This document shows positions 1 through 64,000 of a stretch of 64,000 nt of DNA, one piece after another. The translations under genes were made by a program, and so were the position numbers. The notes under the pieces are model-generated. The model saw only the letters and a program-made list of their open reading frames with translations. It searched no databases and was not told the origin of the DNA. The stretch spans positions 62,001-126,000 of the IMG/VR virus record IMGVR_UViG_3300049215_000771; one strand, written 5' to 3'. How positions within the stretch are numbered: the stretch's first letter is position 1; each line of letters starts with the position of its first letter.

Positions 1-2
1 CG

Positions 3-425
3 ATTGGCGAGCCGGGTATCAAGTGCCCGAATGCCATCCTTCGTATCCCGACTGTTATTCGTCTGACCCGGTATGACAAGCTGCCGCAGGCGAAGATCAA
101 GTACAACCGTCGCACCATCTACCGCAGGGACAACAACACCTGCCAGTATTGTGGCGCACGACCGGGGACGAAGGAACTGTCGCTTGACCACGTTATTCCT
201 CGTGCCCAGGGCGGTAAGACCGTGTGGGAAAATATCGTGGTCGCTTGCACGGACTGCAACGCTCGGAAGGCAGACCGCACCCCGGCCCAGGCCGGTATGA
301 AGCTGCTCCGTCAGCCGAAGAAGCCGAAGTTCAACCTTTATTCTGGAGACATCCGGGTGAAGGATTGGGAAACTTGGCTGGGTGTGGCCTACTGGCTGAC
401 CGAACTCAAGAACGACGAGGAGTAA
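3..425 (+). CDS. HNH endonuclease (McrA-like), 5'-truncated by window edge
   Basis: Frame 3 is open from the window start: RRDNNTCQYCG...LSLDHVIPRAQGGKTVWENIVVACTDCNARK, i.e. CxxC-DH-N-CxxCN. Confidence 0.85.
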   Translation: MGEPGIKCPNAILRIPTVIRLTRYDKLPQAKIKYNRRTIYRRDNNTCQYCGARPGTKELSLDHVIPRAQGGKTVWENIVVACTDCNARKADRTPAQAGMKLLRQPKKPKFNLYSGDIRVKDWETWLGVAYWLTELKNDEE

Positions 426-431
426 CCCTTG

Positions 432-456
432 GCCGGGCGTATAGAATACGCCCGGC
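432..456 (+). terminator. GC-rich hairpin after HNH gene
   Basis: GCCGGGCGTAT-AGA-ATACGCCCGGC, 11-bp stem; weak U-tract. Confidence 0.45.
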
Positions 457-473
457 TATTTCTATATACAGGC

Positions 474-644
474 ATGAAACGTGTCACTTTCAAGGAATGG
501 CTGGAAAAACGGGAAGGCAAGGTCAAGATTGCCGGCAAACCCGTGCGCCGACTCCCGCCTCCAAAACCTGGCGAAGATTCCGTGAAGACCGTCGATGGCC
601 TTCACCAGTACAAGCCCATGTCCGAACTTCCTCCTGGGCTTTAG
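474..644 (+). CDS. hypothetical basic protein, 56 aa (TAG stop)
   Basis: ATG 474, MKRVTFKEWLEKREGK...; fills the gap between hairpin and promoter. Confidence 0.55.
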   Translation: MKRVTFKEWLEKREGKVKIAGKPVRRLPPPKPGEDSVKTVDGLHQYKPMSELPPGL

Positions 645-652
645 TTTTGATC

Positions 653-681
653 TTTACAACCAGTGTATTTCGAGATAGAAT
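653..681 (+). promoter_or_regulatory. sigma70-type promoter
   Basis: TTTACA-17-TAGAAT. Confidence 0.7.
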
Positions 682-714
682 CTGGTCATGACTGTTTTCT
701 AACCGAGAAGAACC

Positions 715-987
715 ATGACCACCAAAGTCACCCAAGCGGAATGCGAAGAGGCCAGGCCCGTTTGTGATCTGGTCTACACTGTCATCAAGGATCACCCGGA
801 AGGGATCAATTATCCCGACCTGATCCGTGAAATCAGGCTGCGGGGATGCACGATTTCTGATCTTTCGGAGCGTGTGCATTTTTCGCTGCACTGTATGGTT
901 TGTCACGGGGTTTGCGATAGGCTGGAAGCGCCGACCCTGGAGCGTATCTACCAACTTCCGGCACTGGAGAAGAAGTCCAATGAGTAA
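715..987 (+). CDS. hypothetical protein, possible winged-helix
   Basis: 90-aa ORF after the promoter; LVYTVIKDHPEGINYPDLIREI resembles a wHTH start. Confidence 0.55.
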   Translation: MTTKVTQAECEEARPVCDLVYTVIKDHPEGINYPDLIREIRLRGCTISDLSERVHFSLHCMVCHGVCDRLEAPTLERIYQLPALEKKSNE

Positions 988-1778
988 GCGCAAGAATCAG
1001 TGGTTCGAGGAACGCAAGGTCCAGCAGCCGGCGACTGTTTGTCTTTGAGGCAGCCAACACCCTTCTCGTCGAACTTCAGTTCGGCGAAGGCGGCACGGAC
1101 TCAAAGCTGTTCGTTGCTGACCTTCTACTCACCTACCAACGCTACGCCGCCATCAAAGGCTTCAAGACAGAACTCCTCTCCGAAGAAAATGGCAAAGCCA
1201 TGCTCAAGGTGATGGGGAAGAATGTCTGGACGGCCTTCAAGAATGAACCCGGCAAGCACGTTGTTCAGCGTGTGCCTCCGACCGAGCGTTCGGGGCGGTG
1301 GCAAACATCTGTGATTTCCGTCGCCGTCCTGCCGCTGCCCCCGGAAAACAAGCTGGTTCCACTCCAAGAAAAAGACTTGGAAATTACCACGCAAACCGGC
1401 AAGCAGAAGGCGGGCGGACAAAACGTCAACAAAGTCGCCAGCGCCGTCAGGATGAAGCATAAGCCTACGGGTCTGTCTGTATTCATCAACGGGCGGGACC
1501 AAGGCCAGAACAAGAAGGAAGCCCTGCATGTTCTGACGGCCAGGGTCAACCAGCTTCGTCTCGACAAGACCGCCTCCGATTACGACAATCTGAGGACGGG
1601 ACAGATGAAGGGAATCGGCGACAAACTCGGTGGTAGGGGCGACAAGATTCGTACCTACAACTTCATCAAGTCGAGGGTGGTGGATCACAGACTCGGCGTG
1701 AAGACCGGAAACATCAAGGAAGTGATGAAGGGAAACCTCACACTCCTGTTCGACAGTCAAGAAAAAGATGAAGAATAA
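980..1778 (+). CDS. prfA: class I peptide chain release factor, RF1-like, lacking domain 1; predicted +1 frameshift at 1043-1049 (about 265 aa)
   Basis: GGQ motif (AGGQNVNK), VQRVPPTE (PxT) and RTYNF..RVVDHR. RF homology (LVELQFGEGGTDSKLF) continues upstream of ATG 1200 to 1047 with no in-frame ATG/GTG/TTG. ATG 980 (GGAG upstream) opens a 22-codon frame ending CTT TGA. Confidence 0.85.
1043..1049 (+). other. candidate programmed +1 ribosomal frameshift site CUU-UGA
   Basis: CTT(1043-1045) TGA(1046-1048); the +1 codon GAG at 1047 is in the RF frame. Same core as the prfB shift site, but no Shine-Dalgarno 3 nt upstream. Confidence 0.6.
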
Positions 1779-1783
1779 CAAAG

Positions 1784-1821
1784 AAAAGGCCAGGCCGATT
1801 TGATTCGGCCTGGCCTTTTTT
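1784..1821. terminator. bidirectional intrinsic terminator
   Basis: AAAAGGCCAGGCCGA...TCGGCCTGGCCTTTTTT between convergent genes. Confidence 0.8.
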
Positions 1822-1833
1822 CCCTTTTTTGTT

Positions 1834-2610
1834 TCAATTAGCCTTGAATCGGACATATTTGTGGGCTGTCCAGAAGTCGGAAGCGAGTTCCGGGTTCTCG
1901 ATGTAAGCGTAAGGCATTTCAAAGTAACCACTCATGCCCCAGCTTGCGCCCCAGGAATTGCGGACCTTGACCATCTTCGTGGCGTCGTTATAGCCAACTG
2001 CACATACAGCGTGACCACCAACAACCTGCTCGCCAGGCTTCGGCATCGGCATGATGCCAGTGTTGGCAACAGCGTCAGACTCGAAACTTTCGTATACGAC
2101 GAAACCGAAAATGAAAGGGTAGCCCTGCGCCAAGCACTGCTTCATGGCGGTCAAATTGCCATCGCCAATCTGCAAGCCCTTGTCAATGCTGTGCCAGTAA
2201 CCATCAGACCAAACAGGCTTAGATGGTTTTTCGGCGAACTTGTTGCCCTGGTCGGTGTACGGCCACAGGCTTTCGTGAGGAACGCCAAATCGAACAAGGG
2301 TGTTCATGGCATGAGCCAGGGTAGAACCATCATCCGATTGGGTGGTTCCATCCTGAAGGCGGTTCCACCAGTAGATTGCCAAACGAGATGGTACAAACTC
2401 GCCCAGCTTCAATTTCATCATGAGGAATTCAGCGAAACCAGCGGCAGAGTTGCCGGTGCAGGAACCAAGCTGCCCCTGGTCGTAGACAGCCGGACATTGC
2501 GGCGTCAGGTCAACTTCTGCGGGAAGGTTTGCTGCCTCGATTTCGGGCAGGAACTTGTGAGGGTGGTCAATGACCGGACCCTTCTTCCAACCATATGCGT
2601 ATTTTCCCAT
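1834..2610 (-). CDS. papain-family (C1A) cysteine peptidase
   Basis: QGQLGSCTGN, GGHAVCAVGY and VRNSWG catalytic motifs. Confidence 0.9.
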   Translation of the reverse strand: MGKYAYGWKKGPVIDHPHKFLPEIEAANLPAEVDLTPQCPAVYDQGQLGSCTGNSAAGFAEFLMMKLKLGEFVPSRLAIYWWNRLQDGTTQSDDGSTLAHAMNTLVRFGVPHESLWPYTDQGNKFAEKPSKPVWSDGYWHSIDKGLQIGDGNLTAMKQCLAQGYPFIFGFVVYESFESDAVANTGIMPMPKPGEQVVGGHAVCAVGYNDATKMVKVRNSWGASWGMSGYFEMPYAYIENPELASDFWTAHKYVRFKAN

Positions 2611-2674
2611 AAGCCTCCATTCAAAACTGAGAGAAGAAAAGACATGAGTATGTATTCCTCAACAACAAGTTTCG

Positions 2675-3238
2675 ATGTACAATGACCATATGCAGCACGA
2701 CAAACTCACGAATCTGGTGAAAGAATTCGCCTTGTCATTTGGCGATTTCACCCTCTCTAGTGGCGCAAAATCCCCATATTTTGTGGATATGAGCAAGGTC
2801 ACAAACCACGGTGAAGGTTTGGATGTCATCACCCTGGAATTTTCCCGAATGATAGGAGATGCCGATGCCATTGGCGGTCCAGTTTTGGGCGCAGCCCCTC
2901 TTGTAGCTGGAACTATCTTGGCTCATCGCCGGGATCATTTCGGTATGGCGAAGCCATTGCGAGGTTTCCTGGTTCGTAAAGAGCCGAAAGATGGGGAATA
3001 TATTGAAGGTTTCCTGAAGAAAGGCGACAAAGTGGTAGTCGTTGAGGATGTTGTTACCACGGGGACGCAAACCTTCAATGCCATCAAGCACGTTGAGGCC
3101 GCAGGAGGCCGAGTTGTGGGTGTTCTGGCGGTTCTGGATCGTCTCGCCGGGGCCAAGGGGAAGCTGGCCGATTACCACTTCCGGGCGCTGCTCACGATAG
3201 AAGATTTGGGAATTTCTGCGAACCTAACGGCCCCTTGA
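2675..3238 (+). CDS. pyrE: orotate phosphoribosyltransferase
   Basis: GDFTLSSGAKSPYFVD, LVRKEPK and VVVVEDVVTTG PRPP-binding loop. Confidence 0.88.
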   Translation: MYNDHMQHDKLTNLVKEFALSFGDFTLSSGAKSPYFVDMSKVTNHGEGLDVITLEFSRMIGDADAIGGPVLGAAPLVAGTILAHRRDHFGMAKPLRGFLVRKEPKDGEYIEGFLKKGDKVVVVEDVVTTGTQTFNAIKHVEAAGGRVVGVLAVLDRLAGAKGKLADYHFRALLTIEDLGISANLTAP

Positions 3239-3258
3239 CGGGTCTTACTGGAGGCGAC

Positions 3259-3735
3259 ATGCACGTTGGCGATTTTTTCCGGGGTGTGGCCCGGTTTATT
3301 GACGAGAAGTTTGTACACTACGCTGGCAGGCCGCTGGTACACTACAGGCTCCTGCCGGTCAGTGTCAAACATGATGCGGACGGGTTGTATTACCCTGAGT
3401 CCACCGAGAAGAAGTGGGAAAACAAACCTACCTTTCTGCGAGGTTTTTACGAGATTCCTGTCTCGACAGCGACCGGCCAGTTTGGTATTGATGCACCAGA
3501 CGAAATGCTTGTTGAGTTGGGATTTAACGACACTGTGAAGGCGCTCGGCAAAGTTCCTGGCATCGGCGATCTCTTCCTGGATTGCAACCATGACAAGTGG
3601 ATTGTCGTCCAAAGAAGCAGAAAAGATGACATGGTGCGAGGCCAAAACCGCCTGATTTTGACAGTTTGTCGGTTCCAGGAGTCTGTGACTACGGGAGGCA
3701 AGCAAGATGTCGAACATCATCAAGGAACTGTATGA
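3259..3735 (+). CDS. hypothetical protein, resembles T4 gp14-like neck/head-completion proteins
   Basis: ATG 3259 after GGAGG; LYYPE...QFGID..DE...GKVPGIGDLF pattern recalled from neck proteins. Confidence 0.4.
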   Translation: MHVGDFFRGVARFIDEKFVHYAGRPLVHYRLLPVSVKHDADGLYYPESTEKKWENKPTFLRGFYEIPVSTATGQFGIDAPDEMLVELGFNDTVKALGKVPGIGDLFLDCNHDKWIVVQRSRKDDMVRGQNRLILTVCRFQESVTTGGKQDVEHHQGTV

Positions 3736-4846
3736 CAAGGGACTGGCAAGCTGTGGCGGACATCACTGGATGCCCGACAACATGCACTACATCACGATGA
3801 TGGGTTCGGTCGCCTACGGCGTCAGCAACGACACATCCGACACCGACATTTACTCCTTCTGCATCCCGCCGAAGGACAACTTGTTCCCGCACCTTCGGGG
3901 CGAGATCGTCGGGTTCGGCGATGCCAAGCACGCCAACAACAGGTTCCGCAACCATCAGCAGCATCACGTCAAGGATGTTGGCGCTGAGAAGGAGTACGAT
4001 CTCAACGTCTACAACATCGTTGACTACTTCCAGTTGGTGATGGAAAACAACCCGAACATGATCGACAGTTTGTTCACTCCGCAGTTCTGTGTTCTGCACA
4101 GTACCCGGATCGGCCAGATGGTTCGTGAGGCTCGGAAAACTTTCCTTCACCGTGGCGCATGGCACGCCTTCAAGGGCTACAGCTATGCTCAACTGAAAAA
4201 GATGAGGCCGGGCGAGGAATTGGTCTGCCCGGAGTGTGAGCAGATCAGCAAGGGGTGGCATTCCAAGGACAACAAGTTCGAGGTTGCCTACGCCTTGATG
4301 CTCGACTTGTGGGCAGCCCTGGAGCGTGACCAGGGAACTTTGACGGACGAGGAACTGGACAAGTATTGCTTTTACTGTGCCAAGTCCAGGAAGGTTTCCA
4401 AGCTGGAGAAGCAGAAGGTCAACCGGCGTGTCGGGAAGCGAAAGGAATCTGTCGAGAAGTACGGATTCGACCCGAAATTCGCCTACCACGTTGTTCGGCT
4501 CCTGGGTGAAATCGAACAGATTCTCACCGAGGGTGACATCGACCTGCAACGGAACCGTGAGCAACTGAAGTCCATCCGGCGTGGCGAATGGACTCTCGAA
4601 CAAATCGAGAGTTACTTCGCCGACAAGGAACCCCAGCTTGAAACTCTCTACAACGAGAACAAGGCTGGGTTGCCGTGGGGTCCGAAGGACGGGGACTTGC
4701 AGAAGAACGTCAAGCAGCTTCTTTTCCATTGCCTGGAAGAACACTACGGTTCGCTTGACAAGTGTGTGGTCAATGTCGATGCCGCCGCAAACGCCCTTCG
4801 GGAGATCGAGGGAATCGTCGCTCGTTACAGAAAGGCGCTTGCATGA
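3707..4846 (+). CDS. Pol-beta superfamily nucleotidyltransferase (RlaP/PF10127-like)
   Basis: GSVAYGVSNDTSDTDI, NNPNMIDSLF, KFAYHVVRLL. Confidence 0.8.
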   Translation: MSNIIKELYDKGLASCGGHHWMPDNMHYITMMGSVAYGVSNDTSDTDIYSFCIPPKDNLFPHLRGEIVGFGDAKHANNRFRNHQQHHVKDVGAEKEYDLNVYNIVDYFQLVMENNPNMIDSLFTPQFCVLHSTRIGQMVREARKTFLHRGAWHAFKGYSYAQLKKMRPGEELVCPECEQISKGWHSKDNKFEVAYALMLDLWAALERDQGTLTDEELDKYCFYCAKSRKVSKLEKQKVNRRVGKRKESVEKYGFDPKFAYHVVRLLGEIEQILTEGDIDLQRNREQLKSIRRGEWTLEQIESYFADKEPQLETLYNENKAGLPWGPKDGDLQKNVKQLLFHCLEEHYGSLDKCVVNVDAAANALREIEGIVARYRKALA

Positions 4847-5478
4847 GGATGTTGGCAACAAGCCTCAAGGACGTTTCGGTCGTCGAGATGCCTCGTCATC
4901 TCGACGACCGAGGCTTCTTTCAGGAAGTCTACAGTCATCGTTGGGCATTTTCCATGCCCATGTACACCATCGGCTATGGCTATCTTGATTGGAAGCAAGT
5001 GAATTGGTCGTTCAGTGCCCCAGGAGTAATCCGGGGCATTCATGTCGCCCCATACGCCAAGTTTGTTACCTGCGTTGGTGGCCATGTTTTTGATGTGGTT
5101 GTTGATTTGCGGCCCGAATCGCCGACCTATCTGAAATGGGAAGGTTTCAACCTAATTTTCACCGAGCCAAGAAGCATCGTTGTTCCTCCAGGCTGTGGGC
5201 ATGGGTTTGCCGTTATCGAGCCTGCGTCTGTTATGTACCTTCAGTCCGACGTTTTTGGCCCCGACAAGGAATGGACAGTTCGCTGGGATGACCCGGAGAT
5301 CGCTGTTCAGTGGCCGCTTCCTGGTGCGCCCGTGTTGTCAGAAAGGGATGCCCTGGCGAAAACCCTGGCCGAGATCAAACAAGCACGAAGTCAGCAAACT
5401 GTATCTGCATCGCCTCATGGGGGAACTTCTTCCCGGAAGCGAGATCAGGGTCCGCTGACCCCCACCAGTTCTCCTTGA
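4843..5478 (+). CDS. rmlC: dTDP-4-dehydrorhamnose 3,5-epimerase
   Basis: DDRGFFQE, GVIRGIH, VFDVVVDLRPESPTY, PPGCGHGF, RWDDPEIAVQWP; ATG overlaps the upstream TGA. Confidence 0.9.
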   Translation: MRMLATSLKDVSVVEMPRHLDDRGFFQEVYSHRWAFSMPMYTIGYGYLDWKQVNWSFSAPGVIRGIHVAPYAKFVTCVGGHVFDVVVDLRPESPTYLKWEGFNLIFTEPRSIVVPPGCGHGFAVIEPASVMYLQSDVFGPDKEWTVRWDDPEIAVQWPLPGAPVLSERDALAKTLAEIKQARSQQTVSASPHGGTSSRKRDQGPLTPTSSP

Positions 5479-6265
5479 TTCGCCGCACGATGGTTGGCCG
5501 GGTTGTGAAGAAGGTTTCAACATCTTGCTTGATGGTCGATTCCACAACAATCTCTAGCCCGGCCTGTTTGAACCATTCTTTGTAGGTTTTGATCGGGTCG
5601 ATTAGCCTGGTTGTTTTGTCCCCCTTCAGCCCCATTCCAAGCAATTCCTGGGGCGTGAATATCAGTTGTAGGTAGGCTTTGTTTAGTTTTCGGTACAGGT
5701 GCGTGCCATGCCTGGATGTCCAGGGGTGGCAGCGTACATGCACTTCCCCCTCAGTTTTCTTGAAGCGGTTGATTAGCTTCAGAATCGTCACCGGGTCATC
5801 TGTGTGATCCAACACGTCGTACAGCAACACTACGTCGAAGTCCCCTTCGGTCAGTGGTTTACTTGTCAGAATAAGGCCAGGTGTCGAAAAATCCTTCACA
5901 ATGGGGTCGTACCCGACTGAAAGAACCGCCCCGTGGTCAACGGCTCGGCGGGCCACATGGCCTTCGCCGCACCCGTAGTCCAAGAATTTTTTGCCTTTCA
6001 AGTTGGCATTCATGAATTCGATGATGCCTTCGGCTCGGTTGTTCTTACCTTCTTCTGTGTCGCTGGCAACAAGAGCTTCTTCGATGGCTTCCGGCCAGAT
6101 GTTGCTTTTCGTCAACATGCGCAGGTCGGTTAGCTCGGCGAGTTTTTCGTCGGGAGTGGCTGGGGCTGGGGTGACACGTTTTTCTTCATCCAGGATGGAT
6201 TTGAAGTAAGCGAGCATGTGTTCAAGGGCACGGATATATTCTTTGACGTTTTTCAGGTTAGTCAT
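5375..6265 (-). CDS. class I SAM-dependent methyltransferase
   Basis: FLDYGCGEG motif I; FDVVLLYDVLDH. Confidence 0.8.
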   Translation of the reverse strand: MTNLKNVKEYIRALEHMLAYFKSILDEEKRVTPAPATPDEKLAELTDLRMLTKSNIWPEAIEEALVASDTEEGKNNRAEGIIEFMNANLKGKKFLDYGCGEGHVARRAVDHGAVLSVGYDPIVKDFSTPGLILTSKPLTEGDFDVVLLYDVLDHTDDPVTILKLINRFKKTEGEVHVRCHPWTSRHGTHLYRKLNKAYLQLIFTPQELLGMGLKGDKTTRLIDPIKTYKEWFKQAGLEIVVESTIKQDVETFFTTRPTIVRRIKENWWGSADPDLASGKKFPHEAMQIQFADFVLV

Positions 6266-6291
6266 CGCTTCCTCACTCTAATATGTAGTTA

Positions 6292-6837
6292 TTGTACCTG
6301 GAGCATCAAATGATCCATTTTGATCGACAAATCGTTGTTGGAATAGTGTTGGATATTTCCATCCAGCATCGCAACGGCAGCAGACACATTGATATAGTGA
6401 AGTCGGGATTAGTTGATTTTTCAACTAAGTTGGGCCTGAACTGTGGCATTTATGTCGCTCATCCCAACAAACACGAAATGCCAAGACAACAAGGAGAAAG
6501 TGTGGCGGGCATCTTCTCTTATAGTGAGCCACTTGGTTTCCGTCCCGCTGATGCGTTTCTTCAGGCGACGGAGATGATCGCCGCTCAGGAAGCAGACGAG
6601 AAGTATGTGGTCCTGATTACCGACCGTTTCAGGCCGAGCAACCAGTACCTCAAACCTTTGTCGCTTAACGAAAGCAGGAAATATGGGTGTAAGTTCCTGT
6701 TTCTTGGTATAGGCGATACATATGACAGAAGTGACCTCAACAAGTTCAAGGAACATAAAGATTGCAGCGTCTATCATTTCGATGACCCGGCTCAGGTGGC
6801 ACAAAAAATTACCGAAACCATCATCATAGGTGTATAA
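6292..6837 (+). CDS. degenerate vWA-like domain protein
   Basis: IVLDIS, VVLITD and FLFLGIG strand pattern; MIDAS incomplete; start uncertain. Confidence 0.45.
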   Translation: MYLEHQMIHFDRQIVVGIVLDISIQHRNGSRHIDIVKSGLVDFSTKLGLNCGIYVAHPNKHEMPRQQGESVAGIFSYSEPLGFRPADAFLQATEMIAAQEADEKYVVLITDRFRPSNQYLKPLSLNESRKYGCKFLFLGIGDTYDRSDLNKFKEHKDCSVYHFDDPAQVAQKITETIIIGV

Positions 6838-7629
6838 ATGGCGGAAAACCACAAGGCGAGGCCGTATCAGAACATGCCCTTTCACATGAAAGCAGTTGAC
6901 ATCATTGTTCCTTTCCACGGCGAGCATGATCGTGTAGCGAAACTGTTGGAAAGTATCTTCTTCACGGTGCGAACAAATCGCTACCGGGTGACGCTGGTGG
7001 ATGATGCCTCGCCTAACAGCGTTTTCCACACACAATTCAGCAAGGTTCCAGGTGTGTATGCGATTCGCAATGACAAGCAAATTGGTTTCGGTGCATCTGT
7101 CAACAAGGCTATTGCTCACACCGCCGCTCCCATCATTTCTGCCAAGGGCCAGAAGATTTTGCCACCAAACTACATCTGTATCATCCAGTCAGACGTGGTT
7201 GTTGAATCCAACACCTGGCTCTCGAAACTTGGAGAAACTTTGCAGGAGTTGAAAGATCATGGCGTCAAGATGGTTAGCCCGCTCACTGATAATCCAGTAG
7301 TCAACGACGACAGGCTCAAGGCCGGCAAAAACGAGTTGAGAGAAGACACAGTTGCCCTCTCCAGTGGGTTTTTGCCGATGTACTGCGTCCTGTGTCATCG
7401 AGAGCTATTCAAGCGAATTGGCAAGCTGAAGGAACTTCCTTACGCTGGCGGGGAGGCTGAGGAATTTGCGTTCAGGATGAAGCAAAATGGTTTCCGACAG
7501 GCTGTTTGTGGTCAAAGCTGGGTCCACCATGATGGGCGGGCCACGCTCTCGAAGTACGATAACGATAAGAAAGTACAAGAAATCTTGCGAAAAGCTGCCT
7601 ATCAAGTTCCGCAGCAACCCAAAAAATGA
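6838..7629 (+). CDS. glycosyltransferase family 2
   Basis: VDIIVPFH, LVDDAS, IGFGASVN, IQSDVVV, WVHHDG. Confidence 0.85.
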   Translation: MAENHKARPYQNMPFHMKAVDIIVPFHGEHDRVAKLLESIFFTVRTNRYRVTLVDDASPNSVFHTQFSKVPGVYAIRNDKQIGFGASVNKAIAHTAAPIISAKGQKILPPNYICIIQSDVVVESNTWLSKLGETLQELKDHGVKMVSPLTDNPVVNDDRLKAGKNELREDTVALSSGFLPMYCVLCHRELFKRIGKLKELPYAGGEAEEFAFRMKQNGFRQAVCGQSWVHHDGRATLSKYDNDKKVQEILRKAAYQVPQQPKK

Positions 7630-7684
7630 GATGGGGTTTCTACATATCATTGAAAGTTGTCAAACATTCACGGAGGACAATCTC

Positions 7685-7834
7685 ATGAGATGCAAGAAAC
7701 CAAATGGTTCCTTTACCACCGTCACCTGGCGGTTTTTCTACCCGCAGTGCGAGGTAGGTGATCTTCACTGCAACGGTCTGGCCGGTGCTTGGGTAGCGGC
7801 TGTTACCATCTGCAATCAGCAGTTGTTCTTCTAA
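7685..7834 (+). CDS. small Cys-rich hypothetical protein, 49 aa
   Basis: GGAGG RBS then ATG 7685 (MRCKKPNG...); followed by a terminator. Confidence 0.45.
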   Translation: MRCKKPNGSFTTVTWRFFYPQCEVGDLHCNGLAGAWVAAVTICNQQLFF

Positions 7835-7845
7835 GACAACTGAAT

Positions 7846-7878
7846 GAAAAAAGCGGGGATTATTTCCCCGCTTTTTTC
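7846..7878. terminator. bidirectional intrinsic terminator
   Basis: GAAAAAAGCGGGGA-TTATT-TCCCCGCTTTTTTC. Confidence 0.8.
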
Positions 7879-8323
7879 ATGCGCAGAATTTGGCGTACAT
7901 TTCCTTGGCGATGGCCTCGTACACGGCGTCAGTCGGCTTGCCGGCCTCGCTGTGGTAGTGAGTTTTCCCGCCAGCGTCGGCGCTGATGCTAAATTGCTTG
8001 TCGAAGACTTCCCACACCATTTGTTGGATTGTTTCGATGGTGCGGGGTTTCAGGTCGGCGAGCCGTCGAAGGATCATTCTTCCTTCATTCTCATATTCAT
8101 CTTTGGGAACTTCACAAGGCACGAGCCGGATGGGGTCGTGTTTGTAGAGAGTTTCCACCATCCAGTCGTAGTCGCTGCCGAACTGGAGGCGATCTTCCAT
8201 TTTCTCGATCTGGTGGAATTGTTGAAGTTCTTTACGCTCCTCGTCGCTGAGTTGCGACCCATAGGGCCGGGTGCGGAAGCGTTGTTTGAGTTCGGCAAAC
8301 TTTTCCTGTTGCTGTTTGTTCAT
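7877..8323 (-). CDS. hypothetical protein with DEYExE motif (DUF1871-like)
   Basis: MNKQQQEKF... after GGAG; DEYENEGRMIL. Confidence 0.55.
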   Translation of the reverse strand: MNKQQQEKFAELKQRFRTRPYGSQLSDEERKELQQFHQIEKMEDRLQFGSDYDWMVETLYKHDPIRLVPCEVPKDEYENEGRMILRRLADLKPRTIETIQQMVWEVFDKQFSISADAGGKTHYHSEAGKPTDAVYEAIAKEMYAKFCA

Positions 8324-8471
8324 GGCAGTCTCCGCATAACCCGCAATGCGGGCATTTGTCAATTGGTTCCCCGATCACCCGTAGGAACATTTCATCGTCC
8401 AGCAACATGATCGGGTAGTAATAGCACAGGTTGCAACACGGGCAGTATTCAACTTCGGCGAGGACGCTCAT
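8232..8471 (-). CDS. small Cys-rich protein (CxxC pairs)
   Basis: MSVLAEVEYCPCC...KCPHCGLC; overlaps the next gene by about 90 nt. Confidence 0.35.
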   Translation of the reverse strand: MSVLAEVEYCPCCNLCYYYPIMLLDDEMFLRVIGEPIDKCPHCGLCGDCHEQTATGKVCRTQTTLPHPALWVATQRRGA

Positions 8472-8478
8472 GCCATAT

Positions 8479-9108
8479 TTACGGCAGGAGCGCTTTGATT
8501 CGAGGGAGTAGATTGAACAGTTCGTCATCGCTGGCGTCCTTTCCATCCCACGGCGATATTTGAATGTGTCGCTCCGTGGGATACACCAGGTCGTAGTTTT
8601 TCGGGTCGTAGGAACGAGGCTCCTTGGTGGGCTGAAAGCCCAATGCCTTCATCTTCTCCTGCACACCAGCCGTTCTCGGCCCCAGGTCATCCACCAACAA
8701 GTTGTGTGGATGTGACGGGATTTTTCCGAAGTCTTCCCGTCCATATAACTCTACATCAGGCAGGCCGAGGCGTCGAGCCAACTTCCATTGCCAAGTGGCC
8801 TTGCCGGACGTGAGGATGGCGGTGGTTGGGTCCAGGGCGAGGCACGCTTGCACGAACTCGATGGTCCTGGGGCGGGCGAAAGCAACAACGGTGTAGCCGT
8901 CCCGATCTTCCTGAATGACGCCGCCCCGGTCAAGCCAGAACTGGATTTGTTGCATTCGGGACATGGCTTTGAAGCGGTCGCCATGAATGCGGCGAGCCTC
9001 GAAGCGTTCTTTCAAAGTTTCCGCTTCGGGCATGGGAATGAAACCAGAAAAGGCGGTGTCCAGTGCATGGACAACCGCCAATGTTCCGTCGAAGTCAATG
9101 TGTATCAC
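8479..9108 (-). CDS. HAD-superfamily hydrolase
   Basis: GTG start gives MIHIDFDGT (DxDGT); ILTSG; LLVDD. Confidence 0.7.
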   Translation of the reverse strand: MIHIDFDGTLAVVHALDTAFSGFIPMPEAETLKERFEARRIHGDRFKAMSRMQQIQFWLDRGGVIQEDRDGYTVVAFARPRTIEFVQACLALDPTTAILTSGKATWQWKLARRLGLPDVELYGREDFGKIPSHPHNLLVDDLGPRTAGVQEKMKALGFQPTKEPRSYDPKNYDLVYPTERHIQISPWDGKDASDDELFNLLPRIKALLP

Positions 9109-9242
9109 AGCAGCACCTTGCACAAAATGGCAGGGACAAGAAGGCTCACGCCGGCCCAACCAACAGGATGAAATGACGTGAATTTTTTGTTGGCGTACCA
9201 GCCAAGCGTGAGACACACGGCATAGATGCCAATTGCGGTCAT
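9105..9242 (-). CDS. small membrane protein, 45 aa
   Basis: GGAGG RBS; MTAIGIYAVCLTLGWYANKK...SLLVPAILCKVLL; GTGA overlap with the HAD gene. Confidence 0.55.
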   Translation of the reverse strand: MTAIGIYAVCLTLGWYANKKFTSFHPVGWAGVSLLVPAILCKVLL

Positions 9243-9280
9243 GTTTTGGTCCTCCTGTCAGGAAGACCGGCAATCCGGCT

Positions 9281-10459
9281 TTAGGTTCGGGATTCTTTCC
9301 GAATGTTGCTGCTGCTCATGTCGCTGGGTGGCAGCACTTCATCCGGGATCGGTTTCGCCAGGTTGTTGAGATAGTGCGGGCACTTCTCGATGATCTCCAC
9401 CAGCGAAGTCTTCACGCCGTTGATGATCCGGTTGAACACCAGGAAGCGACAGTTGGCCTTTCTGATGCTGTCAATGGCATCGAAACGCTTCTTCTCATCG
9501 TTGCCGTAATACTTCAGGTCGCCGATACGGATGAAGGTGTCCATGCCGACGATGAAGGTGCAGCCGGGGAACAGTTGGGCTTTCTCGGCGAAGGTGGGCG
9601 TCGTGGTGAAATGCAGGTTGCCGGCCCAGGCCGCTCCTTGGATTTGTTCCCACACTTGGTCTTCACGAGTCTTCATGTCGTAGTAGCTGATCGGTGGCTT
9701 GTCCACGTTCCTGATGCACAACTCGAAATCCACCGACTCGCCGTGAAGTTCGTGGACCTTCTGAGCGATTTCCTTGTGGCGGGTGTGCATCGGGTTCCAG
9801 GCACCGGGCATCAGGTACTTCACACTTCCATCAGTCGGCTGACGATTCATGATGAGGGTGAATAGCTGGCGTTTGTCCTGAACCAGTTCCCTCCATTCGG
9901 GGCGGCTCAGGGTGACTTCGCTTCTGCATTCGGCGGGGATGGAGTTGTGCAGGAAACCGAGGACACCTTCTTGCTCGAAGCCGGCCACGAGAGCGTCGAT
10001 AATGCGCTCGGCGGCGAAAGTTTCTTCATCCTCACGGGTCGTTCGGCCACGATGGTCGATTTCGTAGGCGTAGCTGCCGGTGCGGTCTTTGTTCTGGATT
10101 GCTACGAAAACTTGATGTTGACGACCGGCACGCTCATTGCCATCCTTCTTCAAGGAACAAGAAGCGCCGACGCCGACGACATCATAGTTGCCGGCCAGTT
10201 TTGCGGCCCGGATATAGGCAGCCATCGCCAGGGTGCGGGCCGCTTCGATAGAGCAGTATTTGTCGGGTTTGCCCTTCACGAAGTCGTCGAAGGCGTGCTG
10301 GTCATAAGGAACAACGGCTTCCAGGAGCGTATTCGAGCCGCCGCCGTGACGGAGCAACATTCCGATGACTTCAGCGCCGCCGCCCGTGATGGCGAGAACA
10401 GCTTTATGCTGCCCAGGAAGGGCGTGCAGCTTGCGGACCAATTCTTCTGTGTGGTTCAT
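9281..10459 (-). CDS. CinA/PncC-like domain fused to NMN/NaMN adenylyltransferase-like domain
   Basis: N-terminal VLAITGGG...LLEAVVPY...CSIEAARTLA; C-terminal PGAWNPMHTRH (HxxH) and FIVGMDTFIRI. Confidence 0.7.
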   Translation of the reverse strand: MNHTEELVRKLHALPGQHKAVLAITGGGAEVIGMLLRHGGGSNTLLEAVVPYDQHAFDDFVKGKPDKYCSIEAARTLAMAAYIRAAKLAGNYDVVGVGASCSLKKDGNERAGRQHQVFVAIQNKDRTGSYAYEIDHRGRTTREDEETFAAERIIDALVAGFEQEGVLGFLHNSIPAECRSEVTLSRPEWRELVQDKRQLFTLIMNRQPTDGSVKYLMPGAWNPMHTRHKEIAQKVHELHGESVDFELCIRNVDKPPISYYDMKTREDQVWEQIQGAAWAGNLHFTTTPTFAEKAQLFPGCTFIVGMDTFIRIGDLKYYGNDEKKRFDAIDSIRKANCRFLVFNRIINGVKTSLVEIIEKCPHYLNNLAKPIPDEVLPPSDMSSSNIRKESRT

Positions 10460-10478
10460 GGTTTCTCCTTTGCAGTAG

Positions 10479-10507
10479 ATAGTACCACGACAAATTCTGA
10501 TTGTAAA
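10479..10507 (-). promoter_or_regulatory. sigma70-type promoter (divergent pair, leftward)
   Basis: Minus strand TTTACA-17-TACTAT. Confidence 0.65.
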
Positions 10508-10519
10508 TCGAAAAGGCAC

Positions 10520-10548
10520 TTTACAGTTGGGCGTTTTCGGGCTACAAT
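10520..10548 (+). promoter_or_regulatory. sigma70-type promoter (divergent pair, rightward)
   Basis: TTTACA-17-TACAAT. Confidence 0.7.
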
Positions 10549-10578
10549 CATGTGCCTTACCTGATTCTAGGACTTTGT

Positions 10579-10812
10579 ATGGCTAAACCCCGAAGCTGCC
10601 CTTACTGCCAGCGCACCCTCCCCATTGGACAAGGATATAGGTTCGACGAACAGATCAATATGATTTGCGAAGGTTGTGGGAAAGTTATATTTCCGACAAC
10701 CGCCGCCCACGAACCCCCGCCTCCCCGAAATCAGTGGGATCAGCAGCATTTGCAGGTGAGGCCGCAACAATATGGCCCGCTCAAAGACCCTGATGCCGAA
10801 ATCTACCAGTAA
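10579..10812 (+). CDS. zinc-ribbon protein
   Basis: CPYC...CEGC. Confidence 0.6.
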   Translation: MAKPRSCPYCQRTLPIGQGYRFDEQINMICEGCGKVIFPTTAAHEPPPPRNQWDQQHLQVRPQQYGPLKDPDAEIYQ

Positions 10813-10821
10813 GAGGAAGAC

Positions 10822-11523
10822 ATGAGCGACAAACCCGCCATCTTGACGGAACTGGAGCGTGTGTACGAACTGTTGAATGAAAAGTTGTTCGATGGCAAGC
10901 TGAGTCCTGTCAATATCGTCATCGGTCGTGGCGCTGATTACCCGAAGAAGAAGGTGACACTGCGTTACTTCAACGAGTCGAAAAGCCTGGTCGTGGGAGC
11001 CGATTTCCCCGGCCTGGAATACGGCGATCTGCCGCTTGCGCTCCTGCACGAGATGATTCATATCAGGAATGCCCAGGCCGAAGTCGTCGATTGCACCACC
11101 AACCATTACCACAACAAGGCTTTCCTGACTGCGGCGCTTGCTGTGGGCCTCGTGGTCATCAAGCACAAGACCCAAGGGTGGTCGCTTACCACGACGATGT
11201 ATCCGAGGAACGTCGTCCAGAAAAAATACATCATGAAGCCCACCAGGGATGCCGCCACACGCCTTGGTGAAGTTTTCGCCCTCATCAAGTTCGACAAAAC
11301 GATCTTCAAACAAGCCAAGTCGGAAATCCGCCAACAAGCCAAAGAAGACAAGCCCAGCAAAACGTACTTCCTCAAGTACGTTTGCAACTGCCCTCCACCC
11401 CACAACAGCATTCGCAGCGGTCGCCGGCCCGATGGCCCCAATGCCCTCAATATCCAGTGCCAGAACTGTCATTCTACTTTCGTGTGCGTGACGGAACTGG
11501 ACCCCGATGATGAACAGGAGTAG
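10822..11523 (+). CDS. SprT-like zinc metalloprotease with C-terminal Zn ribbon (TAG stop)
   Basis: LLHEMIH (HExxH), YHNKAF; C-terminal YVCNC...IQCQNC. Confidence 0.75.
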   Translation: MSDKPAILTELERVYELLNEKLFDGKLSPVNIVIGRGADYPKKKVTLRYFNESKSLVVGADFPGLEYGDLPLALLHEMIHIRNAQAEVVDCTTNHYHNKAFLTAALAVGLVVIKHKTQGWSLTTTMYPRNVVQKKYIMKPTRDAATRLGEVFALIKFDKTIFKQAKSEIRQQAKEDKPSKTYFLKYVCNCPPPHNSIRSGRRPDGPNALNIQCQNCHSTFVCVTELDPDDEQE

Positions 11524-11526
11524 TCT

Positions 11527-11772
11527 GTGCCGCAGTCTGATGAAAGCATCCTCGCCCATATTCGGAGCGAACTCGCTACCAGTCCGCATGTGAAACAGTA
11601 CAAACTGACCGTTTCCTACACTGGTTGCGGAAGCATCAGCATCACCGGCACCGTCCGAAGCTACTTCCACAAGCAGATAGCGAACGAGGCCGTCAGAAAA
11701 GTTTTGCAAAATACCAAGACCACTATCTTATTCAAGAACGATATTGATGTGGTGTCGGAAAGTCATGGCTGA
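11527..11772 (+). CDS. BON-domain-like protein
   Basis: SISITGTVRSYFHKQIANEAV. Confidence 0.6.
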   Translation: MPQSDESILAHIRSELATSPHVKQYKLTVSYTGCGSISITGTVRSYFHKQIANEAVRKVLQNTKTTILFKNDIDVVSESHG

Positions 11773-11792
11773 CAATAATTTGCGGCCACTAC

Positions 11793-11821
11793 TTTACAAC
11801 TCACGGTTTGCGGGGTATCAT
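11793..11821 (+). promoter_or_regulatory. sigma70-type promoter
   Basis: TTTACA-17-TATCAT. Confidence 0.7.
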
Positions 11822-11858
11822 CCCCGTGTCAAAATTGTGAAGATGAGGAGAGTGGTCC

Positions 11859-12497
11859 ATGCCGCAAGTGATCTTTCCACCCCGTCCGAAGGGCCGGATG
11901 AATCCGAAGGATTTGCCGTTCTACGAGGAGAGCGGCCTGTGGTGTGCCCAGCGCAAGTTCAACGGCACCAGGAACTTGATCCATATTGAGGCCACCGGCA
12001 AGGTCAGCGTGTGGGGTCGGCATGGCGAGCCGCACAAGAAGTTTTCTTTCAACAACACCTACCGGGACGAATTATTGTCCTGCCTCAAATTGGACAAGGG
12101 CGTTGAGTATTGGCTTGACTCCGAAGTGATGAACAAGCAGGCCAACGCCACCAACGAAATCATCCTTTACGACGTTCTTCAGGTGGGTCGCTATTTCTTC
12201 GGCAGCCCTGACCAGATGCAGCGCCTCGAAATTCTCAAGGGCATTTGTGGTGATCCACAAGACCTTGAGCCGGGCGGACTTGCACTTCGCCTGACAGACC
12301 GGGTGTGGATGGCGCAGACTTTCCCGGACCATTTCGTTGATCGGTTCAACGAGTCCCTTTCAAATCCCAAATTGGAGGGTTTGGTACTACGCAAGCGCAA
12401 GGCAGCCCTCGATCATTTCGGCAATGTCGAATACGAAACCGGCAACCTGATCCGGTGTCGCAAGCCATTTGCCGAAGACAAGGGATATAACCTGTAA
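11859..12497 (+). CDS. ATP-dependent ligase-like adenylation domain (no OB domain)
   Basis: AQRKFNGTR (motif I), WLDSEV, LYDVL, EGLVLRK; only 212 aa. Confidence 0.7.
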   Translation: MPQVIFPPRPKGRMNPKDLPFYEESGLWCAQRKFNGTRNLIHIEATGKVSVWGRHGEPHKKFSFNNTYRDELLSCLKLDKGVEYWLDSEVMNKQANATNEIILYDVLQVGRYFFGSPDQMQRLEILKGICGDPQDLEPGGLALRLTDRVWMAQTFPDHFVDRFNESLSNPKLEGLVLRKRKAALDHFGNVEYETGNLIRCRKPFAEDKGYNL

Positions 12498-12502
12498 CGG
12501 GC

Positions 12503-12531
12503 TTGACGCCGAGCAGTTGCCAGGATATTCT
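12503..12531 (+). promoter_or_regulatory. sigma70-type promoter
   Basis: TTGACG-17-TATTCT. Confidence 0.5.
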
Positions 12532-12580
12532 TGTCAGATGGGGCTGGGCGTATGAACATCGTATTTTGAGGAGAGCAAGC

Positions 12581-13882
12581 ATGTCTTCGGACAAAAACGA
12601 AGCCGGCGTGGAATTGCCGGATGGCATTACGCATCTGCATGGTGCCATGTATCTGGTCCGGTTCAACTTGCTGCAAGTGCCGGACCCGGACGCCAAGTGC
12701 GGCGACGAGGCCAACAAGGAGTACGAATTCCGCAACCCCAGGACGCTCACCGAGAAGGGCCAATCGGTCCTGTTCGATAAGCAGAAGTCGCAGGAGATGC
12801 GGGATTCCATCAGGGAGAAGACTCTGCTCACGCCTTTCATCTGCCGCTGGAAGAACAAGGCGGTCCAGATGGTTGGGGGCGAGCGGCGGCATCGGGCGGT
12901 GTCGTGGCTGATCCACAAGAAGGAGATGGTCAAAGACCCCCGCTCGCTCAAGTTCAACGACGACATGGAGCCGCAGTACGATTACAGTCCTGCGGACCAG
13001 GTGTACGAATTCGTCCTGTGTCAAATCTACCATGCCTCCAACGATCTGGATGCTTTGGCTCTCGCTTACACGGAGAATGACTGCCGTGTGAATCAGGGGC
13101 CGGGGCACGACATCGCTATGGTGTTGGAACTCCGCAAGTGCGGTGCTTCCGACGAGAAGATCATGGGGGTGATGTCGAAGGACGAGAAGTGGTTGCGGGA
13201 TACCGACAACCTCATCGCCGGCCTCGACGAGTCCACGTTGCGTGACGTGATCGAGGACACCATCGACCGTGAAGCCGCCCTCGAACTCCTTCCCATCAAG
13301 GAGAAGTTCAATGAGGAAGTCACGGCGAAGGTGAAGGAAGTCGCCAAAGACCTGGCCGACAAAGACTACAAGAAGCGATTCGAGCGTCTGACCAAGCGTC
13401 TGACCGAGGCCCGTGACGAACAGGAGATCGCCGAAGGCAATGTCGCTGATTCTTCTTTCCGCTCCGATGCCCAACAAGCTGAGGATCAGGAGAGCCTGAC
13501 GGAAGCTACGGCCAAGGTGCAACGCATCGCCAAAGACCGTGCCGGCGACAAGCCCAAGGTGACGCCTGGCAATGTCCGCAGTGGTCTGCGGGTCATTGTC
13601 GGCGAAGGTGAGTCCGAGGACGGCGAAGGGACTGCCGCTCCTTCTGGTGGTGCCCGCCCGCCGACTCAACCCAAGGCGTTGCGATACGCCAAGATCAAGG
13701 AAGCCTATATCGACGTTCTGGATGATCTGGTGAAGAAGGGCGGCAAACACCCGGAGTTCAAGGAATTCACCGCTTCGCCTGATGCCTGCAAGCTGGCGAA
13801 GAAGCTGATCTCGGCGCTGGCGACGGGAGACAGCGAGTGCATCGAGATCATTCGCCTTCACTACAAGGGGCTTTCTGGATGA
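12581..13882 (+). CDS. ParB/Srx-like N-terminal domain protein with coiled-coil C-terminus
   Basis: SIREKTLLTPFICR...QMVGGERRHRAV; GAGGAG RBS. Confidence 0.65.
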   Translation: MSSDKNEAGVELPDGITHLHGAMYLVRFNLLQVPDPDAKCGDEANKEYEFRNPRTLTEKGQSVLFDKQKSQEMRDSIREKTLLTPFICRWKNKAVQMVGGERRHRAVSWLIHKKEMVKDPRSLKFNDDMEPQYDYSPADQVYEFVLCQIYHASNDLDALALAYTENDCRVNQGPGHDIAMVLELRKCGASDEKIMGVMSKDEKWLRDTDNLIAGLDESTLRDVIEDTIDREAALELLPIKEKFNEEVTAKVKEVAKDLADKDYKKRFERLTKRLTEARDEQEIAEGNVADSSFRSDAQQAEDQESLTEATAKVQRIAKDRAGDKPKVTPGNVRSGLRVIVGEGESEDGEGTAAPSGGARPPTQPKALRYAKIKEAYIDVLDDLVKKGGKHPEFKEFTASPDACKLAKKLISALATGDSECIEIIRLHYKGLSG

Positions 13883-13934
13883 GGCTTCCTTCGCAAGAAG
13901 GGAGTGGTGTGCCACCCTGTTCTACAGGGCACAG

Positions 13935-13969
13935 CCCCGGTGGGAGTAAAATCCCACCGGGGTTTTTTT
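13935..13969 (+). terminator. intrinsic terminator
   Basis: CCCCGGTGGGA-GTAAAA-TCCCACCGGGG followed by T7. Confidence 0.85.
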
Positions 13970-13993
13970 GTTTTGGCGGGATACATATCTGCA

Positions 13994-14302
13994 ATGATCT
14001 ACACCTGCCCCAACTGCGGTTTTCAGCTTGAAGAAAAACTGAACGATGGGCTGACCCATTGTTCGCATTGTCAAAGGGTGTTCGACAGCAGCGATTACAA
14101 CAGGCTCCTCTCCGCTGCCTGGCTGGTTCGTCGGCACAATCAAACCAAAGAACAACTAATGTTCCAGATGAATATGCCCGAAGACGAGGCTATACTCGTA
14201 TGCACCTTCGTTGGTGACTATGGATATAACCACGAGGAATTCCAAAGGGTATTGAAGAAGCTGGGCGTTGCGCAGCGGGCATATATGAATTACTCGGCCT
14301 GA
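13994..14302 (+). CDS. zinc-ribbon protein
   Basis: YTCPNCG...HCSHC. Confidence 0.65.
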   Translation: MIYTCPNCGFQLEEKLNDGLTHCSHCQRVFDSSDYNRLLSAAWLVRRHNQTKEQLMFQMNMPEDEAILVCTFVGDYGYNHEEFQRVLKKLGVAQRAYMNYSA

Positions 14303-14360
14303 CCGATATTGATATTGATCCTTTGCCGCCACTGCGATATTATCTGCTAAGGAGGGGCAA

Positions 14361-14990
14361 ATGAGAATCAATTTCTTCGGCGGGCCTGGCTGCGGCAAAA
14401 GTACCATTGCCGCCAAAATCTTCTCCGAACTGAAGATCAGGAACTACAGCATCGAAATCGTTCATGAGTACATCAAGAAATGGGCGTACATGAAGCGGGT
14501 GCCGCAATCGTTCGATCAGGTGTACATTTTTGGCCAGCAGTTGCACGCTGAAGACCTGGTGTGTCAAAGCGGCGTGCAACACCTTGTCACGGACTCGCCT
14601 CTCTACATGCAACCGTTCTACGCAAGAACCTACAATGTGCCGATCTGGAACGAGTTGATGATGATCGCCAAGCAGTACGAAAGGATTCACCCTTCTCTCA
14701 ACATCTTTCTGAATCGGGCTGTTACCTATCAGCAGAACGGGCGCTATGAGACGCCCGAAGTAGCGCTGGACCGTGATGCCAAAATGCGAGAATTTCTGGA
14801 ACAGCAATGTATCCCCTTTGTCGTTTTCAAACCGACAGATTATACTGACATTCTCAATTATGTTGATCTCTACCTTTCCTCGCCGGATACCAAGGCCGAG
14901 GATTTGGTGAAGAAAGAACTCAAGAAAAAGCCCAAGCGAAAACGTCGTGACCCTGAAGTTGTGGATTACACGGAGTACAGTTGCTCATGA
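14361..14990 (+). CDS. P-loop kinase, NadR/AAA_28-like
   Basis: INFFGGPGCGKST, VHEYIK, LVTDSPL. Confidence 0.75.
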   Translation: MRINFFGGPGCGKSTIAAKIFSELKIRNYSIEIVHEYIKKWAYMKRVPQSFDQVYIFGQQLHAEDLVCQSGVQHLVTDSPLYMQPFYARTYNVPIWNELMMIAKQYERIHPSLNIFLNRAVTYQQNGRYETPEVALDRDAKMREFLEQQCIPFVVFKPTDYTDILNYVDLYLSSPDTKAEDLVKKELKKKPKRKRRDPEVVDYTEYSCS

Positions 14991-15859
14991 GTTGCCAGAT
15001 CATTGACGGGAATGCCATCAGCGAAGCTATCCGGGCCGAACTTGCTGTTGAAGTTGCCAAGTTCAAAGAAGATTACAACGTCCAGCCCAGGCTGGCGGTC
15101 GTGTTGATTGGCGATGACCCGGCCAGCCAAATCTACGTCAAGAAGAAACGACAGGCGTGCGAGGAAGTCGGTATTGCCAGTTGTGTTGTTAGCCCACATT
15201 TGGGGCATATGCCTCAAAGAAGACTTGAAGAATCTATCCAGCATCTTGATGAGAACGAAGATATTCATGGTATCTTGGTGCAGCTTCCGCTGCCCAAGGA
15301 AATCAACGTGATGAGAATCTTCGACATGATTGACCCGCTCAAAGATGTGGATGTTTTTACGCCCTACAACGTCGGCTTGCTTGTGCAGGGAAGACCCAGG
15401 TACAAGCCTTGCACGCCTCACGCCGTCCAGCAACTTCTTGCCAGGTCTGGCATCCCGATTGCTGGACAGCATGTTGTGGTCATCAACCGCAGCAATGTCG
15501 TGGGCAAGCCCTTGTCCTCGATGCTGATTCAGGATTGCGATGATTTTGCCAACGCCACGGTCACAGTTTGCCACGACCGGACCCCGCCCGAAATGCTGGA
15601 GGAACTGACCAGGATGGCCGACATCGTTGTTGTGGCAGTTGGTCAGCCCGGCTTTCTCACCAGCAAGATGCTCAAACCTGGTGCAGTCGTTGTGGACGTT
15701 GGGATTACCAGAATCGACGACAAGGTGTACGGCGATGCCGATCCATCTTGCTATGAGGTTGCGAGCTATATTACCCCTGTGCCGGGCGGCGTCGGCCCCA
15801 TGACCGTTACCATGCTTTTGGAAAATACCCTCGCCGCCGCAAAACTGCTTCAGTTGTGA
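14987..15859 (+). CDS. folD: methylenetetrahydrofolate dehydrogenase/cyclohydrolase
   Basis: IHGILVQLPLP, KDVD, PCTPHA, GKPL, ITPVPGGVGPMTVTML. Confidence 0.95.
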   Translation: MSCQIIDGNAISEAIRAELAVEVAKFKEDYNVQPRLAVVLIGDDPASQIYVKKKRQACEEVGIASCVVSPHLGHMPQRRLEESIQHLDENEDIHGILVQLPLPKEINVMRIFDMIDPLKDVDVFTPYNVGLLVQGRPRYKPCTPHAVQQLLARSGIPIAGQHVVVINRSNVVGKPLSSMLIQDCDDFANATVTVCHDRTPPEMLEELTRMADIVVVAVGQPGFLTSKMLKPGAVVVDVGITRIDDKVYGDADPSCYEVASYITPVPGGVGPMTVTMLLENTLAAAKLLQL

Positions 15860-15888
15860 TTTACAACCAGACTAGATGCTGGTATTAT
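15860..15888 (+). promoter_or_regulatory. sigma70-type promoter
   Basis: TTTACA-17-TATTAT. Confidence 0.7.
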
Positions 15889-15895
15889 GGAAATC

Positions 15896-16930
15896 ATGGC
15901 ATCGTTTCTAACGAAAAAGGGGGCCACAGTGGACTTACGGGTGTTTGGTCTTGGGCAGTCACAGGAGTACGCCGACCAGGTGTGCCGGTCGATAGGGTTC
16001 AAGCGTACACCACACACTGAGGAGTTCCAGGATGACGGTGAGCCGTATGTCCTCTCGAAAGAAAACGTCCGGGGCTGTGATGTTTTTGTCGTTTCTTCTC
16101 TCTACAGTTGTGAGAAGGAACGGCTGGCCGACAAGTTCATCAAGTTGTTGTTTTTTGCTCGATCTCTCCGGGATGCCAGCGCTGGCAGATTGACGTTGGT
16201 GGTTCCCTACCTGGCCTACCAACGACAAGACCGGAAAACGGAATCGAGAGCGCCTGTTTACACCAAGTATGTCCCGGAGATGGTGGAAGGTTTGCTGGGG
16301 AAGGACGCTCGCATTTTGACGATGGATGCCCATAATCTTTCCGCCTTCCAGTCCGGCTTCCGCATGATGATCGACCATCTGGAGGCGAAGCCTTTGGTTG
16401 GCGACTGGTTCAGTAGAAACTACAAGGATTTCGACGAATTGGACGTTGACAACCTCGTGGCTTGTTCGCCGGACGAGGGTGGGGTGAAACGTACTGGCTA
16501 CTACCGTGACGAACTTTCGTCGAACCTGAAGGTTGATGTCGGCGTGGCGGCGGTTTACAAGGAGCGACGGGGCAAGAAGGTCCATTCACACGGCGTCATG
16601 GGTCACGTCAAGGGCAAGGACGTGATCTTGTTTGACGACTTGATCTCCAGCGGCAAAACGCTGATGGTCGCCACACAGGAGGTTGAGAAGGCCGGGGGCA
16701 GGGTTCGGGCGGCGGTTTGCACCCACGGTTTGTTTGTGGGCAACGCCAACGAGAACATTGGACACTTGATCGAGAAGGGGGTTAAGGTCGTGGTGACGGA
16801 CACGGTTGAACCGTTCCGGCTCGCCCCCGCTTTGAGGGAGAAGTTGGCGGTCATTCCAACTGCCAAACTGTTCGGGGAGGCCATTCGCTGTATTCACAAC
16901 GAGGAGTCCTTGAGCCGATTGTTGGGATAA
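15896..16930 (+). CDS. prs: ribose-phosphate pyrophosphokinase family protein
   Basis: FQDDGE, VPYLAYQRQDR, MDAH, SPDEGG, ILFDDLISSGKT. Confidence 0.9.
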   Translation: MASFLTKKGATVDLRVFGLGQSQEYADQVCRSIGFKRTPHTEEFQDDGEPYVLSKENVRGCDVFVVSSLYSCEKERLADKFIKLLFFARSLRDASAGRLTLVVPYLAYQRQDRKTESRAPVYTKYVPEMVEGLLGKDARILTMDAHNLSAFQSGFRMMIDHLEAKPLVGDWFSRNYKDFDELDVDNLVACSPDEGGVKRTGYYRDELSSNLKVDVGVAAVYKERRGKKVHSHGVMGHVKGKDVILFDDLISSGKTLMVATQEVEKAGGRVRAAVCTHGLFVGNANENIGHLIEKGVKVVVTDTVEPFRLAPALREKLAVIPTAKLFGEAIRCIHNEESLSRLLG

Positions 16931-16940
16931 TGCCAAGGAA

Positions 16941-16965
16941 ACGGGGCGGGAAAGTCCCGCCCCGT
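16941..16965. terminator. hairpin between convergent prs and csrA
   Basis: ACGGGGCGGGA-AAG-TCCCGCCCCGT. Confidence 0.65.
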
Positions 16966-16975
16966 GATGGCTGCT

Positions 16976-17173
16976 TTAGACGACAGCTTCAAGATGCTGT
17001 TCTTCAACCGGCTCGGCGAGTTCTGACCGAAGGACGGTAATATCCTTCTCGGCCTCGATTCCGATGCGGACCTTGTTGCGGTTGTCAATCCTAACAACTG
17101 TGATACGAATATCCTGCATGTTTGGTCCCTTGAGGATGATCGTTTCGTCTTTCTTCCGAGATAGCACAAGCAT
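16976..17173 (-). CDS. csrA: carbon storage regulator CsrA/RsmA
   Basis: MLVLSRKKDETIIL...VRIGIEAEKDITVLRSEL. Confidence 0.88.
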   Translation of the reverse strand: MLVLSRKKDETIILKGPNMQDIRITVVRIDNRNKVRIGIEAEKDITVLRSELAEPVEEQHLEAVV

Positions 17174-17270
17174 GGGTACTTCCTTTCTTGCAATAGTGCC
17201 GATTCGTTATCTACAAGAGTACCCTGCAACTTTTTTTCCGAAGGACGCCAGAAAATTCTGATACGATGGC

Positions 17271-17298
17271 TTTACAACCAGATATTTTGGCGTACCAT
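17271..17298 (+). promoter_or_regulatory. sigma70-type promoter
   Basis: TTTACA-16-TACCAT; downstream 8-bp leader hairpin at 17312-17338. Confidence 0.55.
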
Positions 17299-17377
17299 CT
17301 GAATAGAGCGTATACGGCAACTGTGGCCCCTGCCGTATTGAATCTCACGATATTGGGGTCAGTCGAGGAGTGAACCG

Positions 17378-17836
17378 ATGAGCATGTCACTCGAAAAAGC
17401 GCAGCGAGTCGCTGAACTCGCTCAGGAAAGGGTCGGCCTCCTGGAGCGGCTGGCCGACGTGAACCGAGAAATTGCCGCAGCGATGGCTGATGAGCCTGGA
17501 GCCGTCTCCGATACCACTGTGGTTCGCAGCACAGCCCCCGCTCCGAAGAAAGCGAAGAAGACCGGCATCACTGTGATCGGCAAGGGCGTCCCTCGCAAAA
17601 CGGACGACGGCAAGCAGCCCGATCTCCCAACCCTTCTGGCGCAGATCGCCGCCGAGCAACAGCGTCCGCTCAAGATCGCCGACTTCGTGTCCCTGGCACG
17701 GGCGGCAGGCTACCAGACCGACGCCAAGGACTTCCCCAACATGGTCTACCAGGCGCTCCTCAAGCTGGTCAAGCGGGGTATCCTCGAAAAAGACCAGGAG
17801 AGCCGGGACTACCATTACGTTGGCCAGGCGGCGTAA
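17378..17836 (+). CDS. coiled-coil plus winged-helix DNA-binding protein
   Basis: Basic linker KKAKK; C-terminal MVYQALLKLVKRG; GAGGAG RBS. Confidence 0.6.
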   Translation: MSMSLEKAQRVAELAQERVGLLERLADVNREIAAAMADEPGAVSDTTVVRSTAPAPKKAKKTGITVIGKGVPRKTDDGKQPDLPTLLAQIAAEQQRPLKIADFVSLARAAGYQTDAKDFPNMVYQALLKLVKRGILEKDQESRDYHYVGQAA

Positions 17837-17854
17837 CCCGCTATCTCGATACAC

Positions 17855-17885
17855 AAACGGCCCGCCTTCTTTGGCGGGCCGTTTT
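17855..17885 (+). terminator. intrinsic terminator
   Basis: AAACGGCCCGCC-TTCTTT-GGCGGGCCGTTTT. Confidence 0.8.
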
Positions 17886-17886
17886 C

Positions 17887-17915
17887 TTTACAACCACACA
17901 CATTCGTAGTATCAT
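17887..17915 (+). promoter_or_regulatory. sigma70-type promoter
   Basis: TTTACA-17-TATCAT. Confidence 0.7.
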
Positions 17916-17954
17916 CCTACGGGCAAACCTTCCTCAAACCTGAAAGGAACTAGA

Positions 17955-18290
17955 ATGCAGCAGCCCAAGGTCAAAATCGTTGCGCAAGTCCTGAATGAAA
18001 TGGGCTTGTGCCGGGAACCCGACACGAACAAGCTGCCGGATGGCTGGCGGCAGCGTGTCGAGAAGGCACTTGCCAAGCAAGGTGTCAAATGCCATATGAC
18101 GACCATTTACGAGGTTCGTCGTAAGGAAGTGGCCCGCCTTCAGGAAGAAGCGAGGCGTGTGACCTTGCCTCAGCCGGCTCGCCTGCAACCAGTCACGGTC
18201 CATGCTCCTCCGGTGACGGGGCAATTTCAGGAAGCCCCGGCCAACAACACGCCGGCGCAGGAGCCTGACCTGACGCAAAAGTCAAGATGA
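17955..18290 (+). CDS. hypothetical protein
   Basis: 111-aa ORF with AAGGA RBS. Confidence 0.6.
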   Translation: MQQPKVKIVAQVLNEMGLCREPDTNKLPDGWRQRVEKALAKQGVKCHMTTIYEVRRKEVARLQEEARRVTLPQPARLQPVTVHAPPVTGQFQEAPANNTPAQEPDLTQKSR

Positions 18291-18291
18291 A

Positions 18292-18747
18292 GTGGGGGTC
18301 TACCTCGCTGACCGGGCGCTGGCGATGGTCGCCGAGGACTTCCACACGGGCATGGAGTTGCTGAAGATCGAGAAGGATCAACTCGCCGAGTACGTCATCG
18401 ACTTAGCGAAGCAACTCCGAGAGAAAGAACAACAGGAGAGCAAACCCAAACTCTCCATGCCGACGCCCAAGGTCTTGAAGAAGGTGACGGTTGTTGGTTT
18501 GTTGCCGGACCAGGCTCGCAACCTGGAAGAAAAACTGGCGGGCCTAGCCGAGTTGAACTTCATCGACAAGAACCGGCGCTCACCAACAGCCATTCCGCCA
18601 GTTCAAGACATTTTGGTGCTTGCAGCGGAATTCGTCAGCGTTCCGATGAAGATCGAAGCCAAGAAGCGAGCCGAGAACGGCACCCAGGTCATCTTGCACC
18701 GGGGCGGGGTTGGCCTGATGGCACAGAAACTCAAAGAAATCCTATGA
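18292..18747 (+). CDS. hypothetical protein
   Basis: 151-aa ORF containing VTVVGLLPDQ; start uncertain. Confidence 0.55.
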   Translation: MGVYLADRALAMVAEDFHTGMELLKIEKDQLAEYVIDLAKQLREKEQQESKPKLSMPTPKVLKKVTVVGLLPDQARNLEEKLAGLAELNFIDKNRRSPTAIPPVQDILVLAAEFVSVPMKIEAKKRAENGTQVILHRGGVGLMAQKLKEIL

Positions 18748-18836
18748 TTTTCAAGCCGGGTGATAAAGTCATGTGCATCAGCACCGACGCCCCCGCTCAT
18801 TTTCTGGCGTACCATTGACGAAGGATAGATACACCT

Positions 18837-18930
18837 GGAAGCGAATGCCGTCTGGTGTAGGCCGCAGTCTTCAAAACTGTTGTAGGGTGTGAACAACACT
18901 CTAGGAGGGTTCGATTCCCTTTCGCTTCCG
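18837..18930 (+). tRNA. selC: tRNA-Sec-like, anticodon UCA
   Basis: 8-bp acceptor GGAAGCGA/TCGCTTCC, 5-bp T stem with TTCGATT loop, TGGT D-loop, loop CTTCAAA (TCA at 18871-18873), 8-bp variable arm, G73; no encoded CCA. Confidence 0.85.
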
Positions 18931-19407
18931 TTCAACATACTCGGCGGCTTTTCTTAACAAGTCTGGATTGTCTTCAAATAAACCTAGAGCAGTGTTGCAA
19001 GTCCGACACAATAAACCACGAACATGCCCCTCAGCATGGCAGTGGTCAACAGCAAGTCGTTTGCCATCAGGATCGGGTTTTCCGCACAGGGCACACACGC
19101 CATTCTGTGATTCAAGTAACAAGTTGTAGTCATCAACTGATAAGCCAAATTCACGCCGAAGTTTGTTTTTCCAAACTACTTCGGCGTGATGTTTTTTGTC
19201 ACAGGTGGCATACCGTTTCTTGCAGTATGTTTTGTGCCATTCTTTGTTATTTTCGTAGCGGTCGCCGTATTTGTGACTGTTGTTTTTCCAGTAGTTTTGC
19301 TTGTACTTACGCTGGCAATCTCGACATTTGGTGTGCCGACGTTTTCCGCCATCACGGGGAGCGAATTCTTCAATCGGTTTGTCTATTTCGCAGGTGTTAC
19401 AAATCAT
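18901..19407 (-). CDS. endonuclease VII-like HNH (homing) endonuclease
   Basis: CNTC/CRDC Zn motifs; CALC...LAVDHCH..GHVRGLLCRTCNTALG. Confidence 0.85.
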   Translation of the reverse strand: MICNTCEIDKPIEEFAPRDGGKRRHTKCRDCQRKYKQNYWKNNSHKYGDRYENNKEWHKTYCKKRYATCDKKHHAEVVWKNKLRREFGLSVDDYNLLLESQNGVCALCGKPDPDGKRLAVDHCHAEGHVRGLLCRTCNTALGLFEDNPDLLRKAAEYVERKRKGIEPS

Positions 19408-19973
19408 AGTTTGGCGGTACTCTCCATAAGGGCTTTTACGTTCTCACGACAAAACCCGAATTCGTCCCTTTCAATGAACTCATAGATCACTCCTGTCAGC
19501 AAAGAAGGTTTCGTGAACACCTGGGTCAATCCAGGACACTTCATTGGTTCGTCGGACGTAAATTCGGCGTACCCCTTCTGCTTCCAATCTTCCATTGTTT
19601 GTTGAACGCTATCTACCTGATAGGCGATATGGTGGATTCCTCCAACGCCGCCACGGGCAGCAACCCAATCTCCTACAATGGAACCAGGGGAGCCATCCGA
19701 AACAAAAATTTCAGGTGCAAGATGGTAATTTTGCATCACTTCACGCACAAGGCCGGCAGGTTCTTCGGGCATGTAGTTTACTCCACCGTAAACCCAATGA
19801 ACCTGAGTGCCAGCTTTCTTCTCAGGCGGCTCCAGGGCAATGCACTTGGCGGTTTGTCCTTCGCCAAAGTCAATGTCGAATTCCTGCTGAACGTGGTAGC
19901 CCAGGGCGTCGATGAAAAACTTCGCCGACTTCCAACGGTCGGCTACTCGATAGGCAATATGATCTAGTCGCAT
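19404..19973 (-). CDS. VOC/glyoxalase-fold protein (HPPD-like)
   Basis: MRLDHIAYRV, GGIHHIAYQV, IYEFIER. Confidence 0.75.
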   Translation of the reverse strand: MRLDHIAYRVADRWKSAKFFIDALGYHVQQEFDIDFGEGQTAKCIALEPPEKKAGTQVHWVYGGVNYMPEEPAGLVREVMQNYHLAPEIFVSDGSPGSIVGDWVAARGGVGGIHHIAYQVDSVQQTMEDWKQKGYAEFTSDEPMKCPGLTQVFTKPSLLTGVIYEFIERDEFGFCRENVKALMESTAKL

Positions 19974-20010
19974 GATTTCTCCTTGTAGCAACACTCAACT
20001 AAGGTAGTTT

Positions 20011-20853
20011 ATGATTCCAGATTTGAATCCCGTCACCCGTGTTTGTTCGTTTCCATCAGAAATCAAGAATGAACTTCTGATGATGAACAAGTATCAGCCT
20101 GTTGATAAAGACATCTTAATTGTTGTCCACAACCAACTGCCGTACTTGAAGAATTGCGTCGAATCAATTCGTGAGAATACTGATAACTACAAGTTGTATA
20201 TATGGGACAATGCTTCTGGTGAGGAAATGAAAGATTGGTTAGCCGAGCAGAAAGACATTCAGGTTCATGGCTCGACGGCAAACCAGGGTTTCATTCTGCC
20301 GAACAACAAGCTGGCCTGGTACAGTCGCTCGCCTTATTTGGTCTTGCTCAACTCGGATACCAAGGTGTACCCTGGATGGGACAAGGCCATGATCGCCTTT
20401 CTCCAGGCCGGCTACGCCCAGGCCGGGTACTTAGGCGGTTTCCTTGATTGGCGTGGGTTCGGGCACAAATTCGGCTTCGGCGAGAATGTTGAGTACATCT
20501 GTGGCTGGTGTTTCGCCATGCCCAGGGATGTTTTTCAGCAGCATGGACTGTTTGACGCTCATCATCTGACCTTCGCCTATTGCGAGGACGCTGACCTTTC
20601 TTTGAGGCTCCGAGAGGCCAATTTGCGACTCTATGCCCTGCATTTGGGGTTAGTTTCGCACTACCAGAACAAGACCATCGAGGAGGTTTCCAAGGTTCTG
20701 GATTGCTCTAAAGCCATAGAAGCTAACCACTTGTACATGCGCAAACGGTGGGAAAAGTACCTGCCGAAAAAACCGGCTGATGCGCCGAAATCTGGTGCTG
20801 ACAACGGGTTATTGGTTTACAACACTGGCAGTCGTGGGGTAGAATCTGCGTAA
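20011..20853 (+). CDS. glycosyltransferase family 2
   Basis: ILIVVHNQ, IWDNAS, LLNSDT, YCEDADLSLR; start uncertain. Confidence 0.85.
   Translation: MIPDLNPVTRVCSFPSEIKNELLMMNKYQPVDKDILIVVHNQLPYLKNCVESIRENTDNYKLYIWDNASGEEMKDWLAEQKDIQVHGSTANQGFILPNNKLAWYSRSPYLVLLNSDTKVYPGWDKAMIAFLQAGYAQAGYLGGFLDWRGFGHKFGFGENVEYICGWCFAMPRDVFQQHGLFDAHHLTFAYCEDADLSLRLREANLRLYALHLGLVSHYQNKTIEEVSKVLDCSKAIEANHLYMRKRWEKYLPKKPADAPKSGADNGLLVYNTGSRGVESA
20816..20845 (+). promoter_or_regulatory. sigma70-type promoter for clpX
   Basis: TTTACA-18-TAGAAT. Confidence 0.55.
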
Positions 20854-20883
20854 CGGCTGCCGTCAACGGGAAGAGGTAAAAAC

Positions 20884-22230
20884 ATGGCAAAGAAAGACAA
20901 GGGTTCGTCGGTCTGTGACTACTGTGGCAAAAGCAGCAAGCAGGCTGGCGTCTTGGTCGAAGGACCGCCAGCGAAAAATGAAGTGAACGGTCGTCCACCT
21001 GGATCGAGGCCGTACATTTGTCCTGGCTGCATCGAACTGTGTGCTGACGTGGTGAAGCAGAAGATGATGAAGCAGGGAACCGCTGATGTCATCCCCAAGA
21101 ACCTGCCGACTCCACGGCAGATCGTGGAGGAACTGGATCAGTACATTGTCGGCCAGGATCGAGCCAAGCGTGTCCTGGCCGTTGCCGTCCACAACCACTA
21201 CAAGCGGCTCAGGGACGATGCCGAGCGGCTGGACACCTACGACCCGGAAGATGAGTTGGCGAACACGACCATCGAGAAGGCGAACGTGCTGCTGGTCGGT
21301 CCTACGGGGTGTGGCAAGACATTGCTGGCCCGGACGCTGGCCCGCATTGTTGGTGTTCCTTTCGCAATCGGAGACGCCACGACGCTCACGGAAGCTGGTT
21401 ATGTCGGCGAAGATGTTGAGAACCTGGTTCTGAAGCTGGTTCGCAACGCCGAATTCAATGTCGAACTGGCCCAGCAGGGTATCATCTACCTGGACGAAGT
21501 TGACAAGATCGGGCGCACTACCTCGAACGTCTCGATTACTCGTGACGTATCAGGAGAAGGGGTCCAGCAAGCCCTGCTGAAGATGCTGGAAGGCACTGTC
21601 TGCAACGTGCCGCCGCAAGGTGGGCGCAAGCACCCGGAACAGCAGTACATCCAGGTGGACACGACCAACATCTTGTTCATCTGTGGTGGAACCTTCGTGG
21701 GCCTGGATCAGATCGTGAAACGCCGCACCGGAAAAAGTGGTATGGGTTTTGGCCAGGTCCGGCCTGCCGGCCTGACCGACCAGAAAGAAAAAAACCAACT
21801 CATCGAGCAGGTTTCGACGGACGACCTGGTGGAATTTGGCATCATCCCGGAGTTTGTTGGTCGGTTGCCGGTCATCGCTCCACTGATGGAGATGGACGAG
21901 GATGCCCTGGTGGACGTGCTGACGAAGCCCAAGGACGCCATCGTAAAACAGTACAAGAAGCTGTTCCGCATGGATGAAGTGAAACTGGAATTTACTGACA
22001 AGGCAATCCGTGAAATCGCCAAACTCGCCATCGAGAAGGGTACTGGCGCTCGTGGTCTTCGCAGCGTGGTGGAAGGTTTCATGACCGACACCATGTACGT
22101 TCTCCCGGAGCATAGCGGAGAAACCATCGTGATCGACGAAAGTATGGTCAAGGGCGAACGTCCGATCTTCGAGAAGCCCAAGGCTGTGGAAATCGTGGAA
22201 CCGCCCAAAGAAGAAGAAAAGGCAGCCTGA
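20884..22230 (+). CDS. clpX: ATP-dependent Clp protease ATP-binding subunit ClpX
   Basis: C4 Zn finger, [41 protein letters not shown]; loop SGMGF at the IGF position. Confidence 0.95.
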
Positions 22231-22538
22231 TGTTTGATGGCGTCTACTTCATTCAGAATGTGCCTGGCTTTGAATTGCTGCACGGCCCATTGCTGGCGCT
22301 GTGGACGCCGGTAGACACTCACGGCAAGTTCTTCGCACTTACGGGAGGGGAGGTAGTAAATTACCTCCTCTCCCTTCATCAGCCACACCTTGATGGTTTT
22401 GGTCCTACCCCCGACGCAGCCGAAGCCGACCTGTTTGCCAAGATTAACAAGGAATACGACAACTCGCCCGTTCTGCAAAGCCTATTAAGGAGAGTCGATG
22501 GCGCTGACGGTCTGCTTCAATTGCGACAAAACATATAA
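22230..22538 (+). CDS. hypothetical protein
   Basis: 102-aa ORF; start overlaps the clpX stop. Confidence 0.5.
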   Translation: MFDGVYFIQNVPGFELLHGPLLALWTPVDTHGKFFALTGGEVVNYLLSLHQPHLDGFGPTPDAAEADLFAKINKEYDNSPVLQSLLRRVDGADGLLQLRQNI

Positions 22539-22677
22539 CCACAGACAGGTTTCTTGTCCTTACTGCGGAACCCACAATTTCTTCTCGGACACGGACACAA
22601 TCCCGGAAGCGGTTGAATACTTGTGTCAGAACATGGAGACGAAAGCCGAGCGGGAAAAACAGATTAAGTTGAAGTAA
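22498..22677 (+). CDS. small zinc-finger protein, 59 aa
   Basis: AAGGAG RBS; CFNC...CPYCG. Confidence 0.6.
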   Translation: MALTVCFNCDKTYNHRQVSCPYCGTHNFFSDTDTIPEAVEYLCQNMETKAEREKQIKLK

Positions 22678-22750
22678 CTGCGTCGTGTGCAACGAGAATT
22701 GAACCCGCCCTGGTGGGTGAGGTTCTACCGCTGGCTGAAGGAAAAATACG

Positions 22751-23173
22751 ATGAGTGAACCACTGGACCTCCTGAAAACCTACCACGATCACATCTCTCG
22801 GTCCATCGACGAGAAGGGTGTGTACCCCCATCAGATGATGTGTGAGGACGACGATGGAAAGCTGGGCGTTTACGCCCTGATGTTGAACAAACCTCACGAA
22901 GTTCTCCAGGCAGTGCTGAAAGCGCTGATGGAACACAAGCCGAAGCAACTCATTTATGGCCTGGACCGTTTCTGCAAGTCGGGCCAGGGGACTACCCTGG
23001 GCGACTGCATCGCCGGGTTGTATTGGAATGGTGAAGCATGGCGTCCCTTCATCATCGAGTACCAACATGAGCCGAGGGTCGTGAAGCCAATCGACTTCGA
23101 CAACCAGTGGTGGAAGAAATCGCTCCAACAGGAGTGGACGGACTTCCTGAAGCGGGCGCTCTTGCAAGAATAA
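22751..23173 (+). CDS. hypothetical protein
   Basis: 140-aa ORF with typical codon usage. Confidence 0.6.
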   Translation: MSEPLDLLKTYHDHISRSIDEKGVYPHQMMCEDDDGKLGVYALMLNKPHEVLQAVLKALMEHKPKQLIYGLDRFCKSGQGTTLGDCIAGLYWNGEAWRPFIIEYQHEPRVVKPIDFDNQWWKKSLQQEWTDFLKRALLQE

Positions 23174-23181
23174 GGATAATA

Positions 23182-23895
23182 ATGGGAAAACCTATTTTTC
23201 GTGTCATTGGTGACGTTCATGGTCACTACAACGCCTACGTCAATATCGCCAAGCAAGCTGAGAACAGTTTGCAGATTGGCGACTTGGGCTTTGAGTACGA
23301 TTGTTTGAAGCAATTGGACCCGGAGCATCACAAAGTTTTGGCCGGCAATCACGACAACTACGACAAGTGGGGGACGGAGAAGTTCATCCATATGCAGACC
23401 GGCCACTGGCTCGGCGATTATGGCGTGTACACTGTGCCTGGTTTTGGGGACATCTTCTTTGTTCGGGGTGGTTACTCTATTGACTGGAGATACCGGATGC
23501 CCGGTCGAAGCTGGTGGAAGGATGAGGAACTGACCTACGAAGAAATGCAGAAGGCTTTGGAACTTTACAACCAAGTGAAACCGGAGTATGTTTTCACTCA
23601 TGAGTGTCCTGGCGAGATCATCGACGCCGCCTTCGGTCAGAAAACATGGGATGGGGAGTTGTTGAAGCCCAGCATGACGGCGAAGTTGTTGGATACCATG
23701 TGGGGTAATCACGCCCCGAAGTATTGGTTGTTCGGCCATCATCACAAAACATGGACTGCGGAGTTGCGGGGTACGATCTTCCGTTGTCTCCCGGAGTTGG
23801 GGTTTGTGGATTTCGACAAGGATCGGGAGATCGTGTACGCAGAAAGTCCGGGAGGCAAGGCGTTGGCGAAACTTCAATCACAGGAATGGGATTAG
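23182..23895 (+). CDS. calcineurin-like metallophosphoesterase (TAG stop)
   Basis: GDVHG, GDLG, GNHD, THECP, FGHHH. Confidence 0.88.
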   Translation: MGKPIFRVIGDVHGHYNAYVNIAKQAENSLQIGDLGFEYDCLKQLDPEHHKVLAGNHDNYDKWGTEKFIHMQTGHWLGDYGVYTVPGFGDIFFVRGGYSIDWRYRMPGRSWWKDEELTYEEMQKALELYNQVKPEYVFTHECPGEIIDAAFGQKTWDGELLKPSMTAKLLDTMWGNHAPKYWLFGHHHKTWTAELRGTIFRCLPELGFVDFDKDREIVYAESPGGKALAKLQSQEWD

Positions 23896-23902
23896 GGGGT
23901 CT

Positions 23903-24490
23903 ATGCAAAAATTCGTAGCAACAGTGTTCGATGGCGAATCGTGGGATAAGCACGGTTTGCCGTGGGTGCGAGCAGCAAAATCAACAGGCTATCATGGCCT
24001 GATAATCGACAATGGTTTGTCGGAAGAAGCAAAAAGCAAGGTGTTGGAACTGAAATTCCGACTGGTTCCCCAGGGAAGCGCCAAGACTAGGCATTTCGCC
24101 GCCTTGGTAGACAGCCTGAAAGAAGGTGAGCAATGCTTTTTGTGTCCCGTCGATCACGATTTCAAGTCCGCCGACTTGGACTCGTATTTCGCCGGTCCCG
24201 GTTTGGTTTGCGCCTGCGAAGGCGAATGGCATTTGCCCAACGCCGTTCTGCCAATCGCTAACATCTACAGGCGGGCCGATGCGACTCGCTTGATTGAGGA
24301 GAAGGTGATTCCTGTTTATGGTTCCACGCTGGACACCAGGCTGATGTGTGGCGATTTGGAGGCATGGGCGGGATTCGTGGGATATTACAATTTCCTGCTT
24401 CATTCGGCTTTTCTGGAGGCATGGCTTGAGGTTGATAGGATGGCACTCAACCTGTACGCTGCGCATTTTCCAGGCCGGGTGAGGGTGTGA
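23903..24490 (+). CDS. hypothetical protein, possibly glycosyltransferase-like
   Basis: LIIDNGLS; weak resemblance only. Confidence 0.45.
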   Translation: MQKFVATVFDGESWDKHGLPWVRAAKSTGYHGLIIDNGLSEEAKSKVLELKFRLVPQGSAKTRHFAALVDSLKEGEQCFLCPVDHDFKSADLDSYFAGPGLVCACEGEWHLPNAVLPIANIYRRADATRLIEEKVIPVYGSTLDTRLMCGDLEAWAGFVGYYNFLLHSAFLEAWLEVDRMALNLYAAHFPGRVRV

Positions 24491-24493
24491 CCT

Positions 24494-24775
24494 ATGTGCT
24501 TTCAAGACCCAGGTGGTACAATGCTGATGAAGCTGATGATTCCCAAAGGGAAGAGTCTTTACGACGACGCTCCCTTCGACGTGCGGAGGCGTCTGTTTGA
24601 GACTTTCAAACGCTTCAAAGTCATCGACTCTCGTGAGATCGTTGGCGAGAGCCTGCTTCGACTGGAACGGGTGTGTCGGAAGACCAAACGGCATCAACAG
24701 AAGCCGCCGACGCCCACTGACCAGCAAAGCAGGACGCTGTTTGAAATGCTCCGATACTACAAGTCACTGAAATGA
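24494..24775 (+). CDS. hypothetical protein
   Basis: 93-aa ORF, in frame with the upstream gene across one TGA. Confidence 0.45.
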   Translation: MCFQDPGGTMLMKLMIPKGKSLYDDAPFDVRRRLFETFKRFKVIDSREIVGESLLRLERVCRKTKRHQQKPPTPTDQQSRTLFEMLRYYKSLK

Positions 24776-25002
24776 ACAACCGCTGGAACCCCGACATCCT
24801 CAACGACGTAATAGTGGAGGAAGAACCCGAAAACCCGTTCGACTTCGATGACAAGCCCCACCTGAGAACGGATAACTATCATCAGCACCGGAACCTGATG
24901 GGTATTTATGCCCTTCTCATCACGCTTGGCCTGTTTGTTTTTGTTTCGGTTTTTCTGGTCGGCATTGTTCATATAGTTGACCTGATTAAAACCATGAAAT
25001 GA
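24772..25002 (+). CDS. small membrane protein
   Basis: C-terminal hydrophobic helix; ATGA overlap. Confidence 0.55.
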   Translation: MNNRWNPDILNDVIVEEEPENPFDFDDKPHLRTDNYHQHRNLMGIYALLITLGLFVFVSVFLVGIVHIVDLIKTMK

Positions 25003-25011
25003 AAGGCAAAT

Positions 25012-25449
25012 ATGGCTAACAAGCATCTATTGTTCGTGTATGGCTCCCTGAAGCAAGGAATGATGCGGAACGTGGCGCTGCGTGGTCAGCGATACATCGG
25101 TATTGCTACCACGCAGCCCCATTACGCTATGTATCAACTCGCTGGCTACCCGGCCCTCATCAAGAACGACCATCCCGAAGCGGAAACATTGTTGAAAGAA
25201 GGCGAGGAAATCTACGGCGAGTTGTATGAACTTGACAACGCCTGTGTTATGGAACTTGACAAGATCGAGGCGTGTGACCAGGGTTTGTACGAAAGGCGTA
25301 ATGTGGACCTGAAGGAAATTTGGCCGTCATTCCTTCCTTCTTGTCAGGAAGTCTTTGGAGCATTTCACCAGAAGCGGGCCGAGACTTACTTCTACAAGAA
25401 ACCAATCGGTGGCGCACGCAACTGCGGCCATTTCTGGAGTCCACGCTGA
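25012..25449 (+). CDS. gamma-glutamylcyclotransferase (AIG2-like)
   Basis: LFVYGSLK, IYGELY, LDKIE...YER. Confidence 0.8.
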   Translation: MANKHLLFVYGSLKQGMMRNVALRGQRYIGIATTQPHYAMYQLAGYPALIKNDHPEAETLLKEGEEIYGELYELDNACVMELDKIEACDQGLYERRNVDLKEIWPSFLPSCQEVFGAFHQKRAETYFYKKPIGGARNCGHFWSPR

Positions 25450-25455
25450 TCCTGG

Positions 25456-25484
25456 TTTACATCCGTGCAAAAACGGAGTAAAAT
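25456..25484 (+). promoter_or_regulatory. sigma70-type promoter
   Basis: TTTACA-17-TAAAAT. Confidence 0.7.
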
Positions 25485-25490
25485 CAGGAC

Positions 25491-26084
25491 ATGGACAAGC
25501 TGAAAGTGCTGCAACTGCTGGTCAAACACGCACGCCCGGAAATCCTCAAGGAATACCGGCGTGATTCGTGTATTGCGTCTAGCGGCGTTGGCCTGGATGT
25601 CCTCGATCATTTCGGCATCCTGGGCGAGCCATTGGCTGTCAAGGTAATGATTTGGAACCCGGCCTTCGTTAAGCGTATTGAGGCCGGTCATCCGTTCCCC
25701 AAAGATCGAGCCGAGTTGGATGTTTGGGTAAAGGAGGATGGTGCTTGGAACGTCGGCCTTGGGCTAGGCGGCGATCCTGAACCGATGAAGTGGCCTGGGC
25801 ACCTTGTCATCATCGGCGAGCGACGATACTTGTTGGATTTGTCGCTCGATCAGGCTAGTCGTCCCCAACATAACATCAACTTGGATGTCCTGGGGGCGGA
25901 AATTACGGATGATTTCTTGTCTGGCAAAGAGCCTCGTATCGTGGAGATCGGTGGCAGTATCATAAGATTCATTGCATGGCCGGACAACTTGGGGTATACT
26001 AATTCACCAGACTGGATGTTTCGCACCCGACGAAACAGGATTGTCCAACGGGTGATTCGGAGCATCGAGGAGGAATTAGGATGA
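25491..26084 (+). CDS. hypothetical protein
   Basis: 197-aa ORF directly after the promoter. Confidence 0.65.
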   Translation: MDKLKVLQLLVKHARPEILKEYRRDSCIASSGVGLDVLDHFGILGEPLAVKVMIWNPAFVKRIEAGHPFPKDRAELDVWVKEDGAWNVGLGLGGDPEPMKWPGHLVIIGERRYLLDLSLDQASRPQHNINLDVLGAEITDDFLSGKEPRIVEIGGSIIRFIAWPDNLGYTNSPDWMFRTRRNRIVQRVIRSIEEELG

Positions 26085-26455
26085 ACCCTGTTATCGGCAT
26101 TGTGTTGCTGTCACTATTCATGGCGCTGTCGCTTGGTGCCCTGGCAACACTGGTCGTGAAATATAGAAACCGCTGGCTGACCCTCAAGGCCCGCCAAGAA
26201 GCGAATTTGGCTGTGGACTTGGACTTGGCGACAAGCGACCAACTCCTCGCCGAAATGCGTAAACGCCCAAGAACTTATCTCCTGTTGTTGCCCGTAAACA
26301 ACATGGAGGAAGGTTGCTTCGGCCTCTCGGTCGAAGTTCACAATATCGACGCCGTTCCTGCTGCTGGCATTCTCAAAGTGGCGGCTGCAATGGCTGAGAA
26401 GGAACTGCGTAAACAAGGTGTCGAACTACCCGATATGCCCGATCTACCGGAGTAA
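26081..26455 (+). CDS. membrane-anchored hypothetical protein
   Basis: N-terminal TM helix; ATGA overlap. Confidence 0.6.
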   Translation: MNPVIGIVLLSLFMALSLGALATLVVKYRNRWLTLKARQEANLAVDLDLATSDQLLAEMRKRPRTYLLLLPVNNMEEGCFGLSVEVHNIDAVPAAGILKVAAAMAEKELRKQGVELPDMPDLPE

Positions 26456-26458
26456 GTC

Positions 26459-26668
26459 ATGGCAGAACTATGGGGCGACAAAGATGACCCCGATCCGGGT
26501 CCGAACCCGATCTGGTCCATTGTCCGTATCGCTATTTTCACAGCCATCATCTTGGTTTTTTACTTCTTCTTTCTTCGCCCTACATTCGTTCGAGGGGCTG
26601 ATGTCGAACAAAATGTGCGAAAGCTGCCCGTGGAATCCAACATCGTACTGCCATCACAGGATGAATGA
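26459..26668 (+). CDS. small membrane protein
   Basis: Single hydrophobic segment. Confidence 0.5.
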   Translation: MAELWGDKDDPDPGPNPIWSIVRIAIFTAIILVFYFFFLRPTFVRGADVEQNVRKLPVESNIVLPSQDE

Positions 26669-26819
26669 TTGGGCATCACTTCTTGACGAACAAGGTTACA
26701 TCCGGCCTCACGGGTGTCATGAGCGGGAAGATACCGACACGCCTGCTCCCGAAAATGAATGTGTTGGTCACACCCTACATCTCAGAAAGCGAGACTGTCA
26801 TGGGGAACAAGTGGGTTGA
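26601..26819 (+). CDS. small Cys/His-rich protein (CxxCPW...CH...C)
   Basis: GAGGGG RBS; MSNKMCESCPW...HGCHE...ECVG. Confidence 0.5.
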   Translation: MSNKMCESCPWNPTSYCHHRMNDWASLLDEQGYIRPHGCHEREDTDTPAPENECVGHTLHLRKRDCHGEQVG

Positions 26820-27165
26820 CATTCACAACGATCCTGACTGGCAGCGCTACGAAAAACACGTTCGAGAGAACGTCGTCCCGAACCTCAAAGACAGTTCCAT
26901 CTTCATCTCCATCACGCCCAACGATGGAAAGCCGGACGTGAAATTCGCCGTGGAATTGGGTTTTGCCATTATGTATGATAAACCCATCATCCTCGCCATC
27001 CCGCCCGGCACGAAGGTTCCCGACAGGTTGGTGAAAGTTGCCGACCGGATCGTGGAAATCGACATGAACGACGAAGACAGCCGCAACCGCCTGATGGAAA
27101 CCATCATGGAGATGAGGGCGGAATTCGGCGAGCAGGATGGCGAACATCGTCACGGGGAAGAGTAA
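26800..27165 (+). CDS. hypothetical protein
   Basis: MGNKWVDI...FAVELGFAIMYDKPIIL, resembling part of the nucleoside deoxyribosyltransferase fold. Confidence 0.55.
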   Translation: MGNKWVDIHNDPDWQRYEKHVRENVVPNLKDSSIFISITPNDGKPDVKFAVELGFAIMYDKPIILAIPPGTKVPDRLVKVADRIVEIDMNDEDSRNRLMETIMEMRAEFGEQDGEHRHGEE

Positions 27166-27407
27166 TGAGTCGCATTGTTTTCGGCCTTGACATCGACAAA
27201 CATCTCCAAGATGTGAGAGATACCGTCAATGAGTTCCTTAGCATCGTTTTGATGTGCGGTCATTGGCCTCTTGAACTCAATCCGAGGCCCGCCAGTTTCA
27301 AGACGCTGAACAAGTACATGGAACTCAAATTCAGGATGGTGGACATGGAGATGTGGAAGGAATGGCTGGAGAAGGAATTTCCCAACATTTTCGATTTCGA
27401 CAACTGA
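27165..27407 (+). CDS. hypothetical protein
   Basis: 80-aa ORF, TAATG overlap. Confidence 0.55.
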   Translation: MSRIVFGLDIDKHLQDVRDTVNEFLSIVLMCGHWPLELNPRPASFKTLNKYMELKFRMVDMEMWKEWLEKEFPNIFDFDN

Positions 27408-27408
27408 A

Positions 27409-27492
27409 GGGACCGTAGCTCAATGGTAGAGCAGGGGATTTGAATTGTGTCTCATAATCCCTTGGTTGCTGGTTCGAGTCCAGCCGGTCCCA
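27409..27492 (+). tRNA. tRNA(CAU), Ile2-like, with 12-nt insertion in the anticodon arm
   Basis: Acceptor GGGACCG/CGGTCCC, D stem GCTC/GAGC, T arm GCTGG-TTCGAGT-CCAGC; anticodon stem GGGGA/TCCCT encloses 19 nt instead of 7 (extra TTTGAATTGTGT, 27439-27450) before CTCATAA. Confidence 0.8.
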
Positions 27493-27503
27493 CAGGAGAT
27501 ACC

Positions 27504-27713
27504 ATGAAGAAATTCTTCAAGTGGTATTGGGAACATATCAAGTCCGCCTATAGCTTCGGCGGCTATCCCCACCCATTGAATTGCCAGGGGAAAGAATTCT
27601 GGCGTGCCGAGTGGCGACATACCAAGTCCCTTTTTATCGTCGCCATGTTGCCGCAAGCCATTTTGTTCGGCTTGCTGGCGCTGGCGATCTTGGGGTGTCT
27701 GATCTTCCAATGA
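27504..27713 (+). CDS. small membrane protein
   Basis: AGGAG RBS; C-terminal TM helix. Confidence 0.55.
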   Translation: MKKFFKWYWEHIKSAYSFGGYPHPLNCQGKEFWRAEWRHTKSLFIVAMLPQAILFGLLALAILGCLIFQ

Positions 27714-28201
27714 ACCTCGAAGTTGTTCTGAAAGAAGTCTGCGGCGGCAACCTTGATGATTTTGGACGGTTGCTTCGTCGTGAGTTTCAATACAGGCATC
27801 CGACACTGGAGAAACACATGCGACCATTGGTTATCGACAACGACGCCAAGGCTAAAATCGCCGAAGTCATCGCCTACGCCGAGAATCACAAATACAACAA
27901 AGATTACATGGCGTTGCGCATGACAGGGAAGGCTGGCGTGCCTGGCGATATGGACTCCTACATCTGCTACCTCCAGGTTGGATACAAGTGCGTCTACACC
28001 ATCGAGGAGCAACCCGAACCGCTGGGCTGGTGTCATCACCTGTCAGTTTCGGTGGACAACCCGGCGAGAGTTCCCAGCATTCCTGCGGTCGAGTTGTTGA
28101 TGCAGGAATTCGGCATCACTCGCAAGCTGAAGGAAGAAGGGGTTCATGTGTGGATCGAGGATGTTACTCCGAAGGCGGTGAATATATTGGCGAAAATATG
28201 A
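27710..28201 (+). CDS. hypothetical protein
   Basis: ATGA overlap; WCHHLSVSV motif. Confidence 0.6.
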   Translation: MNLEVVLKEVCGGNLDDFGRLLRREFQYRHPTLEKHMRPLVIDNDAKAKIAEVIAYAENHKYNKDYMALRMTGKAGVPGDMDSYICYLQVGYKCVYTIEEQPEPLGWCHHLSVSVDNPARVPSIPAVELLMQEFGITRKLKEEGVHVWIEDVTPKAVNILAKI

Positions 28202-28259
28202 AGTCGATATTGAGTGAGCCAATATCCTGGCGTATAATCGTTCCACGGAGGGAAGAAAT

Positions 28260-29228
28260 ATGCGCATCACACAACGTATCCCCAGCCCTACAGAACAACG
28301 TGCCCGGAAAATACTCGAACGTCCTTTCCGGTTCATTTTCAATGCGGATTTCGATAACCCGAAGAAACGGAAGGAAATCCTTGGCGAGATGCCAGATATT
28401 GAAAAGTTCAACGAACAAAGAAAGAAGGTGGTTCAGCTTCGCAACGGAGACAAGATTGCCCCGGAAATGCGTCCATGCTACGAGGAACCATTGCTCACAC
28501 GAGAACAGGAGTACCATCTTTTCAGGAAGATGAATTACTTCAAGTATCGGGCCAAGAAGTTGATGGCGGACCTGAATCCGAGACGATGCAGCGATAAGCG
28601 CCTTGATAAAATCGAGTCGCTGCTGGAGGAAGCCAACAAGATCAGGAACCAGATCGGCAACTCCAACTTCCGGCTCGCTACCCAACTGCTCCGCAAGCAG
28701 TCCAGTTTCTACAGGGAACACAGTTTGACGGACGGCCTCCTGAGTGATGCCTACTTTGATGTGTTGAAGGCTATTGACTACTTCAACTTCAACCTGGGCA
28801 ACAAGTTCTCGACGTATTGCACCTGGGTACTGCGGAAGAATTTCAGCAGGGATTTGAAAAATCAGGCGAAGTATCAGGAACGCTTCACGACGGGAATGGA
28901 AGACCCGCTGAACGAAATCAAAGATGATGGTGATGGCTACAAGGAAGAAATCACTTACGAGAACAACCGCAAACTGGTTGACAAATTGTTGGAACTTCTG
29001 GCTGAAAGCGACTGCAACGGTGACGTGCAGCGCCAGGTGTATGCGATTGAGGAGTGGTTCGGACTACACGGAAAAGAACACCGCACCCTCGACGCCATCA
29101 GTCAAGATATGGACGTTACCAAAGAAAGAGTCCGACAACTCAAGGAGAAGGGGTTGCAGGTGATTCGGGAAAAAGTGAAGGAACTTGGAATCGTATTTGA
29201 GGAAGCTGATGAAGAAGAAGTGGCCTGA
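28260..29228 (+). CDS. sigma-70 family RNA polymerase sigma factor
   Basis: Region 2 SNFRL...LKAIDYFN...KFSTYCTW; region 4 RTLDAISQDMDVTKERVRQL; LFRKMNYFK. Confidence 0.88.
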   Translation: MRITQRIPSPTEQRARKILERPFRFIFNADFDNPKKRKEILGEMPDIEKFNEQRKKVVQLRNGDKIAPEMRPCYEEPLLTREQEYHLFRKMNYFKYRAKKLMADLNPRRCSDKRLDKIESLLEEANKIRNQIGNSNFRLATQLLRKQSSFYREHSLTDGLLSDAYFDVLKAIDYFNFNLGNKFSTYCTWVLRKNFSRDLKNQAKYQERFTTGMEDPLNEIKDDGDGYKEEITYENNRKLVDKLLELLAESDCNGDVQRQVYAIEEWFGLHGKEHRTLDAISQDMDVTKERVRQLKEKGLQVIREKVKELGIVFEEADEEEVA

Positions 29229-30189
29229 AGGCACGCAACTGACCGTCAATGAGAATTCTTGTGATTGGCCCAGCACCAAGGACAAGAAGGAGTGGCTGTG
29301 TTCGGCGGCATTCCCGGCACCTGACAGTGCCGGGATTCGTCCTTTGTACATCACTGGTCGGGGCCGGGTAAAATCTACCTGGTTCGCATCCGGGTACGGA
29401 CCCACGGCCCTGGAAGCGGAAGATGCCTGTTGGGAAAATTACAACAGCATCATCAACTGCAAGCATGATCTTGAGAGGATCGCTCACGTCGATCTTCCCG
29501 ACGACCAGCCCAAGGTTTACTTGTTGGATGGTGATGCTGTTTGTAAAACGTGTCAATTGTATCTTCCTTTCTACTACATGGATGACCGGCTGCATAAGTC
29601 GATGTGCCTGGCCCATCGTGGACATGAACACCAGAAGCGGAAGTATGGCGACCGCCCTTACATCGTGCATCCCCGCCAGGTCTACACGAAAACTGCATTC
29701 TGGAAGCCGAAACGCCCGGAAGAAGAGCGCATCGTGATGGGTTGCGCCGCCTGGATGCACGACCTGAAAGAAGATTGTCAAAGCAAGGACTCCAACCCTT
29801 TCATCTCGGATGATGAGATGAGGGAAGCAGGCGGCGATCAATCGTTTCAGTTGGTGTACTGGCTCACGAACCCATCGAAAGGCGTGAAGAAGCCGAGGGC
29901 TTACCGGAAGCAGATGGATCGGGAGCATATCGCTGTTGCCCCGCACCCGGCGAAGATCATCAAGATGTTCGACCGTATCTGCAATCTGAATGATTTGTAC
30001 GAATGCAACGACATGGATTTCTTGGCTCTCTACGCCAGCGAGAGCCGGCTGTTGTGGGATGTCCTCAAGGATGCAGACGAGAAGCTGGCACGGGACATGC
30101 TCGCTGTGATCGAGCAAGTCGAGAGGAGAGCGCAAAATGGCATCAACACCAGGAGTTCGCAAGACCCACAAAATCTATCACAAGACTAA
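29209..30189 (+). CDS. HD-domain hydrolase, RelA/SpoT (Mesh1/SAH)-like, with extra N-terminal domain
   Basis: HQKRKYGDRPYIVHP, AAWMHDLKED, KMFDRICNL. Confidence 0.8.
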   Translation: MKKKWPEGTQLTVNENSCDWPSTKDKKEWLCSAAFPAPDSAGIRPLYITGRGRVKSTWFASGYGPTALEAEDACWENYNSIINCKHDLERIAHVDLPDDQPKVYLLDGDAVCKTCQLYLPFYYMDDRLHKSMCLAHRGHEHQKRKYGDRPYIVHPRQVYTKTAFWKPKRPEEERIVMGCAAWMHDLKEDCQSKDSNPFISDDEMREAGGDQSFQLVYWLTNPSKGVKKPRAYRKQMDREHIAVAPHPAKIIKMFDRICNLNDLYECNDMDFLALYASESRLLWDVLKDADEKLARDMLAVIEQVERRAQNGINTRSSQDPQNLSQD

Positions 30190-31348
30190 CCCCAACAGCT
30201 TGCCGAATCCCTACAATTGGGAACTTCGCATCAGGTTGTTGGACCAGGCCGGCGAATTTATCGAGATGGTCAGCCAGATCGCTGCATTCCGTCTCCTGAA
30301 AGGTGATGCCGCCGAACTGGTTCTTGTGAAGGAACCAACCATCCAGTTGAAGGTTCCTACTGAGGAGTGGCGACCCTTCGCTAAAGGTGCGCCTCAAAAG
30401 CACCAAGCGAAGTGGCACAACTGGTTGCACGCCCGCCGCACCATCTTGTACGGCAATTATCACATCTTGTCTCCTGAAGGCCATCTGATGTTCCATTGCA
30501 ACAATCAGAAGGCTTTGTGGTATCTCAACCGTGACCTGGTTGAGATCGTCGCCCACGATCCGCCCACCCTCCAGTTGAAGTTTATTCCTGGCGGGCCGGG
30601 GCACGTCGGCGATGACTACTACCTGACTCCGAAGATCAATCGCTGTGTGGTCTGTGGTGGTACGAACGGCCTGAATCGCCATCACGTTGTTCCGAGTTGC
30701 TACAGACGCTACATGGGATTGGACATCAAAAGCCATTCCTACCACGACGTTTTGTTGTTGTGCCTGGATTGCCACGAGTCCTACGAGGTCGAGGCCAATA
30801 GGCTGAAACATGAGATCGGGGTGGAGTACAACTGCCCGACGCATTGCATCTACGACCGACAAACAGGCGAGATGGTGTTGTACGATCATGACAACGGCAG
30901 GGCCGTTCAAGCCGCCATCGCCCTGGTCCGCAACGGAGAACGGATTCCTGAACCCCGCCGCCAGGAGTTGATGTCCCATATCTCGTCATGGCTAGGCCGA
31001 GAGGCTACCCACGATGACGTGCTGGAAATTTCCAAGCGGGGGCATCGCCACAGGAAGATGGAAGGCTGCTACGACCACGGTGAATACATCGTCCGCCAGA
31101 TGAAAAATCTGGCAGATGTACAAAAATTCATCGAGCGATGGCGACATCACTTCCTGGCGGTGATGCAGCCCAAGTACCTGCCGGCGAATTGGGACGTGGA
31201 GAAGGCAATTCTGCCGGAAGATTACGAACCTATCGGCGGTTCGCTGAGTCTTCACCATGAGCGGAGCCGAGAGTACGAGGGTCCGAAGCGTCCTTATTGG
31301 AGGAATCCTGATGGGGATGGTCAAACACTACCTGATGGAATACTGTGA
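30137..31348 (+). CDS. HNH-like protein resembling the C-terminal domain of eukaryotic EXD2
   Basis: LYGNY.ILSPEG...KALWYL...YYL...CVVCG...HHVVP.CYRR...SHSYHDVLLLCLDCH; RWRHHFL..MQPKYLP. Confidence 0.7.
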   Translation: MASTPGVRKTHKIYHKTNPNSLPNPYNWELRIRLLDQAGEFIEMVSQIAAFRLLKGDAAELVLVKEPTIQLKVPTEEWRPFAKGAPQKHQAKWHNWLHARRTILYGNYHILSPEGHLMFHCNNQKALWYLNRDLVEIVAHDPPTLQLKFIPGGPGHVGDDYYLTPKINRCVVCGGTNGLNRHHVVPSCYRRYMGLDIKSHSYHDVLLLCLDCHESYEVEANRLKHEIGVEYNCPTHCIYDRQTGEMVLYDHDNGRAVQAAIALVRNGERIPEPRRQELMSHISSWLGREATHDDVLEISKRGHRHRKMEGCYDHGEYIVRQMKNLADVQKFIERWRHHFLAVMQPKYLPANWDVEKAILPEDYEPIGGSLSLHHERSREYEGPKRPYWRNPDGDGQTLPDGIL

Positions 31349-31526
31349 GGCGACCTGTCCCGGCGACTACGACGCCCAGGATGAGTTGTTCGAGCAGATC
31401 GTCAGCGGCGAGGTCAAGGTGTCGCTGGAGGAAATGAAGGTGGTGGTTGACCGTTACAGGGGGAGGGATCATGTACAAGAAATACCCAAGAACCCTCCAC
31501 CTTCCGTGGAGTCCGGGCCGCAGTGA
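31311..31526 (+). CDS. small acidic hypothetical protein
   Basis: GGAGGA RBS. Confidence 0.5.
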   Translation: MGMVKHYLMEYCEATCPGDYDAQDELFEQIVSGEVKVSLEEMKVVVDRYRGRDHVQEIPKNPPPSVESGPQ

Positions 31527-32109
31527 CGACGACAAGGTTCTCGACGGAGTTGAACACTTCGTCGGGAAGGAAATCATCGTTACTGAGAAGCTGGATGGGG
31601 AAAACACCACCATGTACCGGGATCATATTCACGCCCGGTCGATTGATTCCAAGCATCACCCTTCCCGGACCTGGGTGAAAGCCGAGCATGGTCGTATTCA
31701 ATCCGACATTCCAGAAGGATGGCGGATTTGTGGCGAGAACGTGTACGCCAAGCATTCGATTCATTATCGAGGCTTGACGGCGTACTTCTATGTTTTCGGC
31801 ATCTACAACGACCAAGACCTGTGCTTGTCGTGGAACGACACGGAGGAATACGCCACCCTTCTCGGCCTGCAAATGGCCCCGGTTTTATACCGTGGCTCGT
31901 GGGACGAGAAGGAAGTGAGGGATTGTTGGACGGGCGAATCTTGCTACGACGCAGAACAGGAAGGCTACGTTGTTCGTTTGGCGAGTTCCTTCAAATACGA
32001 GGACTTTGCCATCTCCGCAGCGAAATTCGTCAGGGCGCATCATGTCCAGACCGACGAGTTCTGGATGTCGCAACCTGTGGTTCCCAACCTGCTCGCCCCG
32101 ATGGAGTAA
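31471..32109 (+). CDS. RNA ligase family protein
   Basis: KYPRTLHLPWS, TEKLDGEN, ICGENV, EGYVVR, AKFVR. Confidence 0.85.
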   Translation: MYKKYPRTLHLPWSPGRSDDDKVLDGVEHFVGKEIIVTEKLDGENTTMYRDHIHARSIDSKHHPSRTWVKAEHGRIQSDIPEGWRICGENVYAKHSIHYRGLTAYFYVFGIYNDQDLCLSWNDTEEYATLLGLQMAPVLYRGSWDEKEVRDCWTGESCYDAEQEGYVVRLASSFKYEDFAISAAKFVRAHHVQTDEFWMSQPVVPNLLAPME

Positions 32110-32115
32110 CCCATC

Positions 32116-32610
32116 ATGCCAATGCAACAACTGAGGGATTACGTTCGCTCCCACACTGACCGCACCGCTTGTAGGTGTGGTCAGTGTATCACTTCCGGCC
32201 CCGACCATCTGCCCGGCGACGATAATGAGTGGTCGGTGGGTGCTTTCCGTCCCCATACCGCCGACATGGTGTTCTTTGAAGTGTCGGCAACCAACAATCC
32301 CGATCCCGACACTCTTCGGCGTCTTCTTCAGGAGAACGTCCAGGGTGAGTTTGGCGATCTCAACATGCTCGACAACCAGGAACATTCCTACATCGAAGTC
32401 GGCGGCTGGATCGGCGATCAGGGGCTTGCTATGCAGTTGATGGGCCTGGGCTGGCTCCTGGGCCTGTGGCAGTGCATGACCCCCAAGTTGATCGGGCTGG
32501 ATGGCGATCTGGCGATGCAAATGGCCGGCGCAGGCTATGTTTCGCTTGTTCCGCACCCGCCCGGCCAGGAAATTCGTTATCACCCGATTGGGACTTTACA
32601 ACCCAAGTGA
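32116..32610 (+). CDS. hypothetical protein
   Basis: 164-aa ORF; HSYIEVGGWIGDQGLA. Confidence 0.6.
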   Translation: MPMQQLRDYVRSHTDRTACRCGQCITSGPDHLPGDDNEWSVGAFRPHTADMVFFEVSATNNPDPDTLRRLLQENVQGEFGDLNMLDNQEHSYIEVGGWIGDQGLAMQLMGLGWLLGLWQCMTPKLIGLDGDLAMQMAGAGYVSLVPHPPGQEIRYHPIGTLQPK

Positions 32611-32623
32611 GTTGGGGTATTAT
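32595..32623 (+). promoter_or_regulatory. sigma70-type promoter
   Basis: TTTACA-17-TATTAT. Confidence 0.7.
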
Positions 32624-32630
32624 TCCACGC

Positions 32631-32888
32631 ATGAGCAAGGTGATCGACAGTTTGTTCAACCATCACGCCGACCATCGCCCCGTCATGTTTTGGGAGTTGG
32701 ATGGTGTGATGGTGCTGGTGTTGGTGGTTCTGGCGGGATATTTCCTTCTGGAACACTGGCAGTTCATCACCTTGCAGCGGCGCAATAAGCTGGTGCTGTG
32801 GACGATCTTCGTGTACGGCATTTACATCCTGGTTCTGCTGCTTACGCTCGGCAGCCTGGTGCTGTGGGAACACTATGCCACGTCCTGA
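32631..32888 (+). CDS. small two-TM membrane protein
   Basis: Two hydrophobic segments. Confidence 0.55.
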   Translation: MSKVIDSLFNHHADHRPVMFWELDGVMVLVLVVLAGYFLLEHWQFITLQRRNKLVLWTIFVYGIYILVLLLTLGSLVLWEHYATS

Positions 32889-33300
32889 ATTTACGCCCGA
32901 CTATCTGGCGAAGCTGGAGGAACATTACCAGGAATTTCTGGACGATCCTCCTGAAGACACCAGGATCATCCCCGGCCTTCACGACAGCGAACCTTTCAAG
33001 CAGGTGTTCATGGCCGGCGACTGGCTTGCCGACCGCCTGCACGATTCCGGGGCGACGGACGATGAGATTCACAATATCACGTTCGCTCTCGGTCAGCGTT
33101 GTTTCGGTCAGTCTGACCCCTGGGAAGTTGCCAAGGCCAGTCTTCGTCGTTATTGGGAGGGGAAGGCTGACAAGCCTGGAATGAAGCTGGCGGAAGAAAT
33201 TTGTGCTGAAGTTTTTGGCGGCGACATGAAGGAACATATCGACACTCGCCAGCAACGCCGCAATGAGTTGTACGCCAAGTACAGCAAGTTTGTGGAGTGA
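32875..33300 (+). CDS. hypothetical protein
   Basis: 141-aa ORF. Confidence 0.6.
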   Translation: MPRPEFTPDYLAKLEEHYQEFLDDPPEDTRIIPGLHDSEPFKQVFMAGDWLADRLHDSGATDDEIHNITFALGQRCFGQSDPWEVAKASLRRYWEGKADKPGMKLAEEICAEVFGGDMKEHIDTRQQRRNELYAKYSKFVE

Positions 33301-33302
33301 CC

Positions 33303-33614
33303 ATGTTTTCCGCCGAAGATTTCACCGTTCAAAACTCGGAATTTCTCATCCGGCGTGGCTGGCGCATGTGGAGTCGTTCGGACTTGTTCGAGGGCAAGAT
33401 GTTGTTGCTTTGCCCGGTGGATGATTTCAAGAACATCCCCAAGGGAACCAGGATGACGCATATTTGCGGTGGACATGCGGTGAAGGGCAAAGACAAGATC
33501 ACAATGGACCACAAGGGCGGCGTGCTGGCTTACGGCATTTTGCTGGAAGACATCATTGTTCCCGACGAGAACAAGAAGTACCGAAGCATCGACGATTTTT
33601 CCGAACCTGGCTAA
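33303..33614 (+). CDS. hypothetical protein with C-terminal YRSIDD motif
   Basis: Ends ...NKKYRSIDDFSEPG; motif at 33579-33596. Confidence 0.65.
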   Translation: MFSAEDFTVQNSEFLIRRGWRMWSRSDLFEGKMLLLCPVDDFKNIPKGTRMTHICGGHAVKGKDKITMDHKGGVLAYGILLEDIIVPDENKKYRSIDDFSEPG

Positions 33615-33694
33615 TCGGCTAAAGTCCCGCCCAGCTTTGGTCGATATTACTGTAGAACGACAACGTAACTTTCAACAACGAACAGGAAACCATC

Positions 33695-35356
33695 ATGGGA
33701 CGTAAACTCGAAAAGTCCACCTACCCATCCGGCCACGGCCCGAACGATTTCCAGTGTTTCGGCCCGCCCGCCACCGAAGACGGGAATTTCGACACCTGCA
33801 AGATCGCCGACATGGGTTCCTTCTCCCAAGAGGAGAAAGATTCCAACAAGTATTATCACGCCGCCGTCGTCAAGTCGAAGATCAACGGCAACTACTACAC
33901 CTACTTCGAGTGGGGCCGGGTCGGGGCGTCCAAACCTGCTTTCCAGTTTGTCGAGTGTGGCAGCGAGGCCGACGCCCAGCGGGAATTCGCCGATCAGTGC
34001 CACGAGAAGAACGACAAGCGTGGCGTTTGGACAACCGTGGCGGGCCATCGCACGCTGACGGCCAAACCCAAGAAGGACGTGTATCTCGTCCGCCAACTCG
34101 CCACCCGTTCCACGGGTCTGCCCGATGCCAAAACCATCAAGCACACTGAGGGCGCAAAGCCGAAGCCGAAGCCCGGCAAGCCCGACGATGCCAGCGCTAC
34201 CGACAAGCCGACGAAGAAGGAAGCGAAACCAGCGGCCCCAGCCCGTCGTGCCGATCCAGTCACCAGTAAATTGCTTCAGGATTTGATCGGCGGCACGATC
34301 TCCTACACCCGTGGGAGCATGGCCGACGACTCGATTCCGACGCAAAATGCCATCGACATCGCTCGTGATGTTCTCACCGAGGCCGAGAAGCGACTGTTGA
34401 AGGTCGGCAACAGCCTCGATGACCAGATCGCCGACAAGGAACTTCGCCAGTTGTCCGGGGAACTGTACCGTCGCATCCCGAAGAAGAAGCCGGTTGGGAC
34501 GCCGGACAAGGTGTGGATTCTGTCCAGCGAGAATATCTTCTCCTGGCGGAACGACCTGGACGCCTTCGAGTCGGCGTTGTCGGCCCAGGCCGGCATTGAC
34601 GAACAGGCCGGTCAGGTTGCCGATCCCTTCCACGGCCTGCCCCTCACGATGGAATACATCGACCCGAAAACGGAACTCGGCAAGTTCCTCTACTTCTGGT
34701 GGCCGAAGGCGACGGCCAATCGCCACTACCACCTGAAAGACATGAAGATCAAGAATATGTGGAAGGTGGACCGCTTCGGCGACCCGGAGAAGGTTCGCCG
34801 CTCGCAGGACCGCATCGCCACCGAGATCGGCAAGGCGGCGCTGAAGGAACGGCCCTTGTTCCAGCCGTCCGAACGCTACGATGTTCCCGACATCAACGAG
34901 CGCAAGCTGTTCGGTCAGACCAACACGGCGCTGTTGTTTCACGGCACCCGTTCCGTCAACGTGAAGGGCATCTTGGAGAAGTCGCTGTTGCTGCCGAAGC
35001 AACTGGTCGGCGTTTCCATCAACGGGGCCATGTTTGGCCCTGGTCTGTATTGGGCCGATGACTGGAAGAAGTCGGCAGGCTACACCAGCTTGTCGGGTTC
35101 GCTCTACTCGGCGGGCTATGGCGGGGTTGCCGGTCGCCATGCCTTCATGTTCGCCGCCGATGTCGTCGTGGGGCAGCCACACGTTGCTCCTGGGCCGCAC
35201 GGTTATACCAGCCCGCCGAAGGGCCATCACTGTGTCTTCGGTATGGGCCGCAACCACACCAGCAGCCGCCAGAACAGCGGCGTGGAGAACAACGAGTGGA
35301 TCGTGTTCTCCGGTGAACAGTGCCGTCTCCGCTACCTGGCGGAATTCACGGCGTAA
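33695..35356 (+). CDS. WGR-domain poly(ADP-ribose) polymerase-like ADP-ribosyltransferase
   Basis: FEWGRVG (WGR); helical regulatory segment LSGELYRRIP; catalytic LLFHGT (H), MFGPGLYWAD (Y), NNEWIVF (E). Confidence 0.9.
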   Translation: MGRKLEKSTYPSGHGPNDFQCFGPPATEDGNFDTCKIADMGSFSQEEKDSNKYYHAAVVKSKINGNYYTYFEWGRVGASKPAFQFVECGSEADAQREFADQCHEKNDKRGVWTTVAGHRTLTAKPKKDVYLVRQLATRSTGLPDAKTIKHTEGAKPKPKPGKPDDASATDKPTKKEAKPAAPARRADPVTSKLLQDLIGGTISYTRGSMADDSIPTQNAIDIARDVLTEAEKRLLKVGNSLDDQIADKELRQLSGELYRRIPKKKPVGTPDKVWILSSENIFSWRNDLDAFESALSAQAGIDEQAGQVADPFHGLPLTMEYIDPKTELGKFLYFWWPKATANRHYHLKDMKIKNMWKVDRFGDPEKVRRSQDRIATEIGKAALKERPLFQPSERYDVPDINERKLFGQTNTALLFHGTRSVNVKGILEKSLLLPKQLVGVSINGAMFGPGLYWADDWKKSAGYTSLSGSLYSAGYGGVAGRHAFMFAADVVVGQPHVAPGPHGYTSPPKGHHCVFGMGRNHTSSRQNSGVENNEWIVFSGEQCRLRYLAEFTA

Positions 35357-35417
35357 CCATCACGATGATCTAACGGAGTGGGATGGAAAATTCCCACTCC
35401 GTTACTTGGAGGAAACC

Positions 35418-36668
35418 ATGAGAAACGAAGAACAGGCCAAGCAACTCTACATCCCGGAGAAGTTGGCAGTCGGGTTCCAGAAACGTGAAGGAACCTACAA
35501 CGGGATGCTGGCCTACGTCATCTACTACGACAAGACCGGGACGCTTCGGAAAGAAAAATCCTGGCAGTCGTGGCGTGACAAGAAGATCAAGGCGCAGGAG
35601 ATCGAGAACAAGCCCACCGAAGGCTTCGTCCTCAACAAGAAGGTCGGCGGCTACAAGTCGCACTGGAACTTCCGGGACGCCCACGTTCGGGTGTACGATC
35701 CCAGGGGTTTCGAGTTCGAGATTTCAGTCCCGAACCTGTTGTTCATCCTCCGTGAAGGGGCTTGCTCGCCCGGCAAGGGGTTGGAAGGCCAGTTCGTGTA
35801 CGCCTGGGAAGGCACCGAGTTGGTGTTGCTGCCCTGCCATTCGGTGGACTACAAGAACAGCCAGAACTTCACCGACCTTCAGGGCAAGTCGGTCGGGGCG
35901 AAGGAACTGAAGGAAGGGGTGACGTACCTCACGAAAAAGCAGGAGGAACTGACCTACCTGGGCAAGTTCGACTACCACTTCCAGTACAATATCGCCCGCA
36001 ACCACTACTACGGGATGCAGTCGTATGCTCACTACAGGGGCTATGACGTGAACGAGGAGTGGAAGCACCCGCCCAAGAAGGACCAGAAGGGCGTCGTCAA
36101 GCGCTACGTTTTCTGGAATGGCAAGGAATTCGTCTACCTGAACGATCTCAAGTCGCTCGGTACGGCCAAGGACGACGGCGTTCATCCCGACTTCGCCGAG
36201 TTGGTGGACAAGTACAACAAATCCCCGCACGGCAGCAAGGTGGTGAAACTCTTCTTGAAGGAAGTCCCCGGCAAGAAGAACCCCGACCACTGGCAGAACC
36301 AGGAAGAAGACTGGTTCTACGAGGACTCGGACGGCACGTTTGTCGAATGCCAGACCTATTACGCCTGGAACAGCGCCCGCAACAAGCGTGACGTGATCGA
36401 ATACATCCAGGCACAGGCCAAGTGGTATATCGACGAGAAGACCGGCCTGCTGACCAGGAAGGAATACAACGCCATCTGTTATTCCAAGGACGTGGAACAG
36501 AAAAACAGGCAGGAGTACAACCACAAGACCGGGCGATACGAAACCATCAAGAACACGATGGAATGGCGTGAGCCGACGAACTTCCGCCTGTTCGCCCAAA
36601 CCGAGAACGGCGGCAAGCATCGGGCTTGTGGGCCGAGCTACAAGAACGCTTTCGAGAAGGAAAAATAA
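35418..36668 (+). CDS. hypothetical phage protein
   Basis: GGAGG RBS; RVYDPRGFEFEISVPNLLFIL; strong codon bias. Confidence 0.7.
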   Translation: MRNEEQAKQLYIPEKLAVGFQKREGTYNGMLAYVIYYDKTGTLRKEKSWQSWRDKKIKAQEIENKPTEGFVLNKKVGGYKSHWNFRDAHVRVYDPRGFEFEISVPNLLFILREGACSPGKGLEGQFVYAWEGTELVLLPCHSVDYKNSQNFTDLQGKSVGAKELKEGVTYLTKKQEELTYLGKFDYHFQYNIARNHYYGMQSYAHYRGYDVNEEWKHPPKKDQKGVVKRYVFWNGKEFVYLNDLKSLGTAKDDGVHPDFAELVDKYNKSPHGSKVVKLFLKEVPGKKNPDHWQNQEEDWFYEDSDGTFVECQTYYAWNSARNKRDVIEYIQAQAKWYIDEKTGLLTRKEYNAICYSKDVEQKNRQEYNHKTGRYETIKNTMEWREPTNFRLFAQTENGGKHRACGPSYKNAFEKEK

Positions 36669-36785
36669 TGGCCCATCGTGGCTATTACGGTGGCCGAAAG
36701 TCTCGTCTGAAACATTTGACGGGCGAGACTTTCGACACCGCTGCGAAGAAAAAACCAAAACGGCATCCAAACAAGGAGAAAGATC

Positions 36786-37229
36786 GTGGCAAAGACCGAC
36801 AAAAAGACACTCGAACTGATCGAGCAAGTGAAACGGGATCGGGCTGAAATCGCCAAGCTGGACAAGCCCAGCTACAAGACCAACTGCTCGTTCACCTACA
36901 TCGAAGGGAACCGGGGCAGCGCAACCAACATTCACGTCGAAACGGACGTGAAGAAACTGATCCTGATGGCGGCGTTCCTGACGGAGAAGGAAAATTCCTA
37001 CAAGGGAGCGGCCAAGCTGCTCGGTGTGGAGAAGATTCCTGATTTCACCTGGGACGGCTACACCGTCGCCGAATGGCTGCAAGACCTGAAGACCCGCATC
37101 AGCAAGGTTCAGATTTCCAGCAAGAAAGCGAAGCTGGAGGCGCTGGAAGCCCGGCTGAAGAAGATCATCAGCCCGGAACTTCAGGCCGAACTGGAACTGG
37201 CCGATATTGAGAAGGAGTTGGGGGACTAA
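36786..37229 (+). CDS. coiled-coil hypothetical protein
   Basis: AAGGAG RBS; 147 aa. Confidence 0.65.
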   Translation: MAKTDKKTLELIEQVKRDRAEIAKLDKPSYKTNCSFTYIEGNRGSATNIHVETDVKKLILMAAFLTEKENSYKGAAKLLGVEKIPDFTWDGYTVAEWLQDLKTRISKVQISSKKAKLEALEARLKKIISPELQAELELADIEKELGD

Positions 37230-37238
37230 TCTTGCCGC

Positions 37239-37270
37239 ACGACTGCCTGGGGAATTCCCCAGGCAGTCGT
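37239..37270. repeat. 32-bp perfect palindrome
   Basis: ACGACTGCCTGGGGAATTCCCCAGGCAGTCGT; no U-tract. Confidence 0.85.
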
Positions 37271-37352
37271 ATACCCCCTGCGAAAATATGCGAGTTTCCG
37301 AACCTAGTGGATATTCGCCGGTCTTCTGAGTAGAAAGGGGGTTACGTTACCC

Positions 37353-37559
37353 ATGAAAAGCAAGATCGTTCTGGAGCAGCACGGAGCTACGATTAGCCCT
37401 GTGCCAGCGGGCAAGGCACAATATGATGTCGTTGCCCTTCACAACCGCACTCGTCCCTTGATCGGCGAGACTCTGACCGAGGAAGACGTGAAGAAGCTGC
37501 TGGCCGATGCCCGTGGCAACTTGACCGTCGAGATCAAGCCGTCCAAGAAGCGGCGCTAA
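37353..37559 (+). CDS. hypothetical protein
   Basis: 68-aa ORF. Confidence 0.6.
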   Translation: MKSKIVLEQHGATISPVPAGKAQYDVVALHNRTRPLIGETLTEEDVKKLLADARGNLTVEIKPSKKRR

Positions 37560-37602
37560 CCAACACCTTCAACCACCATCCAACAAAAAAGGAACCATCA
37601 AC

Positions 37603-38391
37603 ATGGCTACCGCAGGAGTCCGCCCCGTTGTCGAACAGGTCTGTGATGAGCAGGTCCACAACGGCGGCATGTTCACCGCCCACGATATTACCCTGGAGGT
37701 CCGCAACCGGGGGCATCGTGTGGGGCATCACGAAGTTCGAGACGCCGTTCACGACTATTTCGCTCGTGGCGGTATGGGTGTCGCATATACCCGCACCACT
37801 ATCAGCGTTCCCGCAGGTGGCACGCCCTTCCTGTATCACCGCACCGCCGACGATCCGGCCACTTACGGCAATATCCGTGGCGTCGGCCTGGTCCCCAATC
37901 CGTCCGTCAATACGATCTCCGTTCCGCCCCCGTCCAGTATCGCCAGCACCGATGACGACGAGGAAGACGACGAAGAAGATGAAGACGATGAAGACGACGA
38001 CGTGGTGGACCCCAGCGCCCTGGGCTTGCCCAATTCCGTTGCAGGCGTGGCCGTCGCAAGCCGGCCCAAGACTCACCACAAGTCCAAGTCGGCCAACAAG
38101 AACAAGCTGGTCGGTCGCACTGTTGATGGCCGTGCAACGCTGTCGTTGCCCTCGCCGTTGGTTCGGGCTGCTGGGTTCAATCCTGGCGACAAGGTGTACG
38201 CTACCGGCGTCCCTGATGGCGTGGAAGTCACCTTACACCCGACCAGTGCCGCCCTGTGTCGCAAATACACCGTGGACAACCACGGCCATATCCGCCTGAC
38301 GCAAGGTCTGTTGAAGCGTGCCGGCATTCCTGGTGGCGCTTACGATGTGTCGGGCGACAATACCAAGATCACGGTCAAACTTCACAAGTAA
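37603..38391 (+). CDS. protein with acidic linker and tandem AbrB/MraZ-like C-terminal domains
   Basis: RTVDGRATLSLP..LVRAAGFNPGDKV and YTVDNHGHIRLT..LLKRAGI. Confidence 0.55.
   Translation: MATAGVRPVVEQVCDEQVHNGGMFTAHDITLEVRNRGHRVGHHEVRDAVHDYFARGGMGVAYTRTTISVPAGGTPFLYHRTADDPATYGNIRGVGLVPNPSVNTISVPPPSSIASTDDDEEDDEEDEDDEDDDVVDPSALGLPNSVAGVAVASRPKTHHKSKSANKNKLVGRTVDGRATLSLPSPLVRAAGFNPGDKVYATGVPDGVEVTLHPTSAALCRKYTVDNHGHIRLTQGLLKRAGIPGGAYDVSGDNTKITVKLHK
37951..38001 (+). repeat. low-complexity Asp/Glu tract (17 codons)
   Basis: DDDEEDDEEDEDDEDDD. Confidence 0.85.
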
Positions 38392-38404
38392 CCAGAAAAC
38401 GGGC

Positions 38405-38433
38405 TTTACAACCAGGCTTTGCCGAAGTAATAT
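38405..38433 (+). promoter_or_regulatory. sigma70-type promoter
   Basis: TTTACA-17-TAATAT. Confidence 0.7.
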
Positions 38434-38487
38434 CTGAGCATTGACAGCGAGCCTGGTTGTTATCCCAAATCACAACGGAGGATAGTG

Positions 38488-40164
38488 ATGAGCGACACCG
38501 TTACCCTGACCCTGGAAGAGTTGGAAGAAATCAAGGCCCAACTCGTCGAAATGGATGCCGTTCTCACTCGGCTCCTGGCCCAGCCCCTTGTTTATGCAAC
38601 GGTCGTGAAGGCCGACAACAAGTTTCATCTGGACGCCTTCGAGCAGGGCGACCGGATGTTGGTGATCGACAAGAACCTTCGCAAGCAGAAGAAGTTCTAC
38701 GGCAAGATCGCCAGCCAGGGCGTCGATGACGAGGGCTGGGTCATCTTGGAATATCCCACGGGCGGGCGTGACCGGCTCAACATCGGCCTCAACGGGGAAT
38801 TGCCGCAGGTGAAACTGATCGGCAAGGACGACGGCACCAACGTCGTCATCGCCCATGACGGCAAGCTGTTCGAGGTTCACGGCTTGCCGGGGAAGGAATT
38901 CCATCCGTCGTCCACCGTCAAGGTGGATATGGAAACGAAGCAAATCCACGACGATGCTGGCGTCAGCGCCGCTGGTGACGTGGCCTACATCAAGACCATC
39001 GTGGACGAGGAACACGTCGAAGTGGAGAGCAACGGCCACAGCCGGGTCGTCATCCACGGCGTCAAGGACGAGGAAGGCGAATCCGTCAAGATCGAGCCGG
39101 GCGACCGGGTGATGTTGGATCACACCAACACCATCACCGTCCGTGTTCTCGAAAAGGACAACGCCGACCGCTTCAACCTGATCGAGCAGCAGAACGTCAC
39201 CTGGGACCAGATCGCCGGCCTGGGCGACGTGAAGGAATCGCTCGTCGAAGCGCTGGAACTGCCCTACCAGCACCCGGACATCTTCAAGTTCTACAACAAG
39301 AAGCCGCCGAAGGGCGTGTTGCTCTACGGCCCTCCGGGTTGTGGCAAGACCCTGTGTGCCAAGGCCGCTGCCAACAGCATGGCCCGCATCCACGGCAAGG
39401 AAAACTACCAGTCCGGGTTCATTTACGTCAAAGGCCCGGAATTGTTGAGCAAGTGGGTCGGCCAGACCGAGGCCGAAATCCGCCAACTGTTCGTCCGTGG
39501 CCGGGAACACTACAAGAAGCACGGCTATCCCGCCTTGCTGTTCATCGACGAAGCCGACGCCATCCTCCCGATGAGGGGTTCCGGCAAGTCGTCGGACGTG
39601 GAAAATACCATCGTTCCGATGTTCCTGTCGGAAATGGACGGCCTGGAGGAAGCACACCTGATGGTGTTGCTCGCCACCAACCAGCCGAAGCGTCTGGACC
39701 CCGCCGTGACTCGTGAAGGTCGTGTGGACCGGAAGGTTCGTGTCGGTCGTCCGACCGCCAAGAACGCACACGAATACTTCAACCTGCACATGAAGGGGAT
39801 TCCGGTCGCCGAGGGGTTCGAGGCGGAAGAACTGACGGCCCTGACGATCCGTGACCTGTTCAGCGAGAAGCGGGGTCTGTACACCGTCCAGTACAAGAAG
39901 CAGACCCATCTGTTCAAGCTGGGCGATGCCGTCAGCGGCTCGATGATCGCAACCATCGTGGATCACGCCACGAGCCAGGCCATGAAGCGTGACCTGCACG
40001 CCGGCACGCAAACGGGTGTGAACCACACCGACTTCCAGGACGCCGTGAACGGAATCTTCAAGCATCACGTCGAACTCAACCCGACGTTCGATCTCGAAGA
40101 ATTCTGTGATGCCAACAGCATCAACCGGAACGAGGCGACGTTCTCGAAACTGGTTCACGCATAA
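38488..40164 (+). CDS. AAA+ ATPase, ARC/Mpa (proteasome ATPase)-like
   Basis: N-terminal coiled coil and OB-like region (IEPGDRVMLD), GPPGCGKT, VKGPELLSKWVG, FIDEAD, SSDVENTIVP.FLSEMDG, LDPAVTREGRVD. Confidence 0.8.
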   Translation: MSDTVTLTLEELEEIKAQLVEMDAVLTRLLAQPLVYATVVKADNKFHLDAFEQGDRMLVIDKNLRKQKKFYGKIASQGVDDEGWVILEYPTGGRDRLNIGLNGELPQVKLIGKDDGTNVVIAHDGKLFEVHGLPGKEFHPSSTVKVDMETKQIHDDAGVSAAGDVAYIKTIVDEEHVEVESNGHSRVVIHGVKDEEGESVKIEPGDRVMLDHTNTITVRVLEKDNADRFNLIEQQNVTWDQIAGLGDVKESLVEALELPYQHPDIFKFYNKKPPKGVLLYGPPGCGKTLCAKAAANSMARIHGKENYQSGFIYVKGPELLSKWVGQTEAEIRQLFVRGREHYKKHGYPALLFIDEADAILPMRGSGKSSDVENTIVPMFLSEMDGLEEAHLMVLLATNQPKRLDPAVTREGRVDRKVRVGRPTAKNAHEYFNLHMKGIPVAEGFEAEELTALTIRDLFSEKRGLYTVQYKKQTHLFKLGDAVSGSMIATIVDHATSQAMKRDLHAGTQTGVNHTDFQDAVNGIFKHHVELNPTFDLEEFCDANSINRNEATFSKLVHA

Positions 40165-40183
40165 AAAATGCCGAACCAAACAC

Positions 40184-40224
40184 AAAGACCCGGCGTCTCT
40201 CATGTAGACGCTGGGTCTTTTGTG
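40184..40224 (+). terminator. intrinsic terminator
   Basis: AAAGACCCGGCGTCT...AGACGCTGGGTCTTTTGTGT. Confidence 0.75.
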
Positions 40225-40253
40225 TTTACAAGGCATGATTCTTGGGGTATGAT
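40225..40253 (+). promoter_or_regulatory. sigma70-type promoter
   Basis: TTTACA-17-TATGAT. Confidence 0.7.
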
Positions 40254-40259
40254 ACAGCC

Positions 40260-41489
40260 ATGTTCAATCTCTCCGAGGCGCTGGAGGCTCTGAAGGGCCA
40301 CGACGAGTTTGCAATCAAGGCTTATGACGGCCTGGTTACGCTTGACTACATTTTATGCTTCCCAGGCTCGTTCGATGCCGCAGAAGCCGAAATCGTGGCT
40401 CGTGGAGAGGCACAGGCTCACCGGGATGCAGAAATTCGCCGGAACTGTCGAGGGGTGACTTTCGACGAAAAGACTGGCGAGATCGTGTCTTTGCCGCTGC
40501 ACAAGTTTTTCAACATCGGCCAGACCGAGCAAACGCAGTTCCGCCACTTAACGTCCTGCAAGGCACGGATTTACGAGAAGATGGATGGTTCGATGATCCA
40601 CTTCTTCGTCCACCCGCACCGTCAGGAGTTGCTGGCGTCCACCTGCCGCTCGACGCAAACGCCCCAGGCGCAGGAGTCGCTGGGGCTGGCGAAGAAGAAC
40701 CAGCTTGTCTACGGCAAGATTCTCGCTATCATCGGTGAGGGTTGGACTCCGGTTTTCGAGTACGTCGCTGCACACAACCAGATCGTGGTGCAATATCCAC
40801 GTCCCCGGTTGGTGTATCTGATCTCTCGTCACCGGAAGACGGGCGAGTATAAGTTCCACGAAGGGTTCCCGGATACGGCAACGTATTTTGAGTTTCCCTT
40901 CCAGGACATCAACAACTACTTGGACCGCAAGGAATTCGAGGGCTACGTTTGCCACCTGGAATTCACGGAAGATGTTTCGTGCATCAAGGCGAAGAAGGGT
41001 GACAAGACGATTGTGAAGGCCAAGACGCCCTGGTACTTGGAGCGTCACCGGGCAGTGGATGCCCTGATGAGGCCGACCTACAAGTTGTACCAGGTCGTGT
41101 TCGATGGTGTCATGGACGACCTGTTGCCAACGGCTCCTGATCGGTTCAAGCCGAAGCTGGTTGGAATCTACGAAGAGGCGCAGCGTGATCTACTGAACGA
41201 GCAGCGCCGTGTTGAGAAGTTGTTCGATCTTTCGTTGGCGGCAGTGGAATCCGTTTGGAGCAGGACGTTCTCTCACGGAAAGCTGCCGGAACGCAAGATG
41301 GATCGGGTTCTCCGCAAGGCGTTCGTTGAGTACATCCAGCAGCACTACAAGTCGGATTTCTCTCTGCTGATGGCCCTGTATCTCGGCAATGACCCGTCTC
41401 CCACCATCAAGGACCGATTGATGGAAGGGTACAAGCTAAAGTACCCAAATCGGCTTTTTGCTGATTTGGAAGAAGAAGCTGTCGCATGA
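40260..41489 (+). CDS. T4 Rnl1-like RNA ligase
   Basis: CRGVTFD, LHKFFN, YEKMDGSMI, VFEY, EGYV, KAKTPWY. Confidence 0.88.
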   Translation: MFNLSEALEALKGHDEFAIKAYDGLVTLDYILCFPGSFDAAEAEIVARGEAQAHRDAEIRRNCRGVTFDEKTGEIVSLPLHKFFNIGQTEQTQFRHLTSCKARIYEKMDGSMIHFFVHPHRQELLASTCRSTQTPQAQESLGLAKKNQLVYGKILAIIGEGWTPVFEYVAAHNQIVVQYPRPRLVYLISRHRKTGEYKFHEGFPDTATYFEFPFQDINNYLDRKEFEGYVCHLEFTEDVSCIKAKKGDKTIVKAKTPWYLERHRAVDALMRPTYKLYQVVFDGVMDDLLPTAPDRFKPKLVGIYEEAQRDLLNEQRRVEKLFDLSLAAVESVWSRTFSHGKLPERKMDRVLRKAFVEYIQQHYKSDFSLLMALYLGNDPSPTIKDRLMEGYKLKYPNRLFADLEEEAVA

Positions 41490-41782
41490 AGCTATTTTCG
41501 CCCACGGATGGGCCTTCTTCACAACTAGGGGAAACGGACATGCCTGTATTCCGAGTTTGCAGTGGCGACCTGGATGTTACATTGACCCGGCAAACGCATC
41601 AGGAGGCGGCATCAGACGCTTTCGGTACTCTGCGTAGCGGAAACTTCGACAAGATGAAGCTAGGGGTGATGACCAGCGTGCTGGAGCTAGGCGACCCCGA
41701 CGAGTTGCCAGTGTTCATCGAAACCATGCACCTGGTCAAACTGAATGGACTGAACTACACCAACGCCGCAAGAAAGGGCTAA
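41486..41782 (+). CDS. hypothetical protein
   Basis: 98-aa ORF; start may be 41540. Confidence 0.5.
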   Translation: MKLFSPTDGPSSQLGETDMPVFRVCSGDLDVTLTRQTHQEAASDAFGTLRSGNFDKMKLGVMTSVLELGDPDELPVFIETMHLVKLNGLNYTNAARKG

Positions 41783-41783
41783 C

Positions 41784-42512
41784 ATGCCAATCCAGATTGG
41801 AAACATCGAGAAGAAAACCGACTCCCGCTGGCTCAACCTGTTTGAAGTCGATTATATCGGCATGACAGGCAAACCCGGCAAATGGCAGTTCGCCTCACGC
41901 AATCCCAACCCACAGCCCGGCCCCAATCCCATCACATCCAACGCCGTCATCATCGTTCCCCTCCTCAAAGATGGGCGCAAGCGGAAACTCGTCGTCATCA
42001 AGGAATTTCGCATTCCCCTGGGTGATTACGAGTATGCCGTCCCTGCCGGCCTGTTCGATCCGGGCGAGGAACTTGTCAAAACCGTCAAGCGGGAACTGAA
42101 GGAAGAAACGGGCTTGAAAGGGACGAAGATTCTCGTCACCAGCCCCGCCGTGGTTTCCAGCGCTGGCCTTTCCGATGAAGCCGTCAACTACGTTTTCGTC
42201 GAATGCACTGGCATCCCTGACAACAGTGGCAACGAGGGTACTGAAGACATCACCATCGAAGTTCTGGACATCGAAGGCGTGGCGAAACTCCGACGCTCCG
42301 GGGCCAAGATGTCTTCCAAGTTGTGGCCCATCCTCCTCATGTTCGAGGCGATGGGAAAAATCGCCATTCCCAGGAGCATCAGAGATGAAAATCGTAAGGC
42401 ATTACAACGAGGAAGAACTGAAGCAACTGCTGACCAAAGCGGTGGAGTTTCCGCAGAAGAACCGGCAGTTGAAGGTGAAGGAGATCAAGTTCCGAGTCAC
42501 GGAGCAGCGTGA
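41784..42512 (+). CDS. Nudix hydrolase, ADP-ribose pyrophosphatase-like
   Basis: KEFRIP...PAGLFDPGE.......RELKEETG; SSAGLSDE. Confidence 0.85.
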   Translation: MPIQIGNIEKKTDSRWLNLFEVDYIGMTGKPGKWQFASRNPNPQPGPNPITSNAVIIVPLLKDGRKRKLVVIKEFRIPLGDYEYAVPAGLFDPGEELVKTVKRELKEETGLKGTKILVTSPAVVSSAGLSDEAVNYVFVECTGIPDNSGNEGTEDITIEVLDIEGVAKLRRSGAKMSSKLWPILLMFEAMGKIAIPRSIRDENRKALQRGRTEATADQSGGVSAEEPAVEGEGDQVPSHGAA

Positions 42513-42582
42513 CGCCCACGACCGGCCTGGATTCGGGAACGTCGTCGAAGCGGAGATCGAAGTGGAGGAAGAAGAAAGATGA
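42385..42582 (+). CDS. small hypothetical protein
   Basis: AGGAG RBS; overlaps the Nudix tail; ATGA overlap with the next gene. Confidence 0.5.
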   Translation: MKIVRHYNEEELKQLLTKAVEFPQKNRQLKVKEIKFRVTEQRDAHDRPGFGNVVEAEIEVEEEER

Positions 42583-43580
42583 ACCTAAAAGACAAAGTAC
42601 GAGGAACCTTCCTGGGCCTCGCCATTGGCGATGCCCTGGGGAAAGCTACGGAATCGCTGTCGTTCAACACCATCATGGAGAAGTTCGGCAGGATTACCGA
42701 CTACATCAGCAATCCCCACCACAAGTATTTCGATGGCGCTCCCGTTGGCTCCTGGACTGACGACACTCAGCTTTCTCTTGCTGTGGCTCGTGGCATTGCC
42801 CACAAAGGCGAATTCGACCTGGATGCCATTGCCGAGGAACATTGTGTTGAGTTCATGAAAACTGTGGCTGGTTGGGGCAACACTACCAGAGAAGCCATCG
42901 CCAAGATCGTGGACGGTGGGCACTGGTCCCAGGCCAGCCTCACAGACCAACCCAACCGAGGCGTCGGCAATGGCGTGGCAATGAAGGTTGCCCCTGTTGG
43001 TTGCTACATGGCCTTGACCAACCCCGAATGCAACAACCCGCAGTGGGGCGAGGATGTGAAAAAGCTGATGAAGCTGGCGACTATGACGCACTTCACCAGC
43101 ATGGCGATTACTTCGGGATTCGCCCAAACCTTCGCCGTGTTCAAGTGCATGATGTCGGACCCCGAAAACTTCGATGTCAAGTCCTTCATCCGAACCATCA
43201 ACGGCGCAGGCATGATGGGGCGGCGGTACTTGTTCAAGACCATTACCCAGGATGACATTGCCAACAGGTTCGGCCTGTTGGAAAAATACGACGAGTACCC
43301 GCCCGAACGCATCATCGCCGAGTTGAAGGGTAGCTGCTACGTCTACGAGTCGCTGCCGTTCACCTTCATGTTCTTCGTCCGTAACCCACACAGTATTGAA
43401 ACGCTGTACGATGTGGTGACGGCGGGCGGGGACACGGACACCAATGGCTCCATGCTCGGCGCTCTCCTGGGCGCTCTGCACGGCACAGACATCTTTCCCG
43501 AACATCTGGTTGACGGCCTCCGTGAACGTGAGATGGTCATGGAAGTCGCCGACAGGATGTACGACAAGTTGAAGGGCTAA
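42579..43580 (+). CDS. ADP-ribosylglycohydrolase (DraG/ARH family)
   Basis: GLAIGDALG, WTDDTQ, GNGVAMK.AP, GGDTDT. Confidence 0.92.
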   Translation: MNLKDKVRGTFLGLAIGDALGKATESLSFNTIMEKFGRITDYISNPHHKYFDGAPVGSWTDDTQLSLAVARGIAHKGEFDLDAIAEEHCVEFMKTVAGWGNTTREAIAKIVDGGHWSQASLTDQPNRGVGNGVAMKVAPVGCYMALTNPECNNPQWGEDVKKLMKLATMTHFTSMAITSGFAQTFAVFKCMMSDPENFDVKSFIRTINGAGMMGRRYLFKTITQDDIANRFGLLEKYDEYPPERIIAELKGSCYVYESLPFTFMFFVRNPHSIETLYDVVTAGGDTDTNGSMLGALLGALHGTDIFPEHLVDGLREREMVMEVADRMYDKLKG

Positions 43581-43581
43581 C

Positions 43582-43977
43582 ATGGGCGTTGCCACCACGC
43601 ATTACTGCATCTTCGGCGTCATGGAAACCGACAAGAAGAAAGTCAAGGAATTCTTCTCCCTGAACGAGAAGCACCTGGACTTCATGGATGGTTATGATGA
43701 CAATGGCTACAAGGATGAAGTTACGCCGAATGAAAGCGGCATCCACGTTATCGTGGACGGCATGAATGGCGGCTACGTCGTGATCGGGAAGATCATGTTC
43801 AAAAGCCTGGAGGGTTTCCCTCTCGAAGAAATGCTGAAGATCAAACAGCCCAAGGCCAAGGAAGCGGTCAAAATCGCCAAGGAAATTACCAAGATAGACC
43901 AGAAGTTGGGAACGAATTTCATGGTTGAGCAGGAGTTTCCGACATTTGGATTGTACTTTTTTACACACTGGCACTGA
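43582..43977 (+). CDS. hypothetical protein
   Basis: 131-aa ORF. Confidence 0.6.
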   Translation: MGVATTHYCIFGVMETDKKKVKEFFSLNEKHLDFMDGYDDNGYKDEVTPNESGIHVIVDGMNGGYVVIGKIMFKSLEGFPLEEMLKIKQPKAKEAVKIAKEITKIDQKLGTNFMVEQEFPTFGLYFFTHWH

Positions 43978-43978
43978 T

Positions 43979-44170
43979 ATGTCAAACTGGACTCTAGGCC
44001 ACTGTATTATGTGGCTCCCCTTGCTCATTCTCGCCCTGGCTGTCGGTTATTTCGAGACAACCGGGCAGCCCCAACCATCCTGGCTGGTGGTCCCGGTCGG
44101 CCTGCCAATTTGTGGTATTTGCTTCATTGGCGGGTTGTTCATTCGCAGCAGCAGGAAAAACGAACCATGA
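43979..44170 (+). CDS. small membrane protein
   Basis: Two hydrophobic segments. Confidence 0.5.
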   Translation: MSNWTLGHCIMWLPLLILALAVGYFETTGQPQPSWLVVPVGLPICGICFIGGLFIRSSRKNEP

Positions 44171-44337
44171 AGATGGAACAGAAGGTTGTTACAGCTACTT
44201 CGGCGGCTGCCTTCAAGGAAGCCGTCGATAGTGCCCTGAAGGAAGGCTGGCGGGTTATTCCCGGCACGGTTGCTGTAGGCGGTTGTGGCTACGTTTGCTT
44301 CATGGAAAAACCCCAGCAAGGCCCGGCCAGAATTTGA
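44167..44337 (+). CDS. small DUF1737-like protein
   Basis: FKEAVDSALKEGWRVIPG. Confidence 0.55.
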   Translation: MKMEQKVVTATSAAAFKEAVDSALKEGWRVIPGTVAVGGCGYVCFMEKPQQGPARI

Positions 44338-44405
44338 AAAAGTTCCGAACCTTGCTCCAGGAGCAGGGTCTTCTATGCGAAGGATGAAAAAGCATCTAAC
44401 CTGAC

Positions 44406-44434
44406 TTTACAACAGGCCGGATGCGAAGTAGAAT
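44406..44434 (+). promoter_or_regulatory. sigma70-type promoter
   Basis: TTTACA-17-TAGAAT. Confidence 0.7.
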
Positions 44435-44522
44435 CCTCCTCAGTAGTTGCAGCCCACCCCCGCATTGTGCTGGAAGGGTCGGAACCTAGTTGCAACGACT
44501 CTAGCAGAAAGGCTTTACGCCA

Positions 44523-45440
44523 ATGGCCGCAAAGAAACCCGCCGCTCCCGCTTCCACTGCTTCCGCCGCTGACCTGCTCAACGAGTTGAGCGATCTGGTC
44601 CCCAAGACGGAGAAGCCGAAGGCCGGGGCCAAGCAGAAGTGGGAAGTGGTCCTGACGGGCTACCAGGCCGAGGTTTTCGGTCGCTGGATCAGCGCCAAGA
44701 ACGTGTCCGAGGTCGTGGACACTCGGTTGGAGAACAGCAAGGAAGAACTGTGTGAGTTCGCCCTGGGCGTGGTCGCCGAGGCGATGTTCAAGTCCAAGAC
44801 CCGGCCCATCAACCCGACGCTGGTGGTCAAGAAGGCCGGCTCGCAGCAGGTGGACAGCCAGGCCGTCTACTTGTTCTCCGACAAGTTCAAGTACCGCTTC
44901 CCGGAAGTCCCGGACGGCGTGAAGGCTCGTGATTTCTTCGTCCAGACCTTCGAGGGGCTGGGGCTGACGAAGGGAGACGCCGAGAAGCTGGTCGATCAGG
45001 AACTCGATCTGAACCCGGTCGTCGGCCTCCGTCCGCTGACGGAACTGACCCAGGGCAAGTACGGCGAGAAGCGCCAGTACATCGAGTCCACCGCCGAAGA
45101 GAAGGAAGCGGGCCGCAAGCTGATGCTGTTCCTCACCGGCAAGCCGGACGAGAACGGCCAATGCACGGTCGAGGCGCTGACGCCGCAGGAACGGGCGCTC
45201 ATCATCAAGCGTGACCCCGGCATCAAGGTGAAGGCGGGCTTCTACGGGCGGGTCTGCAACTACGCTCACTCGGTCGATCAGTTGAAGGCCATCTTCAAGG
45301 TGATCGTTCCCATCGCTTACCCGGCACACCAGAAGTTCGGCCTCAACGACACGCCGGAAGTTCGGGCGAAGCGCCTGATCGACGCCACCGCCGACATCAT
45401 CGGTGTGGCCGTCGTTGACGACAAGGACAGCGACGACTAA
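44523..45440 (+). CDS. hypothetical protein, strongly codon-biased
   Basis: 305-aa ORF with almost all C/G third positions. Confidence 0.75.
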   Translation: MAAKKPAAPASTASAADLLNELSDLVPKTEKPKAGAKQKWEVVLTGYQAEVFGRWISAKNVSEVVDTRLENSKEELCEFALGVVAEAMFKSKTRPINPTLVVKKAGSQQVDSQAVYLFSDKFKYRFPEVPDGVKARDFFVQTFEGLGLTKGDAEKLVDQELDLNPVVGLRPLTELTQGKYGEKRQYIESTAEEKEAGRKLMLFLTGKPDENGQCTVEALTPQERALIIKRDPGIKVKAGFYGRVCNYAHSVDQLKAIFKVIVPIAYPAHQKFGLNDTPEVRAKRLIDATADIIGVAVVDDKDSDD

Positions 45441-45448
45441 GGTGCATT

Positions 45449-45519
45449 GGCGGGAGTGGGCTGGTCGATAGGAACCCCCTGGCAGCCCAGGGCGTTGTAA
45501 TCACAGGCTCACTCCCGCC
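45449..45519 (+). ncRNA. candidate structured RNA
   Basis: GGCGGGAGTG/CACTCCCGCC closing stem with internal hairpins, followed by a terminator. Confidence 0.3.
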
Positions 45520-45529
45520 TTCTTATGCG

Positions 45530-45555
45530 AGGCGGGCCTTTGGCTCGCCTTTTTT
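45530..45555 (+). terminator. intrinsic terminator
   Basis: AGGCGGGCC-TTT-GGCTCGCCT-TTTTT. Confidence 0.75.
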
Positions 45556-45570
45556 CGTTGGGAGAATACG

Positions 45571-46002
45571 ATGATGGACGTTTGCAACAACCGGAAGGCC
45601 CGCTATGATTACCATATCCTCGATACTGTCGAGGCGGGGATCGTATTGCAGGGCACTGAAGTCAAGGCTCTCCGGGCCAAACTTGCCTCATTGGAAGGTT
45701 CTTACGCCGTCATTCGTGACGGCGAAGTGTGGATGATTGGCTCTCATGTTGAAGAGTACGACCACGGCAACCATCACAACCACAACCCCAAGCGGGAGCG
45801 GAAGCTGTTGGTCAAGCGACACGACATCAAGAAACTTTCTGGTGAGGTTCGTGTGAAGGGAAAAACCCTCGTGCCCCTTCGCATTTACTTCTCCGGGCGC
45901 TGGGCCAAGGTGGAACTGGCGCTGGCGCAGGGCAAGCAGACGCACGATAAACGGCAAACCCTGAAAGAAAGGGAGCAGCGTAAGGAAATGAAGGGCTATT
46001 GA
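45571..46002 (+). CDS. smpB: SsrA-binding protein
   Basis: NRKARYDY, EAGIVLQGTEVK, RKLL, LVPL.IYF, GKQTHDKR. Confidence 0.95.
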   Translation: MMDVCNNRKARYDYHILDTVEAGIVLQGTEVKALRAKLASLEGSYAVIRDGEVWMIGSHVEEYDHGNHHNHNPKRERKLLVKRHDIKKLSGEVRVKGKTLVPLRIYFSGRWAKVELALAQGKQTHDKRQTLKEREQRKEMKGY

Positions 46003-46475
46003 TGGAGAATATGGATCGAATTGTCGAGGTATGTCAGCGCCTCAATTTTGAATCGGATAACTGGAATCTACGCTACGAATACGCTCAGTATTTTGAAGAT
46101 GCTGACATGGTGGAAGAATGCCTCGCCCAAAGGTGGATGGCCGACAATCAGAAATGTCCGGGTCCACCATGCGTTCAAGAAGCCCACCCAGGCGAGGCGA
46201 CCTGGTTTTCTGCGGAAAATAGGGAAGATATGCGGTGGTCTTTCCCTCATTTCGTTAAATGCGACAAGGTTGATAGGAAATGGTGTCTTCCTGTTGATAT
46301 TTTCAAAAGGCTGGATGGATTCATCACGGATCGGCGGGATGGAGGGTTTCACAACAAGTGGGCAAAATCTTGGAACAGTCGGACGGATGCGGAACTAGCC
46401 CTCGCTGCGGCCTTGCCACGAAGAAAAAGAAAGTTTCGGTCGATTGATGACAATTGGAGGGCGTCAGGTTGTTAG
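45999..46475 (+). CDS. hypothetical protein with C-terminal FRSIDD motif (TAG stop)
   Basis: Ends ...RKRKFRSIDDNWRASGC; motif at 46434-46451. Confidence 0.6.
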   Translation: MMENMDRIVEVCQRLNFESDNWNLRYEYAQYFEDADMVEECLAQRWMADNQKCPGPPCVQEAHPGEATWFSAENREDMRWSFPHFVKCDKVDRKWCLPVDIFKRLDGFITDRRDGGFHNKWAKSWNSRTDAELALAAALPRRKRKFRSIDDNWRASGC

Positions 46476-46529
46476 GAAATTACCATCAGCTACACTACCC
46501 TAATTAGTTCCTAATTATGGAGGTAGTAC

Positions 46530-47021
46530 ATGGCAAGGTATGGTAATATCTTTTTCCTTCCTGGCATTGTTAGGGTATCGTTTGAAGACCCAGCACCAGG
46601 CTTCTTAGAGGACAAGTTGACGAATGGTGAGGGCGTAACCATCACCACTGTCAACCAGCCCTGGGAAGATGGTGGTCAAGTGTTGGTTGTTTCTATGGCC
46701 CCTGGAGCGGGGTCTGGAAATGTTCTTACTTTGAGAACGCCTGGGGCGCAGGTTACTCCTGACGTTTCCACTGTTTTCATTGATGCGTCACAAGGGCCGG
46801 TCGAAGTGATCTTCCCTGAAGCTGCCGCATTCCTTGGTTCGTTTACCCTGGTTTGTTTGGATAACAGCAATCCCATCACGTTGCAATCTTCGTCGGGTTC
46901 GACGATTTTTGCCCCGGAGAACTTTGAGTTCCACACTGCTGGGGATGCTTTCATTTTCCAAAGCGACAGGGTTGGTGTCTGGTATGCAATATCCAGGTAC
47001 ACCGCAAACTGGTACGCATAA
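46530..47021 (+). CDS. beta-rich protein, possibly virion-associated
   Basis: GGAGGT RBS, AT-richer codons; VFIDASQGPVEVIFP...NPITL repeat-like module seen in fibre proteins. Confidence 0.4.
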   Translation: MARYGNIFFLPGIVRVSFEDPAPGFLEDKLTNGEGVTITTVNQPWEDGGQVLVVSMAPGAGSGNVLTLRTPGAQVTPDVSTVFIDASQGPVEVIFPEAAAFLGSFTLVCLDNSNPITLQSSSGSTIFAPENFEFHTAGDAFIFQSDRVGVWYAISRYTANWYA

Positions 47022-47663
47022 ATGAAGGAATATCCGAAGATTCTTGGTCCCTACGATGCAGCCCACGGACAACCGTGCATCGCATTCTACAAACTGGACG
47101 GCTCGAATCTTCGGTTTGAATGGAACCCGAAGTCGGGCTGGTACAAATTTGGAACCCGCCGACAATTGTTCCATCCCACTGATCCGGTCTATGGGTCGGC
47201 TGTGGAAATCTTTCTCCGAAAGTACGGCGATGGCTTAATCAAAGTCATACGAGAAAACTCCGCATATCGGAAGGTTGATGGCTTGATCGCTTATGCCGAG
47301 TTCTTCGGCCCGCATAGTTTCGCCGGCAAGCACGATGCCGAGTTTTTGGGTGTTGAATCCAATGACCCCAAAGATGTGGTGTTGTTCGACATCAATATCA
47401 ACAAGAAGGGTTTTGTCTCTCCAGAAAAATTTGTTGAGCATTTTGGGCATTTGCATATTCCCGAAGTGGTCTACCGTGGCCCATTTGACCGGGATTTCAC
47501 CGAGTCAATTCGCAACAATACCCTGGGCGTTCCACTCGTCGAGGGCGTCGTCGCTAAGGGCGGCGAAGGGCATAAACTCTGGATGAGGAAGGTCAAAACC
47601 CTCGCATATCTCAAAGAACTCAAAGAACGCCTGGGAACTGGCTGGGAGCAGTATTGGGAATGA
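47022..47663 (+). CDS. RNA ligase-like covalent nucleotidyltransferase
   Basis: FYKLDGSN, AYAEFFG, VLFDI, EGVVAK, KVKT. Confidence 0.75.
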   Translation: MKEYPKILGPYDAAHGQPCIAFYKLDGSNLRFEWNPKSGWYKFGTRRQLFHPTDPVYGSAVEIFLRKYGDGLIKVIRENSAYRKVDGLIAYAEFFGPHSFAGKHDAEFLGVESNDPKDVVLFDININKKGFVSPEKFVEHFGHLHIPEVVYRGPFDRDFTESIRNNTLGVPLVEGVVAKGGEGHKLWMRKVKTLAYLKELKERLGTGWEQYWE

Positions 47664-47664
47664 C

Positions 47665-47693
47665 TTTACAACCAGCCTCCGGGGTGGTACAAT
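47665..47693 (+). promoter_or_regulatory. sigma70-type promoter
   Basis: TTTACA-17-TACAAT. Confidence 0.7.
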
Positions 47694-47723
47694 CGGCCCT
47701 AGAATGGCGTTTTCGAGGTTCCC

Positions 47724-48074
47724 ATGCAACTGCTTTCCCTCCACCAACTGAGACAACTGCACACCAAACGGCTGTATTGGCTGTTTCGGCACGTCAGGTC
47801 CGTGGTGGAGTGTATGTGTGTTCCCGACTGGTCGGACGAGGAGCCTGATATTCGCTTGCCGGCCTACAAAGCCTACCTGGGCCGGATCAAGCAGGTGATT
47901 CAGGAGCGGCCCTACGTCAGCTTCAGCAAAAGCGCTGTGGCTCGCCGCCATCGTGAGAAACTTTCCAACCTCAAGGGCAACCGCAACCGGCCTCGAAACA
48001 AACAACACCGCAAGGCTGTGAAGTTTTCTCATGAGGAAACTTTCACGGCCTGGACTGATTCCTGGGGGATTTGA
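47724..48074 (+). CDS. basic hypothetical protein
   Basis: 116-aa ORF after the promoter. Confidence 0.55.
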   Translation: MQLLSLHQLRQLHTKRLYWLFRHVRSVVECMCVPDWSDEEPDIRLPAYKAYLGRIKQVIQERPYVSFSKSAVARRHREKLSNLKGNRNRPRNKQHRKAVKFSHEETFTAWTDSWGI

Positions 48075-48704
48075 ATGAACAGCATCACCTACGGCGAGAG
48101 CAACGTCGCCATCGTATGTCTGCCTGGCTCGTCACTCCCGGAGTTGGCTTTCGCCCTGGAATTTGCTTCCAACAACTTCTGTGGGCGTGGCATCTATCGC
48201 TGGGACGTTGAGCGAGAGCGTGGCGAAAGTGGAGCCTGTATCGTCAATCTTGTTTCCCTGATGCCAGACAACAAGCCTCGCCCGCTGAAGATCAGCCAGG
48301 TTGCCCAACTCGGTGGCGCAGTGCAGCAAGGCATCATCCCGGCCACTTTGCCGTTGAAGGAATCTTTCCGATTCGACAAGGAATCTCCCCGGCTCGCCAA
48401 GGATGGCCAACATCGGCAACGCAAGTTGTTCAGTTTCGTCAGCCCTGATGTTGGCTGGGCGGAAAGCATCATCGAGTCCCATGATATTGACCCCCACCAG
48501 ACCCTTTCGACATACTCCTTCGGGTTTGCTGATATGGTGGTGGGATTGTTCGCCCTGGGCGTCAAGAATCTGAAATATCAGATGACTCGTGGCACGACTC
48601 AGCTTTACATCAAACACAAGCTGACTGACGAGCAACTGATTCGTTACTTCCAGGCCAACGGGAACGATTATCCGATTGGCTGGACTGTTGAGAAACTTCC
48701 ATGA
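48075..48704 (+). CDS. hypothetical protein
   Basis: 209-aa ORF. Confidence 0.6.
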   Translation: MNSITYGESNVAIVCLPGSSLPELAFALEFASNNFCGRGIYRWDVERERGESGACIVNLVSLMPDNKPRPLKISQVAQLGGAVQQGIIPATLPLKESFRFDKESPRLAKDGQHRQRKLFSFVSPDVGWAESIIESHDIDPHQTLSTYSFGFADMVVGLFALGVKNLKYQMTRGTTQLYIKHKLTDEQLIRYFQANGNDYPIGWTVEKLP

Positions 48705-48982
48705 GGCTCAAGCCTGCTGGGAACGTGCTGATTAAGGTCGGCATCGTTCTTTTGATGATGTCGTTTGTCAACGCAACAATCGCCACGCTCCTTGGGATCG
48801 AAATTCCCTATTGGAAAGCCATCATTTACAACATCGGCCATTTTGCCACTGGTGGTCTTGTTGTTTATTTCGTCCTGATGGGTTCCATGAAGCAAATCGT
48901 TAGCAGGGAAGTGGATGAACTTCGTTGTAAGGGTTGTACACACCCGGCCTGTTACAAGAAGCAGAAGTACGAGTTGAATTGA
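48701..48982 (+). CDS. membrane protein
   Basis: Hydrophobic segments; ATGA overlap. Confidence 0.55.
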   Translation: MRLKPAGNVLIKVGIVLLMMSFVNATIATLLGIEIPYWKAIIYNIGHFATGGLVVYFVLMGSMKQIVSREVDELRCKGCTHPACYKKQKYELN

Positions 48983-49446
48983 TGAAACCTCGTTTCGACA
49001 TCGGCGAGAAGGTTGTGTGGGCTGTTGGTGAATCCGATCACACTTTTCGGCTCACCTACACTTCCCAGCCAATGATTGTTGCTGATATGTATTACCAGCA
49101 TCCGGTCCCAATCCCCAAGAATGGGGTGCAGAAGAAATTCCATGACGCTGGTTTCTGGCCACTGCTTCCTCCTGATTCTGCCGGCCTGATTTACGTTCTG
49201 CGGTACTGGAACGACAATCATAAGGAAACCTACAAATTCGTGATGCGGCCCGATTTGCAGGATGTCGATTACAACGAGTGTTTGATTCACGAAAAATGGC
49301 TTTGGCCGTATGAACACGAAGTAAAATTGTTGGCTTGTATCTTGTGGGAACGAGCCGGCAAACCAGAAGGTAGGGATTGGGAATTTTGGTTTGCCGCTGA
49401 AGCGTGGCAACAAGAACGGCGCATCCCATACACGGGGAGGAAATAA
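48982..49446 (+). CDS. hypothetical protein with C-terminal DUF2934-like motif
   Basis: LWERAGKPEGRDWEFWFAAE. Confidence 0.6.
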   Translation: MKPRFDIGEKVVWAVGESDHTFRLTYTSQPMIVADMYYQHPVPIPKNGVQKKFHDAGFWPLLPPDSAGLIYVLRYWNDNHKETYKFVMRPDLQDVDYNECLIHEKWLWPYEHEVKLLACILWERAGKPEGRDWEFWFAAEAWQQERRIPYTGRK

Positions 49447-49715
49447 TGGATCAGAATCCGATTTCGTACCACAGGTCGCCAGGCCGACGAGGGGAACCTT
49501 TGTTGGTTTTTGCTGCGCTCACCCAGGAATCTCCATCGCCGCCGCCCATCGACGACGCCCCGCCCTTGCACGTTTTCACCCTTTCCATCGGCATGATGAT
49601 CGGCAAGTTGTTGGAGCAGAAGAAATTCGCTCCGCAAGATGCCGTCGCCGCTGCCAATTGGATTGCCGGCAAGGAAACAGCCGAGGAAGTCATCAAACTT
49701 ATATGGAATCAGTGA
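49446..49715 (+). CDS. hypothetical protein
   Basis: GGAGG RBS; TAATG overlap. Confidence 0.55.
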   Translation: MDQNPISYHRSPGRRGEPLLVFAALTQESPSPPPIDDAPPLHVFTLSIGMMIGKLLEQKKFAPQDAVAAANWIAGKETAEEVIKLIWNQ

Positions 49716-49948
49716 TGAAGAAACGGGTCAAAGCACTGTTGTTGAGGTACTGGACTTGGTACAATAACTTGAACGAACCTTGGCGAATGTTGATGATGCT
49801 TCTGATGTGTTTGCCCTTGTTTGCTTCAACTATTGTCTCCGAGTTTGTCGAGATGCCGTACAGACCGTTCGTGATGATCGGGTGCGTTCTCGTCCCATTC
49901 GGCCTGATCTGTACCAGGTGGTGGGCACACTCTAAGGACAATCCATGA
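49715..49948 (+). CDS. membrane protein
   Basis: Two hydrophobic segments. Confidence 0.5.
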   Translation: MKKRVKALLLRYWTWYNNLNEPWRMLMMLLMCLPLFASTIVSEFVEMPYRPFVMIGCVLVPFGLICTRWWAHSKDNP

Positions 49949-50490
49949 AGAAGCCGAAGAAGAAAAAGACCAAGGTGACTACCAAGAAGACGCCTGCCTT
50001 TGCAAAGGCAAAGGCGACGGTGAAAGCAAAGGCCGCAGCCGCCAAGATTGTACCGATGGTGGGTGACGCTGAACTGCTGAAGCTGGCCTGTGAGTTCGAC
50101 CTGGGGCCATTTCCCATCAGCAACGGACGCTACAAGTGGTGGGAGAAGTTTCCCAGGGAAGCCCACAGGAACCATGTTTACGTCAAGAACATGGGCAACC
50201 CCAACAAGGAAGACGATCCTGCTGCGCCCGACCGCTGGGGCATTTTCATGGAGGGCATGTCTTCCTGTCTCAACAAGGAAGGCGAGTGGCAGCACCAGGG
50301 GATGCCGAGCGGTCGTCCCGACGACTTCTACGATAAGTGCCGGTACGATACCGTCCACGAGGCCATCGCCTACTACCGGCGCTGGTGCAAGGCGATCTGT
50401 GAGTGGGCGGAACAGAAAGTGGCAAGCGCTCCCAACAAGGACAAGGTGATCCTGAATTGGGACGAGTGCCCGGACATGCCGAAGTTCTAA
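49945..50490 (+). CDS. hypothetical protein with Lys/Ala-rich N-terminus
   Basis: MKKPKKKKTK...; ATGA overlap. Confidence 0.6.
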   Translation: MKKPKKKKTKVTTKKTPAFAKAKATVKAKAAAAKIVPMVGDAELLKLACEFDLGPFPISNGRYKWWEKFPREAHRNHVYVKNMGNPNKEDDPAAPDRWGIFMEGMSSCLNKEGEWQHQGMPSGRPDDFYDKCRYDTVHEAIAYYRRWCKAICEWAEQKVASAPNKDKVILNWDECPDMPKF

Positions 50491-50507
50491 CCCGAAAGGA
50501 ACGTCCA

Positions 50508-51317
50508 ATGGACGAGAAAACTCCCGATACGACAACTGAAATGAAGGCGAACCTGGGCAAGCCCACGGCCATCGTCTTCTCGTTCGACACCACCGGCTCG
50601 ATGCAGCCCTGTATCCAACAGGTCAGGCAGAAGTTGCGTGACCTTGTTGAGATGATGCGACAGGACATCCCTGACCTGCGCATCGGCCTCATCAGCCACG
50701 GCGACTACTGCGACGGCCCCAACGCCATCCACGTCCTCGATCTGACGACGGACCTGGAAAAGATCATGCAGTTCATCAACGAGACGCCCAACACGGGCGG
50801 CGGGGACGCCCCGGAATGCTACGAGTTGGCGCTGAACCGGGCCAACAGCATGTCCTGGCCCGCCGAGGGCGGCAGCCTGGTGTTGATCGGCGACGACGAG
50901 CCGCACGATCCCAACTACCCACAGAACACCGATCATCTGGACTGGCGGGAGGAAGTGAAGGCATTGAAGGCGAAGAAGGTCAACGTCTTCCCCCTGCAAT
51001 GCCTTCAGGCCGACTACAAGAAGGGTGCGAACCTGTTTTGGGAACAGGTTTCTGGCGAGGCTGGCACGCCGCTCCTGATCCTCGAAAACTTCAAGGATTC
51101 CGCCAGTACGCTGGAAGCCGCTGCCTATGCCGCTGGTTCGGCTGCGACAGGGGATGCCGCTTTGTACAAGGGCTACCTGGGCAAGTATGCCGCCGCCCCA
51201 GCCTGTGCTTTCGATGGCGAATCCGTGGGCAGTGCCGAGAATCTGTGTTCCAACCGTGGCAAGCTGGATGCCTGGACGGAGACGAACACCACAACGGATT
51301 CCAGCAAGACCGAGTAA
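50508..51317 (+). CDS. von Willebrand factor A domain protein
   Basis: FSFDTTGSM (MIDAS DxTxS), GDYCD, GGGDAPE, LIGDDEPH. Confidence 0.85.
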   Translation: MDEKTPDTTTEMKANLGKPTAIVFSFDTTGSMQPCIQQVRQKLRDLVEMMRQDIPDLRIGLISHGDYCDGPNAIHVLDLTTDLEKIMQFINETPNTGGGDAPECYELALNRANSMSWPAEGGSLVLIGDDEPHDPNYPQNTDHLDWREEVKALKAKKVNVFPLQCLQADYKKGANLFWEQVSGEAGTPLLILENFKDSASTLEAAAYAAGSAATGDAALYKGYLGKYAAAPACAFDGESVGSAENLCSNRGKLDAWTETNTTTDSSKTE

Positions 51318-51321
51318 GTGC

Positions 51322-51350
51322 TTTACAATCGTGGCACTTCGGGGTAGTAT
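51322..51350 (+). promoter_or_regulatory. sigma70-type promoter
   Basis: TTTACA-17-TAGTAT. Confidence 0.7.
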
Positions 51351-51356
51351 AGGCTC

Positions 51357-51995
51357 ATGATTGAGCGTTACCACTTCCCGAAGTGCCACCTGAATATCGG
51401 GCAGCACAAGACAATCGACGCTTCACTCCACCTGGAAGTGAAGACGAAAGTGGAAGATGAATACGCCGAACCCGACCCCACCGACAAGTCGGAAGATTAC
51501 ACTGACGGGGTTCGTGTGACAGGCGAGTTGGCGTTCGATTCCTGGCCTGTGGATATGAAACACCCCATCAGGAAGAACGCCATCGGCCAAATCACGATCA
51601 ATGACGCAGGGGACTCGACAAGGTTTAACGTGCTGTTCGTCGAAAAGAACGGCGAGAACACCCTGCTCAAAGATCACAACGTCATCAAGTTGAAAAGGTA
51701 CTTCTGGTTGGTTTTTGCCATCGGCAGGCCGGTCTGTGACGGGTTGGAAATCTTCCCGGACTGGTACAGGGGAAAACTCGTGAACAAAGTCTTCACTTGC
51801 ACCGACTTCCGTGGCATCTGGCCCATCGGTGTTTCTTCCGTTGTCGTGGCGAAGGACAAGATTCAGGGCAAGCATATGCTCATCGACGCCCTCAAAGCAG
51901 CAGGCGTCGATCAACCCGAAATCAATGACCTGACACTGCAAGAACTGGACCTGTCTCGTCCTGGCGCTGTGGTGTTGAACAGCGGCACCTACTGA
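51357..51995 (+). CDS. hypothetical protein
   Basis: 212-aa ORF; C-terminal FTCTDFRGIWPIGVSSVVVA module. Confidence 0.6.
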   Translation: MIERYHFPKCHLNIGQHKTIDASLHLEVKTKVEDEYAEPDPTDKSEDYTDGVRVTGELAFDSWPVDMKHPIRKNAIGQITINDAGDSTRFNVLFVEKNGENTLLKDHNVIKLKRYFWLVFAIGRPVCDGLEIFPDWYRGKLVNKVFTCTDFRGIWPIGVSSVVVAKDKIQGKHMLIDALKAAGVDQPEINDLTLQELDLSRPGAVVLNSGTY

Positions 51996-52357
51996 TGAAG
52001 CGTGAAAACGATCCTGTTAATTACACCTTCATCGACCCGAACATTCGTGGTCTGGTGAAAGTTCTCAACAGCCTGGAAGGTGTTCGGACGATGGGCTGTT
52101 GTGGCGGGCACAAGAACCCCGGCCCTACACAGCGACCCGCAGGACATTGGTTTGTGACGTTTTGGGTCTACAAACGTGGTCGTGCTACCACGCTTCCGAT
52201 GATCGAGGCATTTTGCAAACGCTACAAGTCCCTCAAACTGGATGGGCCGTACTTGTCGGGCATCAAGGCACAAAGGGGCTGGTATGCAATGGAGGGCACA
52301 GGCAATCCACAAGTAACAGAAGCAAGACTGCTTAGGGAGATCGGCGATGGACGATAA
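51995..52357 (+). CDS. hypothetical protein, Tyw3-like motif
   Basis: IDPNIRGLVKVLNSLEGVRTMGCCGGH. Confidence 0.5.
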   Translation: MKRENDPVNYTFIDPNIRGLVKVLNSLEGVRTMGCCGGHKNPGPTQRPAGHWFVTFWVYKRGRATTLPMIEAFCKRYKSLKLDGPYLSGIKAQRGWYAMEGTGNPQVTEARLLREIGDGR

Positions 52358-52739
52358 GGCTGGGGCCAACCCTTACTTTGGCAAGGCGTGGAATTGCAAC
52401 ATCGAAAAATACCACCCGCAGACGGAAACGCCTGTTGGGACGCCTTGCTCGTATTGTGACGAAGAAATCGTGGAGGGCGACCAGGGATTCATCATCCCGC
52501 ATGGTGAAGCCATTACGCAAAACCAAGAAGGTGTCTTCGATCAGATGGTTGCGGTGTTCCGCCCCGTCCATCTCGATTGCTTCCTCCGACAAATCTTCGG
52601 GTCTGTTGGGCATCAGAAGAAAACCTGTTCGTGTTTCGGCGGCACTGAAGAAGACCCGCCCGGCATGACGAAACGTGAAGCAGCTTCGGCGGCAGTGAGA
52701 ATGTACGAGTCCCAATATCTGCGAGGAGTTCCACAGTGA
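52347..52739 (+). CDS. Cys/His-containing hypothetical protein
   Basis: CSYC, HLDC, CSC. Confidence 0.6.
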   Translation: MDDKAGANPYFGKAWNCNIEKYHPQTETPVGTPCSYCDEEIVEGDQGFIIPHGEAITQNQEGVFDQMVAVFRPVHLDCFLRQIFGSVGHQKKTCSCFGGTEEDPPGMTKREAASAAVRMYESQYLRGVPQ

Positions 52740-54817
52740 ACAGCGTGAAATTGTACAGCAACGGCACGGCGGTCATTTCCCGGCAATACAAGCTGGAGAA
52801 AGGTCCGAACAAGATTTCCATCCCCGTCCGCAAGGACGACCTGGATGAAGTCGTCGCCAGTGTGGGCGTGTTCGGCAACGTCACCACGCCTGTCCCGCCG
52901 AGCTACACCCCCGTCAACGCCAAGGACACGAAGCTGGACATCAACCCGGCCAGTGCCCTGAAGGACACGGCCACCAAGCTGGCCGGCAGTCAGGTCGGCA
53001 TCACCAAGGCCAGCGGTCCCGCCGTTTACGGCACGCTCGTCGGTGTCCACACCTACGAGGAAACCAACGCCAACGGCATGACGACCGAGCGCCTGAAGGT
53101 CGTTGTGCAGACCGAGAACGGCATCCAGATGGTCGCCGAGAACGACATCAGCTTCCTCAAGTTCACGGACCCGGCCACGCAGGACGAGTACAACAAGGCG
53201 CTGGCGGCTTCTTACCAGAAGATCAAGCCCGACAGCAGCTTCGTGGACCTGACCATCGTGCCGAACGAGGACAACGTGAAGTCGGCGGTGGTCGGCTACG
53301 CCACGCCGGTCGCCGCCTGGAAGCCCCGCTATCAGTTGCGGTCCACCAACGGCGTGTGGGAACTTCAATCCGAGGCGGTCGTGGACAACGACACGGACGA
53401 TGCCTGGCTGGATTCCATCATCTCCGTCATCACGGGCGAACCCATCACCTTCCAGACCGATCTGGCGGAAATCCGTCGTCCGGCTCGCACCAGGGTCAAC
53501 GTCGTCAGCGATCAGGCCCAGGGCGCTGTTGGCGTCGAAGACACCGTGGCCCGTGCCAAGGTCGCCAACGTCCGTGCCCGTGGTGGGGCGGCGATGAGGC
53601 TCCAGTCGCTCGGTGCCCCCGTGCCGGCAGCGGCGATGGGGTTTGCTGCCGAGTCCCTGGAAGACGGCGAGTACGAAGCAGCAGGTGGCAGCGCCAACTA
53701 CTGTGCCGATTCCATCGAAGTGAAGCGACAGGCCGACGCTCCGCAGGCCGAGGTTCGGGAGAGCGGCGATTTCTCCATCTTCACGTCGCCGAATCCCGTC
53801 AGCATCGCCTCCAAGAAGTCGGGCATCATCCCGATGTTCCGTGCTTTCTTGCAGGAGGCGAAAACCGTCCTGGTCTACAACAAGAAGAACCATCCGACCC
53901 GTCCGTTCCGGGCGCTGGAAATCGTCAACGAGACGAAGCACCCGCTCGGCAAGGGCGTGTGTGAAATCTACCTGGACGGCGATTTCCAGGGCAAGTCCAT
54001 CCTGGAAGCCACAGGACCGGGCCAGCCCGCTTTCCTGGTTCACGCCAAGGAAACCGGCGTGAAGTGCCACGCCACTGAGGGCCAGGTGGAGAGCCGGCGT
54101 GTCGGCATCAAGATCAAGGATGGCGTCGTGACCTGTGAGCAGGCCAGCCGCACCGAGACGACTTACACCGTCACCAACAACAAGAACGAGCCGTTCACCT
54201 ACAACATCGAACACGCTCGTCGGCTGCCCCACTCCAAGTGTGGCGTCGAGGTCAGCGAAGGTGAAGCGAAGGTTTCCGACACGCCTTCCGGCTGGCGGAT
54301 CACCCTTTCGCTGCCGGCCTTCACTGGCCCGAAAACGGGCGAAGTCGAAGTGACCATCACCGAGAACTCCGTCGATGCCCAGGCGTGGGGTATCAACAAC
54401 GGCAACGGCCCGCTGTGGATTCAGCAGAACATCATCGCCGTCAAGAACCCGCTGTCCCGCAACGGCGGCATCAAGAAGATCATCGACTTGCAGGCGAAGG
54501 TGGACGATCTCGACAGCCAGATCGAGGAGGCCGAGGAACGGGAGGAGACGCTGACGAAGGAGCAGGAGAACTTGCTCAAGCTGATCCCGAACGGCCACGC
54601 TGACCAGGCCAACGAGTGGAAAACGGAACTCGGCACCAACAAGGCCGATCTGAAGACCCTCCAGCGGGAGACGCTGCCGGGCCTGAAGAAGCAACAGCGT
54701 GAGGCGACTCAGGCCGTTCAGGAAGCCTTGAACGATCTCGTCGCCAACTGGTCCGAGAAGGTCAAGGACAACGGCAACAACGAGCCGGTTGGGGCCGGCG
54801 CTGCTTCCGAGCAGTAA
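52736..54817 (+). CDS. DUF4139/DUF4140-like protein with C-terminal coiled coil
   Basis: VKLYSNG, AAWKPRYQL, AVVDNDT.DAW....SVITGEP, PVSIASKKSGIIP. Confidence 0.7.
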   Translation: MNSVKLYSNGTAVISRQYKLEKGPNKISIPVRKDDLDEVVASVGVFGNVTTPVPPSYTPVNAKDTKLDINPASALKDTATKLAGSQVGITKASGPAVYGTLVGVHTYEETNANGMTTERLKVVVQTENGIQMVAENDISFLKFTDPATQDEYNKALAASYQKIKPDSSFVDLTIVPNEDNVKSAVVGYATPVAAWKPRYQLRSTNGVWELQSEAVVDNDTDDAWLDSIISVITGEPITFQTDLAEIRRPARTRVNVVSDQAQGAVGVEDTVARAKVANVRARGGAAMRLQSLGAPVPAAAMGFAAESLEDGEYEAAGGSANYCADSIEVKRQADAPQAEVRESGDFSIFTSPNPVSIASKKSGIIPMFRAFLQEAKTVLVYNKKNHPTRPFRALEIVNETKHPLGKGVCEIYLDGDFQGKSILEATGPGQPAFLVHAKETGVKCHATEGQVESRRVGIKIKDGVVTCEQASRTETTYTVTNNKNEPFTYNIEHARRLPHSKCGVEVSEGEAKVSDTPSGWRITLSLPAFTGPKTGEVEVTITENSVDAQAWGINNGNGPLWIQQNIIAVKNPLSRNGGIKKIIDLQAKVDDLDSQIEEAEEREETLTKEQENLLKLIPNGHADQANEWKTELGTNKADLKTLQRETLPGLKKQQREATQAVQEALNDLVANWSEKVKDNGNNEPVGAGAASEQ

Positions 54818-54826
54818 TACCCAGGT

Positions 54827-54867
54827 AACACCCTGGCTGCGCCGCCTTCGCAGCCAGGGTGTTTTTG
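54827..54867 (+). terminator. intrinsic terminator
   Basis: AACACCCTGGCTGCG...CGCAGCCAGGGTGTTTTTG. Confidence 0.85.
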
Positions 54868-54883
54868 TTTCTGGAGTTTCAAC

Positions 54884-55579
54884 ATGCAAGTCTGGCTTGA
54901 ACCTATTGAGATGGTCGGGGCATCAGTTCCGATCCCCGCCGTTCTCACACGAATTCAACTGGCGTGTTGTGATGCCGGGTTTCAAAGTCAGAAACTCAAC
55001 CAAATTCTCAATGAAGCCTGCATGGTCATGCCCGGCAATCTCGAACAAGCCAAGGGCAACTACGATCCTAGCGTTTACGCTATGGAGGTTATACAAACCG
55101 AGCGTATTCGAGTGGGATTTTTCGACAGGCTCCGTGATGCTCTCGATGAAGTTGCCCAGGCCGCTGGGGACACGATTGATTGGTGTCTGTTATTCATGGA
55201 TTACGACATCCATTTCGCTCGGCATGACGCCTTCGTGAACGGCCTGAAATGTTTTCCGTACTTGGAATGCTATCTTGTTGTCGCCGACGCCGACTCGCCA
55301 TTGATGAACAACTGGAGGAATCCACGGAAATTATCGGTACAAGTTATCACAGAGGCCACACTGCAAACAATGGCCCCCTCGATGGGTTTCCAGAATCCGA
55401 TTGGAATTCAAGGCATATTTGCGCAACAACCATTGCCGGCCCCAGCAGCGAGTGGTAATATGCCCGCTGTCTCGCCTTCTGGTTGGCTGAATGACTATGA
55501 AGACCCTGAAGAAGTGGAAGAAGTGGTCAAGCCACAACCAAAGCCCAAGACAAAATATCGGAGCATCGACGACCCGTGA
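54884..55579 (+). CDS. hypothetical protein with C-terminal YRSIDD motif
   Basis: Ends ...PKTKYRSIDDP; motif at 55556-55573. Confidence 0.65.
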   Translation: MQVWLEPIEMVGASVPIPAVLTRIQLACCDAGFQSQKLNQILNEACMVMPGNLEQAKGNYDPSVYAMEVIQTERIRVGFFDRLRDALDEVAQAAGDTIDWCLLFMDYDIHFARHDAFVNGLKCFPYLECYLVVADADSPLMNNWRNPRKLSVQVITEATLQTMAPSMGFQNPIGIQGIFAQQPLPAPAASGNMPAVSPSGWLNDYEDPEEVEEVVKPQPKPKTKYRSIDDP

Positions 55580-55589
55580 GGATTATGTC

Positions 55590-56207
55590 ATGTGGCGAAA
55601 ATTTATCTGGCTGCTTCGACGATTGATCGGGCGGAAACTGCCTCCTGCCCCTGCTACGCTGCCAAAAGGCACCAGATACTACAATCCCAATATCGAAGCA
55701 GGACGTTTCGGCGTCCTGGTTGTGGAGAAGGAACCGACACCGAGGACAATTTTCGGAGCAAGGGGGACGACGCATTACTTGGCGTTTCCGTATATTGTAT
55801 TTATCATTCGATTTTCGGTGCAGCATCGGAGCGGCAAGCCGGTGTATATTTTCGATCACCTGCAAGTTGGTTTCTCGATGACTTCATTGACTTCTGCCAA
55901 TGATTATATTTCTGCATTGCCGCTCTCAAATTACGAGGGCAGTTTGCCCCTTGGTGTGTGTTTGGGAGAAGGGCCAGCAAGGTACAGGCACAGTTACTCC
56001 AGTTACGATTCGCCCGAAGAAATGGCGAACTCAATCATCGCTTACTACTGGTCCAGTAGCTTCACGAAACTGCAACCTGAAGAAATGAAACGCTGGGCCA
56101 AGAAATCACCAGACAAGTTGTCCAAGTTGTTCTACAACACCGACACGCTGCGGCGGATTGCAATGCTTCCAAAACACGAGGAGTTGGGCTATGGGACACA
56201 GCACTGA
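55590..56207 (+). CDS. prokaryotic E2 (family D)-like protein
   Basis: EPTPRTIF...LAFPYIVF...LPLSNY....GVCLG. Confidence 0.45.
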   Translation: MWRKFIWLLRRLIGRKLPPAPATLPKGTRYYNPNIEAGRFGVLVVEKEPTPRTIFGARGTTHYLAFPYIVFIIRFSVQHRSGKPVYIFDHLQVGFSMTSLTSANDYISALPLSNYEGSLPLGVCLGEGPARYRHSYSSYDSPEEMANSIIAYYWSSSFTKLQPEEMKRWAKKSPDKLSKLFYNTDTLRRIAMLPKHEELGYGTQH

Positions 56208-56691
56208 GCAGCATGTTCGAGTCGGCACGAGCATCATCGTGGTTCGTGAGGGCAAGGTGTTGGCGGGCCGGCGAAAAGGGTCGCACGCCGAAGGTTTGAT
56301 CTCTTTCCCTGGCGGGCATCTCGATTTTGGTGAGACTTGGGAAAAATGTGCCTTCCGAGAACTCGAAGAAGAATGTGGGGACCAGTTACAGGTAAAGTTG
56401 AGGCCGCAAGCTAACATTGCCTCGCTTGGTCAGTCGCCGCCTGTCGGCCCACTAAGCTGGCGGCTGGACTGGTTCACTACGAACGACATCATGCCTCAGT
56501 ACGGCAAGCACTACATCACGATCTTCATGGTCGCTGATTGGGTTTCCGGGGAGGCTATCAATACCGAGCCTGACAAGTGTGAGGGCTGGGAATGGATCAC
56601 CTTCGACGAACTGAAGGCGCTGGGTGATAAGGCCGCTCAGTGGATTCCCATCAACCTCATCGAAGCCTACCGAGGAAGGATTGGCATATGA
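56191..56691 (+). CDS. Nudix hydrolase (MutT-like)
   Basis: FPGGHLDFGETWEKCAFRELEEECG; EPDKCEGWEW. Confidence 0.88.
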   Translation: MGHSTEQHVRVGTSIIVVREGKVLAGRRKGSHAEGLISFPGGHLDFGETWEKCAFRELEEECGDQLQVKLRPQANIASLGQSPPVGPLSWRLDWFTTNDIMPQYGKHYITIFMVADWVSGEAINTEPDKCEGWEWITFDELKALGDKAAQWIPINLIEAYRGRIGI

Positions 56692-57248
56692 TGTTTGCTG
56701 ACGCTGAAGGGGTTATCTCGTCGATCCCCTGGGTTTTCGTCATTGTGGTTGTTGGCATTTTCCTCTTCATCAAGATCGGGTTGCCAATGATCCGTGGTTC
56801 TGCCGCAGGGCAGGCCAACAACATGACGTTCCACACGACGGAGCAACTGGAAGAAGAAATCCACAACTTCAATTACGATACCGCCGCCAAGAGCGCCACG
56901 CTCACGCCACACGAGATTTACTTGATGAAACAGGCTGGCTACGAGCCTGTGCAGATCGTGTTTGGCAACGTGGTTTACAGCATGGGCGTGGCTGGTTTGT
57001 TTCGCACTATTGTCCGTGCCTTCACTCGTGGTGAGATGTACGATTTCACCAGGCTCAACAAGGACGCCCGCCAGCTTGCCCGCAATCGCCTTCTGGCCGA
57101 GGCTCACGAACTCGGCGCTGACCATGTGTTCGGCGTGGTTTTCGACACGAAGGAATACGCCGATTTTATCGAGATCATCGCCACCGGCACTGCCTGCAAG
57201 AAGGTGAGTGAAGGTGTCGTCAACCAGCAAATCGCAGTGGGCGTATGA
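56688..57248 (+). CDS. membrane-anchored YbjQ (UPF0145)-like protein
   Basis: N-terminal TM; ARQLARNRLLAEAHELGADHVFGV...IATGTA. Confidence 0.7.
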   Translation: MMFADAEGVISSIPWVFVIVVVGIFLFIKIGLPMIRGSAAGQANNMTFHTTEQLEEEIHNFNYDTAAKSATLTPHEIYLMKQAGYEPVQIVFGNVVYSMGVAGLFRTIVRAFTRGEMYDFTRLNKDARQLARNRLLAEAHELGADHVFGVVFDTKEYADFIEIIATGTACKKVSEGVVNQQIAVGV

Positions 57249-57841
57249 GATTCAAACCGGAAGACATTGACCCGTTGTTGTTGAGATTGATTGTTGATCT
57301 CAACAACAACGGGCTTTTAACTACAGGTTGCTGCCAGGGCAGAAGGACCGCCGAAGAGTTTTATGTGGCCCAGGAACTATCCCAGCGAGGCATCCCTGCG
57401 TCCATAAAACGAAGCATCAAGCGTTTTCTCTCCATGAGAATCAGCGATTGGTTGTACCGTGTAGACCGGGCCACACGGGAAAAACAAGAACAAGAATACA
57501 AATACAGAAAACGATACCACTCACCGGAAGCCTATGTTGGTTTCTGGCCGGCTTTGCCTGCGTCAATCGAAGAATACGCTCGGTCGGTAGGGTTGTATGT
57601 CTATGGCGGCAATGACATGACAGGGATGGCGAGCATTCGTGTATGCTCTCCTCCAGGGGAGCCAGGAGCCGTTGTCGGTTACAAAGGCCCAAGATATAAC
57701 TTCATCGCCGAATCGTGGACCAAAGAAGGCATTGAACTGGTCATCAAGGCTAATGAAGCCTTCGGCGAGAAAATGTACAGGGTGTTGGAATATGCTACCA
57801 GTGTTCATCAAAGCCAGAAGGATTCATCGACGGCATACTAA
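57245..57841 (+). CDS. hypothetical protein, Tyw3-like motif
   Basis: IDPLLLRLIVDLNNNGLLTTGCCQG; same pattern as 51995..52357. Confidence 0.5.
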   Translation: MRFKPEDIDPLLLRLIVDLNNNGLLTTGCCQGRRTAEEFYVAQELSQRGIPASIKRSIKRFLSMRISDWLYRVDRATREKQEQEYKYRKRYHSPEAYVGFWPALPASIEEYARSVGLYVYGGNDMTGMASIRVCSPPGEPGAVVGYKGPRYNFIAESWTKEGIELVIKANEAFGEKMYRVLEYATSVHQSQKDSSTAY

Positions 57842-57860
57842 TCTAGTCACCGACAGTGGT

Positions 57861-58139
57861 ATGTTGTGTAGCTGGATTCACTGGCCCAAGAACTTCATCA
57901 AGAATTTGTTCACCGAAGGTTATCGTTTTCTCAAGAACGATATTTTCGGATGGAACCTGGGTGCTATGGCCTGGGTCCAGTGGTTCCTCGTATTGTCGCC
58001 GTTCGCCTTTCACGGCTGGAGCGGTGGCTGGGAACATTTGTGGAACCACAACGCTCCAGTCATTTTTATCCTGTTCCTGGCAGCGTTTTTCAGTCGGTCT
58101 AAATCAAGGCGCACCAGTTGTGGCAACGATGACGACTAG
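57861..58139 (+). CDS. membrane protein (TAG stop)
   Basis: Hydrophobic, Trp-rich. Confidence 0.5.
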   Translation: MLCSWIHWPKNFIKNLFTEGYRFLKNDIFGWNLGAMAWVQWFLVLSPFAFHGWSGGWEHLWNHNAPVIFILFLAAFFSRSKSRRTSCGNDDD

Positions 58140-58142
58140 GAC

Positions 58143-58171
58143 TTTACAACCATACCGAAACGGGGTATTAT
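58143..58171 (+). promoter_or_regulatory. sigma70-type promoter
   Basis: TTTACA-17-TATTAT. Confidence 0.7.
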
Positions 58172-58190
58172 GCGGGAGGAGGACAGACCG

Positions 58191-58745
58191 ATGGATTTTG
58201 AGGTTCCCGCCAACGTCGAGATTCATAAGCAAGCCATTCCGGGCGGGTGGTCTTACCCGCTCAAAACCAGCGAGATTGTGACCGCCCTTGACCTGGGCGA
58301 TCTGGATAAGAAGATCGACATTTTTTATATGAACGACCGTCCAGGTCCAACCCTTCCTCGCAACCAGAAGAAATACCGCTCCGAGGGGTGGTTCAACATT
58401 TTTTCCATCACCTGGTATGGGCATATGCGTAAGTCCGAGATGCACTTCTTCATGGGTGTGCATCTTTGCAAGCCCAAGTACCGGCAGCGGCTCAACAAAA
58501 TCATCACAGAAGAAGTGTTCCCGGTCATTAAGCCCTGGATGAAAGATGTTGGGAGATTACCAAACATCAACAGCATCTCCCTCGACTATCACACCTTCTT
58601 CCCCAAACCCGGCGTGTACCAAAAACTGGAATGGGGTTTGGAACTGCGAGAGAACAAGGACCACCGCAAGTGGTTCAAAGTCATCGACCTGGACAAGAAG
58701 GAAGGCGAAGATGAAGGCGCAGAAGGGACAGTTCTGGCGACGTAA
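58191..58745 (+). CDS. hypothetical protein
   Basis: GGAGGA RBS. Confidence 0.6.
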   Translation: MDFEVPANVEIHKQAIPGGWSYPLKTSEIVTALDLGDLDKKIDIFYMNDRPGPTLPRNQKKYRSEGWFNIFSITWYGHMRKSEMHFFMGVHLCKPKYRQRLNKIITEEVFPVIKPWMKDVGRLPNINSISLDYHTFFPKPGVYQKLEWGLELRENKDHRKWFKVIDLDKKEGEDEGAEGTVLAT

Positions 58746-59148
58746 TCACGAGTGTATTTGGGTCCGTTTCGTTTTTGGTATTGAGGATGATACCGTTCAC
58801 TTCTTGGAATATCAACCCAATGGTGTCGTGCCATACCGTGGTTCCGAGAAGATGTACGAAGAAGACGAAGATTACCCTTCCTGGGTTCAGATCAGCGCCC
58901 CGGAAGCGGAGTTGTTGATTGTCAACATGAAGGATCAGGACACCGAGTACAGCTATCGCCTGGGGAAGAAGGCTGACGCCGAAAAATTGGCCCAGGCGTT
59001 GAAGATACTGGAACGGAAGAAGGTATCGTCGGTTTGTATCCGTGACAACGTGGTTCGTATATCGACCGACAACGGGGCAGAATACGAGATCGCTTTGACG
59101 AGGGATGGGTATTCGAGCAGGCAGACTGGCCTGCCTGACCCGTGGTGA
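58711..59148 (+). CDS. hypothetical protein
   Basis: MKAQKGQFWRRN... Confidence 0.55.
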   Translation: MKAQKGQFWRRNHECIWVRFVFGIEDDTVHFLEYQPNGVVPYRGSEKMYEEDEDYPSWVQISAPEAELLIVNMKDQDTEYSYRLGKKADAEKLAQALKILERKKVSSVCIRDNVVRISTDNGAEYEIALTRDGYSSRQTGLPDPW

Positions 59149-59157
59149 GGAAAAGCC

Positions 59158-59388
59158 ATGCCGAGGATTAAGTCGGGCGTTCAGAAGAAGCGCAAAAACT
59201 TCGATATTGCTGTCAAGCATCTCGATATGCTTGAGTATATCAAGAAGAAGCACAACATGGATTCTGACACGGAAGCCGTGCGTTGGTGCATTGCTCACAC
59301 TTTCTCCGTTGAAAAAATGGAGGAAGACAGCATCCAAATGCGGTTCGTAGATAAAGAAGGGAAAATTCGTGGAGTGATCTTCCTTTAA
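59158..59388 (+). CDS. small ribbon-helix-helix-like protein
   Basis: KNFDIAVKHLDMLEYIKKKHNMDSDTEAVRWCI. Confidence 0.5.
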   Translation: MPRIKSGVQKKRKNFDIAVKHLDMLEYIKKKHNMDSDTEAVRWCIAHTFSVEKMEEDSIQMRFVDKEGKIRGVIFL

Positions 59389-59392
59389 GACT

Positions 59393-59463
59393 GCCCCGTT
59401 GGTACATTGGCTGTGCCGTGGCCTCTAAAGCCACAGAAGTCGGTTCGATTCCGGCACGGGGTA
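59393..59463 (+). tRNA. amber suppressor tRNA, anticodon CUA (copy 1)
   Basis: GCCCCGT/ACGGGGT acceptor, GTGGC-CTCTAAA-GCCAC (CTA at 59425-59427), GTCGG-TTCGATT-CCGGC, A73. Confidence 0.85.
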
Positions 59464-59466
59464 CAA

Positions 59467-59539
59467 GCCCTGGTAGCTCAGTGGTCAGAGCGGTTGACTC
59501 TAAATCAACGTGTCGTGGGTTCGATCCCCACCCAGGGCG
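59467..59539 (+). tRNA. amber suppressor tRNA, anticodon CUA (copy 2)
   Basis: GCCCTGG/CCAGGGC acceptor, GCTC/GAGC D stem, GTTGA-CTCTAAA-TCAAC (CTA at 59500-59502), GTGGG-TTCGATC-CCCAC, G73. Confidence 0.88.
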
Positions 59540-59560
59540 CTGCATATCATAGGGAGGTTC

Positions 59561-59656
59561 ATGATGAGACTTCGTTTCCACGAACAGGTTCCCACTATTG
59601 GCGGTTCCTACAGCGGGTATCACGGCGGTTGGCGAACTTCCGAGTCGCTTCTTTAA
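59561..59656 (+). CDS. 31-aa ORF starting MMRLRF
   Basis: GGGAGG RBS; in frame with the next gene, separated by TAA. Confidence 0.4.
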   Translation: MMRLRFHEQVPTIGGSYSGYHGGWRTSESLL

Positions 59657-59665
59657 GGTCGTCCG

Positions 59666-60262
59666 ATGAGACTGAGATTCCAACACGACAATGTGGAGGA
59701 TGGCCAGGGCTGCGGTACAATTCTAAGTTTGGAACCACAGTTCCGTACCATCTACACAATGGGTAACGGGTATAGCACACGCAGTAGGTACGATGGAAAC
59801 ATTGTTACCCTGCCGTGGCCACATTTGATCTTTGTGTTTCGCTACACGAAGGTTGAGGGCGGCTATATGTATGGTGGTTTGTACGGCAACGGCCTGCGGG
59901 TGTTGTTGAAATCGGAGCCACTGCGCTCTTTCGATGACCTGGTGGCATACGCTCCTACCGAACATCACGGTGGAGGGCTGGCGTGTACCGATCATGGATG
60001 GGATAATTCCTTGTTCAAAAACCCACAGGAGTTGATGGGAACGATTCTGGAGATTTGGTGGGGGAGCGCCCATCACATGCGTCCGCCTCTCGACATTTCT
60101 GCATGGAAGAAGATGTCGGTAGAAGAAGTCGTAACCTACAAGTGGGGAGAAGTTGCCAAACTTTCTACCTTGCTGCCGTTTTCTGGCGAACTTATCGACA
60201 AGGACGTTGGTATTCTTCCAAGTGTGTTGAAAAAAGGACCGAAATTGTATGGCCGCAGATGA
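59666..60262 (+). CDS. prokaryotic E2 (family D)-like protein, paralog of 55590..56207
   Basis: LEPQFRTIY...LPWPHLIFVFRY...LAC. Confidence 0.4.
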   Translation: MRLRFQHDNVEDGQGCGTILSLEPQFRTIYTMGNGYSTRSRYDGNIVTLPWPHLIFVFRYTKVEGGYMYGGLYGNGLRVLLKSEPLRSFDDLVAYAPTEHHGGGLACTDHGWDNSLFKNPQELMGTILEIWWGSAHHMRPPLDISAWKKMSVEEVVTYKWGEVAKLSTLLPFSGELIDKDVGILPSVLKKGPKLYGRR

Positions 60263-60599
60263 TTGGGTTGGGAAACGCTTTCCAGAACCGCCTGAACGCC
60301 TCACCCGTCCATACTTTGACCCTGACCATGTTGGTCGGGGTTATTGTATGTACTGCCGTGACGATCACGACAGTCCCGGACCAGTTTTCATGTGGCGAGA
60401 TAACAACACCCTTCTTCTCAAGCCAGGCCACATGAACTGTGTTTTGTGTGGGCAGCGGTACTTCGCCGAACTTGAAGACTTGGAATTGTTGTGTGGTTTT
60501 CCGCCCACGATGAACAACATCTACGATTTCGAGACGATCTACGCCCGGTGGAAGGCTCGCTACCGTTCCATTGACGACCCCTGGCAATCCAGTTCTTAG
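60249..60599 (+). CDS. Zn-binding hypothetical protein with C-terminal YRSIDD motif (TAG stop)
   Basis: CMYC, CVLC; ends ...KARYRSIDDPWQSSS; motif at 60561-60578. Confidence 0.65.
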   Translation: MAADDWVGKRFPEPPERLTRPYFDPDHVGRGYCMYCRDDHDSPGPVFMWRDNNTLLLKPGHMNCVLCGQRYFAELEDLELLCGFPPTMNNIYDFETIYARWKARYRSIDDPWQSSS

Positions 60600-60628
60600 T
60601 TTACAACCACGAAAATACGGAGTAGTAT
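60600..60628 (+). promoter_or_regulatory. sigma70-type promoter
   Basis: TTTACA-17-TAGTAT. Confidence 0.7.
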
Positions 60629-60634
60629 CTTATC

Positions 60635-61582
60635 ATGAACGACAGGCGCAAAGGAACACTGATCGGCCTGGCGATTGGCGATGCTCTTGGAGCCGCCGTC
60701 GAATTTCGTGATCCAGGCACTTTCGCCCCCGTCACCTGTTATCGCAGCGGCGGGCCGCACAGTCTTGCTCCTGGGCAATGGACTGATGACACCAGCATGG
60801 CCCTGGCGCTGGCTGACAGCATCGGCGAGATGGGTTGGAATCTGCACGATCAGATGACCCGTTATGTCAAGTGGTGGCAAGAAGGTGAGTACGCTGTCAA
60901 CGGCTGGTGTTTCGACATCGGCGGGACGACGGCTTCCTCTCTCAGCAACTTCATGGAAACCAATCAGGTTGAAGGTTGCTCCGACCCCGGCGAAGATATG
61001 AGTGGCAATGGGTCCATCATGAGGCTGGCTCCCGTCGCCATCAAGTATTACGACTACTTCCCCAATCGAATCAGGGAGTTGTCGATGATCGCCGATGACT
61101 CCAGCCGTACCACGCACGCCAGTCCGCAATGCCGTTCGGCGTGTCGTGCCCTGGCAGTGATGCTTGCCGGCCTCATCAACGGCGAGAAGAAGGAAGTGGT
61201 GTTGGATACCGACAGTGGTTGGTATTTTCTTGCTGAATTGCACAACATCGAACCGCTGCACCCGAAGATTCTGGATGTTCTGAAGGGCAGCTACAAGACG
61301 AAGAATCCGCCCGAAATCAAGGGATCGGGTTGGGTTGTGCAAAGCCTGGAGGCGGCATTGTGGGCTTTCTACAACTCTGGCAGTTTTGAGGAAGCGGTGC
61401 TGAAAGCCGTCAACCTGGGGGATGACGCTGATACAACTGGCGCTGTGTGTGGACAACTTGCCGGCGCTTGTTGGGGCGAGAGTGGCATTCCTACGTCACT
61501 GTTGACGGGATTGGCTCGTCACGACATGCTCAACAAGGCGCTGGTCAGCTTGATGGGAGCAGAGAATGTCATTTCAGGGTAA
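60635..61582 (+). CDS. ADP-ribosylglycohydrolase (DraG/ARH family), second copy
   Basis: GLAIGDALG, WTDDTSM, GNGSIMRLAP, GDDADTT. Confidence 0.92.
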   Translation: MNDRRKGTLIGLAIGDALGAAVEFRDPGTFAPVTCYRSGGPHSLAPGQWTDDTSMALALADSIGEMGWNLHDQMTRYVKWWQEGEYAVNGWCFDIGGTTASSLSNFMETNQVEGCSDPGEDMSGNGSIMRLAPVAIKYYDYFPNRIRELSMIADDSSRTTHASPQCRSACRALAVMLAGLINGEKKEVVLDTDSGWYFLAELHNIEPLHPKILDVLKGSYKTKNPPEIKGSGWVVQSLEAALWAFYNSGSFEEAVLKAVNLGDDADTTGAVCGQLAGACWGESGIPTSLLTGLARHDMLNKALVSLMGAENVISG

Positions 61583-62243
61583 GTTCCTTGTCGCCCGCCC
61601 GATTCTGAAAGACCCCGTGTTCGGCGGCAAGGTGGTGTTCATTACCCGTTCGGACAAGAACGGGTCCGAGGGGTTCATTCTCAATGGCCCTCAGTGTGGT
61701 CGTGTTGGTTTCGGCGAAATGAAGGGTGAGGAAGTCCCCCAAGATCGGGAACAAATGACCAAGATGGTCAACGAGGGTAAGATTGACTCGGCCCCTCTCT
61801 ACAGTGGTGGGCCTTGTCAAAGTCCATCCATCGTGATGTTCCACGGCTACCCGGATTTCATCGAATCTGCCGACAAGGACGAATTCCAGATTGGTTCGAC
61901 CCTGTTGGATGAAGTGAGTGGGGACAAAACCATCATTCCGGGCGTCTACTACGGCGAACCGTCAACGATGGCTCAGATCATCATGGGCAAGCGGGTTGTT
62001 GAAGGAAAATTTCGGTTCTTCAATAACCAGGCTGCCTGGAGCGCCGGCCAACTCGAACGTGAGATTGAAGCGGGAGCGTGGGATGTAGTGGAAGCCGACA
62101 TTGAGGCTGTCTTCGACCCGGCCAAGGCCGACAAAATCTGGTCTGAAAAATACAACTATCAGGCCAAAGATTTCATCAAGGACATGCTTCAAAATGACGA
62201 CGACCTGCCCCCGTTCCGAATGCCGGAACCTTCTGACAATTGA
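61566..62243 (+). CDS. YqgE/AlgH (UPF0301) family protein
   Basis: GKFLVARP.LKDP.F, SEGFILN, LYSGGPC, AWSAGQLEREIEAGAW. Confidence 0.8.
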   Translation: MSFQGKFLVARPILKDPVFGGKVVFITRSDKNGSEGFILNGPQCGRVGFGEMKGEEVPQDREQMTKMVNEGKIDSAPLYSGGPCQSPSIVMFHGYPDFIESADKDEFQIGSTLLDEVSGDKTIIPGVYYGEPSTMAQIIMGKRVVEGKFRFFNNQAAWSAGQLEREIEAGAWDVVEADIEAVFDPAKADKIWSEKYNYQAKDFIKDMLQNDDDLPPFRMPEPSDN

Positions 62244-62491
62244 GGCGACCGATGACGATTGCTGAACTGGCTGATGCCTTGACTCGTCCGACCCTGCTGC
62301 ATGAAATTTTGGGCGAGTACGAGGGCGACTTCTCGATTGGTGTGGCCGGTACTGTGGCGCAGCCGGCCATTTCTTTGCGTGTCCAGACAGGGAAACATTC
62401 TTTCCCTGAAAGTGTGGAAATTGATGGTGAGATTTTCCCACTTCACGTTGAGGAAGGATTTGTCTCACCAACACCATTGGGGAAGTCATGA
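62240..62491 (+). CDS. hypothetical protein
   Basis: 83-aa ORF; the start may be the ATG near 62252. Confidence 0.5.
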   Translation: MRRPMTIAELADALTRPTLLHEILGEYEGDFSIGVAGTVAQPAISLRVQTGKHSFPESVEIDGEIFPLHVEEGFVSPTPLGKS

Positions 62492-63606
62492 GTCACGACA
62501 CCATCATCAAGAATTTTGCCGAACAAAAGGTCAACAGCCGCCGCAAGGAAGTTGCCTGGGGCAGCGGCAACGTCTTCTGTGAAGATGGCTTGATCTACAG
62601 CTACGGGACGCATTTCCCGATGGCGAAGTTTCTTGGCCAACAGAAGGGCGAAAACTTCTTCATCAAGAACGGCGACAAGTACAGTTGCAGCACGGCCAGC
62701 CACCAAAGCAGTGTCCAACACGCCTGCAAGGGACCGACTGTTTCCCGTACTGCTATCGCCGCAGCCGGCTTCAGTTTCTTCGATCTGACGCTGGACGACA
62801 TCGTGTGCTACCGCCCGGACTACACGCATCATTGCTACTACGACCGGGACACGAAACGATATTTCGAGGAGCGCCATTACCGCCGTGGTGAAGGCTGGAG
62901 CAGCGACGACGCTCCCCGCACCGACAGTGAAGATGAGTTCTACGTCGGCGCTCTGGAAGGTGAACTGGTTGACGACCCCTGGACGCCGCCGAAGCAGGGC
63001 ATGTTCATCTCACACTACCGCCGTGAGGGGGACGCCAAGGAGCGTATCGTCAGCGGCTACTGGCACATCCTTGGGGCCGTCGTGTTGAGGAAACGACTCT
63101 ATCCGAACGGCAAGCCCCCGGAAGTCGAGCAACACTACCTTTGTTCCCTGGATGAAGGAAGCTACTTCGTTTCGCAACTTCCCATTCAGGTCAAAACTGT
63201 CGAGCAAGCCTTCAGGTGCCTCAAGCCGAAGGCTGTGCTGGCTGCCGAACGGAAGGGGATCGAAGTCAAGCGTCAGGGCGAATGGTTCTTCGTGCCGACT
63301 GGACTGAACAACACTGCAATGGCGAAGCTGGTCGGTTGCACCATCACCCAATTGAAGGCCAAGGCGTCGGAAAGTCCGCTGCCCCGGCCCACCAACCAGA
63401 ACAGCAACCTGCATATGTGTCGTCAGGTCACTGTCGGCGATGCCTTATACGCCAGGGGCAACGTCTACCACCGTTGGGCTTCGCAGATCGGTGGAAAGTT
63501 TCATTCCACCGGCCAGCACAAGACCATTCACTTGGGCGATGAGTGGCATACCGTTCATCGCAATACCGAAGTGGCAGCGTGGAGTCAGGGCGGGAGTTTC
63601 GACTGA
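62488..63606 (+). CDS. hypothetical phage protein
   Basis: IYSYGTHFP and KRQGEWFFVP motifs; 372 aa. Confidence 0.7.
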   Translation: MSHDTIIKNFAEQKVNSRRKEVAWGSGNVFCEDGLIYSYGTHFPMAKFLGQQKGENFFIKNGDKYSCSTASHQSSVQHACKGPTVSRTAIAAAGFSFFDLTLDDIVCYRPDYTHHCYYDRDTKRYFEERHYRRGEGWSSDDAPRTDSEDEFYVGALEGELVDDPWTPPKQGMFISHYRREGDAKERIVSGYWHILGAVVLRKRLYPNGKPPEVEQHYLCSLDEGSYFVSQLPIQVKTVEQAFRCLKPKAVLAAERKGIEVKRQGEWFFVPTGLNNTAMAKLVGCTITQLKAKASESPLPRPTNQNSNLHMCRQVTVGDALYARGNVYHRWASQIGGKFHSTGQHKTIHLGDEWHTVHRNTEVAAWSQGGSFD

Positions 63607-63615
63607 GAGGGAGCG

Positions 63616-64000
63616 ATGAAGAAGGTTCTCGCATTACTGACCATGTTGATCTTGCCCGCCGTCACCTTGGCAGGGCAATTGACGCAGGATCAGGTTGATA
63701 GCCTGAAGGTCTACCAGGCCGGGATCAGGTCCATCAACCAACTTCAAAGTGATGGCCTGCTCAATGAAGAGCAGGCCAATCACTATCGTCAGGAACACCT
63801 GCAACTGGCCGGCGTGATCGCCAAACAGCCTGTGCCTTCGACCGATGTGTTGGATGAACTGATCCACCAGAACGATACCAGTCGGTTTTGGGGATTTTTT
63901 ACCTTCATCAACATCATGAAGGTGTTCGCTGGTATTTTGTTGGCAATTGCCATCACCTGGCTGTTCGTGATCTACATCGGCCCGATCCTGGTGAAGATGC
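63616..64000 (+). CDS. signal-peptide membrane protein, 3'-truncated by window edge
   Basis: GAGGGAG RBS; MKKVLALLTMLILPAVTLA; open to the window end. Confidence 0.65.
   Translation, partial: MKKVLALLTMLILPAVTLAGQLTQDQVDSLKVYQAGIRSINQLQSDGLLNEEQANHYRQEHLQLAGVIAKQPVPSTDVLDELIHQNDTSRFWGFFTFINIMKVFAGILLAIAITWLFVIYIGPILVKM

What the first reader, a model, noticed from the sequence alone, without database searches (positions are those of the whole stretch)
38488..40164. ARC/Mpa-like proteasomal ATPase without a recognisable HbYX tail
Seen: coiled-coil, OB-like and AAA layout with the ARC-like SSDVENTIVP.FLSEMDG segment; the C-terminus is ...SKLVHA. Known: ARC/Mpa unfolds Pup/UBact-tagged substrates and docks on the 20S core through a penultimate Tyr (GQYL). 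Inference: a phage unfoldase that competes for tagged substrates, works without the core, or partners another protease. It is a candidate reader of the RSIDD tag.
Basis: partly seen in the sequence, partly recalled or inferred. Interest (0 to 1): 0.6.

Follow-up and report, generated by a model that had tools for sequence, protein, structure and literature searches.

The report
Megaphage ARC-like unfoldase lacking docking tail
A 533-kb phage from moss microbiomes encodes a complete look-alike of the bacterial proteasome ATPase ARC/Mpa that belongs to a large virus-only sister branch, lacks the tail that plugs into the proteasome, and so most likely unfolds proteins on its own.

Summary
Window 38488-40164 (+) encodes a 558-aa AAA protein with the full ARC/Mpa layout: a short heptad helix, two OB-type barrels, a classic AAA motor and a C-terminal beta-grasp-like module. 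It ends where Mpa's beta-grasp ends, so the flexible GQYL/HbYX tail is missing. The best full-length profile is TIGR03689 (330 bits, below cut-off). The AlphaFold model aligns to M. tuberculosis Mpa residues 97-589/597 (Z 31-32).

In a tree it lies in a virus-only clade (100/99) that is sister to cellular ARC/Mpa, apart from PAN, Cdc48 and FtsH. None of 120 family members has a penultimate Tyr/Phe, against 61 of 75 cellular ARCs. The tail-less actinobacterial ARCs sampled come from genomes without 20S genes.

The 532.7-kb phage has no Pup ligase/Dop, no 20S and no Lon; its ClpP-like gene scores as a head-maturation protease. The gene has its own promoter-like and terminator-like signals and appears in moss metatranscriptomes.

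Best reading: a protease-independent unfoldase/remodeller. The RSIDD tag is real (33 ORFs, protein-level selection), but the ATPase family is far wider than the tag and no link was shown. This is a new viral variant of a known kind.

The parts
38405..38433 (+). promoter-like site (TTTACA, 17 nt, TAATAT), 55 nt upstream of the start codon
   Evidence: Consensus match only; the region as a whole is not enriched (5 found, 4.0 expected). An RNA-run contig starts at 38463.
38488..40164 (+). ARC/Mpa-like AAA ATPase gene (558 aa plus stop)
38512..38577 (+). N-terminal helix, residues 9-30, about three heptads, followed by the nearly invariant junction Pro33
   Evidence: the heptad was read directly from the sequence
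38584..39153 (+). beta-rich N-domain, residues 33-222: first OB-type barrel with extra strands (33 to about 158) and second OB barrel (160-222)
   Evidence: aligns to Mpa from residue 97; Rpt only from about 160; weak Prot_ATP_ID_OB_C at 165-221
39190..39852 (+). classic-clade AAA module, residues 235-455
   Evidence: PF00004, 115 bits, 277-420
39328..39351 (+). Walker A GPPGCGKT (281-288); two homologues carry an intein between K287 and T288
39451..39462 (+). pore-1 loop KWVG (322-325); G325 is invariant
39535..39558 (+). Walker B LLFIDEAD (350-357); D354 and E355 are invariant
39589..39642 (+). ARC-type segment SSDVENTIVPMFLSEMDG (368-385)
39667..39732 (+). sensor-1 Asn398 and the arginine-finger stretch TREGRVDR (R409 and R412 invariant)
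39853..40161 (+). lid plus C-terminal beta-grasp-like module (456-558): hairpin 463-477, helices 484-542 with the conserved FDLE[ED]FCD motif, last strand 551-554. It ends without a flexible tail.
   Evidence: model 557/558 aligns to Mpa 589/597
40184..40220 (+). terminator-like hairpin (15-bp stem, 8 G-C pairs, T-rich tail), 20 nt after the stop
   Evidence: no RNA-run contig crosses it
37603..38391 (+). conserved upstream neighbour X (262 aa): winged-helix-like N-domain, disordered acidic linker, MraZ/AbrB-like C-domain; probable DNA-binding regulator
33695..35356 (+). WGR + PARP-catalytic-domain protein, part of the syntenic block kept in relatives
40242..41489 (+). T4 Rnl1-type RNA ligase, downstream neighbour with its own promoter-like site (40225-40253)
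41784..42512 (+). NUDIX hydrolase, part of the syntenic block
42579..43580 (+). ADP-ribosylglycohydrolase, part of the syntenic block

Best explanation
The gene encodes a virus-specific relative of the bacterial proteasomal ATPase ARC/Mpa. Shown: it has the whole ARC body plan (short N-terminal coiled-coil helix, two stacked OB-type barrels, a classic AAA motor with intact Walker A/B, pore loop, sensor-1 and arginine fingers, and a C-terminal beta-grasp-like module). It lacks the flexible C-terminal GQYL/HbYX tail that Mpa inserts into the 20S alpha-ring. Inferred: it assembles as a hexameric ring, captures substrates at the coiled-coil/OB face and threads them through the pore using ATP. It works without a docked peptidase, as an unfoldase, disassemblase or remodeller of host or phage proteins during infection. 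This would parallel what is proposed for ARC in Corynebacterium glutamicum, which lacks a proteasome. It appears to be transcribed as its own unit and to be expressed in moss microbiomes. Its substrates and recognition signal are unknown.
For: Family and architecture: TIGR03689 330 bits over query 10-539, versus PAN 185 and one CDC48 domain 199. The model has pLDDT 88. Mpa is the top structural match: TM 0.76-0.80 and Z 31-32 over Mpa 97-589/597. Phylogeny: ARC plus viral clade 100/100, viral clade 100/99, cellular ARC 87/98, PAN 100/99. Catalytic residues are invariant in 62 homologues, and inteins sit in the P-loop of two homologues. No docking tail: 0 of 120 viral-family members have a penultimate Y/F, against 61 of 75 cellular ARCs (50 GQYL) and 8 of 8 PANs. 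Five of five sampled actinobacterial genomes with tail-less ARC have no PF00227 hit, and six of six with tailed ARC have 2-4. GQYL is the 20S-binding motif, and C. glutamicum ARC is proposed to unfold pupylated ferritin without degradation (PMC8223512). The phage genome has no PF03136, PF00227 or PF05362 match, and only a 13.8-bit sub-threshold Pup match. Its ClpP-like ORF matches head-maturation protease PHROGs. Own promoter-like and terminator-like sites. RNA-run contigs at 99% identity or more cover 38463-40135 and almost none of the flanks in three metatranscriptomes.
Against: No biochemical data; hexamer formation and unfolding are inferred from homology. Absence of a tail does not exclude other contacts with a peptidase: Mpa's beta-grasp also touches the 20S (title and abstract of PMC9599533, listed), and Cpa competes for the 20S without GQYL (PMC8223512). 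Tail-less ARC paralogues in Verrucomicrobiota and Nitrospira sit in genomes that do have PF00227 hits. The host is unknown, so a host 20S cannot be excluded. The RNA evidence comes from contigs of runs chosen because they hold this gene, and DNA carry-over cannot be ruled out.
Confidence: 0.6

Rival explanations
1. Proteasome hijacker: the phage ATPase docks on a host 20S core through contacts other than HbYX (for example its beta-grasp-like module) and redirects host proteasomal degradation or competes for Pup/UBact-tagged substrates.
For: The beta-grasp-like module is retained and conserved. Cpa competes for the 20S without GQYL (PMC8223512). Tail-less ARC paralogues coexist with PF00227 hits in Verrucomicrobiota and Nitrospira genomes. 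Moss microbiomes contain proteasome-bearing phyla (my own knowledge, not tested).
Against: 0 of 120 family members have any penultimate aromatic. The clade is virus-only and sister to all cellular ARC rather than a recent capture from a proteasome-bearing host. It occurs in phages from 44 kb to about 670 kb. The phage carries no Pup, PafA/Dop or 20S. The coiled coil is about three heptads long, much shorter than I recall for Mpa's Pup-binding coil (my own knowledge).
Confidence: 0.1
2. Reader of the RSIDD tag: the ATPase recognises the C-terminal [KR]-rich-[YWHF]RSIDD[PDE]W motif carried by 33 phage proteins and unfolds, extracts or delivers them. This would be a cis-encoded analogue of Pup tagging.
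For: The tag is real, terminal and under protein-level selection. It is conserved on an orthologue in the closest relative, L191. AAA unfoldases commonly read terminal degrons (general knowledge). Two tagged ORFs lie within 10 kb of the gene.
Against: Five ATPase-positive viral records, two of them 98-100% complete, have no RSIDD coding. Syntenic loci of relatives at 63% and 45% identity show no such tag in about 22 kb each. The family has over 120 members while the tag pattern hit only 8 stretches on 6 contigs in IMG/VR. Tag-bearing records lack the ATPase, but all are fragments. No physical evidence exists.
Confidence: 0.07
3. Component of the conserved ADP-ribosylation/RNA-repair block: the unfoldase acts on proteins modified or trapped by the neighbouring PARP-like enzyme, or otherwise serves that counter-defence module.
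For: The order PARP/WGR, X, ATPase, Rnl1, NUDIX, ARH is kept from 81% down to 45% ATPase identity on different megaphage contigs.
Against: Synteny is confined to the close megaphage sub-clade; none of the IMG/VR relatives shows these neighbours within 10 kb. The ATPase has its own promoter-like and terminator-like signals. Adjacency in large phage genomes often reflects timing rather than function. No mechanistic link was tested.
Confidence: 0.1
4. Partner of the phage's own ClpP-family peptidase, forming a phage-encoded chaperone-protease.
For: A ClpP-family ORF exists at genome 249796-250302 (-).
Against: It scores best against head-maturation protease PHROGs and lies 150 kb away. ARC-type classic AAA proteins are not known to dock on ClpP, which uses IGF/LGF loops of ClpX/ClpA (general knowledge; not tested here).
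Confidence: 0.03

Closest known systems
Mpa/ARC (proteasome-associated ATPase, TIGR03689; M. tuberculosis Mpa, PDB 5kwa, 7px9)
   Same: Same domain order and fold from the coiled-coil/OB junction to the end of the beta-grasp (Z 31-32, 28-32% identity). Same ARC-type motifs. Nearest clade in the tree.
   Different: No GQYL tail. The N-terminal helix has about 22 residues and there is no long disordered N-terminus. About 40 extra residues lie in the first barrel region. It scores 330 bits against a 505-bit cut-off. It falls in a virus-only sister clade, with no pup, pafA/dop or prcAB in the genome.
ARC of actinobacteria without a proteasome (Corynebacterium, Bifidobacteriaceae, Actinomycetaceae)
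   Same: ARC body without the HbYX-type tail, in a genome without 20S genes. A protease-independent unfolding role is proposed for C. glutamicum ARC (PMC8223512).
   Different: Those ARCs nest inside actinobacterial ARC. C. glutamicum, at least, still works with Pup/PafA/Dop (PMC8223512; not checked for the other sampled genomes). The phage has no Pup ligase and only a sub-threshold Pup match.
PAN / Rpt1-6 (archaeal and eukaryotic proteasomal ATPases)
   Same: Coiled coil with a junction proline, an OB ring and a classic AAA motor. Structural matches Z 25-26 from residue about 160 onward.
   Different: PAN/Rpt have a single OB and an HbYX tail (MFG/MYG in 8 of 8 sampled). They form a separate clade (100/99).
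Cdc48/p97/VAT and Cpa
   Same: Classic AAA domain, 33-37% identical over about 255-265 residues. These are unfoldases that often act without a docked protease.
   Different: Double AAA and a different N-domain (general knowledge). The high whole-sequence PDB scores come from two AAA domains each matching the single one here. Outside the ARC clade in the tree.

Membership tests
ARC/Mpa (TIGR03689 pup_AAA equivalog) | Score at or above the curated cut-off of the equivalog model | tested here: not met
   329.8 bits against a cut-off of 504.75, although the match is full-length (query 10-539, profile 22-494 of 512) and is the best family.
ARC/Mpa (TIGR03689 pup_AAA equivalog) | N-terminal coiled-coil helix joined to the OB ring through a conserved proline | tested here: met
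   Helix 9-30 with an a/d heptad and the nearly invariant Pro33. It is much shorter than I recall for Mpa, and pairing into coiled coils was not modelled.
ARC/Mpa (TIGR03689 pup_AAA equivalog) | Two tandem OB-type barrels between the coiled coil and the AAA module | tested here: met
   Model 32-222 aligns to Mpa from residue 97; Rpt/PAN chains align only from about 160. The first barrel region is about 40 residues longer than in Mpa.
ARC/Mpa (TIGR03689 pup_AAA equivalog) | Single classic-clade AAA module with intact Walker A/B, pore-1 loop, sensor-1 and arginine fingers | tested here: met
   PF00004 at 115 bits; the motifs are located and invariant across 62 homologues.
ARC/Mpa (TIGR03689 pup_AAA equivalog) | C-terminal beta-grasp domain | tested here: met
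   The alignment runs to Mpa 589/597 with model residue 557/558; hairpin 463-477 and terminal strand 551-554.
ARC/Mpa (TIGR03689 pup_AAA equivalog) | C-terminal GQYL / HbYX-type 20S-docking motif | tested here: not met
   The protein ends ...KLVHA. 0 of 120 family members have a penultimate Y/F, against 61 of 75 cellular ARCs.
ARC/Mpa (TIGR03689 pup_AAA equivalog) | Genomic company of pup, pafA/dop and prcAB | tested here: not met
   No PF03136 or PF00227 match; only a 13.8-bit Pup match, below the cut-off, in the 532.7-kb phage genome. The host genome is not available.
ARC/Mpa (TIGR03689 pup_AAA equivalog) | Placement inside the cellular ARC clade | tested here: not met
   It falls in a virus-only clade (100/99) that is sister to cellular ARC (87/98), within an ARC super-clade (100/100).
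ARC/Mpa (TIGR03689 pup_AAA equivalog) | Binds Pup and unfolds pupylated substrates; activates the 20S | not testable with these tools
   Needs biochemistry.
PAN (TIGR01242) | Single OB, HbYX tail, score above cut-off | tested here: not met
   168-185 bits against a 500-bit cut-off; double OB; no HbYX; separate clade.
Cdc48/FtsH-type generic AAA | Tandem AAA with a Cdc48 N-domain, or an M41 peptidase domain | tested here: not met
   One AAA module only and no peptidase domain; outside these groups in the tree.

The most novel reading that the evidence does not exclude
The megaphage runs a cis-encoded tagging system. Dozens of small phage proteins carry an invariant terminal RSIDD motif, and this tail-less ARC-like ring is the machine that reads the motif and unfolds, extracts or delivers the tagged proteins. 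This would be a viral counterpart of Pup-Mpa in which the tag is written in the gene rather than ligated.
Probability: 0.07. Interest if true: 0.85.

Novelty: new variant of a known kind. Interest (0 to 1): 0.52.

Why it matters
ARC/Mpa is usually discussed as the regulatory cap of the bacterial Pup-proteasome system. Here a large, deep, virus-only sister clade keeps the entire ARC body but never the 20S-docking tail, in genomes with no Pup ligase and no 20S. Members sit on phage contigs from 44 kb to about 670 kb. This indicates that the ARC architecture has a long history as a stand-alone unfoldase in viruses. It provides natural tail-less variants for studying what the OB/coiled-coil face and the beta-grasp do apart from proteasome docking. 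It also points to an unexplored layer of protein remodelling in huge-phage infection. The gene appears to be expressed in moss microbiomes. PHROGs has no full-length family for it, so it is missing from functional phage annotation.

Tried and rejected
- Complex prediction with ATPase residues 1-232 (two copies) plus the 45-residue RSIDD tail of the window 60249-60596 ORF gave no verdict (score 0.00, controls not run). This is evidence neither for nor against binding.
- GenBank/INPHARED phages by tblastn: no full-length relative. There were only AAA-plus-C-terminal matches in two Brevundimonas phages annotated 'proteasome-associated ATPase' (38% over residues 252-539) and a 462-kb uncultured phage (32%).
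- Literature searches (huge phages + proteasome; jumbo phage + Mpa/Pup; 'proteasome-associated ATPase' + phage; RSIDD) found nothing on a phage ARC or on the tag.
It was not tested for binding.
- The ClpP-like ORF as a partner was rejected because it matches head-maturation protease PHROGs.
- PADLOC gave only generic AAA-domain matches to IetA/TRIP13.
- Tag-side co-occurrence is inconclusive: the tag-bearing IMG/VR records lack the ATPase, but their estimated completeness is only 6-87%.
- Host identification was not achieved. The MAG labels on L086-L088 (Gammaproteobacteria, Patescibacteria, Rikenellaceae) are probably mis-binned phage contigs.
- The large representative-protein search was not used, because the word search and family scans settled the family.
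- No alternative genetic code was applied.
Full report
OBSERVATION. The ORF is real. It runs from window 38488 to 40164 on the + strand and encodes 558 aa. An in-frame GTG lies one codon upstream, but homologues start at the same Met-Ser-Asp, so 38488 is the start. The window is bases 62001-126000 of a 532,729-bp IMG/VR virus record that CheckV rates 100% complete. That record has a large-terminase match, a ClpP-family head-maturation protease and 56 tRNA genes. It is therefore a huge phage. Sequencing runs that hold the gene are moss, plant and soil metagenomes.

WHAT IT IS. Pfam sees only the AAA domain (PF00004, 115 bits, residues 277-420) and a weak proteasomal OB C-terminal domain at 165-221. 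NCBIfam gives a full-length match to TIGR03689 (pup_AAA, the ARC/Mpa equivalog). The score is 329.8 bits over query 10-539 and profile 22-494 of 512, which is below the 504.75-bit cut-off. That compares with 168-185 bits for PAN models and 199 bits for one domain of CDC48. Against PDB sequences, p97 and Cdc48 score highest only because both of their AAA domains match the single one here. Mpa matches in one stretch of 337-380 residues.

An AlphaFold2 model built on 62 homologues has mean pLDDT 88. It shows these elements:
- a helix at residues 9-30;
- a beta-rich region at 33-222;
- the AAA module;
- a lid carrying a beta-hairpin at 463-477;
- helices to residue 542;
- a last strand at 551-554.

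Foldseek puts M. tuberculosis Mpa chains first, with TM 0.76-0.80 normalised to the target, about 470 columns and 28-30% identity. Rpt subunits follow with about 375 columns. VIA-align gives Z 31-32, with model residues 32-558 aligned to Mpa 97-589/597. Rpt, PAN and p97 chains align only from about residue 160 or 230. The ARC-specific double OB and the C-terminal beta-grasp are therefore both present. The chain stops where Mpa's beta-grasp stops. The first barrel region is about 40 residues longer than in Mpa. The N-terminal helix carries a clean a/d heptad (L12, I15, L19, M22, L26, L29), but only about three heptads, followed by the nearly invariant Pro33. Walker A (281-288), the pore loop KWVG (322-325), Walker B (350-357), sensor-1 Asn398 and Arg409/Arg412 are invariant or nearly so.

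RELATIVES AND PHYLOGENY. The word-based protein search found more than 120 full-length homologues at 41-83% identity. All come from metagenomes, and many sit on contigs of 100-670 kb. GenBank phages hold no full-length relative, and PHROGs has only AAA-domain matches to families of unknown function. In GTDB species genomes, the three best hits are on a 513-kb contig of a 'Gammaproteobacteria' MAG, a 152-kb contig of a 'Patescibacteria' MAG and an 8-kb 'Rikenellaceae' contig. After those come genuine ARC/Mpa of Actinomycetota, Nitrospirota, Myxococcota, Poribacteria and Verrucomicrobiota at 33-40% identity.

I extracted the full ORFs. As outgroups I added PAN from Nanoarchaeota genomes, FtsH and a Cdc48.

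The first tree was a quick IQ-TREE run on 87 rows under LG+C20+F+G4 (PMSF), rooted on FtsH. It gave these SH-aLRT supports:
- ARC plus viral sequences: 99;
- cellular ARC: 97;
- an all-viral clade of 42 rows, including the three MAG contigs: 97;
- PAN: 99.

The second tree was a careful LG+G4 run. I left out 13 rows: the long-branch rows L020, L017, L006, L018, L019, L022, L023, L025, L087, Cdc48 D1 and fam_P0099, plus L145 and L122. It gave these ultrafast bootstrap / SH-aLRT supports:
- ARC super-clade: 100/100;
- viral clade (32 rows): 100/99;
- cellular ARC (27 rows): 87/98;
- PAN: 100/99.

Two IMG/VR loci (L013, L016) nest inside cellular ARC and do end in GQYL. They are recent captures or host DNA. 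One row (L127 in G062, a Verrucomicrobiota MAG) is flagged as unpublished.

THE MISSING TAIL. None of the 120 family members has Tyr or Phe at the penultimate position. The tails are short and mostly end in Ala, Lys or Val. Among 75 cellular ARC ORFs with a complete 3' end, 61 have a penultimate Y/F: 50 GQYL, and the rest GHYL, GTYL, GTFL, GPYL, GQYV, GHYF or NPFA. All 8 PANs end in MFG, FFG or MYG.

The 14 tail-less cellular ARCs are from these lineages:
- Corynebacterium (4);
- Actinomycetaceae (Bowdeniella, two loci; Actinotignum; Mobiluncus);
- Bifidobacteriaceae (1);
- Brevibacterium (1; a 782-aa ORF, possibly over-extended);
- Verrucomicrobiota (2);
- a Nitrospira paralogue (2).

A PF00227 search of 14 of these genomes found no 20S-family gene in the five actinobacterial genomes with tail-less ARC. 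It found 2-4 matches in all six genomes with tailed ARC. The three tail-less Verrucomicrobiota and Nitrospira genomes do have matches. The literature identifies GQYL as the 20S-insertion motif. It also states that C. glutamicum lacks prcBA and that its ARC is proposed to unfold pupylated ferritin without degrading it (PMC8223512).

PARTNERS IN THE PHAGE. Searches of the 532.7-kb genome gave these results:
- Pup ligase/Dop (PF03136): no match.
- Proteasome subunits (PF00227): no match.
- Lon_C (PF05362): no match.
- Pup (PF05639): only a 13.8-bit match, below threshold.
- ClpP family (PF00574): one ORF at genome 249796-250302 (-). It matches head-maturation protease PHROGs best.

CONTEXT. The order PARP/WGR, X, ATPase, Rnl1-type RNA ligase, NUDIX, then ADP-ribosylglycohydrolase is kept on other megaphage contigs. 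The ATPases there are 81%, about 65%, about 63% and 45% identical. The PARP-X-ATPase part is also seen on the contig of the intein-bearing near-identical homologue, which ends at the ATPase. None of the more distant IMG/VR relatives shows these neighbours.

Protein X (window 37603-38391) has 48 homologues, all metagenomic. It folds as a winged-helix-like domain, a disordered acidic linker and a two-repeat MraZ/AbrB-like domain. Its matches to PadR/Fur-type regulators and MraZ are weak. I read it as a DNA-binding regulator rather than an adaptor.

A promoter-like site (38405-38433) precedes the gene. A 15-bp-stem hairpin with a T-rich tail (40184-40220) follows the stop, and another promoter-like site (40225-40253) serves the ligase. 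These are consensus matches only.

I laid contigs of three moss or plant metatranscriptome runs on window 36600-42550. At 99% identity or more, the contigs cover 38463-40135 and almost nothing of the flanks, while a DNA run covers all 30 bins. This fits a separately transcribed, expressed gene. However, the runs were selected for holding this gene, contigs cannot show strand or level, and DNA carry-over is not excluded.

THE RSIDD TAG. Thirty-three ORFs of the phage contain exactly R-S-I-D-D. The motif is preceded by an aromatic residue or His and a Lys/Arg run, and is usually followed by Pro/Asp/Glu and Trp. In 30 of the 33 it lies 0-13 residues before the stop. In two it is near the N-terminus. 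The reversed motif occurs once. Arg and Ser switch between codon families and Ile uses three codons, so selection acts on the peptide and not on the DNA. The carriers are unrelated small proteins of 65-231 aa.

The tag recurs at ORF ends in a few other IMG/VR contigs. It is also kept on the orthologue upstream of PARP in the closest relative. One relative at 65% identity has two ORFs ending in R-[LF]-I-[ND]-E-P-F-E-P-S-L, possibly a variant.

Evidence against a dedicated reader role:
- Five ATPase-positive viral records, including a complete 183-kb genome with terminal repeats and a 98%-complete 44-kb genome, have no RSIDD coding.
- Syntenic loci of relatives at 63% and 45% identity show none in about 22 kb each.

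The tag-bearing records lack the ATPase, but their estimated completeness is only 6-87%. The one complex prediction gave no verdict and is not evidence. Other readers, such as the capsid interior or the head-maturation protease, are equally open.

MECHANISM. Shown: the ARC architecture, intact motor residues, absence of the docking tail across the whole clade, absence of 20S and of a Pup ligase in the phage, and membership of a virus-only sister clade. Inferred: a hexameric ring that threads substrates and works without a docked peptidase, by analogy with ARC of Corynebacterium, which has no proteasome. Unknown: the substrates, the recognition signal and the host. Rival readings (host-20S hijacking through other contacts, RSIDD reader, function tied to the ADP-ribosylation/RNA-repair block, partnership with the ClpP-like protease) are listed with their evidence.

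NOVELTY. Automated pipelines already label some members 'proteasome-associated ATPase', so the resemblance itself is not new. I found no paper on it. What is new is a large virus-only ARC sister clade that uniformly lacks the 20S-docking motif and the Pup context. I rate this a new variant of a known kind, of moderate interest.

Noticed in passing
whole phage genome (window = genome 62001-126000); in the window, ORFs 33297-33614, 45999-46475, 54884-55579 and 60249-60599: 33 otherwise unrelated small ORFs (65-231 aa) carry an invariant RSIDD motif with the consensus [KR]-run, [YWHF], RSIDD, [PDE], W. In 30 of them it lies 0-13 residues before the stop. Codons vary freely, so selection is at the protein level, and the reversed motif occurs once. 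Function is unknown: it could be a targeting, packaging, cleavage, degron or modification signal.
   Followed up: partly
L082 4782-5258 and 5221-5721; L167/L169/L171 (one 146-kb IMG/VR contig), L173, L170, L168; L191 5880-6191: The same KKYRSIDDPWE-type ORF ends occur in a few other viral contigs and on the orthologue in the closest relative. One relative has two ORFs ending R[LF]I[ND]EPFEPSL, possibly a diverged form of the tag.
   Followed up: partly
window 18837-18930, 59393-59464 and 59467-59540; genome 491736-491826 (-): Suppressor-type tRNAs: one with anticodon tca (reads UGA) and three with cta (read UAG), among 56 tRNA genes in the genome and no tmRNA. Two further ARAGORN calls have four-base anticodon loops (genome 13184-13278 and 55504-55586). 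This hints at stop-codon recoding in part of the genome. The ATPase ORF is open in table 11.
   Followed up: no
window 33695-35356, 40242-41489, 41784-42512, 42579-43580: A phage-encoded WGR+PARP-domain protein, a T4 Rnl1-type RNA ligase, a NUDIX hydrolase and an ADP-ribosylglycohydrolase form a block around the ATPase. The block is conserved on other megaphage contigs down to 45% ATPase identity. A second RNA ligase (PF09414), an HD_4 protein and a sigma-70-like protein lie upstream in relatives.
   Followed up: partly
window 37603-38391: Protein X is the always-adjacent upstream neighbour, with 48 metagenome-only homologues and no Pfam family. It combines a winged-helix-like domain, a poly-Asp/Glu linker of variable length and a two-repeat MraZ/AbrB-like domain. 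It is probably a DNA-binding regulator.
   Followed up: yes
homologues P0008 (754 aa, locus L191 10001-12265) and P0103 (897 aa): Two homologues carry a LAGLIDADG/Hom_end-type intein at the same site, inside Walker A between K287 and T288 of GPPGCGK|T.
   Followed up: partly
genome 249796-250302 (-), locus L190 1501-2007: This ClpP-family ORF scores best as a head-maturation protease. It lies next to an aminoacyl-tRNA-synthetase-like 517-aa ORF (248120-249673) and a few kb from four RSIDD-tagged ORFs (238-247 kb).
   Followed up: partly
L086 (513-kb contig), L087 (152-kb contig), L088 (8-kb contig): Contigs filed in MAGs of Gammaproteobacteria, Patescibacteria and Rikenellaceae carry full-length members of the viral ATPase clade. 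They are probably phage contigs binned into bacterial genomes.
   Followed up: partly
L091 / L181 (Nanoarchaeota MAG, 541-aa ORF): An ARC-like protein in a Nanoarchaeota MAG branches at the base of cellular ARC (SH-aLRT 87). No PAN reached threshold in that genome, whereas PAN is present in 38 of 41 genomes sampled from the phylum. Origin (archaeal, viral or contaminant) is not resolved.
   Followed up: no
whole record: IMG/VR classes the 532.7-kb record as a 'provirus', while the protein collection records a 673,178-bp contig for the same gene. About 140 kb was therefore trimmed as putative host.
   Followed up: no
contig of homologue P0004 (gene at locus coordinates 16727-17182; no DNA held): A close relative's contig encodes an SmpB-family protein a few kb downstream of the ATPase block.
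   Followed up: no

Follow-up and report, generated by a model that had tools for sequence, protein, structure and literature searches.

The translation of recoded genes is the current explanation for suppressor tRNAs encoded by phages. The locus described here raises the question of what such tRNAs might do in DNA that reads in the standard code: at positions 59393–59539 of a 64,000-nt stretch of phage DNA (hereafter the window), two tRNA genes with the anticodon CUA lie side by side. The window covers bases 62,001–126,000 of a single contig of 532,729 bp, which is classified as viral by IMG/VR and as complete by CheckV. The phage genome has a GC content of 52.7%, and 56 tRNA genes were called by ARAGORN genome-wide, four of them within the 64-kb window, including the two with the anticodon CUA. 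Genes for a T4-like (gp20-type) portal protein and a baseplate are present. A related portal is encoded by at least 143 IMG/VR contigs, and the nearest GenBank record is LR756511.1, an unannotated uncultured phage of 595 kb whose portal is 59% identical. The public sequencing runs containing the phage are moss metagenomes. Inside a second tRNA array, the genome encodes a full-length EF-Tu (genome c489871-491052, L202:1246-2427; NCBIfam match of 615 bits). The identity of this protein to the bacterial EF-Tu sequences found was only 58% to 65%, spread over many phyla, so that the attempt to infer the host from it was unsuccessful.

The two CUA tRNAs and their operon

Both genes are located on the plus strand and were detected by ARAGORN (59393–59464 and 59467–59540) as well as with the Rfam tRNA model RF00005 (gathering score 29), which was matched over its full length by tRNA 1 at 59393–59463 (50.2 bits) and by tRNA 2 at 59467–59539 (71.1 bits). 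The tRNAs differ in sequence and are separated by three nucleotides (CAA) between the discriminator base of tRNA 1 and G1 of tRNA 2; every checkable detail of this arrangement in the original prediction turned out to be accurate. The D-loop GG and the T-loop UUCGA are common to both, and so is the seven-nucleotide anticodon loop C-U-CUA-A-A with U33 and A37. The structural features of an amber suppressor are thus present in each: the 7-nt loop carries the anticodon CUA, which is preceded by U33 and followed by a purine (position 37). The bodies are different: tRNA 1 has a G1·U72 wobble pair, A73, and a variable loop of 4 nt, and tRNA 2 has a Lys/Asn-like body with G73 and a variable loop of 5 nt. 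CCA is encoded by neither of them.

ARAGORN labeled both genes as "Pyl" on no other ground than their anticodon. tRNA-Pyl has a short D-loop lacking G18G19, no T-psi-C sequence, a 3-nt variable loop, and an elongated anticodon stem. The CUA anticodon is the sole likeness of the two phage tRNAs to this type, from which they are set apart by their standard D- and T-loops and their variable loops of 4 and 5 nt. Moreover, the best match in a PylS search of the phage genome reached 31.6 bits against a cut-off of 178. The earlier argument against tRNA-Pyl, based on the canonical loops, is thus upheld. A third CUA call in the genome (c491736-491826, 91 nt) was rejected; it has G33, the T-loop sequence TATCGAA, a long variable arm, and no Rfam match, and it is probably a degenerate gene of the Leu/Ser type. 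In gut phages, suppressor tRNAs linked to theta ribozymes are known, which have such an HDV-like element next to the tRNA; here, ribozyme families gave no match within 59100–59800 at E-values up to 1 with a library that may be devoid of a theta ribozyme model.

The amino acid identity was approached by sequence comparison. For tRNA 2, the best database matches were phage tRNA-Lys (88.7% and 86.7% identity) and phage tRNA-Asn (83.9%). Compared with tRNAs of the same phage, it is 81% identical to tRNA-Asn(GUU) and 74% identical to tRNA-Lys(CUU) after removal of a 21-nt insertion in the anticodon loop of the latter. The database matches of tRNA 1 were weak and mixed, none of them being informative. 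With the phage's own tRNA-Glu(CUC), it shares 64% identity overall, G1·U72, A73, the 4-nt variable loop, the anticodon loop pattern C-U-CUx-A-A, and six of seven acceptor pairs, the seventh being compensated. These few common features make a Glu-like nature of tRNA 1 conceivable; the assignment is tentative because the Arg tRNAs of the phage have the same acceptor stem. The codon UAG is one base away from AAG, GAG, and CAG, and a change at position 36 is all that separates the corresponding anticodons CUU, CUC, and CUG from CUA. In E. coli, many tRNAs with the anticodon CUA are charged by GlnRS or LysRS regardless of their body. It is possible that two different residues would be inserted at UAG. 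The phage encodes a GluRS (genome 49112–50442, plus strand), a LysRS (c248120-249673), and an AspRS (c450169-451833). Three tRNA genes of the phage carry anticodon-loop insertions of 14 to 21 nt: a tRNA-Phe(GAA) at 27409–27493 of the window, a tRNA-Lys(CUU) at 13184–13278 of the genome, and one without assignment at 55504–55586 of the genome, the last two being listed by ARAGORN with 4-base anticodons.

The transcriptional unit containing the tRNAs is headed by a sigma-70-like promoter found in a promoter scan (TTTACA-N17-TATTAT, 58143–58171, plus strand). The phage motif to which it belongs, TTTACA-N17-TATNAT, has 22 strict copies in the genome; in most of these, the −35 element is TTTACAA, and G(T/G)GG often stands ahead of the −10 element. 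All 22 copies are located at 8–250 kb or 472–504 kb of the genome and none in the structural region at 250–470 kb. Additional copies in the window are found at 11793, 15860, 17887, 32595, and 40225; one precedes the true start of the GluRS gene by approximately 30 nt, and another lies just ahead of the LysRS gene. Judged by this distribution, the promoter at 58143–58171 is predicted to belong to an early or non-structural class.

The first gene of the unit (58170–58745, plus strand, 191 amino acids) was identified as an ORF with a supporting coding score and has no NCBIfam match; the second gene ends at 59148. It is followed by an ORF of 76 amino acids (59158–59388, plus strand; no family match), whose TAA stop codon is located 4 nt ahead of tRNA 1. 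Downstream of tRNA 2, an ORF of 31 codons (59562–59657, plus strand) precedes a gene for a protein of 198 amino acids (59666–60262, plus strand; no family match). The 31-codon ORF begins with 18 nucleotides (59563–59580) that recur as a direct repeat of 83% identity at 59665–59682, where the downstream gene starts (MRLRF...); the repeat and the short ORF may be the scar of a tRNA-cassette insertion. None of the proteins of the unit could be assigned to a known family in the protein family search. The operon shows no synteny to relatives, and its neighbor genes are without homologs in IMG/VR. Scans of IMG/VR for the exact pattern of either tRNA, in which the anticodon was left free, found nothing, and no relatives of the downstream 198-amino-acid protein were found there. 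Because these scans were empty, the exact operon is traceable only to a near-identical strain. A contig from an independent moss DNA run spans 58339–59517 with no differences and with both anticodons unchanged. Metatranscriptome contigs from two runs match 58330–58667 and 59667–59958 without differences and thus cover the genes that flank the tRNA pair; they fit a transcription of the unit, but could also originate from contaminating DNA. Mature tRNAs are not expected in metatranscriptome libraries of this type.

The phage genome uses the standard code

The original prediction suggested, among other things, that the tRNAs decode TAG-containing late genes elsewhere in the genome. This did not hold. 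Using a codon-usage model trained on the long ORFs of the genome, code 11 gave a coverage of 85.7% and a total score of 27,679 for the whole genome, compared with 84.2% and 26,309 when TAG was read as sense. In a test based on length only, code 11 was favored in every 20-kb bin, and nowhere in the genome was a block of low coding density rescued by reading TAG as sense. The claim that the region itself reads in code 11 was therefore correct and can be extended to the genome. The structural block contains intact ORFs of 4,553, 2,048, and 1,043 amino acids, and the portal and baseplate genes are intact as well. In comparison with two relatives, a 527-kb genome (G004, approximately 49,000 aligned residues) and a 223-kb genome (G002, approximately 47,000), no internal TAG was found by best-HSP tblastn. 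Stop codons in these alignments were confined to the first or last few residues, where the alignments overrun the gene ends, and no alignment extended past a TAG. Thus, the phage genome is a standard-code genome and not TAG-recoded. Of a code-change module, which would combine in-frame TAG codons, a coding density restored by reading TAG as sense, and an RF2-type factor sparing UAG, nothing was found; the release factor encoded by the phage is of the RF1 type.

TAG is a normal stop codon in this phage. The genome-wide usage is 362 TGA, 249 TAA, and 112 TAG, so that TAG accounts for approximately 15% of the stops in early and late regions alike. Within the window, 8 of 89 called genes end in TAG, close to the 7 of roughly 95 counted before. 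In-frame continuations after TAG are neither longer nor more coding-like than those after the other stops (8 of 114 for TAG, 27 of 362 for TGA, and 38 of 248 for TAA). The distance to the next in-frame stop is equal after all three codons, and there is no excess of backup stops. A best-of-six-frames filter and the best-HSP filter were applied against antisense "shadow" frames. After the former, only six TAG codons had a coding signal in the same frame on both sides, and behind each of the six lies a promoter, a tRNA, or a start codon that has its own ribosome-binding site.

The RF1-type release factor and other stop-reading elements

At the beginning of the window (980–1778, plus strand), the phage encodes a release factor that lacks domain 1 and contains the PCRF and RF-1 domains. 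With 212 bits for prfA versus 152 bits for prfB and the motifs PPT, GGQ, and RTYNF, it is an RF1-type factor, as the original prediction had implied, and differs from the RF2 described for TAG-recoded phages. No start codon is found in its frame from 984 to 1200. The 22-codon ORF that starts with the ATG at 980 terminates at TGT CTT TGA G; by slipping +1 on CTT T, ribosomes would enter the release factor frame. The factor is apparently produced via a +1 frameshift at CTT TGA G (1043–1049). Two prfB-like sites in succession, AGGGGG-TGT-CTT-TAG-C and AGGGGG-TGC-CTT-TAG-C, lie ahead of the homolog in G004 (c100173-101000, 53% identity), and the homolog in LR756511.1 (c413870-414700) likewise has two, first CTT TAA C and then CTT TGA C. 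Because such shift sites precede the homologs in both phages, a programmed frameshift is supported. In a 2025 survey of 12,753 bacterial genomes, prfA was reported to be free of programmed frameshifts, and TAG was not among the stop codons at prfB shift sites. The frameshift-gated RF1 of these phages looks like a new arrangement, and it represents a lead separate from that of the tRNAs.

In the genome of the window and in LR756511.1, both of which possess a canonical CUA tRNA, the stop codons at the shift sites are TGA or TAA; in G004, both sites have TAG. This pattern is as would be expected if the suppressors were active, but three genomes prove nothing. Adjacent CUA and UUA calls in G004 (c167265-167425, 1 nt apart) are both non-canonical or malformed and are regarded as doubtful. 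Release factor homologs were also observed in two other huge phages with tandem CUA tRNAs, G008 (c194461-195117) and G010 (29997–30626; loci L327 and L328). A single in-frame TGA is located in each of them approximately 35 codons after the start, at an identical position of the alignment, which in bacterial release factors is often Trp or Phe. In G008, a tRNA is located immediately upstream of the release factor gene.

As a second type of stop-reading tRNA in this genome, a tRNA-Sec-like gene with the anticodon UCA was called by ARAGORN at 18837–18930 of the window (plus strand) and scored 76.5 bits with the Rfam model for tRNA-Sec (gathering score 47). Neither SelA nor SelD nor SelB was found in the phage genome; the tRNA may use the machinery of the host or may act as an opal suppressor. 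In an unrelated phage of 529 kb (G001), a canonical ochre-type UUA tRNA (123254–123328) and a tmRNA (175160–175517) were observed.

CUA tRNAs in other phages and the possible role of the pair

IMG/VR was scanned with a gapped pattern consisting of two CTCTAAA loops with GGTTCGA between them, and 26 loci were matched. In 19 of these, corresponding to approximately 17 distinct contigs, ARAGORN confirmed a tandem CUA–CUA arrangement with varied tRNA bodies, so that such pairs occur on at least 17 other IMG/VR contigs. Some of the contigs, among them L218 and L224, have a higher local coding density with TAG as sense and look locally TAG-recoded. Four are complete or nearly complete huge phages of 343 to 578 kb, whose portal genes are free of internal stops. 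For two of these four phages, both complete (G007 and G009, loci L331–L366; 343 and 350 kb), code 11 scores best. TAG terminates 23 of 450 and 8 of 439 of their genes, respectively (5% and 2%, versus approximately 15% in the genome of the window), and no release factor homolog was detected in either of them. This phage and at least two further huge phages with complete genomes carry paired amber suppressors and have nothing of their own that these would need to decode.

Single homologs of tRNA 2, in contrast to the pair described here, are present in the cultured jumbo phage Xanthomonas phage Xoo-sp13 (MN047793.1, 36791–36866, unannotated) and in the uncultured huge phage LR756511.1 (c179588-179661). 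Compensatory stem changes are seen in both homologs. The Xoo-sp13 tRNA(CUA) has 80.9% identity to tRNA 2; the D- and T-arms and the anticodon loop agree fully, and two acceptor pairs are compensated. Unlike tRNA 2, it comes with an encoded CCA and carries A73. The literature offers no report of a function. In an alignment of eight CUA tRNAs, 97.6% of the stem cells were paired and compensatory changes were seen in 14 of 21 stem pairs, which, since the set was chosen from existing tRNA calls, shows only that these genes are maintained and have not decayed.

Laboratory amber suppressors such as supE, supF, and derivatives of tRNA-Lys or tRNA-Glu consist of an elongator body that acquired CUA by one or two base changes. 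The phage tRNAs differ from these in being natural, paired, and phage-borne, and in being accompanied by a GluRS, a LysRS, an EF-Tu, and an RF1 of the phage. With the TAG-recoded phages (Lak, crAss-like phages, and the clades of Borges et al.), they share the position of CUA tRNAs in a region that is readable in the standard code; the differences are the absence of in-frame TAG, the use of TAG as a normal stop, the GC content of 53%, and a release factor of the RF1 type instead of the RF2 reported alongside recoded phages (Borges et al. 2021/2022). Closer in one respect is an example from the Agate clade, which carries a suppressor with no change of the code (Borges et al.). That case concerns a gut phage of low GC content near recoded relatives, with only one suppressor, which is specific for TGA, whereas here two distinct UAG suppressors are found in a 533-kb environmental phage whose examined relatives use the standard code. 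The paper on huge phages that first described such genomes mentions RF1 and RF2, but not suppressors, and occasional suppressor tRNAs in standard-code phages were already noted by Borges et al. We found no paper that deals with pairs of different amber suppressors in huge phages without recoding, or with the combination of such pairs with an RF1.

The reading that we favor, while giving it slightly less than an even chance, is that the two genes encode functional amber suppressors in a standard-code huge phage and cause a partial read-through of UAG that is opposed by the phage RF1. Since the genes of the phage need no suppressor, the effect would be a modulation of termination and not a change of the code. 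Early transcription from a sigma-70-like promoter of the host type would yield a polycistronic RNA, out of which the tRNAs would be cleaved by RNase P together with the enzymes of 3′ processing; their CCA would be added post-transcriptionally. Charging might be performed by host synthetases or by those of the phage, with Gln, Lys, and Glu as candidate residues because the C34 anticodons for these amino acids differ from CUA only at position 36. In the infected cell, the charged tRNAs would compete with RF1 at UAG, and some ribosomes would read through. A possible aminoacylation and activity at UAG are supported indirectly by the intact tRNA structures, the setting in an operon, and the phage genes for GluRS, LysRS, and EF-Tu. 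The phage RF1-type factor, whose synthesis would depend on a frameshift at a stop codon, may counteract the suppressors and protect the TAG-terminated genes of the phage. It is unlikely that two unrelated CUA bodies came to lie side by side by drift, and the same tandem arrangement recurs in IMG/VR. The TAG frequency of approximately 15%, the missing backup-stop signal, and the 5% and 2% found in the other two phages suggest a suppression that is weak, recent, or strongly countered. As for the purpose, host-directed interference is the leading guess. Laboratory E. coli tolerates strong amber suppression, which weakens a host-killing role.

The main rival, and in our estimation a rather unlikely one, is that the pair is a way station with little present function: in a genome containing dozens of tRNA genes, single-base changes from CUC or CUU to CUA would have been tolerated, either as a first step toward TAG recoding or as a remnant of a return from it. 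It is favored by the fact that this genome does not avoid TAG; with a normal TAG frequency and no surplus of backup stops, no adaptation to suppression is visible. The non-syntenic position of the operon and the lack of IMG/VR homologs of its neighbor genes point in the same direction, and standard-code phages with an acquired suppressor tRNA have been read as preceding a code change (Borges et al.). The published route, however, begins at low GC and with rare TAG codons, whereas the present genome has 53% GC and approximately 15% TAG. Furthermore, two bodies with one anticodon, intact cloverleaves, and the tandem recurrence in non-recoded huge phages argue for selection.

A more elaborate form of the favored reading, which we regard as quite unlikely in its entirety, is a UAG "rheostat". 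Here, paired suppressors of two amino acid identities, expressed early and charged by the phage GluRS and LysRS, would be set against the frameshift-gated RF1, so that termination would be reprogrammed during infection to the advantage of the phage while the code stays unchanged, and the stop codon at the shift site would co-vary with the suppressors.

Improbable is a programmed read-through that yields C-terminally extended isoforms of a few specific TAG-ended phage proteins. Candidates would be available, as approximately 112 genes are predicted to end in TAG, one of them in the same operon (60249–60599). Nevertheless, the continuations after TAG (8 of 114) do not exceed those after TGA (27 of 362) and TAA (38 of 248) in length or coding character, the six flanked TAG codons lead into a start codon, promoter, or tRNA, and no relative aligns beyond a TAG.

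Very improbable is a non-decoding or inactive state, in which the tRNAs would be decoys or substrates for host enzymes acting on Lys- or Glu-type tRNAs, or processing signals of the operon. Anticodon nucleases favor Lys, Glu, and Gln tRNAs as targets, and the window encodes two RNA-repair proteins, a T4 Rnl1-type RNA ligase (40242–41489) and RlaP (3707–4846), which would suit such a role. The tRNA sequences, on the other hand, show no departure from those of decoding tRNAs, and the decoding-type anticodon loop is conserved in the homologs. Finally, a hidden partial recoding, in which the tRNAs decode in-frame TAG codons of late, structural, or lysis genes, the known task of CUA tRNAs in recoded phages such as Lak and crAss-like phages, is hardly tenable given the better score of code 11 (85.7% versus 84.2% coverage), the absence of internal TAG codons in approximately 96,000 aligned residues, the intact portal, baseplate, and giant structural ORFs, and the lack of any block rescued by TAG as sense.

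Two explanations offer themselves: suppression by phage tRNAs may have a second use, such as the manipulation of hosts or competitors or the tuning of termination, or the first step of codon reassignment may be far more common and more stable than assumed. The Xoo-sp13 homolog makes this question testable at the bench in a cultured phage. The pair may also be of interest in searches for natural orthogonal tRNA–synthetase sets.

Besides the two RNA-repair genes, the window contains genes encoding a PARP-like protein with a WGR domain (33695–35356), a Nudix hydrolase (56158–56691), and an ADP-ribosylglycohydrolase-like protein (60635–61582), the last of which was named from sequence motifs with no database match behind the name. 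It was via this protein that G001 was reached; as a close relative, G001 was ruled out with 29 of 724 genes matching. Together, the five genes suggest that functions in ADP-ribose handling and tRNA repair are encoded near the suppressor operon.
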